DNA from: Saprospira grandis
Lineage (GTDB): Bacteria; Bacteroidota; Bacteroidia; Chitinophagales; Saprospiraceae
Assembly: GCF_027594745.1 (NCBI RefSeq)
Contig: NZ_CP110854.1
Span: forward strand, 1,180,241-1,244,240
Length of the DNA: 64,000 nucleotides
Direction: 5' to 3'
The translations under genes and the position numbers were made by a program. The number at the start of each line of letters is the position of its first letter. Positions within the stretch are counted from its first letter, which is position 1. The notes beneath the pieces were generated by a model. The model saw only the letters and a list, made by a program, of their open reading frames with translations. It searched no databases and had not been told where the DNA came from. Of the stretch, positions 1 through 64,000 are shown piece after piece.

Positions 1-13
1 TAATTTATCCTTC

Positions 14-52
14 TATAGGCTAGTTCTTGATTCAGGACTAGCCTATTTTTTT
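14..52 (+). terminator. Intrinsic terminator: hairpin ataggctagt/actagcctat plus T-run, downstream of an off-window gene ending TAA at 1-3
   Basis: 10-bp inverted repeat with 12-nt loop followed by TTTTTTT. The T-run runs straight into a GC-rich repeat copy. Confidence 0.5.
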
Positions 53-192
53 GGGGCCTGCCGCCTTTGGCGGCCGGGCCCTTGCGGGGCTCGCAAGTCT
101 GCTCGGCCCTGCGCCGCTTTCAGCGGCTGGGTCTGGCCTACGGCCCCCCCTTCAGGCCCCTAGGCCTGCGGCGGCTTCGCCGCCTACAAAAC
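46..192 (+). repeat. GC-rich interspersed repeat, copy 1 (forward)
   Basis: TTTTTTGGGGCCTGCCGCCTTTGGCGGC hairpin module, GCTCGCAAGTCTGCTCGGCCCTGCG core and GGTCTGGCC...GGCTTCGCCGCC tail. Shares these modules with more than 20 other copies. Confidence 0.85.
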
Positions 193-312
193 CCAGAAAA
201 CGAATAGCTAGAATAATTTCAAAGCAGAACTAAAAACAATAAAAAGCAAATTTCAGCTAATAAAATTTTAAATTAGAGGGCAAACCAATTCATCATTACA
301 ACCTTATAGTGT

Positions 313-3300
313 ATGCGTATACTTTATGCTTTTGCAGCTGCACTTTTGCTCTCTAGTTTTGGTCTACAAGCCCAAACGACAGCAGGAGACTGGCTAGCGC
401 TGAAGTCGGGCCGAGAATTTATTGCCGCCGACCTCATTAGCTTTAGCAGCCCGCAGCAACAAGATGTTTATCAAGGCAAGCTGTTTCGCTTAGCCAATTT
501 TAAAGAACTGCCCAATGCCAAAAAACGGGCAGCCATGCAAGACCAAGGCATTGTATTTTTAGAATACTTGCCAAAAAATAGCTACCTGCTTGCTATTCCG
601 AGCCGCCTAACTGTTCAAGATTTAGAAGGCTTTGGTATTCGTGGGCTCAAACTGCTCGCTCCCAAACATAAAATGGACGCCCGACTAGAGGAGCGTCCAT
701 TTCCTATTTGGGCCATGCAAGGGCAACAACTTAAGCTTTTTGTCCAAATTCATCAAAGCATCAACTGGGAGCAGGCTCTCCAAGAACTACAAACAGAAGG
801 CTATCCCCTGCTGTTTGTCAACCCCCTAAGCAGAACCCTAGTCACGGCCCTGCCTCCTAGCCAAATTGAACAACTAGCCCAAAAACCCTTTGTTCGCTAC
901 TTAGACTTACCCTCTGATCCTGGACAGCCAGAATCAGATGATGGCCGTAATCTTCACCGCGCCAACCTTATCGATGGCGATTATTATGGGGCCTATGCCT
1001 ATAATGGCGCTGGCGTGGCCGTCGCTATTAACGATGACGGTTTTGCTGGTCCACATATCGACTTTAAAGGCCGAGCCAACCAACAAGATGTAGCTGGCGA
1101 CTTTACTGGCTCTCATGGTGATATGACTGTGGGGATTGTGGGTGCCGCAGGTAACCTAGACCCTGTCATGAGAGGAATGGCCCCGCATGCTTATTTGCAC
1201 GTTCGCCAATATAATAGTAGCCTGCCCGGCACGGTGGCCCTCCACCAAGATAGCGCCGTTATGGTTTTCTCTAGCTCTTATTCTAATGGCTGTAATGCGG
1301 GCTATACCACCCTAGCCAGAACCGTAGACCAAGAGATTTATAGCAACCCTAGCCTCATTCAGGTCTTTTCTGGCGGAAATAGCAACGGTAGCGACTGTGG
1401 CTATGGCGCCGGTAGCCAATGGGGAAATATTACTGGAGGCCATAAAGTTGGAAAAAATGTTTTGGCTACCGCCAACCTCTTTAATGATGACGGCCTCGCC
1501 AATAGTAGTAGCCGTGGCCCCGCCTCCGACGGAAGAATCAAACCCGATATTTCCGCTCATGGCCAAGGCCAAATGTCTACCGACCCCGATAATACTTATG
1601 TGCCTGGTGGAGGAACTTCTGCCGCTGCTCCTGGTATCGCAGGGGTGCTCACCCAATTGCATCAGGCTTATCGAGACCTCAATGCTGGCGCTAACGCCCC
1701 CTCGGCCCTACTAAAAGCCGCATTGCTCAACTCTGCCAATGATCTAGGCAATGATGGCCCCGATTACTCTTTTGGCTGGGGGAAAGTGAACGCCTATCGC
1801 GCACTCAAAACCCTAGAAGAAAACCGATACATTAACGGATCTGTGGGACAAGCAGGCAGCGCTAGCCATACTATCAGTATACCCGCTAATGTTCGCCGAG
1901 CTAAAATTATGGTCTATTGGCACGATAAGGAGGCCTCTACTTCAGCCGCCCTTGCCCTAGTTAATAACCTAGACCTTACAGTTAGCGATCCTAGTAATAG
2001 CACGCATCTGCCCTGGATCCTCGACCCAACACCTAATGCCACTACCCTAGCCCTGCCCGCTACCAGAGGAGTCGATACCCTCAATAATGTGGAACAGGTG
2101 GCTATTGATAACCCTACTGCAGGAACTTATATCATTAACGTAAGTGGTACTGCGGTGCCCTTTGGCCCACAAGACTACTATATCGTCTATGAGTTTCTGA
2201 CCGATGACATCCTACTCACTTACCCCCTTGGTGGCGAAGGACTTATCCCTGGCAGCCAAGACCGTATCCATTGGGATGCCTATGGCACAAGCGCTAGCTT
2301 TAATATTGAGTATAGCGCCGATAATGGTAATTCTTGGGCTACAGTGCAATCTAATGTAGCTGGTACAGCTCGCTTTATTGACTGGACCGTCCCCACTGCT
2401 GTAACTGGCCAAGGACTTATTCGTATTACTAGAGGTAGCAACTCGGATATGAGCGATGCCAATTTCTCGATCCTAGAGACTCCTCAAAATATTCGGGTAG
2501 TTGCGGTCTGTACCTCTGCCAATACCATCCGCATCAATTGGGATGCCGTAGCTGGTGCCGCCGAATATGATGTCTTTGTTCTTGGTGCCACACATATGGA
2601 TTCTGTAGGCTCTACGGCTAACCTTAGCTTTGATGTCCCCGTCAACAATATCAATGATGACCAATGGTTCTCGGTTCGAGCCAAAGGCCCTAACGGCCTT
2701 AGAGGCCGCCGCGCTATTGCGGTCCAAATGCAAGGAGGCAATACAGGCAGCGCAGCCTGCCTTATGGATTGTGGACTAAATGACGATGCCGGAATTAGCC
2801 AGGTCTTTAGCCCCCAAACACAACAGCAAAGTTGTAATGGAAATAGCCTGCCCGTAGAAGTCGAATTGACAAACATTAGCAATCAAACACAAAGTAACTT
2901 TGAGGTCTACTACCAAGTCGATAACCAAACTATTGTCACCGATACCTTTACTGGCAGCCTAGCCGGAGGCGCTGTTGCTAACTTTAGCTTTAGCCAAGCC
3001 CTTACGCTTGCTGGCCCCGGCCAATATCAGTTTAAGGTCTGGACCAATATCCCTGGAGATGGCGCTCGCTGTAATGATACGATCGCTATGACAATTGATT
3101 TTAGCAATACGATTAGTGCTTTCCCTTATATCGAGGACTTTGAATCTGGCGTTTTCCCTCCCGCCAATAGCTATCTCGAAAATAATGATGCCGACCTCAG
3201 CTGGCAGGAAGATAATGTGACGGGTAGCGATGGCAACCCCACTACCGCTATTGTGGTCAATAACTTTGTCTATAATGCCGCCGGTGAAGAGGATGTCCTC

Positions 3301-5016
3301 GGCTTCTTTAGTATGGACCTCACTAACACTCCCGCCGCTCAACTCAGCTTTGATGTGGCTTATGCTCGCTATAGTGCCTCGCTCTATGATGGCCTAAGAG
3401 TAGAGGTCTCTACCGATTGTGGCCAAACCTATAGCCAACTCTACTTTAAAGAGGACCTTACACTCGCTACGGCAGGTACCCAAACTGGGCAGTTTAGCCC
3501 CGCCGCCGCTAGCGACTGGAGAACAGAGGTCATCGATCTCGCCCCTTACATTGGTAATAATGTGGCCTTCCGCTTTGTCAATATCTGTGGCTATGGTAAC
3601 GACCTTTTCCTAGATAATATCAATGTGACAACGCTTAATAATGCGCCCAGCGTGGCCTTTAGCGCTGGAAGCACCACTAGCTGTAATGGTTCGGTCTCTT
3701 TTATGGACCAATCTACAAATACGCCCACTAGCTGGGCCTGGGATTTTGGCGATGGCAATAGCTCTACGCAACAAAACCCCAACCATCAATATACTGCCAA
3801 TGGTAGCTATACGGTCCAACTAATTGCAAGTAACCAACTCGGTAGCGATACCCTGGTCCAAAGCAATTATGTAACAGTGAATTTCCCTACAGCCCCCACT
3901 GCTGCAACTCCAGCTACAGGCTGTGTTGGCCAAACTGTTGCCCTTAGCGCTACCGGCACAGGCAGCATCTGGTGGTCCGATGCAAACGGTAATTTCCTCT
4001 TTGAAGGCAATACTTATAATGCAACGCCTACGGCTACAAGCAGCAACTATTCGGTCCAAAATGTAGTCACTTCTCCCTCTCAGCAGGTTGGCCCAGCCAA
4101 CCCCGCCGCTCTAGGAGCTGGAGGCTATTTTACGGGTACCCAATACCTGAATTTCGACGCCAGCAGCCCCATTCGCATCGTTTCCGTTTTGGTAGATGCC
4201 GATGGCGCAGGCAACAGAACCATTGAGCTTTATGATGCAGCCAATGGCGGCGGTAACCTAATTCAATCCACTACCGTAAATGTTCCTAACGGACAAAGCC
4301 GCATTGCACTCAATTTTGAACTGCCCGCTGCAGGTACATATAGTATCGGCGGAACAGCTCTAAATCTCTACCGCAATAATGCCGGCGCAGCCTATCCCTA
4401 TAGTATCGCTGGCCTGATGAGCATCACGGGCTCTTCTTTTAGCCCCGATTACTACTATTTCTTCTACGATTGGGAGGTCCAAGATGCCCCCTGCCGCTCT
4501 ACTGCTGTTACGGTTAATGTCTCTGCCGATGAGGCAAACTTTAATCATGATGCCAATGCGAGTACTCTTGCCGTTAACTTCACGGACCTATCTGCTGGAG
4601 CCAATAGTTGGAGCTGGGATTTTGGCGATGGCAATAGCTCGACGCAACAAAATCCTAGCTACAGCTATGCCGCCCCTGGCGTTTATCTGGTCCAATTGAC
4701 GATCAATGGTAACTGCAGCTATACCGATACGGTCACGGTTGGCCCCACGGCTATCCAAAGCTGGAGCAATGGCACTGATGTACGCATCCTGCCCAATCCT
4801 AGCCTCGGCCAAAGCCGCCTGCAACTCTCTAGCGCCCTCAGCAATACCCTAAGCGTTCAACTGATTGCCCTAGACGGACGTATCCTCCAAAGCTATGAAC
4901 TGCCCGCTGGCCAAAATAGCCTAGACCTTAATGAGGAGCTCGCCCCCGGCGTCTATTTCTTGCGCATGCAAAATGAACAGGAGCAACTCCTACTCAAATG
5001 GATTATTCAAGACTAA
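313..5016 (+). CDS. Secreted subtilisin-like serine peptidase (S8) with two PKD-like domains and a T9SS C-terminal sorting domain
   Basis: Signal peptide MRILYAFAAALLLSSFGLQAQ. GTSAAAPGIAGV matches the subtilase catalytic Ser motif. Two WDFGDGNSSTQQNP...YTVQL PKD-like units. C-terminal ILPNPSLGQSRLQL...VYFLRMQ matches the Por/T9SS sorting domain pattern. Confidence 0.85.
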   Translation: MRILYAFAAALLLSSFGLQAQTTAGDWLALKSGREFIAADLISFSSPQQQDVYQGKLFRLANFKELPNAKKRAAMQDQGIVFLEYLPKNSYLLAIPSRLTVQDLEGFGIRGLKLLAPKHKMDARLEERPFPIWAMQGQQLKLFVQIHQSINWEQALQELQTEGYPLLFVNPLSRTLVTALPPSQIEQLAQKPFVRYLDLPSDPGQPESDDGRNLHRANLIDGDYYGAYAYNGAGVAVAINDDGFAGPHIDFKGRANQQDVAGDFTGSHGDMTVGIVGAAGNLDPVMRGMAPHAYLHVRQYNSSLPGTVALHQDSAVMVFSSSYSNGCNAGYTTLARTVDQEIYSNPSLIQVFSGGNSNGSDCGYGAGSQWGNITGGHKVGKNVLATANLFNDDGLANSSSRGPASDGRIKPDISAHGQGQMSTDPDNTYVPGGGTSAAAPGIAGVLTQLHQAYRDLNAGANAPSALLKAALLNSANDLGNDGPDYSFGWGKVNAYRALKTLEENRYINGSVGQAGSASHTISIPANVRRAKIMVYWHDKEASTSAALALVNNLDLTVSDPSNSTHLPWILDPTPNATTLALPATRGVDTLNNVEQVAIDNPTAGTYIINVSGTAVPFGPQDYYIVYEFLTDDILLTYPLGGEGLIPGSQDRIHWDAYGTSASFNIEYSADNGNSWATVQSNVAGTARFIDWTVPTAVTGQGLIRITRGSNSDMSDANFSILETPQNIRVVAVCTSANTIRINWDAVAGAAEYDVFVLGATHMDSVGSTANLSFDVPVNNINDDQWFSVRAKGPNGLRGRRAIAVQMQGGNTGSAACLMDCGLNDDAGISQVFSPQTQQQSCNGNSLPVEVELTNISNQTQSNFEVYYQVDNQTIVTDTFTGSLAGGAVANFSFSQALTLAGPGQYQFKVWTNIPGDGARCNDTIAMTIDFSNTISAFPYIEDFESGVFPPANSYLENNDADLSWQEDNVTGSDGNPTTAIVVNNFVYNAAGEEDVLGFFSMDLTNTPAAQLSFDVAYARYSASLYDGLRVEVSTDCGQTYSQLYFKEDLTLATAGTQTGQFSPAAASDWRTEVIDLAPYIGNNVAFRFVNICGYGNDLFLDNINVTTLNNAPSVAFSAGSTTSCNGSVSFMDQSTNTPTSWAWDFGDGNSSTQQNPNHQYTANGSYTVQLIASNQLGSDTLVQSNYVTVNFPTAPTAATPATGCVGQTVALSATGTGSIWWSDANGNFLFEGNTYNATPTATSSNYSVQNVVTSPSQQVGPANPAALGAGGYFTGTQYLNFDASSPIRIVSVLVDADGAGNRTIELYDAANGGGNLIQSTTVNVPNGQSRIALNFELPAAGTYSIGGTALNLYRNNAGAAYPYSIAGLMSITGSSFSPDYYYFFYDWEVQDAPCRSTAVTVNVSADEANFNHDANASTLAVNFTDLSAGANSWSWDFGDGNSSTQQNPSYSYAAPGVYLVQLTINGNCSYTDTVTVGPTAIQSWSNGTDVRILPNPSLGQSRLQLSSALSNTLSVQLIALDGRILQSYELPAGQNSLDLNEELAPGVYFLRMQNEQEQLLLKWIIQD

Positions 5017-5048
5017 TCTTTTCCGGTTTTTCTTGATTTCTCATCTAG

Positions 5049-5082
5049 AGGCCTTCCTTTTGGAAGGTCTCTTTTTTTTGGG
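5049..5082 (+). terminator. Intrinsic terminator after the S8 peptidase gene
   Basis: GGCCTTCC-TTTT-GGAAGGTC hairpin followed by T8. Continues directly into a repeat copy. Confidence 0.5.
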
Positions 5083-5232
5083 GCCTGCCGCCTTCGGCGG
5101 CCGGGCCCTTGCAGGGCTCGCAAGCCTGCTCGGCCCTTCGTTTTTCGCTGCGCTCAAAACTCGGTCTGGCCTGCGGCCACCCTTTCAGGCCCCTAGGCCG
5201 ATAGCCACTGCGGCTTTCAGCCGCAGCAAAAA
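5074..5232 (+). repeat. GC-rich interspersed repeat, copy 2a (forward)
   Basis: TTTTGGGGCCTGCCGCCTTCGGCGGCCGGGCC...GCTCGCAAGCCTGCTCGGCCC; same modules as copy 1. Confidence 0.85.
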
Positions 5233-5261
5233 GGGCCAGCTCAAAAGCTGGCCTCAGCCTT

Positions 5262-5499
5262 CTGGACCTAGCAGGGCCGAAGGCCCGCAGACTGAGGGAT
5301 GAGAGCAGGGCCGCCGCAGGCGGCAGACCCAGGCGCTTTAGCGCCGCAGGGCCGAGCGACCCGACCAACGGGAGCCGACGCAGCGAAGCAAGTAACAGCG
5401 AGCTGCGGACAGCCCGACCCGACTGAAAGGACAACCAGCCCCAAAGGGGCGCCAGTTCGACAACCGAAGGGCGTAGCGGCAGCCCCAAAAAATCATCAT
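5262..5499 (-). repeat. GC-rich interspersed repeat, copy 2b (reverse), head-to-head with 2a
   Basis: Reverse-complement modules ...GGGCCGAGCGACCCGACC...GCAGCCCCAAAAAA. Forms a composite palindrome with copy 2a. Confidence 0.8.
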
Positions 5500-5505
5500 C
5501 TAGTA

Positions 5506-6528
5506 TTAAAGCGATAATTCCCAACTCAAGCCCGAAATATCAACTAATTTTAGGGTTTTGGCCTTGGCCGCTAAGGCTTTGGAAATCGGCAGACTCAGAC
5601 GGGCCTTGGCCCCCAGGGGAACTACGAGGCTATGCGCCCCCGCCCTGATTTTAGCGGGATAAGCATTCTGAATTTGTTGATCGGGCAGGCTAGAAAGGGC
5701 CTTTTGGTCCCAGTACTTAAGGATTTGGCCCTCCTCATCTAGCAATTCGATTTGGATGAGAAAGGAGCCATAAACATCTGCACCCTCTATGCGATAGAGC
5801 TCAAAACTTAGGCTATCAGCCTGAAAAATCGGGGCCGAAAGGGCCAATTTGGGCTTAACCGATTTGTTGTGTAGCTGCCCCCAAAGGCCAGAATGAAAAT
5901 ATTGGTTAGTGTAAAGCGCTAGGGCAAAAATGAGCAAACTGCCCCATAAAACGGGCTTTTGGAAGCCTTCCCAGCGGATAGGGCCCGAGCTCCAAAACGA
6001 TAGGTAGCCGGTCCAGCCCCAACACTCCAAAGCATAATGGTCTAGACTATAGCGGCCGCCGCCCGTCATCAATATACTGGCCCCAGCAGATACCCCCAAA
6101 ATGCCAATTTGCCATTCATCTAAGCAGGTGGTGCCCAGCCAGCCCGAACCCAGCAAAATGCCTAGGGCAAGGCCCAAAACGGCCAGACTCATCAGGCGAC
6201 TTAAAAAACCGAGCATAAAAAAGAGGCCCACAACCCCCTCTATCAGGGTAAAGAAGAGCATGGCCCACCACAAATAGGCGGGATGTTCGAGCAAAAACTC
6301 GATGATTGGGCCAATGCCAAGGGCCTGCGGCAAAAAATGATTAAACTTGATGCCGATATAATTGGCCGCATCGGGATCTAGCTTATTGGAGAGAATCAGG
6401 CGGCGCCAAAAAGCCGAGAAATAGGTCCAGCCCACCACTAGGCGGAGGCCCAAATTAAAGACGCCCAATAATTTATAAGAAAGGAACTGCTGCCCATCTT
6501 GGGGCAAAACTGCTGATTGATTTGACAT
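5506..6528 (-). CDS. DoxX-family-like integral membrane protein with an extra C-terminal domain
   Basis: 340-aa ORF with several hydrophobic helices. N-terminal region resembles DoxX/DoxD membrane proteins. Product is a weak call. Confidence 0.45.
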   Translation of the reverse strand: MSNQSAVLPQDGQQFLSYKLLGVFNLGLRLVVGWTYFSAFWRRLILSNKLDPDAANYIGIKFNHFLPQALGIGPIIEFLLEHPAYLWWAMLFFTLIEGVVGLFFMLGFLSRLMSLAVLGLALGILLGSGWLGTTCLDEWQIGILGVSAGASILMTGGGRYSLDHYALECWGWTGYLSFWSSGPIRWEGFQKPVLWGSLLIFALALYTNQYFHSGLWGQLHNKSVKPKLALSAPIFQADSLSFELYRIEGADVYGSFLIQIELLDEEGQILKYWDQKALSSLPDQQIQNAYPAKIRAGAHSLVVPLGAKARLSLPISKALAAKAKTLKLVDISGLSWELSL

Positions 6529-6934
6529 ATAAATGAGTTTTTTTAATGAATGAATCGCTTAATTGCCAAGCATTCATCAACTCATTTTTCCATTGTTGGT
6601 AGAGCAGAAAATAGGGCCGAGGCGGGCCGCGAGGGCCTTCTGCATCCAGCATCGCTCTATTTTTCCGCTTTATTTGGCTCAAAAAAAATAGCGAAGCCGA
6701 AGAAAGAGGCGCTGTGCCCATTTTCTTTAGCTTCACTATTGTTTGGCTCCATTGCAGGAGCCTGTTTTCGCTTTTTTGTTCTGTTTTCGCACAACTTAGG
6801 CCCTTGGCTTTGGCGGCCACGGCCGTAGGCAATTGGTCCAAACTGCTTTGCAGGGCCCAGCGCATTTTGCAGGGGGCCAGCAAGAGCAAGCTGCCCAAAA
6901 AGAGCAGACTAATATATGTGCGGAGCCTATTCAT
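6473..6934 (-). CDS. Possible small secreted protein (hypothetical)
   Basis: ORF in an otherwise empty 446-bp gap. Signal-peptide-like N-terminus MNRLRTYISLLFLGSLLLLAPC. No recognisable domain. Its 3' end overlaps the start of the DoxX-like gene. Confidence 0.25.
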   Translation of the reverse strand: MNRLRTYISLLFLGSLLLLAPCKMRWALQSSLDQLPTAVAAKAKGLSCAKTEQKSENRLLQWSQTIVKLKKMGTAPLSSASLFFLSQIKRKNRAMLDAEGPRGPPRPYFLLYQQWKNELMNAWQLSDSFIKKTHLYVKSISSFAPRWAAVPFL

Positions 6935-6974
6935 AGGCACAAACATAAGGCTTTATTCCTTTCCCTTTTCTTAG

Positions 6975-7658
6975 CTATTTGCTAAGGCTTTCTAAAAGGC
7001 TTTTGGCCCCTTCAAACAAGCTGTCTAGGGCTTTTTCCATTTGCCAGGCAGCTCGATTGCGGGGCTCTACATAATTGGAGATAGACCGCAGGGCCACAAA
7101 AGGCTGTTTGGCTTGCAGGCAGGCAAAGAAAAAGGCGGCTCCCTCCATACTCTCCAAATCGGCCTCGGGATATTTGGCCCGAATCTGCTCGATAGAATGG
7201 GCAGAGCCATGGGCTTTATTGACCGTTAGGCCCGTAGCCAAGGGCAAAAACTCGCTTTCATCGGCTTGGGGGTTATAGAGGCGCTTATTGATATAAGGCG
7301 GGTTGCTTGCTTCTAAGAGGCCCAAATCAAAGAGGTCTAGAAGGCGGCCATCTTTTTCCTCGGCCCCTAGGTCTCCTAAGATTTCGGCCCGAACGTGATA
7401 GAGCTGGCCCAAAACCAAATCGGGATTCAAGGCTCCAGCTACCCCTAGGTTGATGGCCAAATCGGGGGGATTTAGGAGGAGCTCTTGGCCCAAAGCATGG
7501 GCGGTATGCATACTGCCCACCCCAGTAATTAGGCAATGCAGTTCTAGTTGGCCTTGCTTAAAGCTGCCCGCTCTGCGCTGAGGCTCCCAGTTTTTGTACA
7601 GCCATTGCAAAAGGGGCGAAATTTCTAGTTCGGTGGCGGCGACAATCAGGAGTTTCAT
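6975..7658 (-). CDS. Purine nucleoside phosphorylase-family hydrolase, futalosine hydrolase (MqnB)-like
   Basis: N-terminal MKLLIVAATELE and GVGSMHTAHALGQ resemble MqnB/MTA-nucleosidase family proteins. Overlaps the next gene by 4 bp, suggesting an operon. Confidence 0.5.
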   Translation of the reverse strand: MKLLIVAATELEISPLLQWLYKNWEPQRRAGSFKQGQLELHCLITGVGSMHTAHALGQELLLNPPDLAINLGVAGALNPDLVLGQLYHVRAEILGDLGAEEKDGRLLDLFDLGLLEASNPPYINKRLYNPQADESEFLPLATGLTVNKAHGSAHSIEQIRAKYPEADLESMEGAAFFFACLQAKQPFVALRSISNYVEPRNRAAWQMEKALDSLFEGAKSLLESLSK

Positions 7659-8365
7659 AGTTGAGTGGCTTGTTCGGCGAGATATTCTTCTTGGCTCATG
7701 CGGTCATAATAGCGCATCTTAAAGCGGTCCTTTTCGAGAACCACTTGGGTGTGGCTGACCGTCTGCACAATGCCATTATTGCGGTACATCACTAGGCCAT
7801 TTTCGATATCGCCTTGGCCCCCTTCCTGATGAAACTGCCAGGCAGATTCTGGGCGGTAAGTTCCTTGTTGGCACTTCCAATCTGTAAACCAGCCCGCTCT
7901 TTGGGCCTGAATAGGCGCTGGATAAAGGGTGGCTGAAGACCAGATATAGGCTTCGGTGGGCATCAATTTTTCTACATGGGCTTTTTCCTCATCCCAGCGC
8001 AATTGATACAAATTGCCTCGCTCATAAATGACCAAGGTAAAGGGTTCGATGCCTTCAAAATCGTAGTGTTCAAAAAAGCTGGGCGCATCTTCATAATCAA
8101 AGAAATCGAGGACCAGCAGGCCACGGCTGCGCTTATAAGGCGGTTGGTGTTTATGTTTCACAAAGGCGCCATTGAGCAAACAAAGCAGGCGGCCATTATC
8201 CGAGGCGGCAATCCAAGTTCCCCCTTGGCTGGGCTCTTTAGGATAAATCAATCCTTTTTCCTCATGCTTAAAAATCCCCTCGGGTTGGCGGCGGGGGCTC
8301 TCATCTCGGTTAGAGGTCAGTACAAATTGGTCCTTGCCTAGGGGCAAGTAAGTTACGGTACACAT
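7655..8365 (-). CDS. NRDE-family (TANGO2-like) protein
   Basis: Starts MCTVTYLP and contains the NRDE motif (TSNRDE), typical of this family. Confidence 0.6.
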   Translation of the reverse strand: MCTVTYLPLGKDQFVLTSNRDESPRRQPEGIFKHEEKGLIYPKEPSQGGTWIAASDNGRLLCLLNGAFVKHKHQPPYKRSRGLLVLDFFDYEDAPSFFEHYDFEGIEPFTLVIYERGNLYQLRWDEEKAHVEKLMPTEAYIWSSATLYPAPIQAQRAGWFTDWKCQQGTYRPESAWQFHQEGGQGDIENGLVMYRNNGIVQTVSHTQVVLEKDRFKMRYYDRMSQEEYLAEQATQL

Positions 8366-8387
8366 AATATTATATAGTTCTTGTTTT

Positions 8388-8566
8388 TCGGTTGGGGTTG
8401 GGGGGGGGTTGGGGCTGCCCCTCGCCTATCGGCTCGGGTCGGGCTCTGTCGGGGCTCGCAGGTCTGCTCGGCCCTGCGCAAAATTCGCTACGCTCATTTT
8501 GCTGGGTCTGCGGCTTCGCCGCCCCCCTTTCCATCCCTCAGCCGAGGCGCTTCGCGCCTGCTTGCT
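8388..8566 (+). repeat. GC-rich interspersed repeat, copy 3 (forward)
   Basis: GCTCGCAGGTCTGCTCGGCCCTGCG core; tail GGGTCTGCGGCTTCGCCGCCCCCCTTTCCATCCCTCAGCCGAGGCGC shared with copy 6. Confidence 0.8.
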
Positions 8567-8571
8567 GCAAA

Positions 8572-9204
8572 TTATTGGCCCAATAAAATTTGTTGGGGAA
8601 AGAGTTTTTTGAGGCGGGCATCATGGGTAACAATCAGCAGGCTAGCGTTTAGGGCTTCTGATTGTTCTCGGAGGAGCTGGGCCACTTCCTCGGCATTTTT
8701 ATCGTCTAGGCTGGCCGTGGGTTCATCGGCCAAGATGAGTTGGGGGCGGCGCAGCAGCACACGAGCAATAGCGATGCGTTGTTGTTCGCCTTGGCTCAGT
8801 TGCTGGGGTTTGGCCTTGCGTTTATCGGCTAGACCTAGGCGATCTAGCAAATGGACAATGGCATTTTTGTCTTCTTTAATTTGGGCAAAATGCTGGGCGG
8901 CCAATAGGTTTTCTTCCACATTTAGGGAGCGGATAAGGTGGGCTTGTTGGAAGACCACCCCGACCTTTTGGCCTCTATACTCATCTAGGCTGCCCTTCAT
9001 ATTTTCTAGGGCCAAATCGCCTAGGCGGATACTGCCTTTTTGCAATTTTCGGAGGCCTGCGATCAGGTGGAGCAGGGTTGTTTTGCCGCAGCCAGATTGG
9101 CCTAAGAGCAGGCGTTGCTCGCCTGCGGGGCAAGTAAAATTGGGAAAATCAATTTGTTTTCCATCGGGATATTGGTAACTAACATCTTGAACGTGTAGGT
9201 CCAT
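8572..9204 (-). CDS. ABC transporter ATP-binding protein (stand-alone ATPase; no adjacent permease)
   Basis: Walker A GQSGCGKTT, signature LSQGEQQRIAIARVL and Walker B LILADEPTASLD. The start at MDLHVQDV (9204) is preferred over the longer ORF start at 9261, which runs into a repeat. Confidence 0.85.
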   Translation of the reverse strand: MDLHVQDVSYQYPDGKQIDFPNFTCPAGEQRLLLGQSGCGKTTLLHLIAGLRKLQKGSIRLGDLALENMKGSLDEYRGQKVGVVFQQAHLIRSLNVEENLLAAQHFAQIKEDKNAIVHLLDRLGLADKRKAKPQQLSQGEQQRIAIARVLLRRPQLILADEPTASLDDKNAEEVAQLLREQSEALNASLLIVTHDARLKKLFPQQILLGQ

Positions 9205-9225
9205 AGGAAAGGAGTTTCTGGTCCA

Positions 9226-9398
9226 AAAAATGGCGGCTTTGCCGCCTTGGCCGCAGGCCAAACGGCCTAGCGATGTGCAGGGGTGGCCGCAGGCCAGACC
9301 GAAGCGCGCAGCGCTGAAGGGCCGAGCGAACAGCGAGCCCCGAAGCGTAGCGCCGCAGCTTGCTGCGGAGGCCCCAAAAGGGCATAAAAAAGGGGAGA
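9226..9398 (-). repeat. GC-rich interspersed repeat, copy 4 (reverse)
   Basis: GGCCTAGCGATGTGCAGGGGTGGCCGCAGGCCAGACC...GCAGCTTGCTGCGGAGGCCCCAAAAG. Begins right after the stop of the 1885-aa gene. Confidence 0.85.
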
Positions 9399-9438
9399 AC
9401 AGCGAACTGTCCTCCCCTCAAAAGTACAATATTTTGGC

Positions 9439-12400
9439 TTATTTCTGCAAAATAATGCGTTCGGTCAATACTTGTTCACCGATGATGATGCGAGCGAGAT
9501 AAACGCCAGCGCTATAATCGGCTAGGTTAATTTGGTAGTTAAGGTTGCGGCCCAATTGGCTGGGGAAGCGTTGAACTTCTTGGCCATTGAGGTTATAGAT
9601 CGTCAATTGTACTTCCTCCTCCTTGGCTAGTTCAATTTGCAGCTGAGCGACATCTTGAGTAGGATTGGGGAAGAGATTCAATTGATTGAGGCCTTCAACG
9701 CCACTGATGTTAGTGGGTTGAGTGTAAGCCACTGTGATCGTTTGGCTAGTAGAGCAACCTACTTGATCGTAGACCGTCACTTCATATTGGCCAGAAACGA
9801 GGTTATTGATGCTAGCGGTAGTATCGCCAGTATTCCAAACGATGTAGTAAGGACCAACACCGCCAGATACAGAAACATCGATAGATCCGGCGAAGTCGCT
9901 GCTTTCGTTCACTACATTATCCACATTGATGGTCAAAGCGGGGTTAGCGCTAATGGTATAGCTTTCGTTGTAGGTACAGCCAGAAGCGTCGGTTACCGTT
10001 ACGCTATAAGTTTCGCCATCGAGGACGTTGCTTAGTGCGGCAGTTGTTGCGCCATTGCTCCAGTTGTAGGTATAGGGAGCGGTACCGCCTTGTACGCCTA
10101 CTTGGAGTGTACCTGCATTGCCACAATCTACGCCACTAGCCATAAAGCTAAAGTTGAGTGGGGCGGGACCATTAACGGGGTATGTTTCGTTAAACTCACA
10201 GCCATTATCGTCGGTAATAGTTACGGTATAAGTTCCAACATCTAGTCCAGTGATATCTTCAGTAGTAGCGCCGGTGGTCCAATTGAAAGAGAAAGGAGCC
10301 GTACCGCCAGCCAAAGTAATATCAACAGCACCGTTGCCATCGCGTCCGCAGTTCAGCGTACTCAACTGAGCGCTAACTGTGGGGCCAGTAAAGAAAGAGA
10401 TCTGGATAGAGTCGGTAAGTAGACAGCCATTAGCGTCAGTCATTGTGACTGCATATTGGCCCTCCATATTAGCGACAATACCGGGAGTAGTTTCTCCAGT
10501 GCTCCAGAGATAGCCTTGAGCGCCTGGGGCGGCAGCAAGGCCGATAGGGTTACTTTCACAGATGGTTGCATCGGGGCCAAGGTCTAGGTTGGCTGTTGCC
10601 ACCACAGTAGCGGTAACGGGGGTACGCGTTGTACCGCCAGCACAAGAAGTAATTTCTGCGTAGTAAGTAGTAGATACTTGGAGCGCAGGAGTAGTAAATA
10701 CGGGATCGGTAGACAAGAGCGTACCGCCAGTAGCTTGGTCGTACCAGCTAATTCCGCCAGCGGGCATAGAGGTCAAGCTAGCGCTATTTCCGACACAAGT
10801 CGTATCGCCCATGAAAGTGGGGTTAGGATTAGCGATGCTCACACAAACGTTAGCGGTATCATTGCTTGCGTTGCCATCGGCGGCAAGTTGTGTAATAATT
10901 TCGAAGCAGTAATTTCCACCACCAGTAGTATTAAAAGTACCTACAGTGAGAGTATCTTGAGCGGCAGAAGCTAGAGGACCAGCATAGGTAGCGCTAAAGG
11001 TTTGCGTACCATTGGGGCCGTTCAAGTTTACGGTTACAGGAACATTGCTAATGCTATTGCTACCATTATTAGAAAGCGTAATGACCAAAACTTCATTGGC
11101 ATTTTCGCAGGTACCTACGCTAGGTGCATCAACACCAACTGCTACGGCATCATCGGTAAAGATAGTAATTTCATCGGCTCCGATATCGGGTAGTGTAGTA
11201 CTAGCAGAGGGGCGGGTTTCGCCATCGATATCTGTAGCTACGCCTACAAGGGCGCCAGCGGCATTGAGTTGGATATTTTGAACGTGTAGGTCCGTGTAGT
11301 TGGCTACAAACTGAGGATCGATATCCAAAGAGTTAGCATCATAGCCATAGGGGCCAGAAGCCTGCCAAGTAGCCAAATCATAGGTTGTTGTCCCATAATC
11401 GATATGGTTCGTTCCGCTTGCCTTATAGAATACGTTATTATCCATAGCGGCCAAAGGCAAAGCATCGGCAGATTCAAAGGCGTAGGCAGAAGCATTATCG
11501 GCCACAAAGATATTATTGCGAATATCTAGGTCGGTGGGGTCATTCATATAGAGACCAGAAGCCAGTGTACTACCAGAACCGACTAGTGTATTGTGCCAGA
11601 TATCTACAGATTGGATATCATCCATGTAGAGGGCATCATCACTCTTAGAGAAGACCATATTGTTAATAATCTGTCCACGGCGAGTAATTGCGCCATCAAA
11701 GTTACCATCAGAGATATAGATACCATAATCTTCTGTCACCACACGGTTGTAGTTGATCGTAAAGTCCATGATATCGAAGCAATAGATTGCATCACTGAAG
11801 GTAGAGCCTACAGTTGTTTCAATCGTATTATAGTTAATCTCTAGAGAGTCTTGATCATCGATATAGATACCATAGTCATCAAAGTCCATGATTGTGTTAT
11901 TGATGATGCGGTTATACTTGTTACGAGCAGCGCTAGCGCCTTCGATATGGATTCCCATTTCTCCACCCGTGATATAGTTGTTCTCGATGAGGGTATAATT
12001 GGCGTTATTGCCTTCTGAGTAGTCATCGGTAAGGCTAGCCGAAATCACTAGAGGAATCACATCAAAAACAGAGGTTTGGAAAGTAGCGCTAATGCGGTTA
12101 TTTCTGATGCGGTTATGGTCTGCGCCATTAGTCAATTGTACCCCCCAGCCATCGCCGCCAGAAACGGCAGTAGTAGCGATACTGAAGTTTTGTACGGTTA
12201 CATAATCGGCTCCATCCAATAGTACAGTGGCATATTGGCTATTAGAAGCGTCATGAGTAAGGAAAGTAGTTGCGGTATCGCCACCATCAAAAGTGATGGT
12301 ATTGCTCATGCTAGCGCCAGAGATTTCTCCGATAAGCGCCAATTGTTGTCCGCTATAAGTACCTGCGGCCACTTGGAAAGTGACTGCACCAGCTACACCA

Positions 12401-15096
12401 CATTGGTAGAGGCGAGCTACAGCATCTGTAATAGCGGGAAAATCAGAAGTGGGCGTACCTACAGTATAAGTACCCACTAGGCCTTGGCAAAGCTCGGCAT
12501 AGAGCGTATCATTGCTCATGCGGTCATCGGTTTGGCCGTTGGGCATGTTGGTCCAGAAGACAAAGTCTACATTTTGGCCCGCGGGGAAGTTAATGCTACT
12601 TAGGGTAACATCTACTTCTTGTTGGGGAGCAAGAGGAGCTCCAGTATAGCCAATTGTTCCTTGAGGCGTTCCGTTGTAGGTCCAATCGATATTGAAAGAG
12701 GTCAAATCTTGTACACCAAAGTTACGCACACGTACGGTTACGGCTTGGAAGCCTGCAGTTAGTGGAGAAACGGGATTGACCAAAGCGATCACACCAGCAT
12801 CATTATCTTTGGGGCGGAACTCATCTGCTCCAATATCTACGGTAGTGGCGCCAGTAAATGGACGGCTTTCGCCATCAATATCTACAGTAACGCCAACAGT
12901 ATTATCTCCAGCATCATTAGCAAAAGCACCATCTACGTGTAGGTCCATAGGGCCTATGAAAACGGGATCAGCTTCTACAGAGTTAGTACCATGGCCAAAA
13001 GTGTTGCTATTTTGCCAAGTCGCTACATCAACATAGTTAGAGGTACCAAACTGAATAAAGTTAGTTCCGGGGTTGAAGCGGAAAAACAGGTTATGGTCCA
13101 TATCAGTTAGGGCCAAGGCATCGGCATGGCGGAAAGTATAGCCAAAGTCTGAGGTAAAGATATTGTTTACTGCAGAAACATCAATCAAGTCATTGCCATA
13201 GAAAGATGCGCTGGTAGTACTTGTATTTTTGTTCCAGGTGCTGTTATGGAAAACATCCGTTTCGTTCACATCATCTAGATAAATACAATAGAACCCTTCA
13301 GCGATAGACATATTGTTGATCACCTCTCCACGACGGCTAGGGGTCGCATCAAAGTTTCCATCAGAAATATAGATGCCATAATCTTGTGCATAAACATTAT
13401 TGCTATTGATACGGAAGTTCATCAAGTCAAGGCAATAGATGGCATCAGAGAAGGTAGAGCGAAGATCATTCACAGTGTTTCCGATGATCTCGACAGAATC
13501 TTGATCATCCATATAGAAACCATAATCATCTACGCCAGTGATTGTATTATTGATAAAGCGGTTGCCTACATTGCGGTTAGCGCTAGCGCCCTCAAAGCGG
13601 ACGGCATAGTCTCCTCCTGTAATGTAGTTGCCTTGGATCAGGTTATAGTTGGCATTGTCGCCTTCGCTAAAGGTGCTAGTATAACTAGCAGAAGCAAGAA
13701 TAGCTACAGCATCAACGATACCTGACTGATAAGGCATTGTAATTTGGTTATTGAGGATTTGGTTATTATTGGCCGAGTTGGTCAAGAATACTCCCCAAAT
13801 ATCAGTAGTTCCTGTACTTTGGATACCTAGGTTTTGGATACGCACCCATTCTACGCCATCTAGAGCTACAGTAGCATTGCCGTTGGCCCCAGAACCATCA
13901 TGCGTTACAATAGTATTAGCGGCATTTCCACCATCAAAGGTTACCGTATTTACTGCAGAGGCCCCTGTGATAGGACCAACTAGGGCAATATTTTCGGTAT
14001 AAGTGCCAGGCTGAATATTAAAAGTAACTGGACCACTAATTCCGCAGCTATACAAAGCGGCAACAGCATCTCCAATAGTAGCAAAGTCGGCAGTTGCGCC
14101 CCCTACCGTATAAGCCCCATTAAGGCTGGTACAGAAGAAAGCAGTCAAAGTATCATTGCCAGGAAAGTTATCTGCATTACCGTTGGGCAAAGAGGTCCAA
14201 GCTCTGATTGTCGTCAAACCATTAGCAAAGTTATAGTTTCCTAGGTTTACAGTTACGCTAGCCTGAGGAGCCACCAAGGTGCTATAATTGACCTGCGTTT
14301 GCATGACCCCATTCATTTCCCAGTCAATATTTACTGAGTTAAGGGCATTGGTGCCAAAGTTGGTTAGGGTTACATCTACGGCTTGGTTACCTGCTGTACC
14401 GGGTACAGTGGGCGCCACCAAAGCGCTAATTCCAGCATTATCGGGAACGGGAGGCGTACCTGTAATGCTAAAATCATCTAGGGTAAATCCATCAGAAACG
14501 GTAATGCTGGTGGCTTGAAAATCATCAGACCAACCAAAACGCACCTGAAAAGTACTACTGACCAACTGGCTATTGGCTGCTAGAGTAGCATCAATATCAA
14601 TACCCGTTTCATTAAAATAAACACCATTGGTTGTGTTTCCAGACCAATCTAGGACCTCAATCCAAGCATCGGTATTACTTCCACGGATCCAAACCCGGTC
14701 CTGAGTATGAACTTCATCCCCATGCTCCATCCACCAAAAGCTAAGCTCTAGGTCATTAGAACCTAAATAAGCACTAAGGTCTCCGGTAAAAGTCAAATAA
14801 GAAATCCCCAAAGTACCGCTCACTTCTGCATCTAGGGTCATGGCGCGGTTACCGCCATGATAAAAACCTGCTCCAGCATCAGTACGAAGACGACAGTTCG
14901 TGGTATTTTCTTCAAAATCCCATTGGTAGCCTGTGCCGTTAAGGCCAGGAATAGGGTTGGTAGTGGCTACATAAGTGCCGGCTGTGGCCCCCTCAAAGTC
15001 CTCATTATAAGGAAGGGTTAGCTGGGCCTGCAAGGAGGTCCAACTCGCCAAAAGCAGCGCTACACAATAGCCTAATTGTGTTAACGTTTTTCGCAT
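9439..15096 (-). CDS. Giant secreted T9SS cargo protein with tandem right-handed beta-helix modules and SprB repeats
   Basis: Signal peptide MRKTLTQLGYCVALLLASWTSLQAQ. Two near-identical beta-helix modules (YNLIQGNYITGGDYAVRFEGASANRN... and YTLIENNYITGGEMGIHIEGASAARN...). SprB-type repeats (e.g. GAVDITLAGGTAPFSFNWTTGATTEDITGLDVGTYTVTITDDNGC). C-terminal LFPNPTQDVAQLQIEL...VYLARII T9SS sorting domain. Confidence 0.8.
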   Translation of the reverse strand: MRKTLTQLGYCVALLLASWTSLQAQLTLPYNEDFEGATAGTYVATTNPIPGLNGTGYQWDFEENTTNCRLRTDAGAGFYHGGNRAMTLDAEVSGTLGISYLTFTGDLSAYLGSNDLELSFWWMEHGDEVHTQDRVWIRGSNTDAWIEVLDWSGNTTNGVYFNETGIDIDATLAANSQLVSSTFQVRFGWSDDFQATSITVSDGFTLDDFSITGTPPVPDNAGISALVAPTVPGTAGNQAVDVTLTNFGTNALNSVNIDWEMNGVMQTQVNYSTLVAPQASVTVNLGNYNFANGLTTIRAWTSLPNGNADNFPGNDTLTAFFCTSLNGAYTVGGATADFATIGDAVAALYSCGISGPVTFNIQPGTYTENIALVGPITGASAVNTVTFDGGNAANTIVTHDGSGANGNATVALDGVEWVRIQNLGIQSTGTTDIWGVFLTNSANNNQILNNQITMPYQSGIVDAVAILASASYTSTFSEGDNANYNLIQGNYITGGDYAVRFEGASANRNVGNRFINNTITGVDDYGFYMDDQDSVEIIGNTVNDLRSTFSDAIYCLDLMNFRINSNNVYAQDYGIYISDGNFDATPSRRGEVINNMSIAEGFYCIYLDDVNETDVFHNSTWNKNTSTTSASFYGNDLIDVSAVNNIFTSDFGYTFRHADALALTDMDHNLFFRFNPGTNFIQFGTSNYVDVATWQNSNTFGHGTNSVEADPVFIGPMDLHVDGAFANDAGDNTVGVTVDIDGESRPFTGATTVDIGADEFRPKDNDAGVIALVNPVSPLTAGFQAVTVRVRNFGVQDLTSFNIDWTYNGTPQGTIGYTGAPLAPQQEVDVTLSSINFPAGQNVDFVFWTNMPNGQTDDRMSNDTLYAELCQGLVGTYTVGTPTSDFPAITDAVARLYQCGVAGAVTFQVAAGTYSGQQLALIGEISGASMSNTITFDGGDTATTFLTHDASNSQYATVLLDGADYVTVQNFSIATTAVSGGDGWGVQLTNGADHNRIRNNRISATFQTSVFDVIPLVISASLTDDYSEGNNANYTLIENNYITGGEMGIHIEGASAARNKYNRIINNTIMDFDDYGIYIDDQDSLEINYNTIETTVGSTFSDAIYCFDIMDFTINYNRVVTEDYGIYISDGNFDGAITRRGQIINNMVFSKSDDALYMDDIQSVDIWHNTLVGSGSTLASGLYMNDPTDLDIRNNIFVADNASAYAFESADALPLAAMDNNVFYKASGTNHIDYGTTTYDLATWQASGPYGYDANSLDIDPQFVANYTDLHVQNIQLNAAGALVGVATDIDGETRPSASTTLPDIGADEITIFTDDAVAVGVDAPSVGTCENANEVLVITLSNNGSNSISNVPVTVNLNGPNGTQTFSATYAGPLASAAQDTLTVGTFNTTGGGNYCFEIITQLAADGNASNDTANVCVSIANPNPTFMGDTTCVGNSASLTSMPAGGISWYDQATGGTLLSTDPVFTTPALQVSTTYYAEITSCAGGTTRTPVTATVVATANLDLGPDATICESNPIGLAAAPGAQGYLWSTGETTPGIVANMEGQYAVTMTDANGCLLTDSIQISFFTGPTVSAQLSTLNCGRDGNGAVDITLAGGTAPFSFNWTTGATTEDITGLDVGTYTVTITDDNGCEFNETYPVNGPAPLNFSFMASGVDCGNAGTLQVGVQGGTAPYTYNWSNGATTAALSNVLDGETYSVTVTDASGCTYNESYTISANPALTINVDNVVNESSDFAGSIDVSVSGGVGPYYIVWNTGDTTASINNLVSGQYEVTVYDQVGCSTSQTITVAYTQPTNISGVEGLNQLNLFPNPTQDVAQLQIELAKEEEVQLTIYNLNGQEVQRFPSQLGRNLNYQINLADYSAGVYLARIIIGEQVLTERIILQK

Positions 15097-15217
15097 CGTT
15101 TAAAATTAAATTTGATGAAGAGTTAATAAATTTGTGAAATCTTCCTAGGTAAAGTTAAGGATTTTTAAATGGAAAACAAACCCTCTTCCCTCCCCTATCT
15201 ACTCCCTAAAATTAGAT

Positions 15218-15371
15218 CTGCAACTAGAGGAGCGTAGCGACTGGCTGAGGGATGGATAGCAGGGCCGCCAAAGGCGGCAGACCAAGGAGCCAAAGGCGAC
15301 GCAGGGCCGAGCAAACCTGCGAGCTGCGACAGAGCCCGACCCGACCGCAAGGGAGGGGCAGCCCCAAAAAA
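15218..15371 (-). repeat. GC-rich interspersed repeat, copy 5 (reverse)
   Basis: ...GGGCCGAGCAAACCTGCGAGCTGCGACAGAGCCCGACCCGACC...GGCAGCCCCAAAAAA. Confidence 0.8.
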
Positions 15372-15474
15372 CAACCCTAATCTTTCAGAAAAACCGACTT
15401 CCCACAAAAAAGCAATAAAAAACAAACCGAAAAGCTTAGATATTGTTAGCTTAACAGCTACAATTTTAAATCTT

Positions 15475-16875
15475 ATGGATATGTCTGTTTTGCCCAAAAA
15501 AGCCAAAAGAGTTATTGCTTGGTTTCGCCTAGATTTGCGACTACACGATAATGAAATGCTCACCGAAGCGATTAAGGCCGGTGAAGAGGTCTACCCCGTC
15601 TATGTCTTTGATGAGCGGACCTTTGGCGGCAAGACGGAGTCTGGCTTTGCCAAAACTGGCCCCAGAAGATGCCAGTTTATTATTGAGGCGGTGGCCGACC
15701 TGAAGCAACAACTACAGGCCCTTGGCATCGACCTCCTTATCAGAAGAGGAAAGGCCGAGGAGGAGGTCTTTAAGCTGGCCCAAGAACTCAAAACGGGCTG
15801 GGTGTTTTGCAACCGAGAAAAAACTTATGAGGAGGAACTTCAGCAAAATCGCCTAGAAGAAAAGCTTTGGTCTATTGGCCAAGAAATTCGCTTTTTTAGA
15901 GGCAAAATGCTCTACTATACCCAAGACCTCCCCTTCCCTATTGCCCATACCCCCGATATTTTTACGCAGTTTCGCAAGGAGGTGGAAAAACTAACGCCGG
16001 TCCGCGCCCCCCTGCCCAAACCCAAGGCTTTTAACCCTTGGAGCCACCGTTTGCCCCTAGGCGATTTGCCCCAATTGAGCAATTTTGGCTGGGAAATGCC
16101 GCCCCAAGATGATCGGACCGTCCTGCAGTTTAAAGGCGGAGAAACAGAGGGCCTCAAACGCCTACACTATTATCTCTGGGATTCGGATTGTATTGCTAGT
16201 TATAAGGAAACGAGAAACGGCCTGCTGGGCGCCGATTATTCCTCTAAGTTTTCGCCCTGGCTGGCCCAAGGCTGCCTTTCGCCCAAACAGATTTATGCCG
16301 AAATTAAACGCTACGAAAAAGAAAGAACAAAGAATAAATCGACTTATTGGCTCTATTTTGAACTGCTCTGGCGCGACTTTTTCCGCCTGATGGGCAAAAA
16401 ATATGGCCCGCAGATTTTCTTGCCCACCGGCCTACGGGGCAAAAAGAAAAAAAAGCTCTCTAATAATATACAAGCCTTTGAAAGTTGGGTGCTGGGCAAA
16501 ACCGGACAGCCCTTTATCGACGCCAATATGCGAGAACTGGCCCAAACGGGCTTTATGTCGAACCGAGGCCGCCAAAATGTGGCCAGCTACCTCATCAACG
16601 ACCTAAAAGTGAATTGGCAACTGGGCGCAGAATACTTTGAATCGGTCCTGATTGATTATGATGTGACCAGCAATTGGGTCAATTGGCTCTATATCGCTGG
16701 CGTGGGCAATGACCCCCGAGAAGATCGCTATTTCAACCCCATCAGCCAAAGTAAACGCTATGATCCCGATGGCGAATATATTAGGTTCTGGCTGCCCGAA
16801 TTAGCCGCCCTCGATAGCCGAGAAATTCATAAGGCCGATAGCCGAGAGTTTAGCCGAAAAAAACATCAACCCTAA
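15475..16875 (+). CDS. Cryptochrome DASH / deoxyribodipyrimidine photolyase family protein
   Basis: WFRLDLRLHDNEMLTEA N-terminal photolyase motif. C-terminal FAD-binding region WQLGAEYFESVLIDYDVTSNWVNWLYIAGVGND is diagnostic of the photolyase/cryptochrome family. Confidence 0.85.
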   Translation: MDMSVLPKKAKRVIAWFRLDLRLHDNEMLTEAIKAGEEVYPVYVFDERTFGGKTESGFAKTGPRRCQFIIEAVADLKQQLQALGIDLLIRRGKAEEEVFKLAQELKTGWVFCNREKTYEEELQQNRLEEKLWSIGQEIRFFRGKMLYYTQDLPFPIAHTPDIFTQFRKEVEKLTPVRAPLPKPKAFNPWSHRLPLGDLPQLSNFGWEMPPQDDRTVLQFKGGETEGLKRLHYYLWDSDCIASYKETRNGLLGADYSSKFSPWLAQGCLSPKQIYAEIKRYEKERTKNKSTYWLYFELLWRDFFRLMGKKYGPQIFLPTGLRGKKKKKLSNNIQAFESWVLGKTGQPFIDANMRELAQTGFMSNRGRQNVASYLINDLKVNWQLGAEYFESVLIDYDVTSNWVNWLYIAGVGNDPREDRYFNPISQSKRYDPDGEYIRFWLPELAALDSREIHKADSREFSRKKHQP

Positions 16876-16905
16876 TGATTAGAGGTCCATTTTTGGACCT
16901 TTTTT

Positions 16906-17042
16906 CTTTTTTTGGGACTGGTTGTCGCTGCGCTCGGGTCGGGGCTCGCAGGTCTGCTCGGCCCTGCGCGGGCTTTGCCCGCTGGGTCTGCGGCTTCGCC
17001 GCCCCCCTTTCCATCCCTCAGCCGAGGCGCTGCGCGCCTCTC
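16906..17042 (+). repeat. GC-rich interspersed repeat, copy 6 (forward)
   Basis: TTTTTTTGGGACTGGTTGTCGCTGCGCTCGGGTCGGGGCTCGCAGGTCTGCTCGGCCCTGCG...; tail identical to copy 3. Confidence 0.8.
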
Positions 17043-17243
17043 GCCCAAGCTTAGTCATTAAGAAGAAATTAAAAGCGAAAAATAGGCTTAAACTCCTTTC
17101 AAAACGATTTAATTTTGGCCCAAGTTAGTAGAGCCTAAAAAAATGCCTATTTTAGGGCCCTTAAACACTAGAAAAATAAAGGTGGCCCAGGCTACCCTAT
17201 ATAATTAACATCCAAACCCTTAAGGGGTCAAAAAATAATACAG

Positions 17244-18239
17244 ATGCAATCTTCGGCAGATATTCAAGCCCTGAACGAACGCATTTATGCAGAAAGCCAA
17301 GTCATCGAGCGCCTATTGGCCGAAACCTCTAAGGTGATTATTGGCCAAGAATACATGATTGAGCGCCTGCTAATGGGCCTGCTGACCAAAGGACACGTTC
17401 TGCTGGAAGGCTTGCCCGGTTTGGCCAAAACCCTAGCCATCAATACCCTATCTAAGGCTATTGATGCAGAGTTTAAACGGATTCAATTTACCCCCGATTT
17501 GCTGCCCGCAGATATTTTGGGGACCATGATTTATAATCCCGCCAACAACAGCTTTTCGGTCCGTAAAGGCCCCATTTTCGCCAACTTTATTCTTGCAGAT
17601 GAGATTAACCGTGCCCCCGCCAAGGTGCAATCGGCCCTGCTAGAGGCCATGCAAGAGCGACAGGTCACTATTGGCGAAAAAACCTATAAATTGCAAGAGC
17701 CCTTTTTGGTCCTCGCTACCCAAAACCCCATCGAGCAAGAAGGAACTTACCCCTTGCCCGAGGCCCAAACTGACCGCTTTATGCTCAAAGCCAAAATTGG
17801 CTATCCCAAAAAGAGCGAAGAACGCCAAATTATCCGCCTAAATATGAGCGGAGAGTTTAGCCAGGTCCAAAAAGTAGCCAGTGTAGAGGATATTTTGCGC
17901 GCCCGCAAAACGGTCCGAGATGTTTATATGGATGACCGCATCGAGCAGTATATTTTGGACCTCGTTTTTGCTAGCCGCTTTCCCAAAGAACACGGCCTCG
18001 CCCAACTGGAAGATCTCATTACTTATGGAGGCTCGCCTCGGGCAAGTATCAACTTGGCCCTAGCCGCAAAAGCCCATGCCTATATGCGCCGCCGAGGCTA
18101 TGTGATTCCAGAAGATGTGCAAGCTATCGCCCCCGATGTGCTCCGCCACCGTATTGGCCTAAGCTATGAGGCCCAAGCCGAAAATATTAGTCAAGAAGAT
18201 ATTATTGAGCAATTGCTCAATAGCGTAAAGGTCCCCTAA
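17244..18239 (+). CDS. moxR: MoxR-family AAA+ ATPase (first gene of the Bat aerotolerance operon)
   Basis: LLEGLPGLAKT Walker A and ILADEINRAPAKVQSALLEAMQERQVTI MoxR signature. Confidence 0.9.
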   Translation: MQSSADIQALNERIYAESQVIERLLAETSKVIIGQEYMIERLLMGLLTKGHVLLEGLPGLAKTLAINTLSKAIDAEFKRIQFTPDLLPADILGTMIYNPANNSFSVRKGPIFANFILADEINRAPAKVQSALLEAMQERQVTIGEKTYKLQEPFLVLATQNPIEQEGTYPLPEAQTDRFMLKAKIGYPKKSEERQIIRLNMSGEFSQVQKVASVEDILRARKTVRDVYMDDRIEQYILDLVFASRFPKEHGLAQLEDLITYGGSPRASINLALAAKAHAYMRRRGYVIPEDVQAIAPDVLRHRIGLSYEAQAENISQEDIIEQLLNSVKVP

Positions 18240-18241
18240 AG

Positions 18242-19120
18242 ATGAGCCAGCAAGTTCGAGATTTAATCAAGAAAGTGCGCAAAATCGAGTTAAGGACCAG
18301 AGGCCTCTCTGCCATGGCCTTTTCGGGCAGTTACAAAACCCATTTTAAGGGTAGAGGAATGTCCTTTAGCGAGCTGCGCAGCTACCAATATGGAGACGAT
18401 ATCCGAAACATTGATTGGAATGTAACGGCCCGCACAGGTACGCCCTATATTAAGGTCTTTGAGGAGGAACGAGAGCAGAATTTCATGCTTTTGGTCGATG
18501 TCAGTGCCTCCACCAATTTTGGTAGCCATGATGTCAATAAACGAGAGTTTATGGCCGAGCTGGGCGCCACTTTGGCCCTGGCCGCTATTCGCAATAACGA
18601 TAAGGTGGGCGTCATCTTTTTTTCAGATAAAATTGAGCAGTATTTGCCGCCAAAAAAGGGGCGAAACCATGGTTTGCGGATTATTCGGGAGCTGCTCCAA
18701 TGCCAGTCAGAAAGTCCGCATACAGACATAGACCAAGCCCTGCGCTACCTGACGGGCCTGATTCGCAAACGCTGCACCGCTTTTCTTTTATCCGATTTTT
18801 TGGACCCCAATTATGGCCGCTATCTCAAGGTGGCCGCTAGCCGCCATGATCTGGTCGGCCTACAGGTCTATGACCCCCGAGAGGTAGAATTGCCCAATTT
18901 GGGCCTTTTGCCTATCCGCGATGCCGAAACCGGCAGTTGGCGTTGGATAGACAGCGCTTCTGCTAGCGTTCGTCAGGCCTATAAAGCTCGTTTTGAGCAA
19001 CAAACCGCCAGCTTTAAGGAGCAATTTGGAAAACTAGGGCTCGACTCCTTGAGTTTGTGCAGCGACCAGCCTTTTGTGGGCGCTTTGCGGCAGTTTTTCC
19101 AAGAACGTCCGGCCTTATAA
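18242..19120 (+). CDS. DUF58 domain protein (MoxR partner)
   Basis: DIRNIDWNVTARTG motif typical of DUF58. Start is 3 bp after the moxR stop. Confidence 0.85.
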   Translation: MSQQVRDLIKKVRKIELRTRGLSAMAFSGSYKTHFKGRGMSFSELRSYQYGDDIRNIDWNVTARTGTPYIKVFEEEREQNFMLLVDVSASTNFGSHDVNKREFMAELGATLALAAIRNNDKVGVIFFSDKIEQYLPPKKGRNHGLRIIRELLQCQSESPHTDIDQALRYLTGLIRKRCTAFLLSDFLDPNYGRYLKVAASRHDLVGLQVYDPREVELPNLGLLPIRDAETGSWRWIDSASASVRQAYKARFEQQTASFKEQFGKLGLDSLSLCSDQPFVGALRQFFQERPAL

Positions 19121-19202
19121 ATGATTTGAAACTACCATGATGCACCGCCTCCTTTTGTGGATTCCTTATATATTTTATTGTTTTTATTCTATGCTAAGTA
19201 GG

Positions 19203-19330
19203 ATTTGGGGCCTCCTGCCTTCGGCAGGCGCTATGTTCGGCAGCTCGCAAGTCTGCTCGGCCCTGCGGCCCTACGGGCCTGGGTCTGCGGCTGCGCCGCA
19301 CTGCCTACCAGCGCTAGGCCCTGCCCGCCC
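19203..19330 (+). repeat. GC-rich interspersed repeat, copy 7a (forward)
   Basis: TTGGGGCCTCCTGCCTTCGGCAGGCGCTATGTTCGGCAGCTCGCAAGTCTGCTCGGCCCTGCGGCC... Confidence 0.8.
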
Positions 19331-19500
19331 TCGGCCCAATAGCGTCCTACAGGCGGCGATAGCCGCCGCAGGCCTAGGGATGGAAAGCGGTGGCCGGAGG
19401 CCAGACCGAGGCGGCTTCGCCGCCGAAGGGCCGAGCGAAAAGCGAGCCGCGACACAGCCCGCCGCCAAGGCCGCAGGCCTGCAGCGGAGGCCCCAACTCC
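19331..19500 (-). repeat. GC-rich interspersed repeat, copy 7b (reverse), head-to-head with 7a
   Basis: ...GGCCGGAGGCCAGACCGAGGCGGCTTCGCCGCCGAAGGGCCGAGCGAAAAGCGAGCCGCGACAC...GGAGGCCCCAA. Confidence 0.8.
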
Positions 19501-20441
19501 TCCTAATTATCCTTGCCTTTTTACTGCCTGTACTGGCTTCGGCCCAACCCAATATTCAGTTTTTGGTAGATAGTACCGAACTTTTGATTGGCGACCAATT
19601 GACGGCTCGGATGCGGCTAGAAAGTCGAGAAGATGTGCTGGTCCGCCTGCCCAACCCTACGGTATATTGGGATGATAACTTAGTGGAAGTCATTCGACTT
19701 TCGGATCAATTGGAGGAGATTAGCCCTGATGGATTAAATAGTTTTGAGAAAAAGATCACTTTTACCTTTTGGGATACGGGCCATTATCAGCTGCCCGATT
19801 TGCCCATTTTGTATCAGAAAGATGGACAAATAGACAGTCTTTGGTTGAAAGTGCCCCTGATTCGGGTCAAGTTTCCGCCGGGCATTCGGGGCGATTCTAG
19901 TTATGTTGCACCGATTAAGGACATTATGGATGAGCCGCAGAATTTTATAGAAAAGCTGCTAGAATGGTTCTTTTTTTATCTGCCAATTGTTGCGGTAGTT
20001 TTTCTCATTTTGTTTGCTAGTGTCTTGGGCTTTTTGGCCTATTTGCTCTACAAAAAAGCGCAGGCTAGAAGAATCTACAAAACGCCTGAAGAGCGGGCAC
20101 GTATAGCCCTAAAAAAGCTATTGGCCAAGGGCTATTTGGAGCGAGAAGAATGGGCAGAATTTCATACGGGCATCAGTTGGATTATCCGGAGTTATTTGCG
20201 GCTTCGTTTTAGAGTTCGGGCTTTAGAGGCCACCACTAATCAGCTATTGGATCGGCTAAATTATGAGCATCTAGAGCAGAGTTTACTCTTAGAATTGAGA
20301 GAAGTACTAGAAACTGCGGATTTGGTCAAATATGCCAAGGCTTCGCCTTTGGCGGCGGCCAATGATTTTTCCGTGAAATTTATTCATAAAATGTTGGAAT
20401 ATGTAGAGCGGCAGGAAGCCCTCCGCAATAGTTCAAATTAA
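19380..20441 (+). CDS. Bat-operon membrane protein (hypothetical); native start uncertain because the 5' region is occupied by a repeat pair
   Basis: Signal-like segment RRPQLLLIILAFLLPVLASAQ begins near 19478 with no ATG between it and the repeat. The first in-frame ATG (19380) lies inside repeat 7b. One internal TM helix LPIVAVVFLILFASVLGFLAYLLY. The ORF caller's 19137 start is an artefact of the repeat. Confidence 0.5.
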   Translation: MESGGRRPDRGGFAAEGPSEKRAATQPAAKAAGLQRRPQLLLIILAFLLPVLASAQPNIQFLVDSTELLIGDQLTARMRLESREDVLVRLPNPTVYWDDNLVEVIRLSDQLEEISPDGLNSFEKKITFTFWDTGHYQLPDLPILYQKDGQIDSLWLKVPLIRVKFPPGIRGDSSYVAPIKDIMDEPQNFIEKLLEWFFFYLPIVAVVFLILFASVLGFLAYLLYKKAQARRIYKTPEERARIALKKLLAKGYLEREEWAEFHTGISWIIRSYLRLRFRVRALEATTNQLLDRLNYEHLEQSLLLELREVLETADLVKYAKASPLAAANDFSVKFIHKMLEYVERQEALRNSSN

Positions 20442-20449
20442 GCAAAAGC

Positions 20450-21451
20450 ATGTCCGGTCTTTCATCTATTATATTTGCACAAGCTTGGGTCTTGCTTCTT
20501 TTGCCCTTACTGCCTTTGTTTTGGTATTGGCGGAAGCGGAGGTCCTATTATGCTGACTTAGAGTTATCTCCTACGGCGGGTTTGGGCCCGGCGCAGAGTT
20601 GGCGAAGTCGTTTGCGGCCCATATTGCCTTGGTTGCAGCTCTTTGTTTTGGGGAGTTTGGTTTTGGCCTTGGCCCGTCCGCAGAAAGTCTTGGTCAAGGA
20701 AAACATCAAGGCAGATGGCATTGACATTGTGGTAGCCTTAGATGTATCGAGTAGTATGTTGGCTCGGGACTTTAAGGAAGACCGTTTGGATGCTTCTAAG
20801 CGGGTGGTGCAGAGCTTTGTTGACCAGCGGCCCTACGATCGTTTGGGCTTGGTGCTCTTTGCGGGCCGCAGCTACACCCAATGTCCGCTAACGACCGATC
20901 ATGGCATGCTCAAGCAGCTGATTAGTCGGGTAGAATGTGGCTTAATTGAAGAGGGGACAGCCATTGGGATGGGCTTGGCCAATGCGGTTCGGCGTTTACA
21001 AAAAAGCCAGGTCAAGAGCAAAGTTATCATCTTATTGACCGATGGAGTGAATAACTCGGGGAAAATTCCGCCTTTGGTGGCCGTAGAAGCCGCCAAAAAG
21101 CTGGGGATAAAGGTCTATACCATTGGGGTAGGGACCAGAGGGCGGGCCTTGGCGCCTATTTACCGCAAGGCCAATGGCAGCTTTGTATTTAGCCCCACCG
21201 AGGTAGAAATTGACGAAAAGCTTTTGCAGCAGATTGCAGAAAGCACCAAAGGGCTTTATTTTCGGGCCACAGATGAAAAAAGCCTAGAGAAAATTTATGC
21301 TCAGATTGACAAACTGGAGCGCTCTAAAATTGAGAAAGAGACCTTTATTCGTCATCGGGAATTGTACCAATACTTTCTCTTTTTAGCAGTGGTTTTACTG
21401 CTCCTTCATCTTATTCTTCAACAAACGGTATTGCGTAGCATCGTCCAATAG
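20450..21451 (+). CDS. batA: BatA-like von Willebrand factor A domain membrane protein
   Basis: N-terminal TM, then vWA MIDAS motif VVALDVSSSM and C-terminal TM. Bat operon context. Confidence 0.8.
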   Translation: MSGLSSIIFAQAWVLLLLPLLPLFWYWRKRRSYYADLELSPTAGLGPAQSWRSRLRPILPWLQLFVLGSLVLALARPQKVLVKENIKADGIDIVVALDVSSSMLARDFKEDRLDASKRVVQSFVDQRPYDRLGLVLFAGRSYTQCPLTTDHGMLKQLISRVECGLIEEGTAIGMGLANAVRRLQKSQVKSKVIILLTDGVNNSGKIPPLVAVEAAKKLGIKVYTIGVGTRGRALAPIYRKANGSFVFSPTEVEIDEKLLQQIAESTKGLYFRATDEKSLEKIYAQIDKLERSKIEKETFIRHRELYQYFLFLAVVLLLLHLILQQTVLRSIVQ

Positions 21452-21460
21452 TCTTTTATT

Positions 21461-22471
21461 ATGCAGTTTGAATCACCCAGTTTGCTGGCCCTACTAGTCT
21501 GCATTCCCCTAATTATTATATTATTTATTAGGGCGCAGCGGCTCAATGCCCAAATTAGAGCTCGTTTTGGCAGTTGGACAGCCTTTCAGCGGATGATCCC
21601 TGCTTTTGCTCCTGGCCGCAACAAGCTCAAGTTTGTGCTTTCTGTTTTGGCCCTTTCGCTAATGATTTTGGCCTGGGCCAACCCGAGGATGGGCAGCCGC
21701 AGCCGCAAAGTAGAGCGGGCCGGAGTAGATGTTTATTTGGCCCTTGATTTATCTAGAAGTATGTGGGCCAAAGATGTGCAGCCCAAGGGCATGGACCGTT
21801 TGGAGAAGGCCCGTCTGTTTAGTTTAGATTTACTGCAGGGTTTGGCCAATAATCGGGTGGGGCTTATCTTCTTTGCTGGAGAGGCTTTTTTGCAAATGCC
21901 GCTTACTTTGGACCATAGTTCGGCCCAGGTATTTCTTTATAATGGCTTGGAAGAAGTAGAACTCATGCAAGGCAGTATGCCAGAGAAAGTCTTGGAGCTG
22001 GTCCAAAAATCAGAAATACAGCCAGATGGTAAACAGCATCAAAAAGCGGTTATTTTTGTTAGTGATGGAGAAGAACACAACCCCAAAACCTTAGAGGCGG
22101 CCAAAGCCGCCCGCAAAAATGGGGTATTTAGTTATACTATTAGTGTGGGCTCTAGCCAAGGGGCCAAAATTCCACTACAAAGAGAAAATGAACTGGGTTT
22201 TCATAGAGATAAGCGAGGAGAAGAAGTAGTGACCGCTACCAACAAAAAGATGCTGGCCGAATTGGCCAAAGTAGGGGGCGGCCGAGCCTTTGATATTGAC
22301 CAAGGGAAAAATATCTTGCCCGCCTTGCTCAAAGACTTTAAGAAGTTGGAGCAACAAGAGTTTGATGAATTGCAATATGACGATTTTGACAGCTACTATC
22401 AGTATTTGTTGGCTCCTGCCCTACTCCTTCTCCTCTTTGAGTTTTTTCTGGCCTACCGCAAAAAATCATAA
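21461..22471 (+). CDS. batB: BatB-like vWA domain protein
   Basis: YLALDLSRSMWAKDV MIDAS motif, N- and C-terminal TM segments. Confidence 0.8.
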   Translation: MQFESPSLLALLVCIPLIIILFIRAQRLNAQIRARFGSWTAFQRMIPAFAPGRNKLKFVLSVLALSLMILAWANPRMGSRSRKVERAGVDVYLALDLSRSMWAKDVQPKGMDRLEKARLFSLDLLQGLANNRVGLIFFAGEAFLQMPLTLDHSSAQVFLYNGLEEVELMQGSMPEKVLELVQKSEIQPDGKQHQKAVIFVSDGEEHNPKTLEAAKAARKNGVFSYTISVGSSQGAKIPLQRENELGFHRDKRGEEVVTATNKKMLAELAKVGGGRAFDIDQGKNILPALLKDFKKLEQQEFDELQYDDFDSYYQYLLAPALLLLLFEFFLAYRKKS

Positions 22472-22474
22472 GCG

Positions 22475-23092
22475 ATGAGAGTAATTATTTTTCTGCTTCT
22501 TGCGCTCCCTTTGGGGCTATTGGCCCAAGAATCTTCTCGGAAGAACTTGATTGAAGGCAATAAGCACTATCGGCTGGGCGAACAAGAAAAGGCAGGGCAA
22601 AGTTATCAGAAAGCCCTACAAACCGATGAAAACAATAGCAAGGCCTGGTACAACCTAGGCAATGTCTTTTATCAGGCACAAAATTATGAAGAGGCAGAAC
22701 AGCACTATAAGGAAGCCCTTCAGAAAGCCGATAACCCTGAGCTAGAAGCCCGGGCCTACCATAACCTGGGAAACCTCTACGCCAAAGAGAAAAAACTCAA
22801 AGAGGCCGTAGAAGCCTATAAGAATGCCCTGCGCATTCGGCCCAAAGATGTAGAAACCAAACACAACCTGGCCCAGGTCCTCAGAACGATTAAGCAGCAG
22901 CAACCGCCGCCCCCTAAACCCAAAGACGATAATAAAAAACAGGAGGAAGAACAAGAATCTCCGCCCCCCGATGAAATGTCTAAGGATGAGGTAGAACGCA
23001 TGATGGATATGATTGAGGAGGAAGACAAAGACACCCAAAAGAAGAAGAAAAAGCAACCTAAAAATCGCCAAAATCCAGAAAAAGACTGGTAA
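22475..23092 (+). CDS. batC: BatC-like TPR protein with a Pro/Lys/Glu-rich C-terminal tail
   Basis: TPR repeats (WYNLGNVFYQAQNYEEAEQHYKEAL; YHNLGNLYAKEKKLKEAVEAYKNAL). Low-complexity tail QQPPPPKPKDDNKKQEEE. Confidence 0.75.
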   Translation: MRVIIFLLLALPLGLLAQESSRKNLIEGNKHYRLGEQEKAGQSYQKALQTDENNSKAWYNLGNVFYQAQNYEEAEQHYKEALQKADNPELEARAYHNLGNLYAKEKKLKEAVEAYKNALRIRPKDVETKHNLAQVLRTIKQQQPPPPKPKDDNKKQEEEQESPPPDEMSKDEVERMMDMIEEEDKDTQKKKKKQPKNRQNPEKDW

Positions 23093-23172
23093 GCAAATTG
23101 TATTTATAATGAGCAGAAGGAAGCAGGGCTTCCTTCTACCTTCTATTCTTCATTTTTAAATTCAACTGCATT

Positions 23173-23892
23173 ATGAAAACGCTTTTTAGTACTTTGATGG
23201 GACTCTTTTTTGCACTTGGCCTAGGAGCCCAGTCGCCTACTATCTCTCTGGAAGTTCCTTATGATACCGTAGGGACCGAAGATGTTTTTCAATTGCACTA
23301 CCATATTGAGCAGGGAGAGCAAGTAGAGTTCAAACAGCCCGATTTTGTCGACTTTGAGGTAATTGGCACATCTAGCAGCAGCCAAACCTCTATTATTAAT
23401 GGCCAAAAGACCGCTAAAAAAACCTATAGCTTTAGCCTAAAGCCCCGCTATGCGGGCTATCTGGCCCTACCCTCCGCCACGGCCTATATTGATGGCCAGA
23501 CTTATAGCAGCCCCAATGGGTCTGTATTTGTGGTAGAAGGAGCGCTAAGAGGCAACAGCAAAGGAAATATTTTTGGCAATTCGCCCTTTTCTAATGAGTC
23601 GCCTTTTGGCCAAGGCTTTAATATACAGCCCGATAACTTCAACTTTGATATGGAAGGCTTTGGCGATTTGAGCGATGGCCGCATGCAAGAACTGATGCAA
23701 AAACAAGAGGAACTCATGCGACGCTTGCAAAATCCCGATTCCCTGCTCAAACAACTAGATCCACAACTTAGAAATATGGACCAAGAATTTGAGGAGCTTT
23801 TTCGCCAAATGGAAGACCAATTTCCCGGTTTGCTTGGACCAGATGCCCCCAAAAAGAAACAACCCAAAGAGCAAAAAACCTATCGGCTTTAA
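23173..23892 (+). CDS. Secreted protein resembling the N-terminal module of BatD (short paralogue)
   Basis: Signal peptide. The repeated Greek-key-like pattern (LEVPYDTVGTEDVFQLHY...FEVIGTSSSSQTSIINGQKTAKKTYSFSLKP) parallels the first module of the next gene. Confidence 0.5.
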   Translation: MKTLFSTLMGLFFALGLGAQSPTISLEVPYDTVGTEDVFQLHYHIEQGEQVEFKQPDFVDFEVIGTSSSSQTSIINGQKTAKKTYSFSLKPRYAGYLALPSATAYIDGQTYSSPNGSVFVVEGALRGNSKGNIFGNSPFSNESPFGQGFNIQPDNFNFDMEGFGDLSDGRMQELMQKQEELMRRLQNPDSLLKQLDPQLRNMDQEFEELFRQMEDQFPGLLGPDAPKKKQPKEQKTYRL

Positions 23893-24043
23893 GGGAGGCA
23901 GCCAAGCGCAACTTGGCCTAGCGATGCGGCGGGGTGGCCGAAGGCCAGACCGAGTTTTTTGAGCGTAGCGAAAAAAACGAAGGGCTGAGCAAACTTGCGA
24001 GCCCCAAAGCGTAGCGCCGCAGCTTGCTGCGGAGGCCCCAAAT
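23893..24043 (-). repeat. GC-rich interspersed repeat, copy 8 (reverse)
   Basis: GGCCTAGCGATGCGGCGGGGTGGCCGAAGGCCAGACC...GCAGCTTGCTGCGGAGGCCCCAAATAAAT. Confidence 0.8.
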
Positions 24044-24083
24044 AAATAGATAAGTCAACAACTACCAGATTAAAACTACCGTT

Positions 24084-25835
24084 TTGAAAAGCTACCAACT
24101 AAGTCTACTTCTCCTTAGTTTTTGGGCCATGAGCAGCAGCTTGTTGGCCCAAAAAATCGCTTTTGTAGCCGATTGCAACGCCTCTAAGGTGGTGCTAGGC
24201 AATGCCTTCAGGCTCTCTTTTCGTTTAGAAAATGCCGAAATTAAGAAGATTCGATTTCCAGATTTTGAAGCCCAGGGCTTTCAAATTGTGGAGGGGCCTG
24301 TTAATGAGAGTCGATACACCAATATTAATGGCAACCGCTATACCTTTGAGGCCTATACCTTTAGCTTGGCCCCCAATAATGAGGGCAACTATACGATTGG
24401 GGCCGCAGAAGTGACCACCTATGGCGGTAAGGTCCTGAAAACCATGCCCGTTAAGATCAAGTGCGTGGCCCCAAGTAGTAGCAATGTACAAAGCCTAAAT
24501 GACCACAACCTGCCCCCAGAATTGGCGGGGAAAGTGCTTTTTCGCCTCGAATGTGAAAATCAAGAAGCCGTGGTGGGCGAACAAATCCGACTCAATTATA
24601 AGGTCTACACCCAAATAGATATTTCTAATATTGAGCTGGTCAAGGAACCCGAATTTCCTAAAATGTATACCAGAGAATATCGCTTCTTTGACAAAGATCC
24701 TCGGGTGGAGGTCATCAATGGCCAACAATATGCCACGAAAATCATCTACTCTATGGGGGTTTTTCCAACCAAAAATGGCGAGCTGAGCATCCCCCCCGCC
24801 GAAATCCTAATTAGTGTGGGCCGACAAGATCCCCGCAATCCTTTTGCCAGCCGCAGCCTCAAACAATATCCCCTGCTCAGCCTGCCTAAAACAATTCCCG
24901 TTCGCTCGCTTTCTGGCCAAGATAAAGATTATACCGGGGCCGTGGGCGAATACGATATGGAGCTTTATCTGGAAAAAGATGAAATTACAACCGATGAAGC
25001 CCTAGAACTAGTGATGCGCATTCGAGGCCTAGGCGATATTAAACCCATCACGGCCCCGCCCGTCCATTTTAAGGAGGGCAGCTTTAAGATTTTGGAGGTC
25101 GAACAAAAAGAAGATATCCGAGAAGGGGGCCGAGGCATTGGCGGCGAAAAAACCTTTATCTATAAAATTGACCCGCAAGAAGTGGGGGATTTGAGCTTGC
25201 AGCCCAGCTTTGTCTACTTTGATGTGCGCGACCGAAAATTGATCCGCATAGACAGCAGTCTAGAGGTCAAGGTAAAACAAGGCAAACGCATCCTGAACCA
25301 AGAAGTAGCCGAAACAGCCGTAGATAGCAGCCAAGTATTGAGCATGCAAGCGGCCCTAAAATCGGCAAGTTGGCGGCCAACACCCCAGCCATTTTTTGGT
25401 ACTTACCGCTTTTATCTGCTCAGTGTATTGCCCTTTTTGGCCTTTGGCGGATTCTATTTGCTCCTTTTGGGCCGAAAGAAAAGCCTAGCGCTCAAAGAAA
25501 AACAAGCCCTAAAAAATGCCCCTTACCGACATGCGAAGGAGCAGCTTCAACTAGCCAAAACAGCCCTAAAAACAGACAATGTAGGCGATTTCTACCGGGC
25601 CATTGAAGAGGCCCTAAAAGGCTATATCGGCCTGCAAATGAATATCCCTTTAGGCGAAAGAAGCAAAGAACGCCTGCAAACACTTTTGCCCGAAAAAGAA
25701 GCGCAGGAACTAGGCGAAATCCTTGAGCATTGCGAACAAGCCCTCTTTGCTGGCCAATCGCCCCATAAAACCATGGAAGAACAACTCAAACATAGCCAAA
25801 AGCTCATTAAACAACTCGAAAAACGCCTTGCCTAA
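24084..25835 (+). CDS. batD: BatD-like (oxygen tolerance) protein
   Basis: 583 aa with signal peptide, two tandem BatD-type beta modules, a TM segment (FYLLSVLPFLAFGGFYLLLLG) and a C-terminal helical domain. Position between batC and batE. Confidence 0.7.
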   Translation: MKSYQLSLLLLSFWAMSSSLLAQKIAFVADCNASKVVLGNAFRLSFRLENAEIKKIRFPDFEAQGFQIVEGPVNESRYTNINGNRYTFEAYTFSLAPNNEGNYTIGAAEVTTYGGKVLKTMPVKIKCVAPSSSNVQSLNDHNLPPELAGKVLFRLECENQEAVVGEQIRLNYKVYTQIDISNIELVKEPEFPKMYTREYRFFDKDPRVEVINGQQYATKIIYSMGVFPTKNGELSIPPAEILISVGRQDPRNPFASRSLKQYPLLSLPKTIPVRSLSGQDKDYTGAVGEYDMELYLEKDEITTDEALELVMRIRGLGDIKPITAPPVHFKEGSFKILEVEQKEDIREGGRGIGGEKTFIYKIDPQEVGDLSLQPSFVYFDVRDRKLIRIDSSLEVKVKQGKRILNQEVAETAVDSSQVLSMQAALKSASWRPTPQPFFGTYRFYLLSVLPFLAFGGFYLLLLGRKKSLALKEKQALKNAPYRHAKEQLQLAKTALKTDNVGDFYRAIEEALKGYIGLQMNIPLGERSKERLQTLLPEKEAQELGEILEHCEQALFAGQSPHKTMEEQLKHSQKLIKQLEKRLA

Positions 25836-26599
25836 TGCTACGCCTTTTTAGCCTCATTTTGCTCCTTGCCGTAGCAGCCCCAAGCTGGGCCCAACTGCCC
25901 GACAGCTTGGCCAAACAGTTTGCTATTGGCTATGCCCATTATGAAAAAGGAGACTACGAAAAAGCCCTTTCTGCCTACCAAAAAGCAGCCTTGCCAGGCT
26001 ATTGCTCTGCCGAATTGCAAAATAATTTGGGCCTGACCTACGAAAAATTAGGACAATATGGCCCCGCCGTACTCGCCTTCGAGCGCGCCCTCTTTTGCCA
26101 ACCCCAATTTGGGCCCGCCCAAGCCAACCTTAAGGCCATTGCCAGCAAATTAAGCCGACCCAAAGCTCAAGAAAAAGCTGGCTTTATCTTCCAAACTTGG
26201 GACAATCTAGCCGCCGGCCTCGGTAGCCATTTCTGGGCCTATAGCTTCCTGTTTTTCCTCTTTTTGGCCGCCGGCAGCCTCGCCTACTACCTCTTTGTGC
26301 AACAGAAAAAAGGCAAAACTTGGCTGCTCATCCTACTTAGCCTGCTGCTGGCCTTCTTTAGTTTTATGCTCAGCCGCCGAGCCAATTATCTGCAATTTAA
26401 CCGCCAATGGGCCGTCGTCATGAGCCCAGAAGCCGCCATCCTAGACCAACCCTCTATCCAAGGCAAAGAAGTAGAGCTGGTCGGCAGCGGAAATAAAGCC
26501 CTAATTCTAGAAGAAAAAGAAGATTGGTATTATGTTCGCTTGCCCAATGCCGTACAAGGCTGGATATCGGCCAAATTACTAGAAAAAGTACGCTCCTAA
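25835..26599 (+). CDS. batE: BatE-like TPR + SH3b protein
   Basis: TPR repeat, TM segments and C-terminal SH3b-like WYYVRLPNAVQGWISAKLL. Start overlaps the batD stop. Confidence 0.7.
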   Translation: MLRLFSLILLLAVAAPSWAQLPDSLAKQFAIGYAHYEKGDYEKALSAYQKAALPGYCSAELQNNLGLTYEKLGQYGPAVLAFERALFCQPQFGPAQANLKAIASKLSRPKAQEKAGFIFQTWDNLAAGLGSHFWAYSFLFFLFLAAGSLAYYLFVQQKKGKTWLLILLSLLLAFFSFMLSRRANYLQFNRQWAVVMSPEAAILDQPSIQGKEVELVGSGNKALILEEKEDWYYVRLPNAVQGWISAKLLEKVRS

Positions 26600-26832
26600 T
26601 TTGGGGCCTCCGCAGCAAAGCTGCGGCGGTTACTCCTTTCAGTCGTCGAACTGCGCCCTAAAGGGCTTGTTGTCGTTTCGGGGCTCGCTGATTTTTTTGG
26701 GCCTCCGCAGCAAAGCTGCGGCGCTACGTTTCGGGGCTCGCTATTCGCTCGGCCCTGCGGCAGCAAAGCTGCCTGGGTCTGGCCTTCGGCCACCCCTACA
26801 CATCGCTAGGCCTGCGGCGCTCCGCGCCTGCA
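26597..26832 (+). repeat. GC-rich interspersed repeat, copy 9 (forward; hairpin module duplicated; carries optional module B)
   Basis: TTTGGGGCCTCCGCAGCAAAGCTGCGGCGGTTACTCCTTTCAGTCGTCGAACTGCGCCCTAAAGGGCTTGTTGTCGTTTCGGGGCTCGC...ACATCGCTAGGCCTGCGGCGC. The element starts at the batE stop codon. Confidence 0.85.
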
Positions 26833-26870
26833 TAACGCAAAATATAAGACCTCTTAAAATACTTATCATC

Positions 26871-27602
26871 ATGAAAAATATCTTTTCTCTAAGCCTCATG
26901 GCTGTCCTCATCCTCTTTAGCTTTAGTAGCTGCGATAGCCTACAATCTGCCCTAGATGAGGCCTCAAAACTCAATGGCGGAACCGCCGCCCTTACCCAAG
27001 CCCAAATTGGCGAAGGACTCAAGCAAGCCCTTAAGCAAGGGGCCAGCAAAGGAGCCAGCCAACTGGCCGCCCGCGACGGATTTTTTAAAAATCCTTCGGT
27101 CAAAATCCTCTTTCCCGCCGAGGCCAAACAAGTAGAAAGTCGCCTCCGTGCCCTTGGCGCTGGCAACCTAGTCGATGATGCCATCGAAAAACTAAACCGC
27201 TCGGCAGAAGATGCCTCCAAATCAGCTAAAGACATTTTTGTTAAGGCGATTACCCAAATGACCATCCAAGATGCTACGAATATCCTGATGGGCGACAAAG
27301 ATGCTTGTACCAGCTATCTCAAAAGAACCACCTCCAACCAGTTGTACCAAAGCTTTCAGCCAGTCATCAAAAGATCATTGAATAAAACAGGTGCCCTAAA
27401 CGCCTGGAACAATGTAATGACTCGCTACAATAAAATTCCACTGGTCCAAAAAGTGAACCCCGATCTAGATGATCATGTCACCAATAAAGCCATGGAAGGC
27501 CTATTCAAAATGGTCGAAAAAGAAGAGGCAAATATTCGCGCCAATCCCGTGGCCCGCGCTACCGACCTCATGAAAAAAGTCTTTGCCAAACAAGATAAGT
27601 AG
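26871..27602 (+). CDS. DUF4197-like lipoprotein
   Basis: Lipoprotein signal MKNIFSLSLMAVLILFSFSSC. LKQALKQGASKGASQLAARDGFFKNPSVKILFPAEAK pattern typical of DUF4197. The ORF-track start at 26601 is a repeat-derived extension. Confidence 0.6.
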   Translation: MKNIFSLSLMAVLILFSFSSCDSLQSALDEASKLNGGTAALTQAQIGEGLKQALKQGASKGASQLAARDGFFKNPSVKILFPAEAKQVESRLRALGAGNLVDDAIEKLNRSAEDASKSAKDIFVKAITQMTIQDATNILMGDKDACTSYLKRTTSNQLYQSFQPVIKRSLNKTGALNAWNNVMTRYNKIPLVQKVNPDLDDHVTNKAMEGLFKMVEKEEANIRANPVARATDLMKKVFAKQDK

Positions 27603-27635
27603 CCTTTTTAAGCCCTACTTACGTTAGTAAAAAGA

Positions 27636-27669
27636 GAAGTCAGTTGATCCTCAACTGACTTCTTTTTTG
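27636..27669 (+). terminator. Intrinsic terminator
   Basis: GAAGTCAGTTGA-tcc-TCAACTGACTTC hairpin followed by TTTTTTG. Confidence 0.6.
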
Positions 27670-27724
27670 TTACTTTTGAGCCCCTCGGAGCAAAATGCTC
27701 TAGCCTAGCCTAAAAATAGAATTT

Positions 27725-29626
27725 ATGTTTTATCGCACGCTTTTATACCTTTTGATCTGCTGCCTAAGCAGCCCCGCACTCTTTGCCCAAGGAGTACAGC
27801 TGGTTCCACTAGAAGAAAATTTGGCCCTCAAAAAAAGAAGCCAACTCAAAAATAATCAGGTCTGCCCCAACCTCCAACTGAGCCTCCCCTTCTTCGAGGA
27901 TTTTGCCAATAACCCCAATGGCATTTACCCCGATTGTAGCCGCTGGCAAGATAATCAAGCTTATATCAATGATCAGTTTGGCTATTTGCCCCCCAGCTTA
28001 GGAGTAGCCACTCTAGACGGTTTGGACCAAACTGGCGCTCCCTATGATGCCAATGCTAGCGTCTCTATCCCTGAAGCCGCCGATACCCTTACTTCTCAAG
28101 CTATAGACCTAGACAACCGCAACCTAAGCGACCAAATTGTCCTGAGCTACTTCTATCAGCCCCAAGGCTGGGGCGACCGGCCCGAAGAAGGCGACTCCCT
28201 GCTGCTGGAGTTTTTGGACCAAAACGGCAACTGGCAAGCCGTCCGGGCCCATGCTGGGGTGCCCAGCTCCCTCTCTACTACCGACCTCATTGACTTTGAA
28301 GAAGAATTGGTGGTCCTCGATACCCAATTCCTACATGCTAATTTTCAATTCAGATTTAGAAATTTAGCCACTATTACCGGAAGTAACGACCACTGGAACC
28401 TCGATTATATTTATCTAGATGCCAACCGCGATACCAGCCAAGCTAGCAATTATGCCGATGTGAGCTTTCGCATGCGACCAAAATCTCCTCTGGCCCCCTA
28501 TACCGCAGTGCCTTGGCGCCATTTTGATAATACCCTTTGGTCCGATTCTGTTGTGATGCAGTGCTTTAATCATAATGGCCTATCGGGTACCCTAGACCGC
28601 AGATACCAAGTTTATGATAGCGCACAAACAGGCTTTTTGTTACTCAATAGCCAAGTGCCCGCAACCACCTATGCCCCTAGCCCCAACGCAGACGATGACT
28701 ATCGAGACCTTAGCCTAAATGCTTTTTCGCCCTTTTTGCCTAGCCAAACTACAGAGCTCATCAGCCGCTATATTATTGAAAACCCTAGCGATTTTCAATC
28801 TGCAGCCCGCTATCAGGCCAATGATACCGCCTACCTAAAAACCCAACTCTCGAACTATTTTGCTTATGATGATGCCTCGGCAGAAATGCGCATTATTGTC
28901 CAAGGAATTGGAACCCAACTAGCCGTAGCTTTTCAGGCCCAAGTAGATGATACCCTCAGAGGCATCTATTTTCATTTGCCCTATTTTACCAACCGAGATG
29001 CAGAACTCGACTTTATCAATGTTAAGGTTTGGGAAGACTCTGCGGGCGTTCCTGGTCAAGAACTCTTTTCTAAGGATATTTATAAATTGCGTTATGTAGA
29101 GGGCTTTAATGGCTTTCATTATATGCCCCTCAGTGATTTTGCCGATAGCCTAACGCCTATCGCCCTGGCCGCCGGTAGCCGCTTTCATATTGGCTGGCAA
29201 CAGGCCTCTAGTACACCAGTTCCAGTAGGTTTTGACCGAAATAACAGCGATGCCGAAGCCTTTACTCATGTCAAAGTAGGAGGAAATGCTTGGCAGGATC
29301 TGGCCCTAGGCGGCGCCGTAATGATTCGGCCAGTACTTAGCCCCTCTGCTAATCCGGTGATTGTGTCTAGTACAACAACATTAGCCCCAAAAACAACATT
29401 AAACTGGAAGGTATTCCCCAACCCACTAGCAGAAGTTTTGATGATAGAAGGACTAGAAGAACGACCCCAGGCAGAGCTCCAACTCTATAATAGTTTGGGC
29501 CAGTTGGTGGCCCAAAGTCCCGCCCAAAGCCGCTGGACCCTCCCTCAACTCCCCAGCGGTATTTATTATCTTTCGGTTTGGGAAAATGGCCAATGCCTAG
29601 GCAGTAAAAAGCTATTACAACCCTAA
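27725..29626 (+). CDS. Secreted T9SS cargo protein (unknown N-terminal domains)
   Basis: Signal peptide. C-terminal WKVFPNPLAEVLMIEGLEE...LQLYNSLGQLVAQS...YYLSVWENGQ matches the Por/T9SS sorting domain pattern. Confidence 0.75.
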   Translation: MFYRTLLYLLICCLSSPALFAQGVQLVPLEENLALKKRSQLKNNQVCPNLQLSLPFFEDFANNPNGIYPDCSRWQDNQAYINDQFGYLPPSLGVATLDGLDQTGAPYDANASVSIPEAADTLTSQAIDLDNRNLSDQIVLSYFYQPQGWGDRPEEGDSLLLEFLDQNGNWQAVRAHAGVPSSLSTTDLIDFEEELVVLDTQFLHANFQFRFRNLATITGSNDHWNLDYIYLDANRDTSQASNYADVSFRMRPKSPLAPYTAVPWRHFDNTLWSDSVVMQCFNHNGLSGTLDRRYQVYDSAQTGFLLLNSQVPATTYAPSPNADDDYRDLSLNAFSPFLPSQTTELISRYIIENPSDFQSAARYQANDTAYLKTQLSNYFAYDDASAEMRIIVQGIGTQLAVAFQAQVDDTLRGIYFHLPYFTNRDAELDFINVKVWEDSAGVPGQELFSKDIYKLRYVEGFNGFHYMPLSDFADSLTPIALAAGSRFHIGWQQASSTPVPVGFDRNNSDAEAFTHVKVGGNAWQDLALGGAVMIRPVLSPSANPVIVSSTTTLAPKTTLNWKVFPNPLAEVLMIEGLEERPQAELQLYNSLGQLVAQSPAQSRWTLPQLPSGIYYLSVWENGQCLGSKKLLQP

Positions 29627-29635
29627 GCCCCATTT

Positions 29636-29830
29636 GCTGTTAAAGCGCTTTGGGGCGGCTTGGCCGCCTTGGCCGAAGGCCAAATGGCCCAGCGCTGCGG
29701 CGGGGTGGCCGAAGGCCAGACCAAAGGCGAAACGAAGTGGAGCCTGAAGGGCCGAGCAGACCTGCGAGCCCCAAAGCATAGCGGCGGCCGCCCTACTATA
29801 AAGGGCGGCCGCGGGCCCCAAAATACCCTA
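29636..29830 (-). repeat. GC-rich interspersed repeat, copy 10 (reverse)
   Basis: GGCCCAGCGCTGCGGCGGGGTGGCCGAAGGCCAGACC...GGGCCGAGCAGACCTGCGAGCCCCAAAGCATAGCGGCGGCCGCC...GGGCCCCAAAATA. Confidence 0.8.
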
Positions 29831-29855
29831 AAAAAAACTACATAAAACATCTAAA

Positions 29856-30572
29856 ATGAAAGTTGATATTCTTGCCATTGGCGCACATCCCGACGATATT
29901 GAAATTTCTTGCTCCGGCACCCTTTTGCACCATATTTCATTGGGGCATAAGGTAGGGCTGTTGGACCTCACCGCTGGAGAATTGGGCAGCCGAGGCACTG
30001 CCGAAATTCGCCTAAAAGAAGCTCATGCCGCCTCTCAACTCATGGGGGCCAGCTTTAGAGCCAACCTAGGCTTTGCCGACGGATTTTTTGAGCACAAGCA
30101 AAGCAATATTCTGGAAATTGTGCAGATGATCCGATTGACCCAGCCCCGAATCGTCTTGGCCAACTCTATCCATGACCGCCACCCCGACCATGGCCGGGCC
30201 GCTAAACTCATTGCCGATGCCTGCTTTTATGCCGGTTTGCGCCGAATTGAGACCGAATGGGAGGGCCAAGCACAAAATGCCTGGCGACCAGAAGTCGTCT
30301 ACCACTATATCCAAGATTATAACCTAAAACCCGATTTTGTCTTTGATATTAGCCCCTATATGGACAAAAAAATGGAGCTGATTCAAGCCTTTAAATCACA
30401 GTTCTACGACCCCAATTCTACCGAACCCCAAACGCCCATTTCTTCCGCAGAATTTTTGGAGTTCGTCCGAGCAAAAAATGCCACCTACGGCCGCCCCGCG
30501 GGCTTCCATTATGCCGAAGCCTTTACCGTAAACCGCAGCATTGGAGTAGATAATCTGTTCTCGATTAAATAG
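29856..30572 (+). CDS. bshB1: Bacillithiol biosynthesis deacetylase BshB1 (LmbE/PIG-L family)
   Basis: MKVDILAIGAHPDDIEISCSGTLL and HPDH metal-binding motif. Confidence 0.8.
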   Translation: MKVDILAIGAHPDDIEISCSGTLLHHISLGHKVGLLDLTAGELGSRGTAEIRLKEAHAASQLMGASFRANLGFADGFFEHKQSNILEIVQMIRLTQPRIVLANSIHDRHPDHGRAAKLIADACFYAGLRRIETEWEGQAQNAWRPEVVYHYIQDYNLKPDFVFDISPYMDKKMELIQAFKSQFYDPNSTEPQTPISSAEFLEFVRAKNATYGRPAGFHYAEAFTVNRSIGVDNLFSIK

Positions 30573-30586
30573 CTTTTAAGCTAGCA

Positions 30587-30630
30587 AAAGCCGCAAGCCT
30601 CATCCGCTTGCGGCTTTTTTTTTATTTTTT
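30587..30630 (+). terminator. Intrinsic terminator after bshB1
   Basis: AAAGCCGCAAGC-ctcatcc-GCTTGCGGCTTT hairpin plus T-run. Confidence 0.7.
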
Positions 30631-30734
30631 TTCTTGGCCTTGGAACTTATCCCAAAAGCTTTGAGTTCTGCTGCTGTCTACACTTAGTTTAGATATTAAA
30701 CTAAGTCCATGTTTAACCTCAAAATCATTTTATT

Positions 30735-33266
30735 ATGGGAGACAGCCGCGAACGCGATTTAGTCCTCGCCCCCAACGAGTACGCCTTTATTTCTGACCAA
30801 ACCAAGGGGAATGTAATTACTTATGTAGGGCCTTATAAAACCAGTATGGCCAATACAGACAAGCCCGTTTTTTTTAATAAAAAGACGAAAGCCTTTGACA
30901 TTTGCAATTTGGATGGTTCTATTCAGACCTTTTGCACGGCCCCAGAAGGCTGGTATATTATCCTGAAAAACCCTGCAATTGATAATAAACCGCCCCAGAT
31001 TGGGACCTCCAACCAGCTTTCTTCTTTGCAGATTGGACGCAAGGTCAATTTACCTGGTCCCAACTTTTTTGCGCTTTGGCCTGGCCAAATGGCTGAAGTT
31101 TTAGAGGGCCATCATCTGCGCTCCAATGAGTATTTGCTGGTCCGTGTCTATGAAGAGGAACAAGCCCGCGCCAATTGGGATAATGCCGTAATTACGCCTC
31201 AACATACCCAGCCCGAAGGCCTAGAAGAAGAGCAACAAGCCAATGATAGCATTGATGCCAACCGCCTCAGTATGGGCCAATTGCATGTGATCAAAGGGAC
31301 CAATGTTTCTTTTTATATTCCTCCCACCGGAATTGAAGTGCTCCGAGACAAAAAAGGAAATTATGTCCGCTCTGCCGTCACTTTGGAGCGCCTAGAGTAT
31401 TGTATTCTACTCGATGAAGATGGCAATAAACGCTATATCCAAGGACCCGATGTGGTCTTTCCTCGCCCCACCGAACGCTTTATTGAGAAAAATGGCAGCC
31501 GCAAGTTTAAGGCGATAGAACTAGATGAAAATAGCGGGATTTATGTCAAAATTATTGCTCCCTATACCGAAAATGGCCAAAGTTATAAGGTGGGCGACGA
31601 GCTCTTTATTACGGGCCGAGAACAAATGATTTATTTCCCCCGCCCAGAGCAAGCCCTGATCAAATATGGGGAACAGGAAATCTATCAAGCGGTGGCCATC
31701 CCCCCCGGCGAGGGCCGCTATGTATTGAACAGAAAGAGCGGAAAAATCAGCCTGCAAAAAGGGCCCGCCATGTTTTTGGCCGACCCCAGAGAGGAGATGA
31801 TTTTGCGCCGTATCCTTAGCCCCAAACAAGTAGAGCTTTGGTTCCCCGGCAATCAAGAGGCCCTGCAATATAACCTCCAACTGCAAGAGCTCTCTAAACA
31901 ACAGCAGGCCCGCCTGCGCAAAGCCTCCAAAAAGCGGAATAAACTCAATTTACCGCCCATGGCCCAACAACAACAGGCCCTGATTGATATGGATTTCTCG
32001 GAGGAAAATGAAGAAGAAGGCGAAAGCGTCTATGAAGGCATCGTTAGCAATTCTTTTTCTAGAAGCCGACAACCCCAAAATAACAATAGCCTGGTCCTCG
32101 ATAGTAAGTATGAAGGGGCTGTTACTATTGATGCCTGGACCGGCTATGCCGTTTTGGTCACCAGCAAATTAGGCGACCGCAAAGTGGTGGTGGGCCCAAG
32201 CACTTATCTACTCGATTATGATGAGGTTCTACAGGGCATTGAGCTCTCTACAGGCACCCCAAAATCTGATGCAAAGCTAATGAGAACGGTCTATCTCCGC
32301 ATTCTCAATAATAAGGTGTCTGATTTGGTGCGGGTAGAAACTGCCGACTTCTGCGAGCTGGATATCCACCTCTCTTATCGAGTCAATTTTACGGGAGATC
32401 CCGAAAAATGGTTCAATGTGGAGAATTATGTCAAGTTCCTCACCGACCACCTCCGCTCGGTCCTCCGAAATGCCATTAAGCAGTATAATTTGGCCGATTT
32501 TTATGCCGAAGGGATTGCCGAATTGCGCAATATCGTCCTAGGTAGCCGCCCCGAAGGCGAAGAGCAGGATAGCCGCCGCCCCGGCCGCCTATTTACCGAA
32601 AATGGCATGCACATTTATGAGCTGGAGGTCCTCGATATCGAGATTCTGGATGAGGAAATCCAAGAGCTACTTTTTGCTAGCAAGCACCAAGATATTCGCA
32701 GCCAGCTAGAGCTAGACAATAAGCGAAAGGAGTTGCTCTATAGCCAAGAAGCAGAAGAAATGGCCCAGAAAATCGCCGCTAGCCGCTCTAAAACGAAGCA
32801 GTTTGCTCTCGAGCTCCAAGAGGCAGAAGAAAAACAGGCCCAAATGCTCAAGTTGGCGAGCCAAGCGGCCCGCATTGATCTAGAACGCCAAGAACTTACA
32901 GCCCAAATGGAGATGCAAGAAAAGGCTCTCAATATTGCCCGACTACAGCGCCAAGATGAGGAAGAAGCCGGCCTACTCCAACTCGAACTCAAGAAGGGAG
33001 CCCTAGAACAACGCCTCAAAGAATTGGAGGGCGAAGTGCAGGCGGTGGTCCAAAAAGCCGAGGCCGTTAGCCCCGATCTGATCGCGGCCCTACAAGCCTT
33101 TGGCGACAAAGCCCTGGCCGAAAAAATGGCCGAAAGCATGGCCCCGCTCTCTATTATCGGCGGCAAAAGTATTGTCGAGGTCTTTGGCAATCTGCTGGCC
33201 GGCAGTCCCCTCTCCTATCTGCTAGATAAAAAAGGAGAAACTCAGGATCCCGGTTTAGAGGAGTAG
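30735..33266 (+). CDS. Major vault protein (MVP) homologue: MVP repeat domains, SPFH-like shoulder, coiled-coil cap-helix
   Basis: 843 aa; eukaryotic MVP is about 860-890 aa. Recalled MVP blocks align: ours KAIELDENSGIYVKII vs MVP IPLDENEGIYVQDV; ours VVGPSTYLLDYDEVLQGIEL vs MVP VIGSTYMLTQDEVLWEKEL; ours DLVRVETADFCELDIHLSYRVNF vs MVP [23 protein letters not shown]. Repeated Pro/Tyr/Gly-punctuated units run through the N-terminal 400 aa. A roughly 150-aa coiled coil follows the shoulder, as in the MVP cap-helix. Confidence 0.8.
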   Translation: MGDSRERDLVLAPNEYAFISDQTKGNVITYVGPYKTSMANTDKPVFFNKKTKAFDICNLDGSIQTFCTAPEGWYIILKNPAIDNKPPQIGTSNQLSSLQIGRKVNLPGPNFFALWPGQMAEVLEGHHLRSNEYLLVRVYEEEQARANWDNAVITPQHTQPEGLEEEQQANDSIDANRLSMGQLHVIKGTNVSFYIPPTGIEVLRDKKGNYVRSAVTLERLEYCILLDEDGNKRYIQGPDVVFPRPTERFIEKNGSRKFKAIELDENSGIYVKIIAPYTENGQSYKVGDELFITGREQMIYFPRPEQALIKYGEQEIYQAVAIPPGEGRYVLNRKSGKISLQKGPAMFLADPREEMILRRILSPKQVELWFPGNQEALQYNLQLQELSKQQQARLRKASKKRNKLNLPPMAQQQQALIDMDFSEENEEEGESVYEGIVSNSFSRSRQPQNNNSLVLDSKYEGAVTIDAWTGYAVLVTSKLGDRKVVVGPSTYLLDYDEVLQGIELSTGTPKSDAKLMRTVYLRILNNKVSDLVRVETADFCELDIHLSYRVNFTGDPEKWFNVENYVKFLTDHLRSVLRNAIKQYNLADFYAEGIAELRNIVLGSRPEGEEQDSRRPGRLFTENGMHIYELEVLDIEILDEEIQELLFASKHQDIRSQLELDNKRKELLYSQEAEEMAQKIAASRSKTKQFALELQEAEEKQAQMLKLASQAARIDLERQELTAQMEMQEKALNIARLQRQDEEEAGLLQLELKKGALEQRLKELEGEVQAVVQKAEAVSPDLIAALQAFGDKALAEKMAESMAPLSIIGGKSIVEVFGNLLAGSPLSYLLDKKGETQDPGLEE

Positions 33267-33269
33267 GTT

Positions 33270-33480
33270 TTGGGGCCTCAGCTGCGGTTACTCCCTTTGG
33301 TCGTCGAACTGCAGACTAAAGTCCTTGTTATCGTTGCGCAGCTCGCTGCTGTTTTGGGGCCTCCCGCCTTCGGCGGGCGCTACGTTTCGCAGCTCGCAGG
33401 TCTGCTCGGCCCTGCGGCCTGACGGCCTTGGTCTGCGGCTGCGCCGCACTGCTCCACATCGCTAGGCTAGTTCTGCGGCC
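33270..33480 (+). repeat. GC-rich interspersed repeat, copy 11 (forward, with module B)
   Basis: Starts 4 bp after the MVP stop: TTTTGGGGCCTCAGCTGCGGTTACTCCCTTTGGTCGTCGAACTGCAGACTAAAGTCCTTGTTATCGTT...ACATCGCTAGGC. Confidence 0.85.
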
Positions 33481-33540
33481 CAAGGCCGCAGCTGGGCCGA
33501 ACCAGCTAGGCAAAACCCTTTTACTGGCCCTAGCATAAGC

Positions 33541-33583
33541 AAAGCGCCCCGCTGCCAATGGCAGCGGGGCGCTCTTTTTGGCC
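33541..33583 (+). terminator. Intrinsic terminator (hairpin GCGCCCCGCTGCC/GGCAGCGGGGCGC)
   Basis: 13-bp perfect stem with AATG loop, followed by TCTTTTTG. Confidence 0.65.
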
Positions 33584-33596
33584 CAAAAGTCAGGCC

Positions 33597-35531
33597 TTAA
33601 TCCTTAGCTAAATGCTTGGCCAAAAAGCTTTGCATTCGTCCATAAAACTCAAAGCGGTTTTCCTCATTTCGGAAGCCATGGCCCTCGTTTTCCTTAAGGA
33701 TGTACTCTACCTCGACTCCTCTTGCCTGTAAGGCCGCCACCATTTGGTCCGATTCCGCCTGATTGACCCGAGGGTCTTTGGCCCCCTGCGCAATCAATAA
33801 GGGCGCCTTGATTTTATCCACATGAAAAACAGGAGATGTGGCCCGCATCCGAATACTGTCGGCCTCATTGCTAGGGTCGCCTACCATTTCATGTAGCATT
33901 TTGCGGTAGGGCTCCCAATAGGGCGGAATCGTCTCCATAAATGTAAAGAGGTTAGACACCCCCACATAATCTATAGCACAGGCATATTTCTCTGGACTAA
34001 ACGTAATGCCCGCCAAACTACAATAGCCCCCATAACTTCCGCCATAAATGGCCACTCGATCAGGGTCGGCAATGCCTTCCCGCACCAACCAATCTACTCC
34101 ATCACTGACATCATCTTGCATTTTGAGGCCCCACTCCTTAAAAGAAGCTTCCCAGAATTTGCGGCCATAGCCCGTACTTCCTCTAAAATTGACCTGCAAA
34201 ACGGCATAGCCTCTATTGGCCAAAAACTGCACTTCTGGGTTAAAGGTCCAGACATCTCTGGCCCAAGGCCCCCCATGTGGATTAACCACCACAGGCAAGT
34301 TTTTTGGCGCCTTGCCCTTGGGCAAGGTAAGGTAACCATGAATCTGCCAGCCATCTCGGCTGCGGTAGCTAATTGGACGCATTTCCGCCAATTGATTGGC
34401 GGGGAGCCAGGGACTCACCTCCGCTATTTTGCGCAACTCCTTTTGGTCCAAATCATAGAAATAATAGGCCCCCAAAGAACGATCGCTATAGGTGCGGACA
34501 ATAAACTTGTTTTCTTCTTCATTGGTGCTGCTCAATACAATCTCCAAATCGGGCAAAAGACTTTCTAAATGCTTATAAATGGCCGCCACCTGAGGGTCCA
34601 GAAAATGATACTCTCGCTTCCAACTAATATAGGAAATGGTGCTCAGGGCCTTGCGCTTACGGGAATAAGACATATAAGAAACATTGACCTCGGGATGCTC
34701 AAAGATGAGCTGACTCTCCTTGGCCGTTTTTAAATCAAACTTGACCACTGCCGTTTTATCTCGGCCCAAATCAGAGAGGGCGTAGATTTCCTCCTTGCCT
34801 TCAAAATCAAAGTAAAGCGGGTAGAGTGTTTCCTTAAACGAAGTATTAAGGACCAAACGGAAACTATCTTTTTCACTCTTCCGATAGAGCAAACTACTAT
34901 TTACCCCATCGGTAGCAATAGCGAGGCGGAGCCGCCCCTGATGGTCCGTTTTCCAACTCGTAATATTACCCGGGTTTTCGGCCAAGAGTTCTAGCTCTGC
35001 CGTTTGGATATTGAGGCGGTAGGGGTCAAAAACTTGGGGGTTGCGTTTATTCATCCCAATAATGAGATGTTGTTCATCGCTGCGGAGATCATCAATAATT
35101 TCTACCCGAACATTATCGAAGGGTGTGAGATCTACCTCCTTCTGGCCCCTTCGGTCTACCGAAAAGAGATGAAAGTTTTCATCTCCGCCTTGGTCCCGCA
35201 CATAGACCAAGCGATCATTATTGGCCCAAAAGAAGCCAGAAAGATCACGGTCGGTCACCTTGGTGAGGCGCAAAGGAGCTTGCTTCTGAGCGACATCTTG
35301 GACAAAGATGTTTTTGCGGTTTTCATAAGGAGCCAAATAGGCCATATACTCCCCATTTGGAGATAACTTATAGGCACTACTAGCGGGATTTCGGAAAAAG
35401 TCTTCTAAGGGAATTAAGTTCTCGTTCTTTTGCATATCAACTTCCTTTTCGGGGGCTGGATTTTTAAATAGGCAACTACTGCCAAGCAGAAGCAGCAGTA
35501 GGCTAAGTATTTTGATTGAATAGCTATTCAT
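33597..35531 (-). CDS. S9 family serine peptidase (prolyl oligopeptidase/dipeptidyl aminopeptidase-like), secreted
   Basis: N-terminal beta-propeller region. C-terminal catalytic domain with GGSYGGY nucleophile elbow, [15 protein letters not shown] and HGF. Confidence 0.85.
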
Positions 35532-35649
35532 TGGTCTTCATTGAGTAAAGCAGTTAGTTTTGCGAGGCTTAGCTATTCTAATGTAGACTTTAGTATTGGT
35601 ATATTGCAGTTCTTTAGACTAAAAAAAGATTTCTCTAGACTTAAGCCCG

Positions 35650-35832
35650 CTCTTTTTTGGTCCATTTTGCGGTGGACAGGCGGCGAAGCCGCCGCAAAGG
35701 AGCGCAGCGACGCGGCTGAGGGATGGATAGCAGTGGCCCAAAGGGCCAGACCCAGCCGCCAAAGGCGGCGCAGGGCCGAGCAGACCTGCGAGCTGCGACA
35801 CAGCCCGACCCGGCCGAAGGGCGGGGCAGCCC
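35650..35832 (-). repeat. GC-rich interspersed repeat, copy 12 (reverse)
   Basis: ...GGGCCGAGCAGACCTGCGAGCTGCGACACAGCCCGACCCGGCCGAAGGGCGGGGCAGCCCCAAAATAA. Confidence 0.8.
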
Positions 35833-35868
35833 CAAAATAAGAGCATAAAGCTTTGCTAAATAAGAAAC

Positions 35869-38800
35869 ATGATGATGCGTTATTTCCTATTCTTGCTCCT
35901 GCTTTGGAGTAGTGGGTCCCTTTTGGCCCAAACAGAAGATATTGAATTGGTGGTGAGCCAAGGCCACCACAGTAATGTCCGAGCCCTTGCCTTTTCGGAA
36001 GATGGGCGTTTTTTGGCCACGGCTGGCGATGACCGCAGCCTGCGCATTTGGTCGATGCGGCTACAGCAAGAATATAAGGTCCTTTGGGGACATAAGGCGG
36101 CTATTACGGATGTGGGCTTTTCTAAAGATGGGCAGTTTCTGGCCTCTGTGGGCAGTCGGCTGCTCTGTATATGGTCTATGCCTGAAGGCAAACTTTTGCA
36201 TCAGATGGAGGTAGATGCCCTGAGCAAACGCCTGCAATTTTCGGAGACTAAGGCAGGACATGTTATGGCCCGACTGCCCGAGGGCATGGCCTGGGTAGAT
36301 TTAAAAACAGGGGCCATAGACTACAGCCTAAAGCCCTTTATGCGAAATTGGAGCAACTGGATTTTGGGACAAAAAACAGCCCGTGTGATTATTCCAGAAC
36401 GGCCCGATAGCATTTGGGCCTATAGCCTCGAGGGCCAAAGAAAACAACTATTTGTAGGTAAAGGAAGCTATTATAAGCTGCTGCTTTCGCCCAATGAGGA
36501 TTATCTGGCAGCCTATTCGGGCAGCCGTCTGGCCGTAGATGTTTGGGACTATAAGAGCGGAAAATTGATTGGCAGTATTGAGGGGCTTGGCCCACTACAA
36601 GACTTTTGTTTTGATATGGCGGGGCAGCGGCTCTGGATTATGGACCTACATGCCGAATGCAGGGTCTATAGCTGCCCTAAACTCCAAATGGAGCTAATTG
36701 TCAATAAAAAGAGCTGGGGGCAAGAAGGCCTTGGCCAAGGCGATTTGGTACAGGTAAATATTGGTCAGCAGATTCGCCCCAGCCCCAATGGGCAGTTTAT
36801 GGGGCTGGCCATTACTCGCACCGAAGTGAACCGCAAGACGAGCAAGATGAATGACCTCAGAGGAGTCCAACTAGTCGATGCCCAAACGGGCAAAGAAAGG
36901 GGCCTATTTAAGGGGCATTTTAAGTGGATTACCCAGCTAGGTATCTCGCCCAAAGGCGATAAACTCCTCTCCATCAATATGGGCAAAACCCGAGGGCTGC
37001 GCTCTTGGACCATCCAAAAAGGAGAAATTGAACGCTATATCCATAGCTCCCAAAGCCTTAGCCAAAGCCAAGATAAAAAACAACTGGCCCTACTCGAGTT
37101 TCAGGAAAAAGCTCAGCCAGAACTAACGGTCTATCAGCTCCCTAGTTTTAGAAAGCTAGCCAAGAAGAAGCTCGACAATTGCAGCGCCTTTGCCCTAAGT
37201 GGCGATGGTAAAAAAATAGCGGCCCTACAAGTAGATGTTAATCTCAAAAACCCTTTAAACAACCGCTTTTATTACTCTATATGGAAGCTACCCAACTACA
37301 AACTAGAACAAGAAATTGAGATCGAATCTAAGGAATCTGCCCTACCCATATTTAAAAGTCTATTGCTTGATTCTGCTGGCGATTACCTTCTTGCTGCCGC
37401 CCAAAACCAAGCCTACAGCCTAGAGCTAAGCAGCCAAAAACGCATCCGATTTGCCCTGCCTAGCTCGGCTACTTATTGGCGAATGCTCTGCCTGCACCCA
37501 CAACAGCCCGCCCTACTCTTTGCGGTCACGGAGGTGGTCTATAATCAGGAGGAAAAAAGAGTGGAGGAGCTCAGCAAGCTGCTGCTCTACAACTATAAAA
37601 CAGGCGAACTCATCGAGGAAGTAAGCAGCCCCAAAGAGGGGGTTATCCAAAGCGCAACCTTTAGCCCAGATGGTCAATACCTACTCACGGGGCAAACGGC
37701 CTATCAGGCGGTCATCAACTTTGATGTGCTGCTCTGGGATTGGCCCCAAAAACAACTGCTCTGCCAATTTAAAGGGCATAATGGCGGCATCAATGACCTG
37801 GCCTTTGACCCCCTAGGCAAAAAGGCCTATAGCTGCTCAGAAGATGGATTGATTAAGGCCTGGGATATAGAAAAATGTGCCCTAGACGCTTCTTTTATTG
37901 GCTATAATGAATTGGATTACCTCATTATCTCGCCCGAAAATTACTATAAAACTAGCCGAAGCAATACCGCTGGCCTTGGCTTTCGATATGCCGGCGACCT
38001 CTATACCTACGATCAGTTTGACCTCCGATTTAACCGCCCAGATAAGGTCCTCGCCCCCTTTAGCGATGCCCCTCGCAAACTAAATATCTATACCAAGGCC
38101 TGGAAAAAAAGAGTGCGGCGACTCGGCTTTACCGAGGAACAACTAGAGCAAGAGCTAGACCTGCCCCAACTTCAAATTGTCAATCAATTGCAGCTCCCCA
38201 TTTTTGTAGAAGATAGCCTCATCCATTTCCAAATTACCGCCTTTGACCAGCAACAGGCCCTAAAAAAACTGCGCATCTTTGTCAATGGCGTGCCCTACCC
38301 CAATGCAGAAGGCATCGAGCTAAACAACAGCCCTGGCGATAGCCTGCGCCAAGAACTAAGTATTCCACTAGGCCAAGGCCCCAATAAAATTCAACTCTCG
38401 GTGGTCAATGCCGCAGGCCTAGAAAGTGCCAAACAGAGCTTTCAACTGGCCTACCAACCCAAAGAGAAACAAACTAGTCAACTCTACTTTTTGGGCCTTG
38501 GAGTCAGTGAGTTTAAAGATAGTAGCCGCAACCTAAAGTACCCCCAAAAAGATGCCCATGACCTGGCCCAAACCTTAGCCGAAGCCCAAGAAAAAGGACA
38601 GTTCCAGCAACTTTTGCTCGACCCTAATATGCCCATAGAACAACTGCAAAAAAGCGCTAGAGACTTTATGGAGCAGGCCAAAATCAATGACCAAATTGTC
38701 TTTTATATCTCTTCGCATGGCCTGCTAGACGATAGCCTGAACTACTACCTAGCCCTCCCCAATAGCCAATTTGATCAGCCCCAAAATGGAAGCTGGGCCT

Positions 38801-39303
38801 ATGATAATATAGAGCAATTACTGGATGGGCTACCCTGCCGCAACCGCCTGCTCCTGCTCGATGCCTGCCATTCTGGGGAAGTGGATAAGGAGGTAGAAAC
38901 CGAGAAGAAATCGGTCAGCAGCTTTGCCCAAAACATACTCAAAAGAAGCAAGTCGGGCAGTACCCTGATCCGCCCCAAAACGGGACTCAACAACTCTTTT
39001 GCCTATATGAAGGCCCTTTTTTCGGACCTAGAACAGCAGAGCGGGGTCACGGTTATTTCTGCCGCTGGCGGCTTCGAACTGGCCTATGAATCGGATGAAT
39101 GGGGCAACGGCCTCTTTACCTACGCCCTTTTGGAGGGCATCAAAAGCAAGAAAGCCGACCTCAATAATGATGGCCAAATTCCTATCCTCGAGCTGCGAGA
39201 CTTCCTCAGCCTCAGGGTGCTAGAGCTCAGTCAGGGCCAACAGCAGCCCACCGCCCGCCAATCCAATGTTTTCAATAACTTTATCCTTTACCGTTATGAT
39301 TAG
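35869..39303 (+). CDS. Secreted WD40-repeat protein with C-terminal caspase-like (peptidase C14) domain
   Basis: Signal peptide MMMRYFLFLLLLWSSGSLLAQ. WD40 units (e.g. GHHSNVRALAFSEDGRFLATAGDDRSLRIWS; GHKAAITDVGFSKDGQFLASVGSRLLCIWS; GHNGGINDLAFDPLGKKAYSCSEDGLIKAWD). The C-terminus carries the caspase His/Cys dyad context YISSHGLLDD ... LLLLDACHSGE. Confidence 0.8.
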   Translation: MMMRYFLFLLLLWSSGSLLAQTEDIELVVSQGHHSNVRALAFSEDGRFLATAGDDRSLRIWSMRLQQEYKVLWGHKAAITDVGFSKDGQFLASVGSRLLCIWSMPEGKLLHQMEVDALSKRLQFSETKAGHVMARLPEGMAWVDLKTGAIDYSLKPFMRNWSNWILGQKTARVIIPERPDSIWAYSLEGQRKQLFVGKGSYYKLLLSPNEDYLAAYSGSRLAVDVWDYKSGKLIGSIEGLGPLQDFCFDMAGQRLWIMDLHAECRVYSCPKLQMELIVNKKSWGQEGLGQGDLVQVNIGQQIRPSPNGQFMGLAITRTEVNRKTSKMNDLRGVQLVDAQTGKERGLFKGHFKWITQLGISPKGDKLLSINMGKTRGLRSWTIQKGEIERYIHSSQSLSQSQDKKQLALLEFQEKAQPELTVYQLPSFRKLAKKKLDNCSAFALSGDGKKIAALQVDVNLKNPLNNRFYYSIWKLPNYKLEQEIEIESKESALPIFKSLLLDSAGDYLLAAAQNQAYSLELSSQKRIRFALPSSATYWRMLCLHPQQPALLFAVTEVVYNQEEKRVEELSKLLLYNYKTGELIEEVSSPKEGVIQSATFSPDGQYLLTGQTAYQAVINFDVLLWDWPQKQLLCQFKGHNGGINDLAFDPLGKKAYSCSEDGLIKAWDIEKCALDASFIGYNELDYLIISPENYYKTSRSNTAGLGFRYAGDLYTYDQFDLRFNRPDKVLAPFSDAPRKLNIYTKAWKKRVRRLGFTEEQLEQELDLPQLQIVNQLQLPIFVEDSLIHFQITAFDQQQALKKLRIFVNGVPYPNAEGIELNNSPGDSLRQELSIPLGQGPNKIQLSVVNAAGLESAKQSFQLAYQPKEKQTSQLYFLGLGVSEFKDSSRNLKYPQKDAHDLAQTLAEAQEKGQFQQLLLDPNMPIEQLQKSARDFMEQAKINDQIVFYISSHGLLDDSLNYYLALPNSQFDQPQNGSWAYDNIEQLLDGLPCRNRLLLLDACHSGEVDKEVETEKKSVSSFAQNILKRSKSGSTLIRPKTGLNNSFAYMKALFSDLEQQSGVTVISAAGGFELAYESDEWGNGLFTYALLEGIKSKKADLNNDGQIPILELRDFLSLRVLELSQGQQQPTARQSNVFNNFILYRYD

Positions 39304-39304
39304 T

Positions 39305-39433
39305 TTCTTTTCTTTTGGGGCCTCCGCCTCCCTTCGGTCGTCGGCGCTACGTTCCGGGGCTCGCAAGTCTGCTCGGCCCTTCGGCGGCTTGGCCGCCTCG
39401 GTCTGCGGCTGCGCCGCCCCCCTCCACATCGCT
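39305..39433 (+). repeat. GC-rich interspersed repeat, copy 13 (forward)
   Basis: Starts 2 bp after the stop: TTTTGGGGCCTCCGCCTCCCTTCGGTCGTCGGCGCTACGTTCCGGGGCTCGCAAGTCTGCTCGGCCCTTCGGCGG...ACATCGCTAGGCC. Confidence 0.85.
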
Positions 39434-39481
39434 AGGCCAAAACCAAAAACTGCCCTAGGGGCAGCCAAAGAGGGCCTTTCG

Positions 39482-40457
39482 GCCCTCCCACTAAATGCGC
39501 CTAATAGGGCCCAACAGGCTGGCAGGTCGCCCCTTATTTTGGGCCTTTTACTGCTGTTGTTCTTGGGCCTAGTTCCCGCCTGCCAGCCTGCTCAATCAGC
39601 AGAGGCAGAACCCGCCCCCCTCCTAGCAGATAGTAGCCAAACAGACAGTTTGCCCCCAAGCCAACTCCCCCCCGCTATTCGCCAAGGGCCACAGCCTCGG
39701 CTAGCCCAGTTTAGCGACAGTCTGACGACCCTAAGTATTGGGGGGCATAAGGTGGATATACAACTCCCTAGGGCCGCCTTTAAGGGCAGTATCATTATTT
39801 TGCCTGGCTATAATTTCCCGAAGGAGGATGCCTGCCAGAAAGCTCCCCTCTTTTGCCAGACCTTTTTGGAGGCGGGTTATCTACTCATTATGCCTGAAAT
39901 GGGACGCTCCTTATATAGTAGTCAGTATTTTCCAGAAACCCAGGCTCGTTACAAGCGCTATCCCGACCAAAACTGGGTCCTAGATAGTCTGCTCCCTCAT
40001 TTGCAGCTAGAATATGGGCTATTAGTAGATGGGCAAGACAATTTCTTAGTGGGCATTTCTACTGGGGGCCGAGGGGCTGCTCTTTTGGCCTTGGCTGCGC
40101 CCGAGCGTTGGACCGCAGTGGCCAGCCTGTCTGGAGACTTTGACCAAAGCCAGATACCCAATGATGGACTGATGCGCAACTTTTATGGACCTTACAAACA
40201 ATTTAGTCAGCGCTGGAAAATGGTGGATAATGTTATTGCTCGCATAGACGACTGGCAAACGCCTATCTTTATTGGGCATGGCGGAGCCGATAAGGTGGTC
40301 CCCCCCCGCCCAGTCTAAACAACTCTTTGATAGCTTACAAAGTCGTTTAGATCAGGAGCTACTCTATTACTCTGCGCCCCCCAAGGCCGAGCACAACTAT
40401 GCTTATTGGGAAGCTGAGGCCAAAAATATACTGGCCTTTTTTCAGTCATTGCCTTAG
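39482..40457 (+). pseudogene. Alpha/beta-hydrolase (putative esterase family) lipoprotein gene with a +1 frameshift in a C8 tract and no ATG start
   Basis: Lipobox-type signal LLLLLFLGLVPAC. IIILPGYNFPKED, nucleophile-elbow context VGISTGGRGAALLAL and IFIGHGGADKVVP. The reading frame stops at 40318 just after CCCCCCCC (40300-40307). The C-terminal continuation AQSKQLFDSLQSRLDQELLYYSAPPKAEHNYAYWEAEAKNILAFF is in the +1 frame (ORF 40272..40457). No in-frame ATG lies between the upstream repeat and the signal peptide. Confidence 0.6.
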
Positions 40458-40631
40458 CGGGCTGTTTTTTGTCCTGATTTATACTTTGCCCCCTAGTTGC
40501 TTGCAGCGGCTAGGGGGCTTTGTTGTTTGGGCTATGCGCTAGCTGAGACTATTTAAAATATGCTGCATTTCTTTTTTATCGCCTAGGGACAAGCCGAGAC
40601 TGTTTAAAATTTTGTGTTTCTCCTTTTGCTG

Positions 40632-40797
40632 CCTAGGGACAAGCCCCTAGGCTAGCTTTTTCAGACAGCCCTCTAAAGAGGGCCTTTGGATAAGGTTCTT
40701 CTCTGCGATAATAACTAAACAAGGCCTTGTATACCAACAGTTGAGGCCCTCAAAGAGGGCTGACTCCATTGGATTAGCCTAGGGGCTTGTCCCTAGG
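40632..40797. mobile_element. MITE-like 166-bp element with perfect 20-bp terminal inverted repeats
   Basis: CCTAGGGACAAGCCCCTAGG at 40632-40651 and its exact reverse complement CCTAGGGGCTTGTCCCTAGG at 40778-40797. Internal second inverted pair CAGCCCTCTAAAGAGGGCC / GGCCCTCAAAGAGGGCTG. Sits between TTTGCTG and CGATTATTGG, which are nearly contiguous (TTTGCTGAGGCGACTATTGG) in a paralogous sequence at 44611-44650. Confidence 0.65.
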
Positions 40798-40868
40798 CGA
40801 TTATTGGCTGAATCCTAACAAGCTAAAGGCCCAAATTTTATTCGGATACACAAAATCCTGAATAGTCC

Positions 40869-40917
40869 CGACAAGCCCCTAGGCTAGCTTTTCGGACAGC
40901 CCTCTGCGAGGGCCTTT
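40869..40917. repeat. Solo fragment of the MITE-like element (left end without the outer CCTAGG)
   Basis: GACAAGCCCCTAGGCTAGCTTTTCGGACAGCCCTCTGCGAGGGCCTTT matches 40639-40688 with few changes. Another partial TIR GCCTAGGGACAAGCC lies at 40581-40595. Confidence 0.6.
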
Positions 40918-40946
40918 ATTTTATTCCAACATACAAAATATTGAGG

Positions 40947-41358
40947 TTCCCCCTCGGAAGGGGTTACTCTAGCCCTCAAGAGGGGTTACTCTACCCCTCG
41001 AAAGGGGTTAATCTACCCCTCAAGAGGGGTTACTCTACCCCTCGAAAGGGGTTACCCTACCCCTCGAAAGGGGTTACCCTACCCCTCGAAAGGGGTTACT
41101 CTACCCCTCGAAAGGGGGTGCTCTACCCATCGAAAGGGGGTGCTCTACCCATCGAGAGGGGGTGCTTTACCCATCGAGAGGGGGTGCTCTACCCATCGGG
41201 AGGGGGTGCTCTACCCATCGGGAGGGGGTGCTCTACCCATCGGGAGGGGGTGCTTTACCCATCGAGAGGGGGTGCTTTACCCATCGAGAGGGGGTGCTTT
41301 ACCCATCGAGAGGGGGTGCTTTACCCATCGAGAGGGGGGTGCTTTACCCATCGGAAGG
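40947..41358. repeat. 22-bp tandem repeat array, about 19 copies, two sub-families, each unit a short hairpin
   Basis: About 7 units CTCTACCCCTCGAAAGGGGTTA (hairpin CCCCT-CGAA-AGGGG), then about 12 units CTCTACCCATCGAGAGGGGGTG with the variable positions drifting along the array. No spacers. Confidence 0.9.
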
Positions 41359-41706
41359 AAAATACTAGCAATAAAGAGGGGTAGATGGATTTAAATTAAA
41401 GGCAATATAAAAACAGTTATTGACTCCTTTATATCACTAAAGCTGAGCAACTTTTACAACCTTCTGACTGATAGCAATGCGCAGGCCCTCAGCTAGAAAT
41501 AGTCCTTAAAACAACTGCTAATAAGATCCAAAACTCTATAAAACACAAAAAAATAGCCTATTAAAGTATTTTTTATTAGTTATAACTTGCATCTTAAAAT
41601 TATTTACCCTATGTTTATAACATAGACAACATAAGAGCACATTATTTTTACTAAAGAGCTCTAGTTGTTAGACATCTAATTATTAATCAAATAAATACCT
41701 AGTACT

Positions 41707-42216
41707 ATGTCTAGAAGAAACATGATTAGCATTGAATTGCTTGCGGCTACGGTCCAGCAAGTTCAGAGCGCATTTGAGACTATTGAGCAGTTGCTTGATG
41801 GTCATGTTGTAAACATCAGCCCGGAGGACCGTCAGCGTTATGGGAGTGTAGATGAGCAGGCCAAACTATTTATCTTTAAGGCGCATGATTTTTATCGGGC
41901 CAAGGGGCAGTTGCTTCCGAGCTACTTTGATACTGTGGAGTATGAAAAAGACTTTGAGGGGCGTAAACTATTTGAGCGTTTTGAACAAAAGGCGGTAGAA
42001 TTACAGGAAAAAATTCGCGACACTCGGACGCTTTTGGATTATGATACCCTTCAGTATTCTTACAGTCTATATCGCCATCTAAAGAACATGAGCCAAGAAG
42101 ACATTCCGGGCATTGATTTTTGGCTAGAGGAGATGTCTCAGTTTTTCAAGCGTAGCACTAACAATGGTTTGGAAGAACAGAGCAATGATGAGGCGGAGCC
42201 GCCTATTGTTGACTAA
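41707..42216 (+). CDS. Hypothetical protein (169 aa, acidic C-terminus), preceded by a roughly 300-bp AT-rich region
   Basis: Clean ORF MSRRNMISIELLAATVQQVQ... with no recognisable domain. Upstream 41390-41706 is roughly 28-30% GC. Confidence 0.55.
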   Translation: MSRRNMISIELLAATVQQVQSAFETIEQLLDGHVVNISPEDRQRYGSVDEQAKLFIFKAHDFYRAKGQLLPSYFDTVEYEKDFEGRKLFERFEQKAVELQEKIRDTRTLLDYDTLQYSYSLYRHLKNMSQEDIPGIDFWLEEMSQFFKRSTNNGLEEQSNDEAEPPIVD

Positions 42217-42294
42217 CTAGTTTTAGTTGTTTAATCTGTGGTTTATAAATTGGTTACAGGCAAGCTCTACTTTTGTGGGGCTTGTTTTTTTTGT

Positions 42295-42533
42295 GGGTTG
42301 AGGAGGCGGCAGCCATGGCCCGCAGGGCCAAACGGCCACAACAAAGCCTTTAGGCTGTCTTCGACGACTGAAAGGAGTAAGCGATGCGGCAGCCATGGCC
42401 CGCAGGGCCAAACGGCCTAGCGATGCGGCGGGGTGGCCGTCAGGCCAGACCAAGGCGGCGCAGCCGCCGCAGGGCCGAGCAGACCTGCGAGCCCCAAAGC
42501 GTAGCGCCGCAGCTTGCTGCGGAGGCCCCAAAT
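42295..42533 (-). repeat. GC-rich interspersed repeat, copy 14 (reverse; hairpin module duplicated; module B present)
   Basis: GGCGGCAGCCATGGCCCGCAGGGCCAAACGGCC occurs twice, separated by AAAGCCTTTAGGCTGTCTTCGACGACTGAAAGGAGTAA (reverse complement of module B). Ends GCAGCTTGCTGCGGAGGCCCCAAATAAAAAGG. Confidence 0.8.
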
Positions 42534-42649
42534 AAAAAGGCTGAAGTAAATTCTTGTTATCTTGCTGAAGCTTTGTTAAATTTGGGGCTTGTTTTTGGGG
42601 CTTAGGGTCCTGAGCAGATATTAACAAACCGTATTACGAATAATATATC

Positions 42650-43363
42650 ATGGGAAGAGCATTTGAATATCGCAAAGAGCGCAAGATGAAGCGTTGGAGC
42701 CAGATGGCCAAGGTATTTACAAAAATTGGTAGAGAGATCGCATTGGCGGTAAAAGAGGGGGGCCCTGATCCGGAGAACAACCCGAAATTGCGTTTGGCGG
42801 TACAGAATGCCAAGGTGGCCAATATGCCTAAAAAGAACGTAGAGGCGGCCATTCAGCGGGCGACCTCTAAGGATGCGGAGGACTTGCAGGAGGTGGTATA
42901 TGAGGGCTATGGGCCTCATGGTGTAGCCTTTATTATTGAGACCTTGACGGACAATCCGACGCGGACGGTGGCCAATATGCGTTTTTATTTTAGTCGTTCT
43001 AATGGTTCATTGGGGACCTCGGGTTCGGTATCTTTTATGTTTGACCGTCAGGGCGAATTCATTTTGGATGCCGAGGGTTTGGACATGGAAGAGTTGGAGT
43101 TGGAATTGATTGATGGAGGAGCCGAAGAGATTGAGATCAATGAGGATCAGATTTGTATTTATACGGCCTTTGAGGACTTTGGAAACATGCAAGCCAAGTT
43201 GGAAGAGTTGGGCTTGGAGGTAAAAGAGGCTAGTTTGCAGCGTTTTGCCAATGCGAGTAAAAAGTTGGAAGACCCCGATCAAATTGCTGAAATAGAGAAC
43301 CTTATTGATAAGTTTGAGGATGATGACGATGTGCAGAAGGTTTTCCACTCTATGGAAATTTAA
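42650..43363 (+). CDS. yebC: YebC/PmpR family DNA-binding transcriptional regulator
   Basis: MGRAFEYRKERKMKRWSQMAKVFTKIGREIALAVKEGGPDPENNPKLRLAVQNAKVANMPKKNVEAAIQRA is the highly conserved YebC N-terminus. Confidence 0.9.
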   Translation: MGRAFEYRKERKMKRWSQMAKVFTKIGREIALAVKEGGPDPENNPKLRLAVQNAKVANMPKKNVEAAIQRATSKDAEDLQEVVYEGYGPHGVAFIIETLTDNPTRTVANMRFYFSRSNGSLGTSGSVSFMFDRQGEFILDAEGLDMEELELELIDGGAEEIEINEDQICIYTAFEDFGNMQAKLEELGLEVKEASLQRFANASKKLEDPDQIAEIENLIDKFEDDDDVQKVFHSMEI

Positions 43364-43460
43364 AATTTAGGCAAAAAAATAGGCGCTTTATTTGGACAAA
43401 CCAATTGGAGCGCCTATATTTGCATCGCACTTGAGGGAACGATAGTGCATAATTACTCTT

Positions 43461-43549
43461 GCCCAGGTGGTGGAATTGGTAGACACGCTACTTTGAGGGG
43501 GTAGTGCCTAATTACAGGCGTGCAAGTTCGACTCTTGTCCTGGGCACCA
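43461..43549 (+). tRNA. tRNA-Leu (anticodon GAG), type II with long variable arm; CCA encoded
   Basis: Acceptor stem GCCCAGG/CCTGGGC. D-arm GTGGAATTGGTAGACAC. Anticodon stem CTACT/GGTAG with loop TTGAGGG, giving anticodon GAG. Variable arm TGCCTAATTACAGGCGTG. T-arm GCAAG-TTCGACT-CTTGT. 3' end ACCA. Confidence 0.85.
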
Positions 43550-43611
43550 AAAAATCTCGATATCGGAAGATGTCGGGATTTTTTTTTGTGCTGTATAAGA
43601 TGAGGAAATAA

Positions 43612-43650
43612 AAAAGCCGCAAGTCATACAACTTGCGGCTTTGGTTTTTT
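43612..43650. terminator. Bidirectional intrinsic terminator between the tRNA-Leu region and the convergent minus-strand gene
   Basis: AAAGCCGCAAGT-cataca-ACTTGCGGCTTT hairpin flanked by A5 upstream and GGTTTTTTG downstream. Confidence 0.7.
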
Positions 43651-43664
43651 GAGCGCTCAGTGAA

Positions 43665-44564
43665 CTAGTTTCTTAAGTTTTTATCTTCTACAAAAATCTT
43701 CTGATCATCTAGGTAGCGGTAGTAGGTAGTCTTGTAGATATACTCTAACTTCTTCTTTTCTTTATTGGGCAGATTTCCCGTTTCTGTTAGTTCTATATAA
43801 AACTGATCATTTAGGATGAAATACTTGACCCTTGTCTTGTAGTGATAGACATAATCTGGTTTAACTTGATAATCTTCTGTAGGAGCTCTTTGGTCTATCT
43901 CACTGAGCCAGCTTAAAGCAGAGCGAGTATAATTGTTAATGCTAAAAAGTTTGATATCTGCTGTGCTAATATTAGATGGATCAGATTCCTCTGTATCTTC
44001 TCGCTGAAGAAAAATGCGTCCTCCCTCAAAAGCAACTGCCTTTGGGCTTGAGTTCGTTTCATAATAAGAGCTCCAAGAGTAGCCCATACTAAAGGCCTCT
44101 GATTTTAAACAGTTTTTTACATTTTTAGTCATCTGTTCTAAACTCCATCTTTGCTTATCCCAGTGAAGACGCATAATACTGAGATTTTCCTGAGCGAGAA
44201 CGGATCCCCTTTCTGTACCAAAACATACCTCTATCACTGCAGGTTTATGACGAAAGAAAACCAAGGCGTATAGTTCTTCTTCTTTTTTATAGTAAAATGT
44301 GGTATCCCAATAAACAAGCATTCGCCGCTCATTTTCGCATACATATGGCTCTGGGGCTAAGTAATAAGCAGTATCTTCATTTATGTTGTCAATAGCAAAG
44401 GCCAGTTTCATCCACTTTTCTTTTTCTAGCTCTAATTGGTCCGCCTCTATAGGGGTATAGGGAGGCAAAGGCTCTACATATCGCCTTTGGGCAGTTAACT
44501 GACTAACTAACAAGCTGCAACTTGCTAGTAGAAAACATAATTTGAGTTTAGCTAAAAATTTCAT
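43665..44564 (-). CDS. Hypothetical secreted/lipoprotein
   Basis: Preferred start MKFLAKLKLCFLLASCSLLVSQLTAQ (signal peptide with Cys). The longer ORF start at 44612 is not preferred. No recognised domain. Confidence 0.55.
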   Translation of the reverse strand: MKFLAKLKLCFLLASCSLLVSQLTAQRRYVEPLPPYTPIEADQLELEKEKWMKLAFAIDNINEDTAYYLAPEPYVCENERRMLVYWDTTFYYKKEEELYALVFFRHKPAVIEVCFGTERGSVLAQENLSIMRLHWDKQRWSLEQMTKNVKNCLKSEAFSMGYSWSSYYETNSSPKAVAFEGGRIFLQREDTEESDPSNISTADIKLFSINNYTRSALSWLSEIDQRAPTEDYQVKPDYVYHYKTRVKYFILNDQFYIELTETGNLPNKEKKKLEYIYKTTYYRYLDDQKIFVEDKNLRN

Positions 44565-44610
44565 AAAGGTATTGTTTAAGTAATTAGATGTTATTTGAGG
44601 ACTGTTCAAC

Positions 44611-44712
44611 ATTTTGTGTTTCCCCTCTTTGCTGAGGCGACTATTGGCTAGCTCCTAGTAAGCTAAAAAGCAAAATTTTATTCTGATATATAAAGTCCTA
44701 AACAGCCCCAGC
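44611..44712. repeat. About 100-bp dispersed repeat; uninterrupted paralogue of the sequence flanking the MITE-like element at 40611-40631 / 40798-40880
   Basis: TTTTGTGTTTCCCCTCTTTGCTGAGGCGACTATTGGCTAGCTCCTAGTAAGCTAAAAAGCAAAATTTTATTCTGATATATAAAGTCCTAAACAGCCCC aligns at about 80% with TTTTGTGTTTCTCCTTTTGCTG...CGATTATTGGCTGAATCCTAACAAGCTAAAGGCCCAAATTTTATTCGGATACACAAAATCCTGAATAGTCCC. Confidence 0.6.
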
Positions 44713-44713
44713 C

Positions 44714-45226
44714 CTACTCCCAATTCCACCAAAGCGCCCCATCTACTCCCCCAGCCTCTCCAATTTCTAGCTCCCAAATACTGCCCAAAGGCGTATGGCA
44801 ACCATAGGGACAAGTATAGGGGTAGTCGAGCTGCTCTTTCTTGGGGTCCAAATACTCCAAAATCATATTGATGGGCCCACAATGGCTAAAGATGGCCGTG
44901 GGCCGAGCCCATAACTGCTCCTCCTCTCCCCGATACCAATCCTGCACTCTTTGTTCTAGTGACTCATGCGGCTCTATTTCTTTCTCTCTTTCTCTTAATG
45001 CCTGCACTATCTTCGGCTGCAAAGCTGGAGCAAGCTGAGCATAGGGCGCATAGGTCTGCCCTACCCGCAAATAATCGCTACAATATACGGCCTGAATATC
45101 TTTCTTTGCCAAATACTGGGCAATGGCTAAGGCTTGCTCTTTTCCCTTTTCGCCCAAGGCTGGACCCGGAAAACCCCGATATTCTTTGGGGGCAGGCTGG
45201 GCATGACGCACTAAATAAAGCTTCAT
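44714..45226 (-). CDS. Histidine phosphatase family protein (phosphoglycerate mutase/SixA-like)
   Basis: MKLYLVRHAQP N-terminal RH(A/G) motif and overall length typical of SixA-like phosphatases. Confidence 0.65.
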   Translation of the reverse strand: MKLYLVRHAQPAPKEYRGFPGPALGEKGKEQALAIAQYLAKKDIQAVYCSDYLRVGQTYAPYAQLAPALQPKIVQALREREKEIEPHESLEQRVQDWYRGEEEQLWARPTAIFSHCGPINMILEYLDPKKEQLDYPYTCPYGCHTPLGSIWELEIGEAGGVDGALWWNWE

Positions 45227-45918
45227 ATTTTATGTTGACAGTCTCCTTTTTCGTTAATAATTTCATGTTCCCCCCCTTGGTTCTGCACCAATGCAAAGCC
45301 ATTGTAAAAGGGCTCTAGCTGCAAAAATCGACGATTATATATGGGCCGCCCCGCCAAATCGATATGCAACCAACCCGCCTCATCTTTGGCCCGAGCAAAT
45401 CCTTTGTGAAAAACATCTAGCTCTAGATAGCGATAAGGATGCAAGGCCTTGCCCTGAGAATCAATATGCAAACAATAGCCATCGGCCTGACGAACACAGG
45501 CATAGCCATCTCTAAAGTCTCCCGCATAGCGATAACGCTCCTCATAAAGCGGATGTCCCTGCCAGTCAATATGGAAGTAATCCCCGCCTTTTCGGACCGT
45601 GCAAATGTCTTGCTGATAGTTGCCACACCAGTCATAACGCTCTCCATAAATGGCATTTCCTTTTGTGTCTATATGGAATTGCCCCTGCTCCGAAGATACC
45701 GCCGCCCGATTACAATAATAACCAAAGGTCCGCAAATATCGCTGCCGATAAAGGGCCATGCCCTCGCTGTTGATATGATAGCTGCCCGTTTCGTCTTCTA
45801 CAGGCGCCAAACCCGGCGCATGAAACTTTAATACCGACTTATAAGGGCCAAAAATAGCTTGCCCTTCCAAGCAAAATCCATTGCCTGCAGCATTGACTTT
45901 TATGTTTTTCCAATTCAT
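45223..45918 (-). CDS. WG-repeat-containing protein
   Basis: Repeated (G/A)(F/Y)xxxxxxxWxxIDxxGxxxY units (e.g. GFARAKDEAGWLHIDLAGRPIYNRRF; GYACVRQADGYCLHIDSQGKALHPYRY). Start overlaps the stop of the downstream gene. Confidence 0.55.
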   Translation of the reverse strand: MNWKNIKVNAAGNGFCLEGQAIFGPYKSVLKFHAPGLAPVEDETGSYHINSEGMALYRQRYLRTFGYYCNRAAVSSEQGQFHIDTKGNAIYGERYDWCGNYQQDICTVRKGGDYFHIDWQGHPLYEERYRYAGDFRDGYACVRQADGYCLHIDSQGKALHPYRYLELDVFHKGFARAKDEAGWLHIDLAGRPIYNRRFLQLEPFYNGFALVQNQGGEHEIINEKGDCQHKI

Positions 45919-46886
45919 CTTTTCTCAAATATCAATAGGGTCTGTAAATCATTGATCGAACGCTTTTCTAGATAAGCAAAGCCTGTTTGCTCTGCCAATT
46001 TCCGATAGGCCGCTAAGGTCCGTTCTTGGCTCTTGCAAATGGCCAACATATTCAAACTAAGCAGCTCGGCCCCATCGGCTAGCTGCTCTTTTAGGATTTC
46101 TAAGATGTATAAGCGCCCTCCTTTTGGCAAGGACGCATAAACGTTTTCCAATATTTTTAAGGCAGCTTCATCGGGCCAATCATGTAGCACTCTGGCCAGA
46201 AAAATATGCTCGGCGACTTGGGGAATGGGCGCAAAAAAATCAGCAGAAATAGGCCGAAAAGGCAGCTCTCCCTCTGGCAATAAAGCCAATACTTTGGGCT
46301 TGTCTAATAAATAATATTTAGGCAGAGGATGAACCCTCGCCAAGGCCTTGAGCAAAGCCCCCAAGCCGCCCCCCAAATCCATCACGGCTTTGGCTTCCGA
46401 CAAATCCAACTGCTCGCCCAACTGCGCATAATCATCCCGCGCATATTCGTTCATCGCCAAATGATAAATCCGATTGCTCTCGGGCTGCTCATCCAAATAA
46501 TCAAAAAAAGGCTGTCCATATAGCTGCTCAAAAACGGCCTCATCGCTGCGAATACTCTGCGCCAAATGCTGCCAAGCCCGCAAATGCTCCTCGCCCCAAA
46601 GCAAACAAGCATACTTCAAAGATTGGAGATGTTCCTCCGCCAGTTGCGCCCCTTTTTCGGCCAAAATATACTGCCCATTTTCGGTCTTCAAGGCCTCCAA
46701 TTGCTCCAAGGCCGCCAATAATAACTGCAAACTTGCCCGCTTGGCACCTAGCTTTTCCGCCAACTCAGCCAAACTAAGCGGCCCCTCCCAAAGCGCATCA
46801 AATACCCCCAGCTGACAGGCGGTCCGCAAGGGCAAATAATGCCAATAACTGGTAAAACTATTCTTCAACTCCTGACTAATACTCAT
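45915..46886 (-). CDS. Class I SAM-dependent O-methyltransferase (family 2, HIOMT/COMT-like)
   Basis: N-terminal dimerisation/winged-helix region. SAM motif VMDLGGGLGALLKAL. VLHDWPDE motif characteristic of O-MT family 2. Confidence 0.8.
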   Translation of the reverse strand: MSISQELKNSFTSYWHYLPLRTACQLGVFDALWEGPLSLAELAEKLGAKRASLQLLLAALEQLEALKTENGQYILAEKGAQLAEEHLQSLKYACLLWGEEHLRAWQHLAQSIRSDEAVFEQLYGQPFFDYLDEQPESNRIYHLAMNEYARDDYAQLGEQLDLSEAKAVMDLGGGLGALLKALARVHPLPKYYLLDKPKVLALLPEGELPFRPISADFFAPIPQVAEHIFLARVLHDWPDEAALKILENVYASLPKGGRLYILEILKEQLADGAELLSLNMLAICKSQERTLAAYRKLAEQTGFAYLEKRSINDLQTLLIFEKR

Positions 46887-46908
46887 TTTTTTCTGTTCTA
46901 TATGATTT

Positions 46909-47150
46909 GATTTTTGGGCCTCCGCCTCGCTACGCTCGTCGGCGGTTACTCCCTTCGGTCGTCGAACTGCGAACTAAAGTTCTTGTTGTCGTTCCACAGC
47001 TCGCTGCTATTTTTGGGGCCTCCGCCTCGCTTCGCTCGTCGGCGCTACGTTCCGCAGCTCGCTGTTCGCTCGGCCCTGCGGCCTGACGGCCTTGGTCTGC
47101 GGCTGCGCCGCACTGCTGCACATCGCTAGGCCAAAAAAGGCCTGCGGCTG
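46909..47150 (+). repeat. GC-rich interspersed repeat, copy 15 (forward; hairpin module duplicated; module B present) inside an operon intergenic region
   Basis: TTTTTGGGCCTCCGCCTCGCTACGCTCGTCGGCGGTTACTCCCTTCGGTCGTCGAACTGCGAACTAAAGTTCTTGTTGTCGTT...TTTTTGGGGCCTCCGCCTCGCTTCGCTCGTCGGCG...ACATCGCTAGGCC. Confidence 0.85.
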
Positions 47151-47170
47151 AGCTAGAGAGCTAAAACAGC

Positions 47171-48196
47171 CTACTTCCGCATCGTACAGCCTTGGCAAAG
47201 GGGCTTTTTCTTATAGTTTTCCACCAATTCTACGTAGGCTTTGCTTTGTAGGACCTCCACAAGGCTGCGGTTCTGAATATTACCAAAATCGCCTAAGGCT
47301 TGCCGCTGCTCATCGGGGGCGCAGCAGGGCGATATTTTCCCTGTGGCCGAAACCCAAAGTTCCTTATTTAGGAAAGGGCAGTCGTAGTCTTCTGGGACCG
47401 CCTCTGCTGCGCCTGCAGTTAGGGGGACAATATTTTCTAGTAAAACGGGTTTCCCATTGGGCAGTAAGTATTGGTCTCTAGCCGCATAGGCCTCTTCTAC
47501 ATATTGGTTCCATTGGGCCATGCTCTCCGCATCCTTACGGAAAGACAAGTCCTTGATTTCATCAAAATGATCCCATAACTGATGCCCTTTTACTCGATCT
47601 ACGCCAAGACTAGCCGCTAGCTTGATGATATCGGCTAGTTCATGCATATTGTTTTGCATAAAGGTGAGTTGGAAACTTACTCGGCAATAATAGCCCGTTT
47701 CTGCAAAATGCTGGTCTCGTACAGCCACAAAGCGACGGACATGATCTACACACTGCTCGAAGTTAATTCCAGGCATGACTTCCTCAGCCGTTTTGGCGCT
47801 GGCCGCATTCCAAGAGATTTTAATGTCTGTGGTTTGCGGTACAATCAGTTTGGCCCAAACCTCTACGGGCTTTTTAGGAAAGGTCCCATTGGTGGTGAGA
47901 TTGATTTTAATCCCATACTGCTCACTCAAATCAAAGATTTGCTCAAAGCCTTTATACAACAAAGGCTCCCCCATGGTAGAGGGGATAATCTCTTTGACGC
48001 CCAAGGCTTGGGCCTGCTCAAAAATCTGGACCACCCACTCAAAAGGCATACGGCGACGCTTGACGCCCGTGTTTTTATAGAGGTCTGCGATAAATGTACT
48101 ATAAGGACTATGCTCCTCGCACATAATACAATGCAAGTTGCAATCTTCAGGGTTGGTGTCTATGGTAATTCGCCAAAAGTCTTTAGGCTTGGACAT
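47171..48196 (-). CDS. Radical SAM enzyme with Cys-rich C-terminal (SPASM/twitch-like) auxiliary cluster domain
   Basis: CNLHCIMC = CX3CX2C at residues 19-26. C-terminal CPFLNKELWVSATGKISPCC...CQGC cysteine cluster. Overlaps the upstream GT4 gene by 14 bp. Confidence 0.75.
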   Translation of the reverse strand: MSKPKDFWRITIDTNPEDCNLHCIMCEEHSPYSTFIADLYKNTGVKRRRMPFEWVVQIFEQAQALGVKEIIPSTMGEPLLYKGFEQIFDLSEQYGIKINLTTNGTFPKKPVEVWAKLIVPQTTDIKISWNAASAKTAEEVMPGINFEQCVDHVRRFVAVRDQHFAETGYYCRVSFQLTFMQNNMHELADIIKLAASLGVDRVKGHQLWDHFDEIKDLSFRKDAESMAQWNQYVEEAYAARDQYLLPNGKPVLLENIVPLTAGAAEAVPEDYDCPFLNKELWVSATGKISPCCAPDEQRQALGDFGNIQNRSLVEVLQSKAYVELVENYKKKPLCQGCTMRK

Positions 48197-49472
48197 GCAA
48201 AATAGCTTTATACTGTTCTAAAATGGTTGCTGTATGTGTTTTTATATCAGGGACCTCTCCGGCTGCATCATAGAGATAGCCTCTTTGGCCCAATTGCTTC
48301 ATTTCTTCGGGATGTTGGATGGCCCAGGCCATTTGTTCTTGTAATGATTGACCATCTCGGTGCTTGAAGAGCAGGCCATTGACCCCATGCGCTACATATT
48401 CTGCCATGCCGCCATAATCTGCCGTGATGACAGGCAAACGAGCCGCCTGCGCCTCATGAATCACCAAAGGAGAGTTTTCGCCCCAGATAGAAGGGACCAC
48501 AATGGCATCTACCTGAGCAAAAACCTCTTGGACCAAATCTTCATTGGCATAGCCCCCACAAAATGAAATCCGCTGACTTTGCGCTGCGCTCATGGCACTT
48601 AAAGCCTTTTGGCTTTGGCTGTCTTTCCAGCCCCAAATCTTTAGCTCTACCGCTTGGGCTAAACCCTTAAATGCTTCTATTAATAGGTTGACCCCCTTGG
48701 CGGGAATATGCGTACCGATATACCCAAAGCGAAAAGGTCCAGCTTTTCGAGCTGTTTTGGGCGGACTTAAATAATGCGTCGGAAAGCCATAATCTAAATA
48801 ACTTACTTTTTCGGCAGGCAAATTAAAGTCCTTGATAAAGCGATTCATCAGATAGCGCGAGGGCGCAATAAAATGATCGACTAGCCCAATAATTTCTCTT
48901 GTTTTCTGCATACGTCGGCCTATCCATCGGCTCCAATAGGCTAGGTCTTCGGCTTCTTCTTCTGGATGGCCAGAAAAGAGCATTTTGTAGCAAGAGGCCG
49001 CACATTTTTGGTCCTCTTGGCCCGTACAGAGCTGATAGCAGTTTTGTCCATCAAAGTTGCGCTGTAAAAACTGGCCTCGGGGACACATCAGCCAGAAGTC
49101 GTGCAAGGTAAAGAGAATAGGCACCCCCGCCTTTTTCAGCGCTTGGACCAAGCCCAAAGACAGATGATTAAGATGGCCAATATGAGCTACATCTGGACGG
49201 TCTTGGGCCAAAATAGCCGCCAGCTTTTGGTCGACCTGCGGCTGCCAATAACCGTCTTTGTCTCTGGGCATATTGACCAAATGAAACTGTAAGCCCTGCT
49301 CATCTTTAAAAGAACGCAGCTCAAAATCTGGCCGATAAGGTTCCTCCTCTCGGCTGAAAATTGTGAGCCGATGCCCCTGCCGATGCAGTTCTTGGCAGAG
49401 GCTCTGGCTATAGACTTCGGAGCCTGCACTGTAGCCCGGCGGATAGCCATGAATAATTTTTAGAATGTGCAT
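48183..49472 (-). CDS. Glycosyltransferase family 4 (GT-B)
   Basis: C-terminal SIWGENSPLVIHEAQAARLPVITADYGGMAEYVAHGVNGLLF corresponds to the GT4 E-x7-E donor-binding region. Confidence 0.85.
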   Translation of the reverse strand: MHILKIIHGYPPGYSAGSEVYSQSLCQELHRQGHRLTIFSREEEPYRPDFELRSFKDEQGLQFHLVNMPRDKDGYWQPQVDQKLAAILAQDRPDVAHIGHLNHLSLGLVQALKKAGVPILFTLHDFWLMCPRGQFLQRNFDGQNCYQLCTGQEDQKCAASCYKMLFSGHPEEEAEDLAYWSRWIGRRMQKTREIIGLVDHFIAPSRYLMNRFIKDFNLPAEKVSYLDYGFPTHYLSPPKTARKAGPFRFGYIGTHIPAKGVNLLIEAFKGLAQAVELKIWGWKDSQSQKALSAMSAAQSQRISFCGGYANEDLVQEVFAQVDAIVVPSIWGENSPLVIHEAQAARLPVITADYGGMAEYVAHGVNGLLFKHRDGQSLQEQMAWAIQHPEEMKQLGQRGYLYDAAGEVPDIKTHTATILEQYKAILHVQA

Positions 49473-49703
49473 TTTTTCAATTTATGGTTTAGGGAAGGCT
49501 GTTGGGAACTAGCTCAAAAGGAGAGTTTTGTCTTTGTGCTCCTTTTGTGCTCCACTTATTTCAAATCATCAAAAGGATGTGCCAAAAAGCAAAAATAAAC
49601 TAACCAACTAATAACCAACAACTTACAAAAACAAGCTAATTTAAAGCTGCTGTAAAATTTTGGAATCTATGTATTTTTTTACAGTTTTAGGAGAACTTTA
49701 AGG

Positions 49704-49870
49704 CAATACTTAGGCGGCGAAGCCGCCTTGGCCGAAGGCCAAATGGCCTAGCGCTGCGGCGGGGTGGCCCAAAGGGCCAGACCTAGGCGGCAAAGCCGCC
49801 GCAGGGCAGAGCAGACCTGCGAGCCCCAAAGCATAGCGCCCGCAGCTTGCTGCGGGAGGCCCCACCCCCC
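49704..49870 (-). repeat. GC-rich interspersed repeat, copy 16 (reverse) in a divergent promoter region
   Basis: GGCCTAGCGCTGCGGCGGGGTGGCCCAAAGGGCCAGACC...GCAGCTTGCTGCGGGAGGCCCCACCCCCC. Confidence 0.8.
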
Positions 49871-49890
49871 CTCATCTAACCCCCAAAACT

Positions 49891-51717
49891 ATGGCAAAAG
49901 AAAACATTTACATCAGTTGGCATTATACTACCCATGGCACTGCATTTTTGCAGCATCAGTTGGCGGCTTTTTGGCGGGGGGAGTTGCAATTATCGGAAAA
50001 GCCCTTGTATAAAGAGGGGCTTTGTCAGTTGGAATTGAGCGAGGCCTTTTCGGCAAATCGGCAGCCTGGATTTTTATTTGACAAGGTCTATTATTTATGT
50101 GCCGAGCAGGCTGTTTTGGACCGTTTATCTCTGCGGCGATTGAGCTATCGAAAGAACATGTATGAGGTAGACAAAGCGGTGGAGGAGACGCAAATGCAGG
50201 AGGTTTGGAGAGAGGTGATTGCGCAGAACCTTTCCTCTTGGGTGGATGAGATGACTTATGTAAAGGAACATTATCCCGATCGTTTGGAAGACTTTGAGGG
50301 GCAAATTTGGCGGGACATGCAGCATTATCCCATTGACAGTCAGCTAGCATGGTTTAGGCGAAAGTCGCCTGCTGCGCCTTATTATCATGCTCGTTTTGAG
50401 GCCGTTCATTTTAGCCAAGAAGAGCTGCCAAACTTACGAGATGAGCAGAGCATTTTGACCGTTTTGCAAGGCTTTTTCAAAACTCTTTTGGCCCGACATG
50501 GGGCCGAGGCCAACTACATCATCAATGTCAGTTTGGGCAGTAATGAAACGCAGGTCGCTTGGTTTGTTCTGGCCGAGGCGGGGCTCTTGCCCCCCAACTG
50601 TCGATTCATCAAGGTCTATGACGTTAAGACCAAAGGCGCAGATCCTCGTTTTAAGAACTTCCAAATTCAGGAGATTCCCAGCCGTCTAATTTCTAGTTTA
50701 TCGGCCAACTTATATGAGCATGACAACCTACAATCGCCCCTGCGGCGGTTGGCCGACCTCAAGATGAAGACCTATATAGAGCAAGGTTTTGCCATATTGA
50801 TTTTGGGCGAAAGAGGGACGGGAAAATCCAGAATGATTTCGAGATTGGAGCGAGAAAACCGCAAGGTCTTAGCCATCAATTGTGCCTCCTTTGATGATGA
50901 CAACAAGGCCGAATCGGAGTTTTTTGGGCATAGCAAGGGGGCCTATACGGGGGCAGATCAAGCCAAAAAGGGCTTATTTGAAGAAGCTCGGGGCGGAATT
51001 CTCTTCTTTGATGAGGTGCATCATTTGAGTAAGCGGGTACAGGGCAAACTCATGAAAGCCCTACAAACCGATGAGAACAACAACTATCGTTTTCGGCCCA
51101 TGGGGAGCAGCCAAGAACAGCAAAGTCAGTTTACTGCTGTTTTTGCTAGCAACAAAAGTATTGAAGAGCTGCGGGAGCTTTTATTGGCCGACTTCTTTGA
51201 TCGTATCTCTCAGCTCCTGATTGAGCTGCCCCCACTGCGGGAAAGTCGAGATGAAATTGAAAAAGACTGGGAAACCGTTTGGACACAACTGCGCTTTGCG
51301 CCTAGCTACCCCTGTCCCAAATCTCCAGAGCTCTTCCAATGGCTCAAAAAGCAGCCTTTGTGGGGCAACTTTAGAGATTTGCAAAAGATAGCTATCTATT
51401 ATAAGGCCTTTTTAGATTTACCCCAAGAGGCCCAACAACTAGAGGGAGTAGACAGCCCCCTAGCCTTTGCCCAAAAGGAGTTTAAGGCCTATCATGGGCA
51501 TTTTCCTAAGCAAACTAAGTTGCCCCAAGCCTTTCAAGAGCTCTTTGATCTGGAGCTCATTGCCTCAGAGACGGAAGAAAAGACCTATAAAATTCTGGAG
51601 AAGCGCTATAAAAAGGCCCTTATTAGTTGGGTAGAGGAAAACTTTCCCGCTCAACCAGTTTGGGAGATTTTAGACATGAGCGAAAGTAACTACTACAAGA
51701 TGAAGAAAGAGAGCTAA
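49891..51717 (+). CDS. Enhancer-binding-protein-like AAA+ regulator (sigma-54 interaction-type domain with GAYTGA variant motif) with a roughly 300-aa N-terminal domain of unknown function and a short Fis-type HTH tail
   Basis: ILILGERGTGKSRM Walker A. ESEFFGHSKGAYTGA corresponds to the ESELFGHEKGAFTGA/GAFTGA loop. FFDEVHHLSKRVQGKLMKALQ Walker B/sensor region. C-terminal WEILDMSESNYYKMKKES resembles the end of a Fis-type HTH. Confidence 0.65.
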   Translation: MAKENIYISWHYTTHGTAFLQHQLAAFWRGELQLSEKPLYKEGLCQLELSEAFSANRQPGFLFDKVYYLCAEQAVLDRLSLRRLSYRKNMYEVDKAVEETQMQEVWREVIAQNLSSWVDEMTYVKEHYPDRLEDFEGQIWRDMQHYPIDSQLAWFRRKSPAAPYYHARFEAVHFSQEELPNLRDEQSILTVLQGFFKTLLARHGAEANYIINVSLGSNETQVAWFVLAEAGLLPPNCRFIKVYDVKTKGADPRFKNFQIQEIPSRLISSLSANLYEHDNLQSPLRRLADLKMKTYIEQGFAILILGERGTGKSRMISRLERENRKVLAINCASFDDDNKAESEFFGHSKGAYTGADQAKKGLFEEARGGILFFDEVHHLSKRVQGKLMKALQTDENNNYRFRPMGSSQEQQSQFTAVFASNKSIEELRELLLADFFDRISQLLIELPPLRESRDEIEKDWETVWTQLRFAPSYPCPKSPELFQWLKKQPLWGNFRDLQKIAIYYKAFLDLPQEAQQLEGVDSPLAFAQKEFKAYHGHFPKQTKLPQAFQELFDLELIASETEEKTYKILEKRYKKALISWVEENFPAQPVWEILDMSESNYYKMKKES

Positions 51718-51727
51718 ATAAGAGGGT

Positions 51728-52267
51728 TTAGGCCTCGGTTCTCAAGAGCGCATAATGGTATTCATCCCAAAATTGGCCCGCCTTATAAACCGCTTCTAGA
51801 GATTTGCCCTCTAAACGGAAGCCCGCAGCTTCTAATACCTTGACCGAGCCTAGATTAAAGCTAAATACGGTCCCCACCACCCGATGTAAGTCTAGATAAC
51901 GGCCCCAAGCCCGCTCCAAGAACAAGGGCAAGATCTTTTTCATCAGCCCTCGGCCCCAAAAGGCAGGCGTTAACCAATAGCCAATTTCCATATTGTAGCG
52001 CCAAACATCCTGCTGTGCATGCAGACCAATTCCCCCAATCAATTGCTCTTGGGCAAAGATGGCTAAGATGCCCCCATCCGAAGGGATGGCGACATGATTC
52101 ACAAAGGCCTCTGCAGTGGCTAAGGTATATGGCGAAGCAAAACGATCGCTCATGCCTTTGGCCACTTCTGGATAATCGGCAGCCTGCTGTAAGGCCGCTG
52201 TATATTCGGGCCGAAAAAGGCGTAGGGAGTAGGCCTCGCCATTTAGTTCAAATTCTATCTCTTTCAT
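51728..52267 (-). CDS. GNAT family N-acetyltransferase (RimJ/RimL-like)
   Basis: GIGLHAQQDVWRYNMEIGYWLTPAFWGRGLMKKIL acetyl-CoA binding region. Confidence 0.75.
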   Translation of the reverse strand: MKEIEFELNGEAYSLRLFRPEYTAALQQAADYPEVAKGMSDRFASPYTLATAEAFVNHVAIPSDGGILAIFAQEQLIGGIGLHAQQDVWRYNMEIGYWLTPAFWGRGLMKKILPLFLERAWGRYLDLHRVVGTVFSFNLGSVKVLEAAGFRLEGKSLEAVYKAGQFWDEYHYALLRTEA

Positions 52268-52276
52268 TTTTTATCT

Positions 52277-53497
52277 TTGAGTTCACTCAGAATAATTGAC
52301 ATGATTAAGATAGATAAAATAAAACAACTGGCCCAAGAACAACTAGAGCAATGGATCAGCATTCGCCGACATCTTCACCAATATCCAGAACTCTCTTTTG
52401 AAGAATGGGAAACCGCTAATTATATCGCCTCTTGCCTAGACCGCTGGGGCATTAGCTACCAGAGAGGAATGGTCAAAACAGGGATTTTCGCCCAAATTGA
52501 AGGCAAAAATCCCGCTGCAGCCTGCATTACGCTCCGTGCCGATATAGATGCGCTCCCGATCCAAGAGCAGACGGGCCTGCCTTTTAGCTCTAAGAATGAG
52601 GGCCGTATGCACGCCTGCGGCCATGATGTACATACGACTTCCCTACTCGCTACGGCTTTTATCCTACATGAACTTAGAGGAGAGTTTGAGGGCCGCATTC
52701 AACTGATTTTCCAACCTGGCGAGGAGCTGCTACCCGGTGGCGCTAGCCAAGTCTTGGCCGAGGGTTGGCTGGACCAAAGCCTAGATTTTCCGATTCTGGG
52801 CCAGCATGTAGAGCCTGGCCTGCCCGCTGGACAGGTTGGCTTTCATCCAGGCCCCTTTATGGCCTCCGCCGATGAGCTTTATCTCTCTGTTTATGGCCAA
52901 GGCGGTCATGCCGCCCGCCCCCAAGATTGCAATGATGTGGTCCTGATTGCCTCGCATTTGGTGGTCGCCCTACAGCAGTTAATTAGCCGATTTAGAGACC
53001 CGCTGCAGCCTTCGGTCCTGAGTTTTGGCAAGATGAATACCGCTGGCGGGGCCACCAATGTATTGCCCGAACGCATTGATCTTGAAGGCACATTCAGAGC
53101 CTTCAATGAAGAATGGCGAGCCGAGGCGCATCAAAAAATGCAGCAGCTCTGTCAGCAAATGGCCCAAAGCATGGGCGGCCGTGCCGAGCTAGAAATCAGA
53201 AAGGGCTACCCCTACCTACACAATGAGGAAAATCTAACGCAGAGCCTGATACAGGCCGCCCGTGACTATGTCGGCAAGGATAATTTGGTCCTTCTTCCCC
53301 AACGCATGGGGGCCGAAGATTTTGGCTTTTATGCCCAACAGATGCCCGCCTGCTTCTATCGCTTGGGCACGGGCATTGGTCCGGGTTTGCACCACCCCAA
53401 GTTTTCTCCCGATGAAGAAACGGCCCTCCCCTTGGGGGCTGGGCTTATGGCCTATCTGGCCCTTTTTCAGCTAAATCAACAGATCAAAAAGGCCTAG
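52277..53497 (+). CDS. M20D family amidohydrolase (N-acyl-amino-acid amidohydrolase/hippurate hydrolase-like)
   Basis: HACGHDVHT metal-binding motif and overall M20 architecture. True start may be the internal Met at 52298. Confidence 0.8.
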   Translation: MSSLRIIDMIKIDKIKQLAQEQLEQWISIRRHLHQYPELSFEEWETANYIASCLDRWGISYQRGMVKTGIFAQIEGKNPAAACITLRADIDALPIQEQTGLPFSSKNEGRMHACGHDVHTTSLLATAFILHELRGEFEGRIQLIFQPGEELLPGGASQVLAEGWLDQSLDFPILGQHVEPGLPAGQVGFHPGPFMASADELYLSVYGQGGHAARPQDCNDVVLIASHLVVALQQLISRFRDPLQPSVLSFGKMNTAGGATNVLPERIDLEGTFRAFNEEWRAEAHQKMQQLCQQMAQSMGGRAELEIRKGYPYLHNEENLTQSLIQAARDYVGKDNLVLLPQRMGAEDFGFYAQQMPACFYRLGTGIGPGLHHPKFSPDEETALPLGAGLMAYLALFQLNQQIKKA

Positions 53498-53583
53498 TTG
53501 TTTGCTTGCTGGCTTTTGCTTAACTTGCAGCCAATTCGCATTTCAAACATAGAGGCTCGACCTCTTCAAAGCTTTTTATTTCT

Positions 53584-54240
53584 ATGAAATTTTTTGTGGA
53601 TACGGCCAATCTGGCCCAAATTAAAGAAGCCGCCGATCTTGGCGTTTTGGATGGTGTAACCACCAATCCCTCTCTCATGGCCAAAGAAGGCATCAAAGGC
53701 GAGGAGGCCGTCCGCCAGCATTATCTAAACATCTGCAAGCTTGTAGATGGCCCCGTAAGTGCCGAAGTGATTGCCACCGATTTTGAGGGCATGATCAAAG
53801 AAGGCGAAGCCCTAGCCGCCCTACACCCCAATATCGTCGTGAAGGTCCCGATGATTGAGGATGGCGTGAAGGCCCTTCGCTATTTTAGCGACAAAGGCAT
53901 CAAGACCAACTGTACCCTCGTCTTTTCTGCTGGACAGGCTATTTTGGCCGCCAAAGCAGGCGCTACCTATGTTTCTCCCTTTATTGGCCGCATTGACGAC
54001 ATTAACTGGAGTGGCGTGGAGTTGATCGAGCAGATTGTACATATCTACCAAAATTTTGCTTTCCGCACTCAGGTTTTGGCCGCCTCTATCCGCAATCCCT
54101 TGCATATTGTGCAGTGCGCTGAGCTTGGCGCCGATGTGGTCACTTGCCCCCTTTCTGCCATGAAAGGCATGCTCAAACATCCACTTACCGATATTGGCTT
54201 GCAACAGTTTTTGGCCGATCACGCTAAAAATAATGGCTAG
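53584..54240 (+). CDS. Fructose-6-phosphate aldolase / transaldolase family (TalC/Fsa-like)
   Basis: MKFFVDTANLAQIKEAADLGVLDGVTTNPSLMAKEG and Schiff-base lysine context VVKVP. Confidence 0.85.
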   Translation: MKFFVDTANLAQIKEAADLGVLDGVTTNPSLMAKEGIKGEEAVRQHYLNICKLVDGPVSAEVIATDFEGMIKEGEALAALHPNIVVKVPMIEDGVKALRYFSDKGIKTNCTLVFSAGQAILAAKAGATYVSPFIGRIDDINWSGVELIEQIVHIYQNFAFRTQVLAASIRNPLHIVQCAELGADVVTCPLSAMKGMLKHPLTDIGLQQFLADHAKNNG

Positions 54241-54285
54241 TTAAAGCCCAAGAAGATAAAGGCTGCTGAAAAGTAGCCTTTTTTT

Positions 54286-54495
54286 TTGGGGCCTCCCGCC
54301 TTCGGCGGGCGGTTACTCCCTTCAGTCGTCGAACTGCGGCCTAAAGGCCTTGTTGTCGTTCCGCAGCTCGCTGCTGTTTTGGGGCCTCCCGCCTTCGGCG
54401 GGCGCTACGTTCCGCAGCTCGCTATTCGCTCGGCCCTGCGGCCTCACGGCCTTGGTCTGCGGCTGCGCCGCACTGCTACACATCGCTAGGCCGCT
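54286..54495 (+). repeat. GC-rich interspersed repeat, copy 17 (forward; hairpin module duplicated; module B present)
   Basis: TTTTTTTGGGGCCTCCCGCCTTCGGCGGGCGGTTACTCCCTTCAGTCGTCGAACTGCGGCCTAAAGGCCTTGTTGTCGTT...TTTTGGGGCCTCCCGCCTTCGGCGGGCGCTACGTTCCGCAGCTCGC...ACATCGCTAGGCC. Confidence 0.85.
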
Positions 54496-54576
54496 CATCT
54501 GCCTTTTTCTAGCTTAAGTTTCTTCTTTGGCGGCTGGCTTGTTTTGGGCCGATGGGCTGAAGCCCATTTGGAAGAC

Positions 54577-55080
54577 GCTATTCTGCAACTGCAAAACGAC
54601 ATCTTACAGTTGCGCTAAGCTATTCTGCAGATGCAAAACGGCATATTACAGTTGCGGCAAGCTATTCTGCAACTGCAAAACGGCATATTACAGTTGCGGC
54701 AAGCTATTCTGCAACTGCAAAACGGCATATTACAGTTGCGGCAAGCTATTCTGCAACTGCAAAACGGCATATTACAGTTGCGGCAAGCTATTCTGCAGAT
54801 GCAAAATGGCATATTCCATTTGGAGGACGCTATTCTGCAACTGCAAAACGGCACATTCCATTTGGAGGACGCTATTCTGCAACTGCAAAACGACACATTC
54901 CATTTGGAGGATGCTATTCTGAAACTGCAAAACGGCATATTCCATTTGGAGGACGCTATTCTGCAACTGCAAAACGACACATTCCATTTGGAGGATGCTA
55001 TTCTGCAACTGCAAAACGGCATATTCCATTTGGAGGACGCTATTCTGAAACTGCAAAACGGCATATTCCATTTGGAGGAT
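54577..55080. repeat. 42-bp tandem repeat array, exactly 12 units in two sub-families, each unit with an internal 7-bp-stem hairpin
   Basis: Units GCTATTCTGCAACTGCAAAACGGCATATTACAGTTGCGGCAA (stem GCAACTG/CAGTTGC) followed by units GCTATTCTGCAACTGCAAAACGGCACATTCCATTTGGAGGAC. Open in 5 of 6 frames, which is trivially frame-preserving because 42 = 14 codons. Confidence 0.9.
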
Positions 55081-55139
55081 GCTATTAGGAATTTGCGAAA
55101 ACGTAGCATCAAGACTTTGATGGGCTGTTCCAAAAATTC

Positions 55140-55272
55140 GTCCTACAGGCCCGAAGGGCCGCAGGCCTAGCGATGCGAAAGGGGGCTGCGCAGCCGCAGA
55201 CCAAGGCCGTCAGGCCGCAGGGCCGAGCAGACCTGCGAGCCCTGAAGCGTAGCGCCTGCAGCTTTGCTGCAG
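55140..55272 (-). repeat. GC-rich interspersed repeat, copy 18 (reverse)
   Basis: GGCCTAGCGATGCGAAAGGGGGCTGCGCAGCCGCAGACCAAGGCCGTCAGGCCGCAGGGCCGAGCAGACCTGCGAGCCCTGAAGCGTAGCGCCTGCAGCTTTGCTGCAGGAGGCCCCAAAACAAC. Confidence 0.85.
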
Positions 55273-55320
55273 GAGGCCCCAAAACAACAACAGCAAGAGC
55301 ATAAAAAACAGCAGACTAAA

Positions 55321-56496
55321 ATGGGAAGAACAGAAGATTGGGCATTCATTGCGGAGCATCAGGCGGAAGATTTGGCGCAATTGGCCTTGCAATTGGCCAA
55401 GCGGCCAGAGCTAGACCGCAGTTTTATTTTGGCGCAGGTCAATGGGCGGCAAAAGGCCAAGGAAAAGTTGCCAGATTGGGCGGGTAAAGCGGGCTTAATA
55501 TTCCCTTCTCGCTTGTCGATGCAGCAGTCTTCTAGCCAGATGACGGCCCAAAAAAAGGCCGAATACTTGGCGGGGGGCACTCTAGTTGATTTGACCGGAG
55601 GTTTTGGGGTAGATAGTTATTATTTGGGCCAAAAATTTGAGCGAGTTTATCATGTGGAGCCGCAAGAGGAGCTGCAAGAAATTGTGCGGGCCAACTTTTC
55701 GCTTTTGGGCTTTGATCGGGCGGAGTTTTTTTTGGGCAAGGCCGAAGAATTTCTGGAACAGGCCAATTTGCCTACGATTGATTGCTTTTATATTGATCCG
55801 AGCAGAAGATCGGAGGGCCAAAAAGTCTTTCGTTTAGATGATTGCCAGCCGCAATTACTGGAGATCTTGCCTCGATTATTGGAGCTTGCGCCTAGGGTTT
55901 GGGTCAAGGCGGCGACTATGTTGGACATACAGCAGGCCTTGCAGCAATTGGGGGGCAAAGTTCGGCAAATTTACATTTTGGCTTGGCGCAATGAGTGCAA
56001 AGAGTTGCTCTTTGAAATTGGGCGGGAGTCAGTGATTTCTCCGCAGATACAGATAGAAGAAATCTACCCCAAGCGGGCCTTTTCTTTTCAGTTTGAGCTA
56101 GCAGAAGAAGAGCGGGCTCAGCTCAGTTATGGGGCCTTGGGCAGTTATGTCTACTTGCCGCATACGGGCCTACTCAAGGCGGGAGCCTTTAAATTATTGG
56201 CCGAGCGTTATGGGCTGAGCAAATTGGCCATCAACAGCCATATTTATAGTAGTGAAAAAGAAATATTGGATTTTCCGGGCCGGGCATTTCGGTTAATTCG
56301 GGCCATCCCCTACCCTAGTAAAGCGGCCAAAAAGCTAGGCTTAAAAAAAGCGCAAATCATCAGTAAGAACTTTGGAATGAGCGTAGAACAGCTACGAAAA
56401 AAGCTAAAAATAAAGCAATCGGGAGGCAGCTACCTTCTAGCGAGCAGAGATCAAGAAAACAAAACTTGGCTCTATGAAATGGCGCCCTTGTTCTAA
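55321..56496 (+). CDS. Putative class I SAM-dependent methyltransferase
   Basis: TLVDLTGGFGVDSYYLG resembles SAM-binding motif I. Later FYIDPSRR resembles a DPPY-type motif. The start at MGRTEDWAF (55321) is preferred over the repeat-derived extension from 55264. Confidence 0.45.
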   Translation: MGRTEDWAFIAEHQAEDLAQLALQLAKRPELDRSFILAQVNGRQKAKEKLPDWAGKAGLIFPSRLSMQQSSSQMTAQKKAEYLAGGTLVDLTGGFGVDSYYLGQKFERVYHVEPQEELQEIVRANFSLLGFDRAEFFLGKAEEFLEQANLPTIDCFYIDPSRRSEGQKVFRLDDCQPQLLEILPRLLELAPRVWVKAATMLDIQQALQQLGGKVRQIYILAWRNECKELLFEIGRESVISPQIQIEEIYPKRAFSFQFELAEEERAQLSYGALGSYVYLPHTGLLKAGAFKLLAERYGLSKLAINSHIYSSEKEILDFPGRAFRLIRAIPYPSKAAKKLGLKKAQIISKNFGMSVEQLRKKLKIKQSGGSYLLASRDQENKTWLYEMAPLF

Positions 56497-56604
56497 ATAG
56501 AGTTTTTCCTCCCTAAATTTTTTATTAAATTGTACACGTTTTAGCAATTCATCAAAAAAAGGGGGGTATTCCCTTTTCGATGAAAAAGTCAACCCAAGGA
56601 TTTT

Positions 56605-58719
56605 TTGACTGTTAGGAGTCAGATATCCTTTTTTTATCTCCAATTCCCCGTAGCCTTAGGGCTATCGACCGAGAACTTAACTATGCCTGCTCCCCGTTTC
56701 CTATTTTTTTTCCCGGAGACCAAACGCCAAGCGAGACTAGAAGAAACGCTTTTGTGTTTGGGTAGCTTTTGGACCATGCTCATCTGTTTGGCGTATTGGG
56801 TCCTTAGCTTCTCCTATGACTATCAGGAAGCGACGCCTATTGGGGCTTTATTGGGTGGTTTGGCTTATTTGGGGCTCTTTTTATGGATAAAGTTTAGGGC
56901 CTTTTCGCCTTGGTTATCCTTTATCTATATTCTCATTTCGCTTAGTTTACTGGATGGGCTTTGGATGATGGTGGGGGGCATTTACAGTGACTTGCCCATA
57001 TTGTTATTGTTGGCCTTTTTTGCTTCTTTGATGATTTCGGCCAAGGGGTGGTTATGGTTGGCCATGCTGCTCAACTTTAGCAACTTTGCCTTTTTGTTAG
57101 TTTTGCACCTTTATTTTCCAGAGAGCATCAACTATCATCCGCCAGCTGCAGAGGTAGCTTTTACCAGTTTTACGAGTTTGGGAGTGGCTTTATTTTCGGT
57201 TTGGGTATTGATGGGCATCTTAAAGGAGCGCTATCAACTGAGTCAGGAACAATTGGAAGAAAAAAACATGGCCTTAAGAGATGCCAGCCAGGCCAAGTCT
57301 CAGTTTTTGGCCCAGATGAGCCATGAAATCCGGACCCCCATGAATGGGATGTTGGGCATGGCCCAGCTCCTGCTAGACGGTCCACTAAGCGAAGAGCAAC
57401 AAGAATATGCGCAGACCCTCAAACAAAGCGGCGAGCAGCTTTTGCAGATTGTCAATGAGATTTTGGATTACTCTAAGTTAGAGGCGGGAGGCTGGCATTT
57501 GCAGGAGCAAGAATTTGAGTTGGAGCGGGCCGTAGAGGAGGCCATGAATATTGCGGTGTCTAGGGCCTTAGCCAAGGGATTGAGCTTGCGTTATTTTCCA
57601 GATGCCCATTTGCCAGAGCAGCTCATTGGAGATGCGACAAAGATTCGGCAAATGCTATTAAATTTATTGGACAACGCCATTAAGTTTAGTCATCAGGGCT
57701 GCATCTCTATTTATCTATCCAAATTGCGGGAAGAAGAAGATCGAGTTTGGGTAGAATTTCGCTTAACGGATCAGGGTGTGGGGATTCCCAAAGCCAAGCA
57801 AAGCGATTTATTTAAAGAGTTTTCTCAACTGTCCAATCAGCAGGCGCATAGCAGCTCGGGCACGGGTTTGGGCCTAGCCATTGTTCGGCAATTGGCCGAG
57901 CAGATGGGCGGCCGTGTTGGTGTAGATAGTGCAGCTGGACAAGGAGCTAGTTTTTACTTTCATTTGCCCTTACAAAAAGCAGCCTCCAAGTCGGCCAGTT
58001 TATTTAAGGGCAAACGGCTCTTTTTGTTGAGCAAAAACAAGGATGCCGCTCGTTTTTTCAAGGCTATTTGTCAGCGTTGGGAGATGGAATACTTTCAGTT
58101 TTGGGAGCCCGATGCCAGTCATCAGGCTGCGGAGCTAGACATTATTCCCGCTCCTGATTTTGTCTTTTTTGATAGCCAGTTACAAGATCCTGAAGAGGTG
58201 TTGAGTTGGCCTTGTCCCCAGTTTTTGATTTTAGCATTAGGCGAAGATCGGAAGCTCAGCCGCAACTTTCAAGCAGCACTTTCTGCCCCTTTGCGCCCGC
58301 TCCGAATCAAGCAGTTATTGCTCAAGCAAATGTCGGTGGTCCAAGAGGAAAAGGAGGAGGGGCCTAGCTGGCCATGGACCAATAAAAGGATACTTTTGGC
58401 CGAGGATAATAAGATCAATCAGCGTTTGATGCAACAAATTTTGGAGCGAATGGGGCTTTGGTTGCATATTGTACAAAATGGGCAGGAAGCCCTTGACTTT
58501 TTGGCCCAAGAAGAGGTAGATCTTATTTTTATGGATCTACAAATGCCCGTTTTAGATGGGCGAACAGCCAGCCAAGAAATTCGAGCTCAACAGATTAAAA
58601 CGCCCATTATTGCGCTTAGCGGAGAAGAGGAAAGCCCTATTCAGGGCATCAATGGCTTTTTGCAAAAGCCCATTGCGCGAGAAGAACTAGAGGCTTGTTT
58701 GCGCCAGTTTTTTTGCTAG
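56605..58719 (+). CDS. Hybrid sensor histidine kinase / response regulator with polytopic membrane sensor domain
   Basis: At least 6 N-terminal TM helices. HisKA H-box AQMSHEIRTPMNGMLGMAQLL. HATPase_c G-boxes GTGLGLAIVRQLAEQMGGRVGVDS. C-terminal REC domain ILLAEDNKINQRLMQQIL...DLIFMDLQMPVLDG. Confidence 0.85.
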   Translation: MTVRSQISFFYLQFPVALGLSTENLTMPAPRFLFFFPETKRQARLEETLLCLGSFWTMLICLAYWVLSFSYDYQEATPIGALLGGLAYLGLFLWIKFRAFSPWLSFIYILISLSLLDGLWMMVGGIYSDLPILLLLAFFASLMISAKGWLWLAMLLNFSNFAFLLVLHLYFPESINYHPPAAEVAFTSFTSLGVALFSVWVLMGILKERYQLSQEQLEEKNMALRDASQAKSQFLAQMSHEIRTPMNGMLGMAQLLLDGPLSEEQQEYAQTLKQSGEQLLQIVNEILDYSKLEAGGWHLQEQEFELERAVEEAMNIAVSRALAKGLSLRYFPDAHLPEQLIGDATKIRQMLLNLLDNAIKFSHQGCISIYLSKLREEEDRVWVEFRLTDQGVGIPKAKQSDLFKEFSQLSNQQAHSSSGTGLGLAIVRQLAEQMGGRVGVDSAAGQGASFYFHLPLQKAASKSASLFKGKRLFLLSKNKDAARFFKAICQRWEMEYFQFWEPDASHQAAELDIIPAPDFVFFDSQLQDPEEVLSWPCPQFLILALGEDRKLSRNFQAALSAPLRPLRIKQLLLKQMSVVQEEKEEGPSWPWTNKRILLAEDNKINQRLMQQILERMGLWLHIVQNGQEALDFLAQEEVDLIFMDLQMPVLDGRTASQEIRAQQIKTPIIALSGEEESPIQGINGFLQKPIAREELEACLRQFFC

Positions 58720-58758
58720 CTTTGCGCTATTATTTTCACGCATCCTCCCCTCCTAATC

Positions 58759-60234
58759 ATGAAAGTTACTGCAGAAAAAATAGCCCTTTATAGTCTTGGA
58801 TTTCTTTTTTGTATTCTGCTGCTCTACAAGGCGGTCAAGATGAGTATGACTCATGATGAAGCCGCTACTTTTTTGGTCTATACCAAATGGTCTATTTATG
58901 ATATCTGGACCAATTCGGGCCCCAATCCCACGGCCAACAACCACCTACTCAACACCTTATTGATTAAATTTTTGGTGCAGCTCTTTGGCGATCATCAGTT
59001 GGTGGTTCGCCTTAGCAATATTTTAGCGGGATTCAGTTTTCTCTATTTCTCTGGGCGCCTGATGCAACAGGTTTTTGAGCCCAAAAATAAGCTTTTGGTC
59101 CTTTTGGGCTTCAGCCTGCTGCTGATGAATAATTATCAGTTTGATTTTTTTGCCGTGGCTCGCGGCTATGGCTTGTCTATGGGCTTTTTTATGCCTGCGA
59201 TCTATTTTTCGCTGCAGGCGGTCGCCAATTCTTCTATCCGAAGTTGGAGCTGGGCGGTCGGCCTTTGTCTGCTGGCGGTTTTGGCCAATTTTAGTAGCCT
59301 GGTTTTTTGTATCGCCTTGCTGGGCAGCGCGCTGCTGCTGGCGCTCAAAAAAGAGCGAAACTGGCGGTTTTTGGGCCAAATTCTGGGTATTGCTAGTCTG
59401 GCGGCCCTCGTTTTAGGGCTGGCCATTGCCCCTGCCATCATTCGCCTCATCGAGTTTGAGCAGCTCTATTTTGGGGGAGATAATGGCTTTTTTCAAGATA
59501 CTATAGGCAGCTTGGCCCGATCCTATACACACAATATTTCCTTTTTGCATTCGCCCAAATATATCCATTGGGGCTTTGGGTTTCTGCTTGTTTTTGCCGC
59601 TGCCCGCCTGCTTTTTTCGCTTGTCAAAGAGAAAAGTCAGGGCCCTACTCTTTTCATTCAATTGGGTTTATCCTGCCTTTTGGCTAGCTGCATCGGCCAT
59701 CTTTTGCTCCATCTCCTTTTCGATGTCAAGTTTCTGATGCAACGGACCGCCCTAATTTATTTTCCCCTACTGCAGTTTTCGCTCATTAGCCTGCTGTATA
59801 GCCTTTATCAGGCTTTTCCCTTGGCCAAAAAATGGAAAAATACAGCTTTGGTCTTCGCCAGCGTTCTAGGCCTAAGCCTTTTTGGCCTCAACTACCGCCC
59901 CAATACCATGACCGAATGGTACTACAATGTAGAGGATAGAAAAATTTTGAGCGAATTGGAGGCGAGCATTCCCCAAAATGAAACCCATACCCTAGGCATT
60001 TGGTGGCTCTTTTTCCCCACTTTCGAGTTCTATCTAGAAACGGGGGTCTATCAAAATATTCAGCTCAATCCACACAATATGCAGCTTGATCTCGAGCAGG
60101 ATTATGACTATTATTTTATCGACCACAATGCAGAACGAGTGGCCGCTTTAAGCGAAAAATACGAACGCTTCAAAAATTACCAACAAGGGATTCTCTTTCG
60201 CCATAAGAACTTTCCCATTCAGAAAAATAACTAG
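58759..60234 (+). CDS. GT-C fold membrane glycosyltransferase (ArnT/PMT, GT39/GT83-like)
   Basis: Polytopic membrane protein. First loop carries the HDEA (DE) motif. NNHLLNTLLIKFLVQLFG resembles the PMT_2 family signature region. Confidence 0.55.
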   Translation: MKVTAEKIALYSLGFLFCILLLYKAVKMSMTHDEAATFLVYTKWSIYDIWTNSGPNPTANNHLLNTLLIKFLVQLFGDHQLVVRLSNILAGFSFLYFSGRLMQQVFEPKNKLLVLLGFSLLLMNNYQFDFFAVARGYGLSMGFFMPAIYFSLQAVANSSIRSWSWAVGLCLLAVLANFSSLVFCIALLGSALLLALKKERNWRFLGQILGIASLAALVLGLAIAPAIIRLIEFEQLYFGGDNGFFQDTIGSLARSYTHNISFLHSPKYIHWGFGFLLVFAAARLLFSLVKEKSQGPTLFIQLGLSCLLASCIGHLLLHLLFDVKFLMQRTALIYFPLLQFSLISLLYSLYQAFPLAKKWKNTALVFASVLGLSLFGLNYRPNTMTEWYYNVEDRKILSELEASIPQNETHTLGIWWLFFPTFEFYLETGVYQNIQLNPHNMQLDLEQDYDYYFIDHNAERVAALSEKYERFKNYQQGILFRHKNFPIQKNN

Positions 60235-60235
60235 T

Positions 60236-60425
60236 GTTTTTTGGGGCTGCCCCGCCCTTTGGGCGGGTCGGGCTATGTCGCAGCTCGCAGGTCTGCTCGG
60301 CCCTGCGGGCTTTTTCGCTTTGCTTCAAAAGCCCTGGGTCTGGCCTTCGGCCACTGCTTTCTATCCCTCAGCCACGTCGCTACGCTCCTATGCGGGCGCT
60401 GCGCGCCCTGCAAAGCTGCAATTGG
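60236..60425 (+). repeat. GC-rich interspersed repeat, copy 19 (forward)
   Basis: Starts 2 bp after the stop: TGTTTTTTGGGGCTGCCCCGCCCTTTGGGCGGGTCGGGCTATGTCGCAGCTCGCAGGTCTGCTCGGCCCTGCGGGC... Confidence 0.85.
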
Positions 60426-60434
60426 ACCAACAGG

Positions 60435-62216
60435 CTAGCGCTTTTTGGGCGGAAAAAGCTCAAAGCGCTTCTGAAAATCTTTCAATAAGCCATTTTGCTT
60501 CAAAAAGTGGACATACTTCTCTCGGTCGGTTGTCGGCCGATGTTTTGGCTTGGGGATATCTTCTTCCTTGGGTTCCTCTATCGTAAATTTGTACTGTAAT
60601 TTGGGCAGACCAAATTCTTCTCGCAACTGATTGAGCAGGGCCTGTTCATCGCCAATAGCGTCTTTTACTCTTTGGCTACTCACCACTAATCCTAGGGCCT
60701 GTTCTTCTTTGGGCAAAACCGTCAATTTAGCCGATCGCAGCAGGGCTTGCATAGAAGGCGACTCCATTTTTTGGGCATAGGCTTCCCAAAGGGCCAAAAC
60801 AGCCTTTTCTTCCCAGCTTTTGTGTACAATTTGCTTTTTGCGCTCTTCTTCCGCCTGAATTTCGGCCTTAAGGGCATCTATGGCCGTTTCTTTTTTCTTT
60901 TTGAGGCGCTCCTTTAAACTCTTTTTAGGCTTTTTTTCCAGTTTTGGCGCTGCCTCCTTGGGCTCTTCTTTGGTTGCAACTACTTTAGGGCTAGTTGTTT
61001 CTTTGGGTTCTTCTTGTTTTTTGCTGGGGGCAGCGCCTTCTTGGACCACTTCCGTCGGCCTACTTTCTACGGTTTGCACATACTGTACAACTTGCTGTGG
61101 AGCCAAAGTTTTGGGCTGTATCGCCCTGCGGATATGGGCCATTTTAATCAGAGCCATTTCTACATGTAGGCGCTTATTTCTGGCCATTTTATAATTCACA
61201 TCGCAGGCGGCGCTCAGGCTCAGGGCCGAAACCAAAATATCTTTGGGCGCCAATTGGGCCTGTTGCTGATAGCGTTGGCGCAGCTTTTCACTAAGGTCCA
61301 AAAGGCCAAGGGTGCTAGCATCTTGGGCCATTAGCAAATTGCGCAAATGCAAAGAAAGGCCATCTAAGAAAATATCGCCATCAAATCCCTTTCGCTGAAT
61401 TTGGTCAAAGATGAGGAGCAATTGCTGCATATCCTCCGCCAAGATGGCATCAATAATCTGAAAGTAATAATCGTAATCTAAAATATTCAGGTTTTCAATG
61501 ACATCCTCATAGCGGATATGGCTGCCTGAAAAACTGACCATGCGGTCAAAAATAGAAAGGGCATCTCGCAGAGCGCCATCGGCCTTTTGGGCAATCATAT
61601 TGAGGGCCTCTTCTTCGGCCTCAATGCCCTCTTCTTGGCAAATTTTGGCCAAATGCGCTCGCATATCGGCTACCTGAATTCGATTAAAGTCAAAAATTTG
61701 ACAGCGAGAGAGAATAGTGGGAATAATTTTATGCTTCTCGGTAGTGGCCAAAATGAAAATGGCATAAGAGGGCGGTTCCTCCAAAGTTTTTAGAAAAGCA
61801 TTAAAGGCCGCCTGAGAAAGCATATGCACCTCATCAATAATATAGATTTTGTAGCGGCCCTTTTGAGGAGCAAAACGCACTTGTTCAATCAAAGAGCGGA
61901 TATGCTCTACCGAGTTATTGGAGGCGGCATCTAGCTCATGAATATTGAGTGAAGCATTTTCTCTAAAGGCTGTGCAAGAAGGGCATTCATCGCAGGGCTC
62001 GGTATCTGAGGTGGGATTTTCACAATTGAGTAATTTGGCCAAGATACGGGCGCAGGTCGTTTTGCCCACCCCTCTAGGGCCACAAAACAAAAAAGCTTGG
62101 GCCAAATGCTCTGAGCGGATGGCATTTTTGAGGGTATTAGAAACATGTTGTTGACCCACCACCGAATCAAAGCGGATGGGACGATATTTGCGGGCGGAAA
62201 CGACGAAATTACTCAT
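60435..62216 (-). CDS. dnaX: DNA polymerase III subunit gamma/tau
   Basis: FLFCGPRGVGKTTCARILAKLLNCE Walker A. Zinc module CDECPSCTAF. Sensor motifs. Lys/Glu-rich linker. Typical DnaX length. Confidence 0.9.
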   Translation of the reverse strand: MSNFVVSARKYRPIRFDSVVGQQHVSNTLKNAIRSEHLAQAFLFCGPRGVGKTTCARILAKLLNCENPTSDTEPCDECPSCTAFRENASLNIHELDAASNNSVEHIRSLIEQVRFAPQKGRYKIYIIDEVHMLSQAAFNAFLKTLEEPPSYAIFILATTEKHKIIPTILSRCQIFDFNRIQVADMRAHLAKICQEEGIEAEEEALNMIAQKADGALRDALSIFDRMVSFSGSHIRYEDVIENLNILDYDYYFQIIDAILAEDMQQLLLIFDQIQRKGFDGDIFLDGLSLHLRNLLMAQDASTLGLLDLSEKLRQRYQQQAQLAPKDILVSALSLSAACDVNYKMARNKRLHVEMALIKMAHIRRAIQPKTLAPQQVVQYVQTVESRPTEVVQEGAAPSKKQEEPKETTSPKVVATKEEPKEAAPKLEKKPKKSLKERLKKKKETAIDALKAEIQAEEERKKQIVHKSWEEKAVLALWEAYAQKMESPSMQALLRSAKLTVLPKEEQALGLVVSSQRVKDAIGDEQALLNQLREEFGLPKLQYKFTIEEPKEEDIPKPKHRPTTDREKYVHFLKQNGLLKDFQKRFELFPPKKR

Positions 62217-62282
62217 AATAATTTAACTTGTAGGGCAAAGATAGGCTTTCTAAAGGAACTTAGAAGCCCTTCTGAATAAGAA

Positions 62283-62528
62283 GAGGGCAAAAACTTCTGC
62301 GGTCCTTTGGCCTAGCGATGTGCAGCAGTGGCCGTCAGGCCAGACCAAGGCGCTGCAAGCGCCGCAGGGCCGAGCGAACAGCGAGCTGCGAAACGTAGCG
62401 CCCGCCGAAGGCGGGAGGCCCCAAAACAACAGCGAGCTGCGAAACGACAACAAGCCCTTTAGGGCGCAGTTCGACGACCAAAGGGAGTAACCGCAGCAAG
62501 GCGAAGCCGCAGCTGAGGCCCCAAAAAA
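62283..62528 (-). repeat. GC-rich interspersed repeat, copy 20 (reverse; with module B)
   Basis: GGCCTAGCGATGTGCAGCAGTGGCCGTCAGGCCAGACC...GGGCCGAGCGAACAGCGAGCTGCGAAACGTAGCGCCCGCCGAAGGCGGGAGGCCCCAAAA...AACGACAACAAGCCCTTTAGGGCGCAGTTCGACGACCAAAGGGAGTAACCGCAGC...GAGGCCCCAAAAAATAAA. Confidence 0.85.
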
Positions 62529-62548
62529 TAAAACAAATCCCCTTAAAT

Positions 62549-63067
62549 ATGCGTATATTTACAGTTATTATTTCATTCTTTTTTTTGCTGAGTTGTTCAT
62601 CTTCCCCAGAAGTTGTGGCTGATCAGCCTGCGCCAGAGCCTGTAGAAAAAGAGGAGGTTGCGGCTCCGCCTGTAGCTGAGCCCAAGCCAGTAGTGGCCAT
62701 AGACAGCAGTGGGCCCAAGCGGGCCAAAAAGCCCAGTTTGCGGCCAGCTTTTCCTCAATTTGATAGTTTGGCCCATGACTTTGGGGAGGTTATTCAGGAT
62801 TCGGTGCTTCGGCATCGCTTTCATTTTGAGAATACTGGAGAGCGGCCTTTAGAGATAGAATCCGTGCAGGGAAGTTGTGGTTGCATACAGGGCAGCCAGC
62901 CATTTTTGCCCATTGGGCCGGGAGAAAAAAGTTATATTGATCTCCGTTTTGATAGTCGGGGACGGCAGGGGGCTGAGTACAAATACCTTTTGGTGAATTG
63001 GAAGGGCAATGAGGAGCCATTGAAGCTAGAAGTCCGGGCAAAAGTCTTGTTAAAAGAGAAAAAATAG
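62549..63067 (+). CDS. DUF1573 domain lipoprotein
   Basis: Lipoprotein signal MRIFTVIISFFFLLSC. HDFGEVIQDSVLRHRFHFENTGERPLEIESVQGSCGCI matches the DUF1573 core. Confidence 0.7.
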   Translation: MRIFTVIISFFFLLSCSSSPEVVADQPAPEPVEKEEVAAPPVAEPKPVVAIDSSGPKRAKKPSLRPAFPQFDSLAHDFGEVIQDSVLRHRFHFENTGERPLEIESVQGSCGCIQGSQPFLPIGPGEKSYIDLRFDSRGRQGAEYKYLLVNWKGNEEPLKLEVRAKVLLKEKK

Positions 63068-63104
63068 TGGTATATTCGAGAAGATAACCAAAAAACTATT
63101 TTCG

Positions 63105-63818
63105 ATGAAAAACTTTATCTTTTTGGCCTTTTTAGGGGCCTTAATTTTGGGACAAACGGCCTGTAAACGCAGTGTAGAAGGCGAGACACAGAGCTGGGAG
63201 GCCAACAAAGGAAATGTACAGAAGCTATCGGCCAAGTACAGTAACTTTAAGCCTGCATTTGAGGAAATCTTGAAAAAAGCGGAGGCTAAAATGACCGAAG
63301 CGCAGGCGATGACTGATGAGAAGGCCAAGATTTCGGCCATGGCGGAGGCCAACTCGATTATTCGGCCCAAATTTGTGCGGGGCTTAGAAGGTATGGACCG
63401 CAAGATTTCTACTTTGGAAGACCTGATGGCCAAGGCTAGTCAGCAATCTAAGGATCATAGCGACCGAGATGCTGCTTGGGCGGCTAAAAGCAGTGGCGAG
63501 CGGGCTATTCGGGAGGCTCGTGAGCTTATTCGCAGCGCCAAAGTGAGCTCGGCAGCAGTAGCCGATGGCATTGTTAGCGATGCCGAGCGGCAGTTAGATT
63601 CGGCCCAAAAGCGCTTGCAAGAAGTGGTTAAAACGGCCCAGAAAAAAGCCGATGAAAAAGAAAAAGCAAAGGCCGATCAGAAAGCAGAAGAAACCGCTAA
63701 GCAAGAAGCTGAAGAGAAAAAAGCTTCGCCTATTAAATGTGGGTACTGTGGTACGATGAATAAAGCCGGCAGCTTAAAATGTAGCTCTTGTGCTGCTCCC
63801 TTAGAGGCCAATAAATAG
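63105..63818 (+). CDS. Lipoprotein with helical/charged middle region and C-terminal zinc-ribbon (CGYCGTMNKAGSLKCSSC)
   Basis: Signal MKNFIFLAFLGALILGQTAC. CxxC...CxxC at the C-terminus. Confidence 0.55.
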   Translation: MKNFIFLAFLGALILGQTACKRSVEGETQSWEANKGNVQKLSAKYSNFKPAFEEILKKAEAKMTEAQAMTDEKAKISAMAEANSIIRPKFVRGLEGMDRKISTLEDLMAKASQQSKDHSDRDAAWAAKSSGERAIREARELIRSAKVSSAAVADGIVSDAERQLDSAQKRLQEVVKTAQKKADEKEKAKADQKAEETAKQEAEEKKASPIKCGYCGTMNKAGSLKCSSCAAPLEANK

Positions 63819-63837
63819 GTGGAACTAAGGGCATAAA

Positions 63838-63876
63838 AAAGCCGCAAAGGAGAAATTCCTTTGCGGCTTTGCTGTT
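63838..63876. terminator. Bidirectional intrinsic terminator shared by convergent genes
   Basis: AAAGCCGCAAAGG-agaaattcc-TTTGCGGCTTT hairpin with A6 upstream and GCTGTTTTTATT downstream. Confidence 0.7.
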
Positions 63877-64000
63877 TTTATTGGCCAAAAATCTGCGCCC
63901 AATAATAGCCCCATTCGCTATCTTCATCGGCAACAAAACCTGCGCCCATAAAGCGGGCATCGGGGTCCAGCATATTTTTAAGATGGCCAGGGCTGTTATA
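63876..64000 (-). CDS. 3' end of a minus-strand gene (partial; unknown product)
   Basis: Reverse-strand frame reads ...YNSPGHLKNMLDPDARFMGAGFVADEDSEWGYYWAQIFGQ* with the stop at 63876-63878, immediately followed by the terminator. The ORF-track entry 63733..63960 is in a different frame and was not used. Confidence 0.4.

What the first reader, a model, noticed from the sequence alone, without database searches (positions are those of the whole stretch)
40947..41358. 19-copy 22-bp tandem array of hairpin units with two sub-families
Units CTCTACCCCTCGAAAGGGGTTA (about 7 copies) give way to CTCTACCCATCGAGAGGGGGTG (about 12 copies) with stepwise drift along the array. Every unit can fold as a short hairpin (CCCCU-CGAA-AGGGG). 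There are no spacers, so it is not a CRISPR array. The period is not a multiple of 3, and the overlapping ORFs (40941..41384 and others) are artefacts. Such arrays can act as iteron or binding-site arrays, slippage-prone contingency loci, or multi-hairpin RNAs.
Basis: seen in the sequence. Interest (0 to 1): 0.6.

Follow-up and report, generated by a model that had tools for sequence, protein, structure and literature searches.

The report
Strain-variable 22-bp minisatellite in Saprospira grandis
The 19-unit, 22-base tandem repeat is real, but it changes unit number and sequence between Saprospira grandis strains like an ordinary bacterial minisatellite, and nothing indicates that it encodes an RNA, a protein, a CRISPR array or a defined binding-site array.

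Summary
The array is confirmed at window 40945-41358. It has 19 head-to-tail 22-bp units: 7 A-type, 1 transitional and 11 B-type, with stepwise drift along the array. The genome is Saprospira grandis.

The array lies between an esterase-like gene and a 169-aa gene of unknown function, about 230 bp upstream of a promoter-like block that is conserved in orthologues and paralogues. Every Saprospira relative retrieved has a 22-bp-phase array at this position, but the content differs:
- DSM 2844 has 13 mosaic units.
- Lewin-type genomes have 15 diverged units; one variant lacks exactly 4 of them.

In the Lewin-type lineage the array diverges at about the rate of third codon positions. Only A-type units form a hairpin better than shuffled sequence; B-type units do not. 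I found no Rfam family, no conserved ORF and no conserved structure. No copy of the unit occurs elsewhere in the DNA held.

Best reading: a minisatellite (VNTR) seeded by a GC hairpin and remodelled by slippage or unequal recombination. Any role it has is as variable upstream DNA.

A paralogous gene also carries an upstream array of about 21.5-bp sub-period, so a cis-acting role remains possible.

Caveat: my genome and metagenome scans used a 23-bp spacing by mistake and are uninformative.

The parts
40945..41098 (.). A-type half of the array: 7 units (CTCTACCCCTCGAAAGGGGTTA and variants). Each has the hairpin ACCCCT-CRRR-AGGGGT.
   Evidence: Register listing. Hairpin better than shuffles. Significantly similar to unit 2 of the Lewin array (0 of 500 shuffles).
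41099..41120 (.). Transitional unit with A-type stem and B-type linker: CTCTACCCCTCGAAAGGGGGTG.
41121..41358 (.). B-type half: 11 units (CTYTACCCATCGRRAGGGGGTG). There are runs of identical neighbours, one +1 G in unit 18, and a truncated last unit.
   Evidence: Fold no better than shuffles. Local-duplication gradient.
40897..40925 (+). Terminator-like hairpin CAGCCCTCTGCGAGGGCC followed by a T-run, 20 bp before the array. Also present in DSM 2844.
40574..40886 (.). REPIN/MITE-like repeats, including the inverted pair of GCCTAGGGACAAGCCCCTAGGC at 40631-40652 and 40777-40798. Mostly absent from the DSM 2844 allele and absent from the Lewin allele.
   Evidence: Same element next to the paralogue's array in L055.
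40488..40518 (+). Terminator-like hairpin of the upstream esterase-like gene. It is conserved in all strains and served as the alignment anchor.
41576..41621 (+). Conserved promoter/operator-like block: TTAGTTATAACTTGCAT ... TATGTTTATAAC. It contains the only Bacteroidetes-type promoter-like match in the intergenic region (TTG at 41587; TATGTTTA at 41610).
   Evidence: Columns invariant across orthologues and paralogues.
41707..42216 (+). Downstream gene: a 169-aa all-helical protein of unknown function (WBM75550.1), fast-evolving in its 5' two-thirds.

Best explanation
The array is a hypervariable intergenic minisatellite (VNTR) of Saprospira grandis. The ancestral unit is a 22-bp GC-rich hairpin (A-type).

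Whole units are gained, lost and copied over one another by slipped-strand mispairing and unequal recombination. This explains two things: neighbouring units are the most alike, and a derived, hairpin-poor variant (B-type) was recently amplified to 11 copies in this strain.

It is not translated. It is probably not a functional RNA. Its unit sequence is not under detectable purifying selection.

If it does anything for the cell, it most likely acts as double-stranded DNA: a length-variable, roughly two-helical-turn-phased stretch about 230-640 bp upstream of the promoter of the 169-aa gene.

Shown: the structure, the polymorphism, the whole-unit indels and the near-neutral divergence. Inferred: the slippage mechanism and the absence, or weakness, of a sequence-specific function.
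For: Array alleles differ although the spacer between array and gene is about 93% identical between window and DSM 2844 (324 of 348 aligned positions):
- The window has 19 units, DSM 2844 has 13 mosaic units, and SRR28370020 has different terminal units.
- Short-read assemblies break inside the array.

The Lewin-type lineage has 15 units that are orthologous unit by unit in 4 distinct lineages. One variant (L051) is shorter by exactly 88 bp, or 4 units, with a hybrid junction unit.

Divergence in that lineage is near-neutral:
- Pairwise divergence is 7.3% in the array, 5.9% at third codon positions and 4-7% in other intergenic parts.
- The unit core is not more conserved than third codon positions: 8.6% versus 11.2% variable columns, p = 0.49.
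- By contrast, the promoter-like block downstream is invariant even between paralogues.

The gradient of unit similarity along the array has r = 0.71, reached by 0 of 5000 permutations.

B units have lost the hairpin (z about 0) yet are the most amplified.

There is no conserved ORF and no Rfam family.

The unit occurs only at this locus in all the Saprospira DNA held.

A second, unrelated 42-bp x 12.5 minisatellite with two sub-families lies in the same window, so such arrays are not rare in this genome.
Against: - A 22-bp-phase array is retained at this position in every Saprospira lineage retrieved.
- The paralogous gene (about 61-64% amino-acid identity) also has an upstream array of 43-bp period (21 + 22). 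Retention at two loci hints at selection for presence or phase.
- The three loop positions vary only between purines across 27 units.
- The linker varies more than the core (21.7% versus 8.6% variable columns, p = 0.001).
- Both of the last two points could reflect weak constraint on a CCTC-RRR-AGG core.
- No expression or binding data exist.
- Whole genomes could not be scanned, because my scans were mis-specified.
Confidence: 0.55

Rival explanations
1. It is a cis-acting array of phased protein-binding sites (iteron-, centromere- or upstream-activating-like). A protein binds the CCTC-RRR-AGG core every 22 bp, about two helical turns, and builds a nucleoprotein structure upstream of the 169-aa gene's promoter. 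The binding protein could be the gene's own product.
For: - The strict 22-nt register holds over 15-19 units in all lineages, including highly diverged units.
- The paralogue has an array of about 21.5-bp sub-period at the same relative position.
- The A unit is a 6-4-6 dyad.
- The core is less variable than the linker.
- The array type and the 5' two-thirds of the gene are inherited as one divergent haplotype block.
Against: - The unit sequence is not conserved between haplotypes.
- Similarity between paralogue and orthologue units is not above chance.
- Arm spacing changes between A and B units.
- The core evolves at about the rate of third codon positions.
- The 169-aa protein has no detectable DNA-binding family or fold.
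- No rep or par genes were seen among the neighbours scanned.
- There is no match in plasmids or phages.
Confidence: 0.2
2. It is a head-to-tail reiterated cluster of a small REP-type palindromic element. The element is generated or mobilised by a REP-associated Y1 transposase (RAYT) and is related to the REPIN-like elements that flank it.
For: - Tandemly reiterated REPs with stems of only 5-6 bp are described (PMC3733652).
- Nearly every hairpin is preceded by CTAC, which reads GTAG on the other strand.
- REPIN-like inverted pairs lie directly upstream and around the paralogue.
- A Y1_Tnp gene sits next to the paralogue in this strain.
Against: - No dispersed copy of the unit occurs in the 64-kb window or in any other Saprospira locus held.
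- Read on its own strand, GTAG lies 3' of the hairpin, whereas I recall the tag lying 5' of the hairpin in canonical REPs; PMC3733652 says only that it is at one end.
- B units are not palindromic.
- The neighbouring REPIN-like repeat has an unrelated sequence.
Confidence: 0.12
3. It is a contingency locus. Frequent changes in unit number tune or switch expression of the fast-evolving 169-aa gene within populations.
For: - Unit number and content differ between close strains.
- The downstream gene is unusually divergent. Codon positions 1+2 differ by 10% and position 3 by 20.6% from Lewin, while the flanking YebC gene differs by 2.1% at position 3.
Against: - The array lies about 230 bp upstream of the promoter-like block, not in a promoter spacer or an ORF.
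- Changes come in 22-bp steps, which keep helical phase.
- The Lewin-type allele has been stable at 15 units across four lineages.
- No within-population data are available.
Confidence: 0.08
4. It is a transcribed multi-hairpin RNA: a protein sponge or a structured leader.
For: - A units form stable hairpins with purine-rich tetraloops.
- The length, about 410 nt with 19 motifs, resembles CsrB/RsmZ-type sponges (from my own knowledge).
- The Lewin-type array folds better than shuffles (z -5.95).
Against: - The whole array folds only marginally better than shuffles: z -1.8 on the + strand and -1.1 on the - strand.
- B units and the paralogous array have z about 0.
- There is no promoter-like site upstream, and a terminator-like hairpin lies 20 bp before the array.
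- There is no Rfam match.
- No loop motif is shared by all units; GGA occurs in only 5 of 19.
- Substitutions between orthologous units are not clearly compensatory.
Confidence: 0.05

Closest known systems
Bacterial intergenic minisatellites / VNTR loci (as used in MLVA typing; mycobacterial MIRU-type loci)
   Same: Head-to-tail units of tens of bp in an intergenic region. Unit number and unit variants differ between strains. Indels come in whole units. Neighbouring units are the most similar.
   Different: The units derive from a GC hairpin. The array persists, in diverged form and in the same 22-nt phase, in all sampled Saprospira lineages and upstream of a paralogous gene.
Tandemly reiterated REP clusters (GTAG-tagged REPs; Di Nocera et al. 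2013, PMC3733652) and REPIN/RAYT systems
   Same: A short GC-rich stem-loop unit with an adjacent CTAC/GTAG. An intergenic, clustered arrangement. REPIN-like elements and a Y1 transposase gene in the same genome.
   Different: No dispersed copies were found in the DNA available. All units are in one orientation with a fixed 8-nt linker. More than half the units have lost the palindrome.
Plasmid iterons and sopC/parC-type centromere arrays
   Same: Direct repeats phased at about two helical turns (22 bp). A short dyad lies inside each unit.
   Different: The locus is chromosomal with no rep or par gene. The unit sequence is not conserved between strains and diverges at a near-neutral rate. Nothing similar occurs in the plasmid or phage collections.
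CRISPR arrays
   Same: Regularly spaced, partly palindromic repeats.
   Different: There are no spacers at all, the period is only 22 bp, and no cas genes are nearby.
CsrB/RsmZ-type multi-hairpin sponge RNAs
   Same: About 400 nt carrying about 19 repeated stem-loop motifs.
   Different: There is no promoter or terminator pair, no conserved loop motif, no conserved structure in relatives and no Rfam match.

Membership tests
Bacterial minisatellite / VNTR | Head-to-tail repeat units without unique spacers | tested here: met
   TRF period 22, 17.9 copies, 94% matches. Register listing.
Bacterial minisatellite / VNTR | Unit number and/or unit composition differ between strains of the species | tested here: met
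   19 units (window), 13 (DSM 2844), 15 (Lewin-type) and 11 (L051). Terminal units differ in SRR28370020.
Bacterial minisatellite / VNTR | Length changes occur in whole-unit steps | tested here: met
   L051 is shorter by exactly 88 bp (4 x 22) with a hybrid junction unit. One 1-bp insertion is the only off-register event in the window.
REP / REP cluster (GTAG- or CGTC-tagged) | Unit is a stable palindromic stem-loop | tested here: inconclusive
   A units: yes (DNA z -3.2). B units, 11 of 19: no (z about 0).
REP / REP cluster (GTAG- or CGTC-tagged) | Conserved GTAG/CGTC tag at one end of the hairpin | tested here: inconclusive
   CTAC precedes the hairpin in nearly all units. This places GTAG 3' of the hairpin on the other strand. 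Unit boundaries cannot be fixed inside a tandem array.
REP / REP cluster (GTAG- or CGTC-tagged) | Many copies dispersed over the genome | tested here: not met
   Zero copies outside the array in the 64-kb window and in the other Saprospira loci held. The whole genome could not be scanned, so this holds only for the sample.
CRISPR array | Repeats separated by unique spacers of similar length | tested here: not met
   Units abut one another; there is no unique sequence between them.
CRISPR array | cas genes nearby | tested here: not met
   Pfam scan of nine ORFs spanning 33.6-46.9 kb shows no Cas domains.
Iteron / centromere-like binding-site array | Direct repeats phased at an integral number of helical turns | tested here: met
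   Strict 22-nt register over 15-19 units in all alleles.
Iteron / centromere-like binding-site array | Adjacent gene for the cognate DNA-binding (Rep/Par) protein | tested here: inconclusive
   The neighbours are an esterase-like protein, an all-helical 169-aa protein with no family or fold match, and YebC. None is a recognisable Rep or Par protein, but the 169-aa protein's function is unknown.
Iteron / centromere-like binding-site array | Unit (binding-site) sequence conserved among relatives | tested here: not met
   Units differ between haplotypes. Only the A unit versus Lewin unit 2 is significantly similar. Divergence is about neutral.
Multi-hairpin sponge RNA (CsrB/RsmZ type) | Own promoter and terminator; a transcript exists | not testable with these tools
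   Only consensus scans were possible. They show no promoter-like site before the array and a terminator-like hairpin just upstream. No expression data are available.
Multi-hairpin sponge RNA (CsrB/RsmZ type) | Conserved loop motif and conserved hairpins in relatives | tested here: not met
   GGA occurs in the loop of only 5 of 19 units. B units and the paralogous array are not structured. No Rfam hit.
Phase-variable contingency locus | Repeat tract lies in a promoter spacer or reading frame, so that unit changes switch expression | tested here: not met
   The array ends 229 bp before the promoter-like TTG at 41587, and the ORFs over it are artefacts.
Phase-variable contingency locus | Length heterogeneity within one population | not testable with these tools
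   This needs raw long reads of one culture. Only assembled contigs were available.

The most novel reading that the evidence does not exclude
The array and the gene behind it form one co-evolving module. A phased repeat platform, 22 bp here and 21+22 bp at the paralogue, is bound by the product of the adjacent fast-evolving helical-protein gene or by a partner of it. Array type and the protein's N-terminal two-thirds are exchanged together between strains as alternative alleles, giving a previously undescribed repeat-plus-protein specificity system in Saprospira.
Probability: 0.08. Interest if true: 0.6.

Novelty: new member of a known kind. Interest (0 to 1): 0.25.

Why it matters
As it stands, the array is mainly of practical value. 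It is a good strain-typing (VNTR) marker for Saprospira grandis. It is also a place where short-read assemblies break; in SRR23239775 one assembly contig ends inside the array.

It documents how a bacterial minisatellite can persist across lineages while its unit sequence turns over. One haplotype is being homogenised and expanded. The other is frozen and decaying at a near-neutral rate.

It would matter more if the co-occurrence of about 22-bp-phase arrays upstream of both paralogues of an uncharacterised, fast-evolving protein family turned out to reflect a binding platform.

Tried and rejected
**My error in the collection scans**
- The scans of genome contigs, viral contigs and metagenome contigs used 9 N between hairpins. 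That is a 23-bp period, and the pattern does not even match the window's own array.
- They returned only unrelated 23-bp mini-arrays in other phyla.
- The corrected 22-bp pattern could be run only on viral contigs. It gave one unrelated two-copy hit.

**Searches that found nothing**
- Translating the array and searching 5.8 billion proteins, to find arrays miscalled as genes: no hit.
- blastn of the array against plasmids and phages: no match.
- Rfam at gathering and at permissive thresholds: only sub-threshold chance hits to eukaryotic miRNA and snoRNA models.

**The downstream protein**
- A structure was predicted with high confidence (pLDDT 91.6).
- It has no Pfam, PDB-sequence or PDB-fold match.
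- It therefore gave no clue to a DNA- or RNA-binding role.

**Comparisons that were inconclusive**
- One distant homologue's contig (L057) has no upstream array, but this is a single data point.
- Homology between the paralogue's array and this array could not be shown at the sequence level.
- A search for compensatory changes in the Lewin-type orthologous units gave one symmetric C-G to T-A change (unit 6) and one non-compensatory double change (unit 10). I judged this inconclusive.
- A viral-contig search for the 169-aa protein was negative.

Full report
**Observation**

The array exists as described. Tandem Repeats Finder reports 40959-41353, period 22, 17.9 copies, 94% matches, score 487.

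Written in 22-nt register from 40945, the array has 19 units:
- Seven are A-type: CTCTACCCCTCGAAAGGGGTTA and variants with loops CGAA, CAAG or CGGA.
- One is transitional, with the A stem and the B linker (41099-41120).
- Eleven are B-type: CT[C/T]TACCCATCG[A/G][A/G]AGGGGGTG. One of these has an extra G, and the last is truncated.

The core CCCNTCNNNAGGGG occurs 18 times in the window, all inside the array, against 0.11 expected. Unit dissimilarity rises with distance along the array (r = 0.71; 0 of 5000 permutations), so the 'stepwise drift' is real.

The hairpin claim holds only in part:
- The A unit folds as a 6-bp stem with a tetraloop, better than shuffles (RNA -8.8 kcal/mol, z -2.0; DNA -5.5 kcal/mol, z -3.2).
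- B units fold no better than shuffles (z about 0).
- The whole array as RNA is only marginally more stable than shuffles (z -1.8 on the + strand, -1.1 on the - strand), and its best fold is not a row of unit hairpins.

**Context**

The window comes from Saprospira grandis. The downstream 169-aa protein is WBM75550.1, from a 4,250,550-bp contig.

The array lies in a 1.39-kb intergenic region. Upstream is an esterase-like gene (39266-40318, +). Downstream are the 169-aa gene (41707-42216, +) and then YebC.

Upstream of the array are three features:
- The conserved terminator-like hairpin of the esterase-like gene (40488-40518).
- REPIN/MITE-like repeats, including the inverted pair of GCCTAGGGACAAGCCCCTAGGC at 40631 and 40777.
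- A second terminator-like hairpin with a T-run (40897-40925), 20 bp before the first unit.

The only Bacteroidetes-type promoter-like match in the region is at 41587 (TTG-N20-TATGTTTA). It sits in a block, TTAGTTATAACTTGCAT...TTTATAAC, that is invariant between orthologues and paralogues. The array therefore lies about 230-640 bp upstream of the likely promoter.

No tRNA or Rfam family overlaps the array.

**The array is not coding**

The 147-aa ORF over the array exists only because the units contain no stop codon in any + frame. Three results show it is an artefact:
- Its translation has no homologue among 5.8 billion proteins.
- It has no NCBIfam match and only weak PHROGs matches to families of unknown function.
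- The orthologous arrays of the Lewin type contain stops, and their longest ORF is 41 aa.

**Comparison with relatives**

Using the 169-aa protein and its cluster members, I retrieved the orthologous intergenic region from several sources:
- S. grandis Lewin (L033).
- DSM 2844 (L038).
- Saprospira sp. CCB-QB6 (L042).
- Several metagenome or read-archive contigs.

All carry a 22-nt-phase array at the same place, but with different content.
- DSM 2844 is the closest relative here: the spacer between array and gene is about 93% identical (324 of 348 aligned positions) and the downstream protein belongs to the window protein's 90%-identity cluster. It has 13 units that mix CCCCTC and CCCATC stems with loops AAG, GGA, GGG and AGG.
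- A third allele (SRR28370020) has yet other terminal units.
- Short-read contigs of the window's own strain end inside the array.

The Lewin-type genomes have 15 much more diverged units in perfect 22-nt register, with a 44-bp super-period. These units are orthologous one to one in four distinct lineages. The distance from the terminator anchor to the ATG is exactly 684 nt in nine loci. L051 is 596 nt, which is 4 units fewer, and it has a hybrid junction unit.

Only the A unit is significantly similar to a Lewin unit (unit 2; 0 of 500 shuffles). The other cross-comparisons are not above chance.

**Selection**

Among the four Lewin-type lineages, the array diverges at about the neutral rate:
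- The array differs by 7.3% on average, against 5.9% at third codon positions of the adjacent gene and 4-7% in the rest of the intergenic region.
- The unit core (positions 1-14) has 8.6% variable columns, against 11.2% at third codon positions (p = 0.49).
- The 8-nt linker has 21.7% variable columns, which is higher and probably reflects exchange between units.
- So there is no detectable purifying selection on unit sequence, whereas the promoter-like block is invariant.

Substitutions in the cores are not clearly compensatory. There is one symmetric C-G to T-A change and one non-compensatory double change.

**What argues for more than junk**

- The array is retained in every lineage sampled.
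- The paralogous gene (about 61-64% amino-acid identity) also has an upstream array. In Lewin (L055 3177-3444) it has period 43 (21 + 22) and 6.1 copies, directly after the same REPIN-like element. The window strain's paralogue contig starts inside that array.
- The three loop positions vary only among purines in 27 units.
- The region from the array to about two-thirds into the 169-aa gene behaves as one divergent haplotype block:
  - The window's esterase-like and YebC genes are Lewin-like: 96.8% DNA identity for the first, and 2.1% difference at third codon positions for the second.
  - The array and the gene's 5' part are DSM 2844-like and very different from Lewin: 20.6% at third positions and 10% at first and second positions, concentrated in blocks.

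The paralogous array has no above-chance RNA structure (z 0.02). What the arrays share is position and a period of about two helical turns, not a fold.

**Conclusion**

The best-supported reading is an ordinary, if well-developed, bacterial minisatellite.
- It was seeded by a GC hairpin unit.
- It is remodelled in whole-unit steps by slippage and unequal recombination.
- In one haplotype (window, DSM 2844) it is homogenised and expanding. In the other (Lewin-type) it is frozen and decaying.

I put 0.55 on this reading, with no sequence-specific function. I put about 0.2 on a DNA-level binding or architectural role upstream of the 169-aa gene. The REP-cluster, contingency and RNA readings get smaller shares.

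It is not a CRISPR array and not coding. There is no support for a replication-iteron reading: plasmids and phages give no match, and there is no rep or par neighbour.

The closest described things are VNTR loci and tandemly reiterated small REPs (PMC3733652). The REP filing fails on dispersed copies in the DNA I could examine.

**Limits**

- By my own mistake, the scans of the genome and metagenome collections used a 23-bp spacing. The genome-wide and cross-taxon distribution of the unit therefore remains untested.
- The corrected pattern was run only on viral contigs and found nothing relevant.
- No transcript, binding or within-population data were available.

Noticed in passing
window 54564-55086: A second minisatellite: 42 bp x 12.5 copies, 91% matches, again with two sub-families (...ACAGTTGCGGCAAG... 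versus ...CCATTTGGAGGACG...). Stop-free ORFs cover it on both strands (54631-55170 + and 54615-55133 -), and GC-rich repeats (GGGGCCTCCCGCCTTCGGCGGGCG) lie upstream. Whether it codes for a 14-aa-repeat protein was not tested.
   Followed up: partly
window 40574-40886; L055 2547-3097 and 4670-5190; L035 1301-1708: A REPIN/MITE-like repeat family built from inverted pairs of GCCTAGGGACAAGCCCCTAGGC plus GCCCTCT..AGAGGGC hairpins. It has 7 copies of the 15-mer around the paralogous gene in strain Lewin. A Y1 transposase (PF01797, RAYT-like) gene lies next to the paralogue in the window strain.
   Followed up: partly
L055 3177-3444 (S. grandis Lewin); L035 1-68: The paralogue of the 169-aa gene has its own upstream tandem array: period 43 (21 + 22), 6.1 copies, 85% matches. 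It starts directly after the REPIN-like element. It has no above-chance RNA structure and no significant unit similarity to the window array.
   Followed up: yes
window about 40535-42000: A hypervariable island with mosaic ancestry. The flanking esterase-like and YebC genes are Lewin-like (96.8% identity; 2.1% difference at third codon positions). The array, the spacer and the 5' two-thirds of the 169-aa gene are DSM 2844-like and strongly divergent from Lewin, with 31, 7, 25, 5 and 1 mismatches per successive 102-nt block of the gene.
   Followed up: partly
window 41707-42216: The 169-aa protein belongs to an uncharacterised family of about 160-aa proteins (443 cluster representatives with E <= 0.001). 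A confident all-helical model (pLDDT 91.6; one 55-residue helix) has no Pfam, PDB-sequence or PDB-fold match.
   Followed up: partly
window 41576-41621: The block TTAGTTATAACTTGCAT...TATGTTTATAAC is invariant across orthologues and paralogues. It holds two GTTATAAC palindromes and a Bacteroidetes-type promoter-like match, so it is probably the promoter and operator of this gene family.
   Followed up: partly
window 39266-40457: The esterase-like ORF ends at 40318, about 137 nt earlier than in Lewin and DSM 2844 (386-387 aa). The remainder is readable in ORF 40272-40457. This is a frameshift, either a pseudogene or an assembly error.
   Followed up: no
L004, L006, L010, L013, L015, L016 (Kiritimatiellia MAG JAZRWB01); L008 145-235 (Halieaceae): My mis-specified 23-bp pattern found short arrays of similar GC hairpins in other phyla. 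A three-unit (T/G)ACCCCTCGGGAGGGGT(A/C) module recurs at six or more loci of one Kiritimatiellia MAG; four of the six share one flank and two share another, so it looks like a dispersed element. A 4-5-unit array lies in a Halieaceae genome.
   Followed up: no
window 35869-39303; L033 1-2125: A 1144-aa protein combines WD40 propellers with a C-terminal caspase (Peptidase_C14) domain. In strain Lewin, a major-vault-protein 'shoulder' domain protein lies a few kb upstream.
   Followed up: no

Follow-up and report, generated by a model that had tools for sequence, protein, structure and literature searches.

The question raised by this locus, in which a GT4 glycosyltransferase and a radical SAM (rSAM) enzyme are encoded back to back with a divergent AAA+ regulator, is what the encoded enzymes make and which signal turns them on. 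In the window, by which we mean the whole 64-kb stretch analyzed, five genes lie on the minus strand: GT4 (48183–49472, 429 aa; Pfam Glycos_transf_1/Glyco_transf_4), rSAM (47171–48196, 341 aa; Radical_SAM and SPASM), an O-methyltransferase (OMT; 45915–46886, 323 aa; Methyltransf_2 and Dimerisation, E = 8e-36), a WG-repeat protein (45223–45918, 231 aa; WG_beta_rep) and a His phosphatase (44714–45226, 170 aa; His_Phos_1, E = 2.6e-17). The 608-aa AAA+ protein is encoded divergently on the plus strand (49891–51717; Sigma54_activat, E = 7e-33). All genes and motifs described in the first-pass annotation were found at their coordinates, and every family was confirmed by Pfam. The rSAM gene overlaps GT4 by 14 bp, and the WG gene overlaps those of OMT and the phosphatase by 4 bp each, which is consistent with translational coupling; the transcript encodes a four-domain enzyme module (GT4, rSAM/SPASM, WG propeller and OMT) plus the phosphatase. 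The surrounding genes are housekeeping genes (YebC, M20 peptidase, transaldolase and GNAT), and no exporter or NDP-sugar genes adjoin the operon in the window.

The operon is real, widely conserved and uncharacterized. Its gene order is kept in at least 520 genomes, mostly of Bacteroidota, and comparison of 80 related loci, of which 55 are complete, defined a core of GT4, rSAM/SPASM and WG-repeat protein, all three being found in 55 of the 55 complete loci. GT4 and rSAM are fused into a single protein of ~765 aa in 49 of the 80 loci. Other genes are optional, namely those for OMT (20 of 55 complete loci), a carbamoyltransferase and viperin (7 loci), and the tailoring enzymes OMT and NodU-like carbamoyltransferase alternate between loci. 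The phosphatase is of the short type (RHA motif at residues 7–9) and is replaced elsewhere by a different His_Phos_1 protein, a PTP-like Y_phosphatase3 or a Pol-beta nucleotidyltransferase::Y_phosphatase3 fusion; 50 of 55 complete loci have a phosphatase belonging to one of three unrelated types, showing that phosphatases are exchanged non-homologously. Neither of the two observations that would have argued against a dedicated pathway, a confident housekeeping family for rSAM and an unconserved gene neighbourhood, was thus made. The sigma-54 promoter, the GT4–rSAM fusion, the phosphatase replacement, the viperin link and the homology to the Undecim Cluster core, all described here, go beyond the first-pass annotation.

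GT4 carries a four-Cys motif (C130-x18-C149-x7-C157-x3-C161) that is invariant in 73 of 73 sequences, and among proteins of solved structure MshA and sucrose-phosphate synthase are nearest to it in sequence. Acceptors of these two enzymes are phosphorylated and are later dephosphorylated by a phosphatase. In rSAM, the CX3CX2C motif is formed by C19, C23 and C26, and five cysteines in the short, SPASM/twitch-like C-terminal domain (C273, C291, C292, C334 and C337) are invariant among 23 homologues. HMM annotation gave no confident housekeeping family, as none of the NCBIfam equivalogs was reached (best match 75 bits, cutoff 380). The AF2 model (pLDDT 84.5) gave generic structural matches to SkfB, PqqE, SuiB, DesII, BlsE and viperin (TM 0.5–0.6, 11–15% identity), and BtrN was also found among the neighbours acting on sugars or nucleotides (DesII, BlsE and viperin); the peptide-modifying SkfB, PqqE and SuiB matched equally well. 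Like the small-molecule enzymes BtrN, DesII, BlsE, MoaA and viperin, rSAM is ~340 aa long, has CX3CX2C near the N-terminus and ends in a short domain that contains Cys, and it is found together with a glycosyltransferase, with a phosphatase and with tailoring enzymes, a likeness that remains generic at these TM and identity values and with no NCBIfam cutoff reached. An rSAM step followed by a phosphatase step is also the logic of nucleoside-antibiotic pathways (PolH/PolJ). The OMT has an N-terminal dimerisation/wHTH domain, and the WG protein is predicted to be all-beta (AF2 pLDDT 95.4) with only generic propeller matches.

The divergent regulator consists of a CARF sensor (residues ~1–290), a sigma-54-interaction AAA+ domain typical of bEBPs (~291–500) with Walker A GERGTGK, L1 loop GAYTGA (residues 350–355) and Walker B FFDE, and a C-terminal HTH-like helix pair. 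Its N-terminal domain had been described as belonging to no recognisable family, but these ~290 residues are an RtcR-type CARF domain: residues 197–596 match the PADLOC model RtcR_PspF1--CARF_AAA_HTH (E = 2.8e-82), the best NCBIfam match is RtcR (140.6 bits over residues 177–500, thus extending into the N-domain, yet far below the equivalog cutoff of 650 bits), and Pfam PF06956 (RtcR) weakly matches a homologue of the N-domain. Nor is the HTH truncated, as had been proposed, because in an alignment with 16 orthologues it is not shorter than theirs. The GAYTGA loop is present as described, but it is an ordinary functional variant rather than an unusual one; most orthologues carry GAFTGA, from which it differs by one substitution, HrpS always has GAYTGA (PMC3105312) and the same loop occurs in Clostridiales EBPs (PMC6615313). 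When the N-domain alone was used for searching, all five informative genomic contexts (5/5) showed it divergently adjoining a GT4–rSAM operon. Together with the conserved gene order and the absence of an rSAM equivalog match, this upholds the proposal of an uncharacterized biosynthetic enzyme set under dedicated control.

RtcR itself is the CARF–AAA+–HTH sigma-54 activator of the rtcBA RNA-repair operon in E. coli and Salmonella (PMC7790460, PMC9650030). The regulator in the window shares with it the order CARF, AAA+ and HTH, a gene adjoining the target and a −24 element upstream of that target, whereas its N-domain is ~100 aa longer, its loop reads GAYTGA, its score is 140 bits against a cutoff of 650, and its target is a biosynthetic GT4/rSAM operon instead of rtcBA or a restriction system. 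The CARF-type domain moves the biological interpretation in the direction of a signal derived from nucleotides or RNA; however, the analogy to the RtcR ligand is weak, since the RtcR score is far below the cutoff and neither rtcA nor rtcB lies near the operon.

In the control region, a putative sigma-54-type promoter could be read 98 nt upstream of the GT4 start codon (49584→49570, minus strand), with a perfect −24 TGGCAC, the 5-nt spacer ATCCT and a degenerate −12 TTTG. The search for −24/−12 elements suggested by the first-pass annotation was thus borne out for the −24 half, found by reading, but not for the −12, which is poor (TTTG instead of TTGC), and a strict TGGCAC-N5-TTGC search allowing up to one mismatch did not pick up the promoter; no rpoN gene is present in the window. 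In related loci, the first gene of the operon is preceded by a TTGGCA[CT]-N5-T-rich/G element, and TGG[CT]A[CT] was found in 17 of 18 loci whose regulator has a GAFTGA-like loop versus 4 of 25 without the loop (shuffle mean, about 6), indicating that presence of the −24 motif co-varies with the loop. A candidate upstream activating site, the 8-nt perfect inverted repeat CTGTAAAA-N19-TTTTACAG (49650–49684), is located 66–100 nt upstream of the −24 element; it could be due to chance in AT-rich DNA, and related loci have other inverted repeats at the equivalent position. Another inverted repeat in the leader region (49511–49551, minus strand; 13 nt, 92% complementary), overlapping a tandem TTTGTGCTCC x2, may form a 5′-UTR hairpin.

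The GC-rich repeat noted earlier in the rSAM–OMT spacer does fill this 284-bp spacer (copy at 46905–47140), but it is a generic dispersed intergenic element and not a part of the operon. At least 15 copies occur in the window, one of them directly upstream of the regulator gene, between its start codon and the AT-rich control region (49700–49875), and similar copies at 42389–42530, 29654–29791, 9232–9376, 23914–24040 and elsewhere. The RNA fold z-score of the spacer copy was only −2.05. The same spacer is 33–55 nt in three relatives (L002, L004 and L005), and the 284-bp insertion in the window could break the operon into two transcripts.

By sequence homology, the core enzymes correspond to the centre of the Undecim Cluster (WD0611–WD0621) of Wolbachia prophage WO, in which UC3 is WD0613 and UC4 is WD0614 (PMC9203015). 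GT4 and rSAM match the N- and C-termini of WD0613 (49% identity, E = 2e-148, and 48% identity, E = 2e-120, respectively), and the WG protein matches the N-terminus of WD0614 (52% identity, E = 6e-73). The OMT was not significantly similar to WD0614 by BLASTP alone, but profile comparison aligned it with the C-terminal half (hhalign probability 94.8%, E = 5.5e-8), and WG::OMT-like fusions exist in Wolbachia (WD0614) and among free-living relatives (locus L087). The two systems have in common GT4, rSAM/SPASM, WG-repeat and Methyltransf_2-like domains side by side, the invariant four-Cys motif and an uncharacterized function. In the window, by contrast, the genes are split (GT4|rSAM, OMT|WG), the OMT/WG order is reversed, a phosphatase and the divergent CARF-bEBP regulator with its putative sigma-54 promoter are added, and the nine remaining genes of the Undecim Cluster are missing, namely those for the NTP-transferase, the epimerase, PhyH, the ABC and MFS exporters, two aldolases and UDP-glucose dehydrogenase, along with UC11. 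The operon is chromosomal in the genome of a free-living member of the Bacteroidota, whereas the Undecim Cluster is prophage-associated, and lateral transfer has carried copies of it into Rickettsia (REIS/pREIS2), Cardinium and Phycorickettsia (Bordenstein & Bordenstein 2022, PMC9203015). The phage WO module is flanked by genes for an NTP-transferase, an NDP-sugar epimerase, a UDP-glucose dehydrogenase, a PhyH dioxygenase and ABC and MFS exporters, and the role annotated for the cluster is EPS/LPS biosynthesis and methylation (PMC9203015); functions given for it in the literature are predictions only.

The product is probably a modified sugar- or nucleoside-like small molecule, and several other readings have to be weighed against this. 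One of them, which concerns the biological role and partly overlaps the metabolite reading, is an inducible chemical antiviral defence, in which the CARF regulator would switch the operon on when infection damages RNA, to make an antiviral nucleotide or nucleoside analogue or to glycosylate a phage or host macromolecule. A true prokaryotic viperin gene (NF038283, 287 bits, cutoff 180) immediately precedes GT4 and points the same way in 7 of 80 loci from several phyla, the regulator has Type I restriction genes as neighbours in 4 loci, L086 is bordered by SNF2/PLD and CHAT genes, GT4 scores above the Pfam GT4-conflict cutoff (31 vs 26 bits), and the cluster is mobile and patchily distributed, occurring in different phyla as well as on phage WO. 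RtcR-like CARF regulators also head CoCoNuT defence superoperons, in which a small RelE/BrnT-like gene often comes next (PMC11090510), and related loci likewise have small first genes (~100 aa, one group weakly DUF4258-like) after the promoter. However, viperin is confined to a minority of loci, no core protein matched a PADLOC model, the flanks in the window are housekeeping genes, and the Wolbachia version is accompanied by exporters, which fits secretion of the product better than a role inside the cell, so that we regard this role as rather unlikely. Attachment of a modified, O-methylated sugar to LPS, capsule or exopolysaccharide, suggested for WD0611–WD0613 in the Wolbachia literature, agrees with the Undecim annotation, with NDP-sugar epimerases in some operons and with the weak best NCBIfam matches of GT4 (EPS, teichuronic-acid and PEP-CTERM glycosyltransferases), but such loci are not marked by a required phosphatase, a fused rSAM or CARF-sensor control. 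Flippase, polymerase, chain-length and lipid-carrier genes and further glycosyltransferases are not recurrent in the 80 loci, and the translations of the five operon products, inspected by eye, show neither a signal peptide nor a membrane anchor at their N-termini. All products look cytoplasmic and genes for lipids or polysaccharides are not recurrent; the glycolipid proposed earlier is unsupported, and we give envelope modification a small probability.

A RiPP or glycopeptide pathway, in which rSAM/SPASM would crosslink and GT4 glycosylate a small ribosomal peptide, seems improbable. It draws on the SPASM domain, on SkfB, PqqE and SuiB as top structural matches and on short basic peptides (30–50 aa) encoded directly upstream of GT4 in ~20 of 80 loci, with a hairpin after the peptide gene in L002 and L003; these peptides, however, are of three unrelated types, one being an SMP/LEA-like stress protein, and most loci, like the Wolbachia cluster, lack them. 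The window has no precursor-peptide ORF, as reported earlier, and no RRE/PqqD domain, protease or peptide exporter; the rSAM C-terminal domain has only five invariant Cys, and with CX3CX2C beginning at residue 19 there is no space for a peptide-binding domain at the N-terminus. The glycosylated peptide once considered is therefore unlikely for the window. The least likely reading is an operon for repair or hardening of damaged or vulnerable tRNA/rRNA ends or bases, like rtcBA or Pnkp/Hen1. The RtcR-like regulator, the recurrent phosphatases and the Pol-beta nucleotidyltransferase fusion would fit it, and tRNA-nucleoside-modifying GT4-family and rSAM enzymes exist, but ligase, kinase, cyclase and RNA-binding domains are missing, the OMT belongs to the Methyltransf_2 type, which acts on small molecules, and the exporters and NDP-sugar enzymes in Wolbachia speak against an RNA substrate.

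The reading that we favour, while giving it somewhat less than an even chance, is a sigma-54-dependent operon with a dedicated RtcR-like regulator that yields an inducible tailored glycoside or nucleoside-like metabolite. A small-molecule product is suggested by an rSAM of only 341 aa with its cluster motif at residue 19 and no RRE, by its DesII, BlsE, BtrN and viperin neighbours, by the MshA/sucrose-phosphate synthase kinship of GT4, by the alternating tailoring enzymes and by the genes flanking the phage WO module; the poor −12, the lack of rpoN and of adjoining exporter or NDP-sugar genes in the window, the weak RtcR score and the equally good peptide-enzyme matches count against the favoured reading. 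We infer the ligand, substrates, reaction order and physiological role as follows. Binding of an RNA fragment with a 2′,3′-cyclic phosphate end, by analogy to RtcR, or of another nucleotide-derived signal to the CARF domain would release the ATPase, whose GAYTGA loop would contact sigma-54 and open the TGGCAC-N5-TTTG promoter upstream of GT4. GT4 would then move a sugar from an NDP-sugar onto a phosphorylated acceptor, the coupled rSAM domain would transform the sugar or nucleoside moiety by radical chemistry, the phosphatase would take off the phosphate, and the OMT, with the WG propeller as a binding partner, would cap a hydroxyl, a step that the carbamoyltransferase may take over in other loci. 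The resulting metabolite would thus be made on demand under stress or infection.

The six open reading frames proposed in the first-pass annotation were all found where it had placed them, and the Pfam family of each agreed with the name given: on the minus strand a GT4 glycosyltransferase (48183-49472), a radical SAM enzyme (rSAM, 47171-48196, overlapping GT4 by 14 bp), an O-methyltransferase (OMT, 45915-46886), a WG-repeat protein (45223-45918, 4-bp overlap with OMT) and a histidine phosphatase (44714-45226, 4-bp overlap with the WG gene), and on the plus strand the divergent 608-aa AAA+ regulator (49891-51717). The CX3CX2C motif and C-terminal Cys cluster reported for rSAM were located at C19/C23/C26 and at C273, C291, C292, C334 and C337, invariant in 23 homologues. 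The GC-rich repeat described in the rSAM-OMT spacer is also present, but not operon-specific: its family has at least 15 intergenic copies dispersed across the 64-kb window, one of them abutting the regulator start codon, so the repeat is not an operon feature and was ruled out as such; the spacer measures only 33-55 nt in relatives. These repeats (>63% GC in a genome of ~48% GC) are REP-/MITE-like with at least two sub-modules, and examples lie at 9232-9379, 19204-19320, 26600-26812, 29654-29791, 33284-33467, 39313-39442, 42389-42532, 46905-47140, 49700-49875, 54308-54492, 55164-55284 and 62306-62533. The operon is neighboured by genes for GNAT, M20 peptidase, transaldolase, a hypothetical lipoprotein and YebC. 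A 315-aa protein (43665-44612, minus strand) without a family match, whose hydrophobic N-terminus looks lipoprotein-like by eye, starts after a 101-nt gap beyond the phosphatase gene, and it may share the operon transcript, since the sole strong terminator (bidirectional, 43613-43642) sits beyond its gene. This gene has no conserved counterpart in related loci.

Scanning of genomes with the rSAM family yielded at least 520 species-level genomes, mostly of Bacteroidota (Saprospiraceae, Chitinophagaceae, Flavobacteriaceae, Cytophagales and Bacteroidales), with carriers beyond this phylum in Candidatus Uabimicrobium (Planctomycetota) and a Leptospiraceae MAG; the genomes closest to the window rSAM were Saprospiraceae and Aureispira (74-81% identity). 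The operon is thus a genuine finding, not an artefact, and the literature searches gave no description of this operon. Among 55 loci with enough flanking DNA, GT4 and the WG-repeat protein were always present (55/55 each), followed by any phosphatase (50/55), a regulator of the window AAA+ family (32/55, 12 of them with a CARF domain), OMT (20/55) and a NodU-like carbamoyltransferase (9/55). In 7 of 80 loci the gene immediately upstream of GT4 encodes a true prokaryotic viperin (NF038283, 287 bits vs cutoff 180). The phosphatases are of three unrelated kinds [two His_Phos_1 types, Y_phosphatase3 (PTP-like) and a Pol-beta nucleotidyltransferase::Y_phosphatase3 fusion], and such substitution of one by another without homology is an argument that the pathway requires dephosphorylation. 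In 49/80 loci one ORF of ~765 aa encodes both GT4 and rSAM, and the fusion is also found in the protein database, indicating that the 14-bp overlap in the window represents the split form of an enzyme that is usually a single bifunctional protein. In GT4, the motif C130-x18-C149-x7-C157-x3-C161 was invariant in 73/73 sequences.

Regarding the regulator, its AAA+ domain matched PF00158 (E 7.3e-33, 114 bits vs cutoff 20.2) and the NtrC1, PspF and NifA structures (E 1e-22 to 1e-26) and carries the Walker motifs GERGTGK and FFDE; judged from these matches, it is a standard sigma-54 activator module. The GAYTGA reading of the GAFTGA loop was confirmed at residues 350-355 and is an ordinary variant. 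Among 16 aligned orthologues the loop is mostly GAFTGA, with Y only in the window regulator, while HrpS always has GAYTGA (PMC3105312) and Clostridiales EBPs with GAYTGA still activate sigma-54 promoters (PMC6615313), which rules it out as a special feature. The N-terminal domain, for which no family had been recognised, did find one: the regulator matched the PADLOC model RtcR_PspF1--CARF_AAA_HTH with E 2.8e-82, in addition to RtcR_PspF2 (E 1.3e-43, from residue 114) and RtcR (E 1.3e-33), its best NCBIfam match was RtcR (NF038308), with an alignment reaching back into this domain from residue 177, and a homologue of the domain weakly matched Pfam RtcR (PF06956). It is thus a predicted RtcR-type CARF domain; the regulator as a whole stays below the NCBIfam equivalog score for RtcR (140.6 bits vs cutoff 650). 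By a weak analogy with RtcR, the CARF ligand may be RNA ending in a 2',3'-cyclic phosphate. Nor is the Fis-type HTH truncated as had been stated, since the C-terminal HTH-like motif is conserved and full length relative to orthologues; Pfam HTH_8 does not pick up this motif. A search with just the CARF domain as query gave 7 proteins, and all five readable contexts (5/5) adjoined a GT4-rSAM operon divergently, so the regulator subfamily appears to be dedicated to this operon.

When 49473-49890 was searched for TGGCAC-N5-TTGC at up to one mismatch, no match was obtained. After this strict search had failed, reading of the sequence together with locus comparison revealed a putative sigma-54-type promoter, TGGCAC-ATCCT-TTTG (49584->49570, minus strand), 98 nt upstream of the GT4 start codon; of the -24/-12 elements suggested for this region, the -24 TGGCAC is perfect, whereas the -12 reads TTTG and the full consensus with TTGC is absent. 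In related loci, TTGGCA(C/T)-N5-(T-rich, G) occupies the corresponding place immediately before the first gene of the operon, and one of them (L049) has a perfect TGGCACGCAGATTGCA. The motif TGG[CT]A[CT] was present in 17/18 loci whose regulator has a GAFTGA-like loop vs 4/25 loci where the loop is lost, compared to about 6 hits on average per group (18 and 25 loci) in shuffled sequences. This co-variation is the main evidence that loop-bearing regulators, including that of the window, act through sigma-54. Many of the loci between L006 and L074 have shorter regulators (300-360 aa) without CARF domain and GAFTGA loop, which still match the AAA+HTH part of RtcR_PspF1 (E 4e-16). These adjoin palindromes such as TTGGCAAATATTTGCCAA, and the palindromic operators together with the missing -24 motif suggest a switch away from sigma-54 control. 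A candidate activator site in the window is formed by an 8-nt inverted repeat at 49650-49684, and the leader contains a 13-nt inverted repeat as a putative element.

The first gene of the operon varies among loci, being either a small protein of the clusters c7, c10 and c22 or a small hydrophilic peptide. The former are ~100-aa proteins encoded between regulator and GT4 (L008, L009, L013, L016, L017, L019, L027, L034 and others); c7 and c10 belong to no Pfam or NCBIfam family and c22 is weakly DUF4258-like. These proteins are reminiscent of the small RelE/BrnT-like genes that have been described behind RtcR-type promoters (PMC11090510).

The rSAM profile also detected four loci in a viral collection. 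L083 is 100% identical to Wolbachia phage WO of wMel (MN180251.1), and its gene order matches the published Undecim Cluster, WD0611-WD0621 or UC1-UC11 (PMC9203015): NTP-transferase, NDP-sugar epimerase, GT4::rSAM fusion (778 aa), WG::methyltransferase-like fusion (564 aa), PhyH dioxygenase, ABC exporter, two threonine-aldolase-like enzymes, MFS transporter, UDP-glucose dehydrogenase and then a 248-aa ORF on the opposite strand. In that description UC3/WD0613 is a fusion of glycosyltransferase and radical SAM and UC4/WD0614 a methyltransferase, and the cluster is highly expressed and was laterally transferred to Rickettsia, Cardinium and Phycorickettsia, with a function given as prediction only (PMC9203015). 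Among Wolbachia strains, wMel carries the cluster and wPip and wRec lack it. The window GT4 and rSAM showed 49% (E 2e-148) and 48% identity (E 2e-120) to the N- and C-terminal halves of WD0613, respectively, and the WG protein showed 52% identity (E 6e-73) to the N-terminal half of WD0614. The C-terminal half of WD0614 gave no significant BLASTP match to OMT, but aligned with the OMT family in hhalign (probability 94.8%, E 5.5e-8, 287 columns). The REIS authors reportedly called the Undecim-type region in REIS an aminoglycoside-type cluster. A free-living locus (L087) with a WG::OMT fusion, clear Methyltransf_2 matches and an NDP-sugar epimerase inside the operon bridges the window and Undecim layouts. 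The window thus shares with the Undecim Cluster the UC3-like glycosyltransferase plus radical SAM and the UC4-like WG plus methyltransferase side by side, whereas UC1, UC2 and UC5-UC11 are absent; moreover, the Undecim Cluster sits in prophage WO or WO-like islands, whereas no phage genes occur among the annotated window ORFs. Because nine of the eleven genes are absent, the window operon is not an Undecim Cluster, and what is shared is the four-domain core. The window locus is an RtcR-like regulator joined to an Undecim-type GT4-rSAM/WG-OMT module.

The radical SAM enzyme could not be assigned to a housekeeping cofactor-maturase family such as MoaA, PqqE, tungsten-cofactor maturase or heme/NirJ, all NCBIfam scores being far below cutoffs; it reached no equivalog score (TIGR04317, the best, 75 vs 380 bits; MoaA 43 vs 325; PqqE 31 vs 381), and it is not a viperin by the viperin family model (24.5 bits vs cutoff 180). 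It matches Pfam SPASM (41 bits), but where a full SPASM motif has seven Cys binding two auxiliary clusters, only five invariant Cys were counted in the C-terminal domain, in addition to a near-invariant C171. A sequence search of the PDB retrieved only SuiB for rSAM (E 3e-4) and nothing for WG. The rSAM model (pLDDT 84.5) resembles the sugar- or nucleotide-acting DesII, BlsE, BtrN and viperin and, about equally well, the peptide-acting SkfB, PqqE and SuiB, so that structure does not decide the substrate. For WG (pLDDT 95.4), the model shows an all-beta, propeller-like repeat of generic type, matched only by generic propellers such as BamB; the WG::OMT fusion suggests that WG is a substrate-binding partner of the OMT step. 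The nearest solved relatives of GT4 by sequence are MshA and sucrose-phosphate synthase, which glycosylate a phosphorylated acceptor from which a dedicated phosphatase then removes the phosphate. Several features point to a soluble small molecule as substrate rather than a peptide, lipid or polymer. The radical-SAM motif is so close to the N-terminus that a peptide-recognition domain would not fit before it, and the domain for auxiliary clusters is a short one. In addition, rSAM is paired with a glycosyltransferase, in most species within one polypeptide, the pathway requires a phosphatase, these GT4 relatives use phosphorylated acceptors, O-methylation and carbamoylation appear to be alternative tailoring steps, and the Wolbachia module is accompanied by NDP-sugar enzymes and exporters. 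In the resulting proposal, the operon would be induced through the CARF sensor and sigma-54, and its enzymes would make a tailored glycoside or nucleoside-like metabolite; we hold this tentatively, at slightly less than an even chance. The earlier interpretation in broad terms, an uncharacterised enzyme set under dedicated control, survives with important corrections and additions.

Alternatively, the operon could be a RiPP pathway, and in related loci 30-50-aa basic, hydrophilic peptides are indeed encoded directly upstream of GT4 as the first gene after the promoter (for instance L002 8509-8649, L005 8467-8622, L044 8541-8675 and L080 8176-8289; also L026, L042, L027 and L061). These are of type A (KNPNKG..GTNK.YDK.QGNRGKQLNPNQ), type B (PNWPSK.PGKPSG.GR.NNPPKPKK) or type C (SMP/LEA-like, Pfam SMP, 31 bits), none of which occurs in the window, where no candidate precursor ORF was found at all, in line with the first-pass annotation. 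Nor did Pfam detect PqqD/RRE in the window, the cluster motif of rSAM begins at residue 19, and all NCBIfam RiPP maturase models scored far below cutoffs for rSAM. With no precursor in the window and three unrelated kinds of peptide elsewhere, RiPP was rejected as a general explanation, and a RiPP pathway is less likely than the small-molecule route. Envelope-glycan modification is also less likely, as is RNA repair. As to the rtcA/rtcB targets of RtcR itself, neither gene was found among the annotated neighbouring window ORFs or the recurrent gene clusters of the 80 loci.

A defence or stress role is suggested by several observations: viperin is found inside the operon in seven loci, there are published defence superoperons headed by an RtcR-like regulator in which a small RelE/BrnT-like gene comes behind the promoter (PMC11090510), the first operon gene is variable, GT4 scores above the Pfam GT4-conflict threshold, and type I restriction genes adjoin the regulator in four loci (L015, L016, L027 and L074; HsdR, E 1.7e-202, upstream of the regulator). 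L086 is flanked (1615-2709, 12576-16714) by an S1-P1 nuclease, an SNF2 helicase with a PLD-like gene and a CHAT protease, and serine recombinases follow the WG gene in about four loci; such restriction, nuclease, CHAT and recombinase neighbours are anecdotal and hint at defence-island or mobile contexts. Against a defence role, the neighbours of the window operon are housekeeping genes and no core protein matches PADLOC: in PADLOC-DB 2.0, GT4, WG and the histidine phosphatase had no match, rSAM and OMT showed weak similarity to pVip (33 bits) and mad2, respectively, and only the regulator matched, to a CARF family. A stronger version, which we consider improbable, is that GT4-rSAM/WG-OMT is the effector of an infection- or RNA-damage-inducible 'chemical immunity', in which CARF and sigma-54 would switch on enzymes for an antiviral or antimicrobial modified nucleoside or glycoside, sometimes together with viperin, and phage WO would have captured the module along with exporters. 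If this were true, the phage WO module and exporters, i.e. the Undecim Cluster, would act on Wolbachia's host or competitors.

Elsewhere in the window, 30735-33266 (plus strand) encodes an 843-aa bacterial MVP-like protein in which Pfam recognises the shoulder domain of the major vault protein (MVP_shoulder, E 1.9e-31). A 1144-aa protein encoded at 35869-39303 (plus strand) has WD40 repeats and, at its C-terminus, a caspase (Peptidase_C14) domain; conflict/programmed-cell-death systems of multicellular bacteria typically have this architecture. Two tandem arrays were observed, at 54438-55151 (12 copies, 42-nt period, with several open frames giving repetitive Cys-rich pseudo-ORFs) and at 41000-41382 (11 copies, 22-nt period).

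The analysis delineates a new family of bifunctional GT4::radical-SAM enzymes marked by an invariant four-Cys motif, and adds a biosynthetic operon to the RNA repair and restriction systems known as targets of RtcR-like CARF regulators. The function of the Undecim Cluster, a widely conserved gene island, is hard to study, Wolbachia being an obligate intracellular symbiont, but close counterparts of its two central genes, WD0613 and WD0614, occur in hundreds of free-living Bacteroidota, including the named-strain carriers Flavobacterium lacus, Capnocytophaga cynodegmi, Algibacter pectinivorans, Bizionia echini and Lutibacter citreus. Of these, F. lacus CGMCC 1.12504 (L059) has a CARF regulator together with viperin, and A. 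pectinivorans DSM 25730 is the carrier of L037. Since in these bacteria the genes are arranged as a compact operon that has its own ligand-sensing regulator, both the chemistry and the inducing signal are directly testable. The finding is therefore of moderately high interest, as a tractable route to the function of a Wolbachia phage island and as a new bifunctional GT::radical-SAM family.
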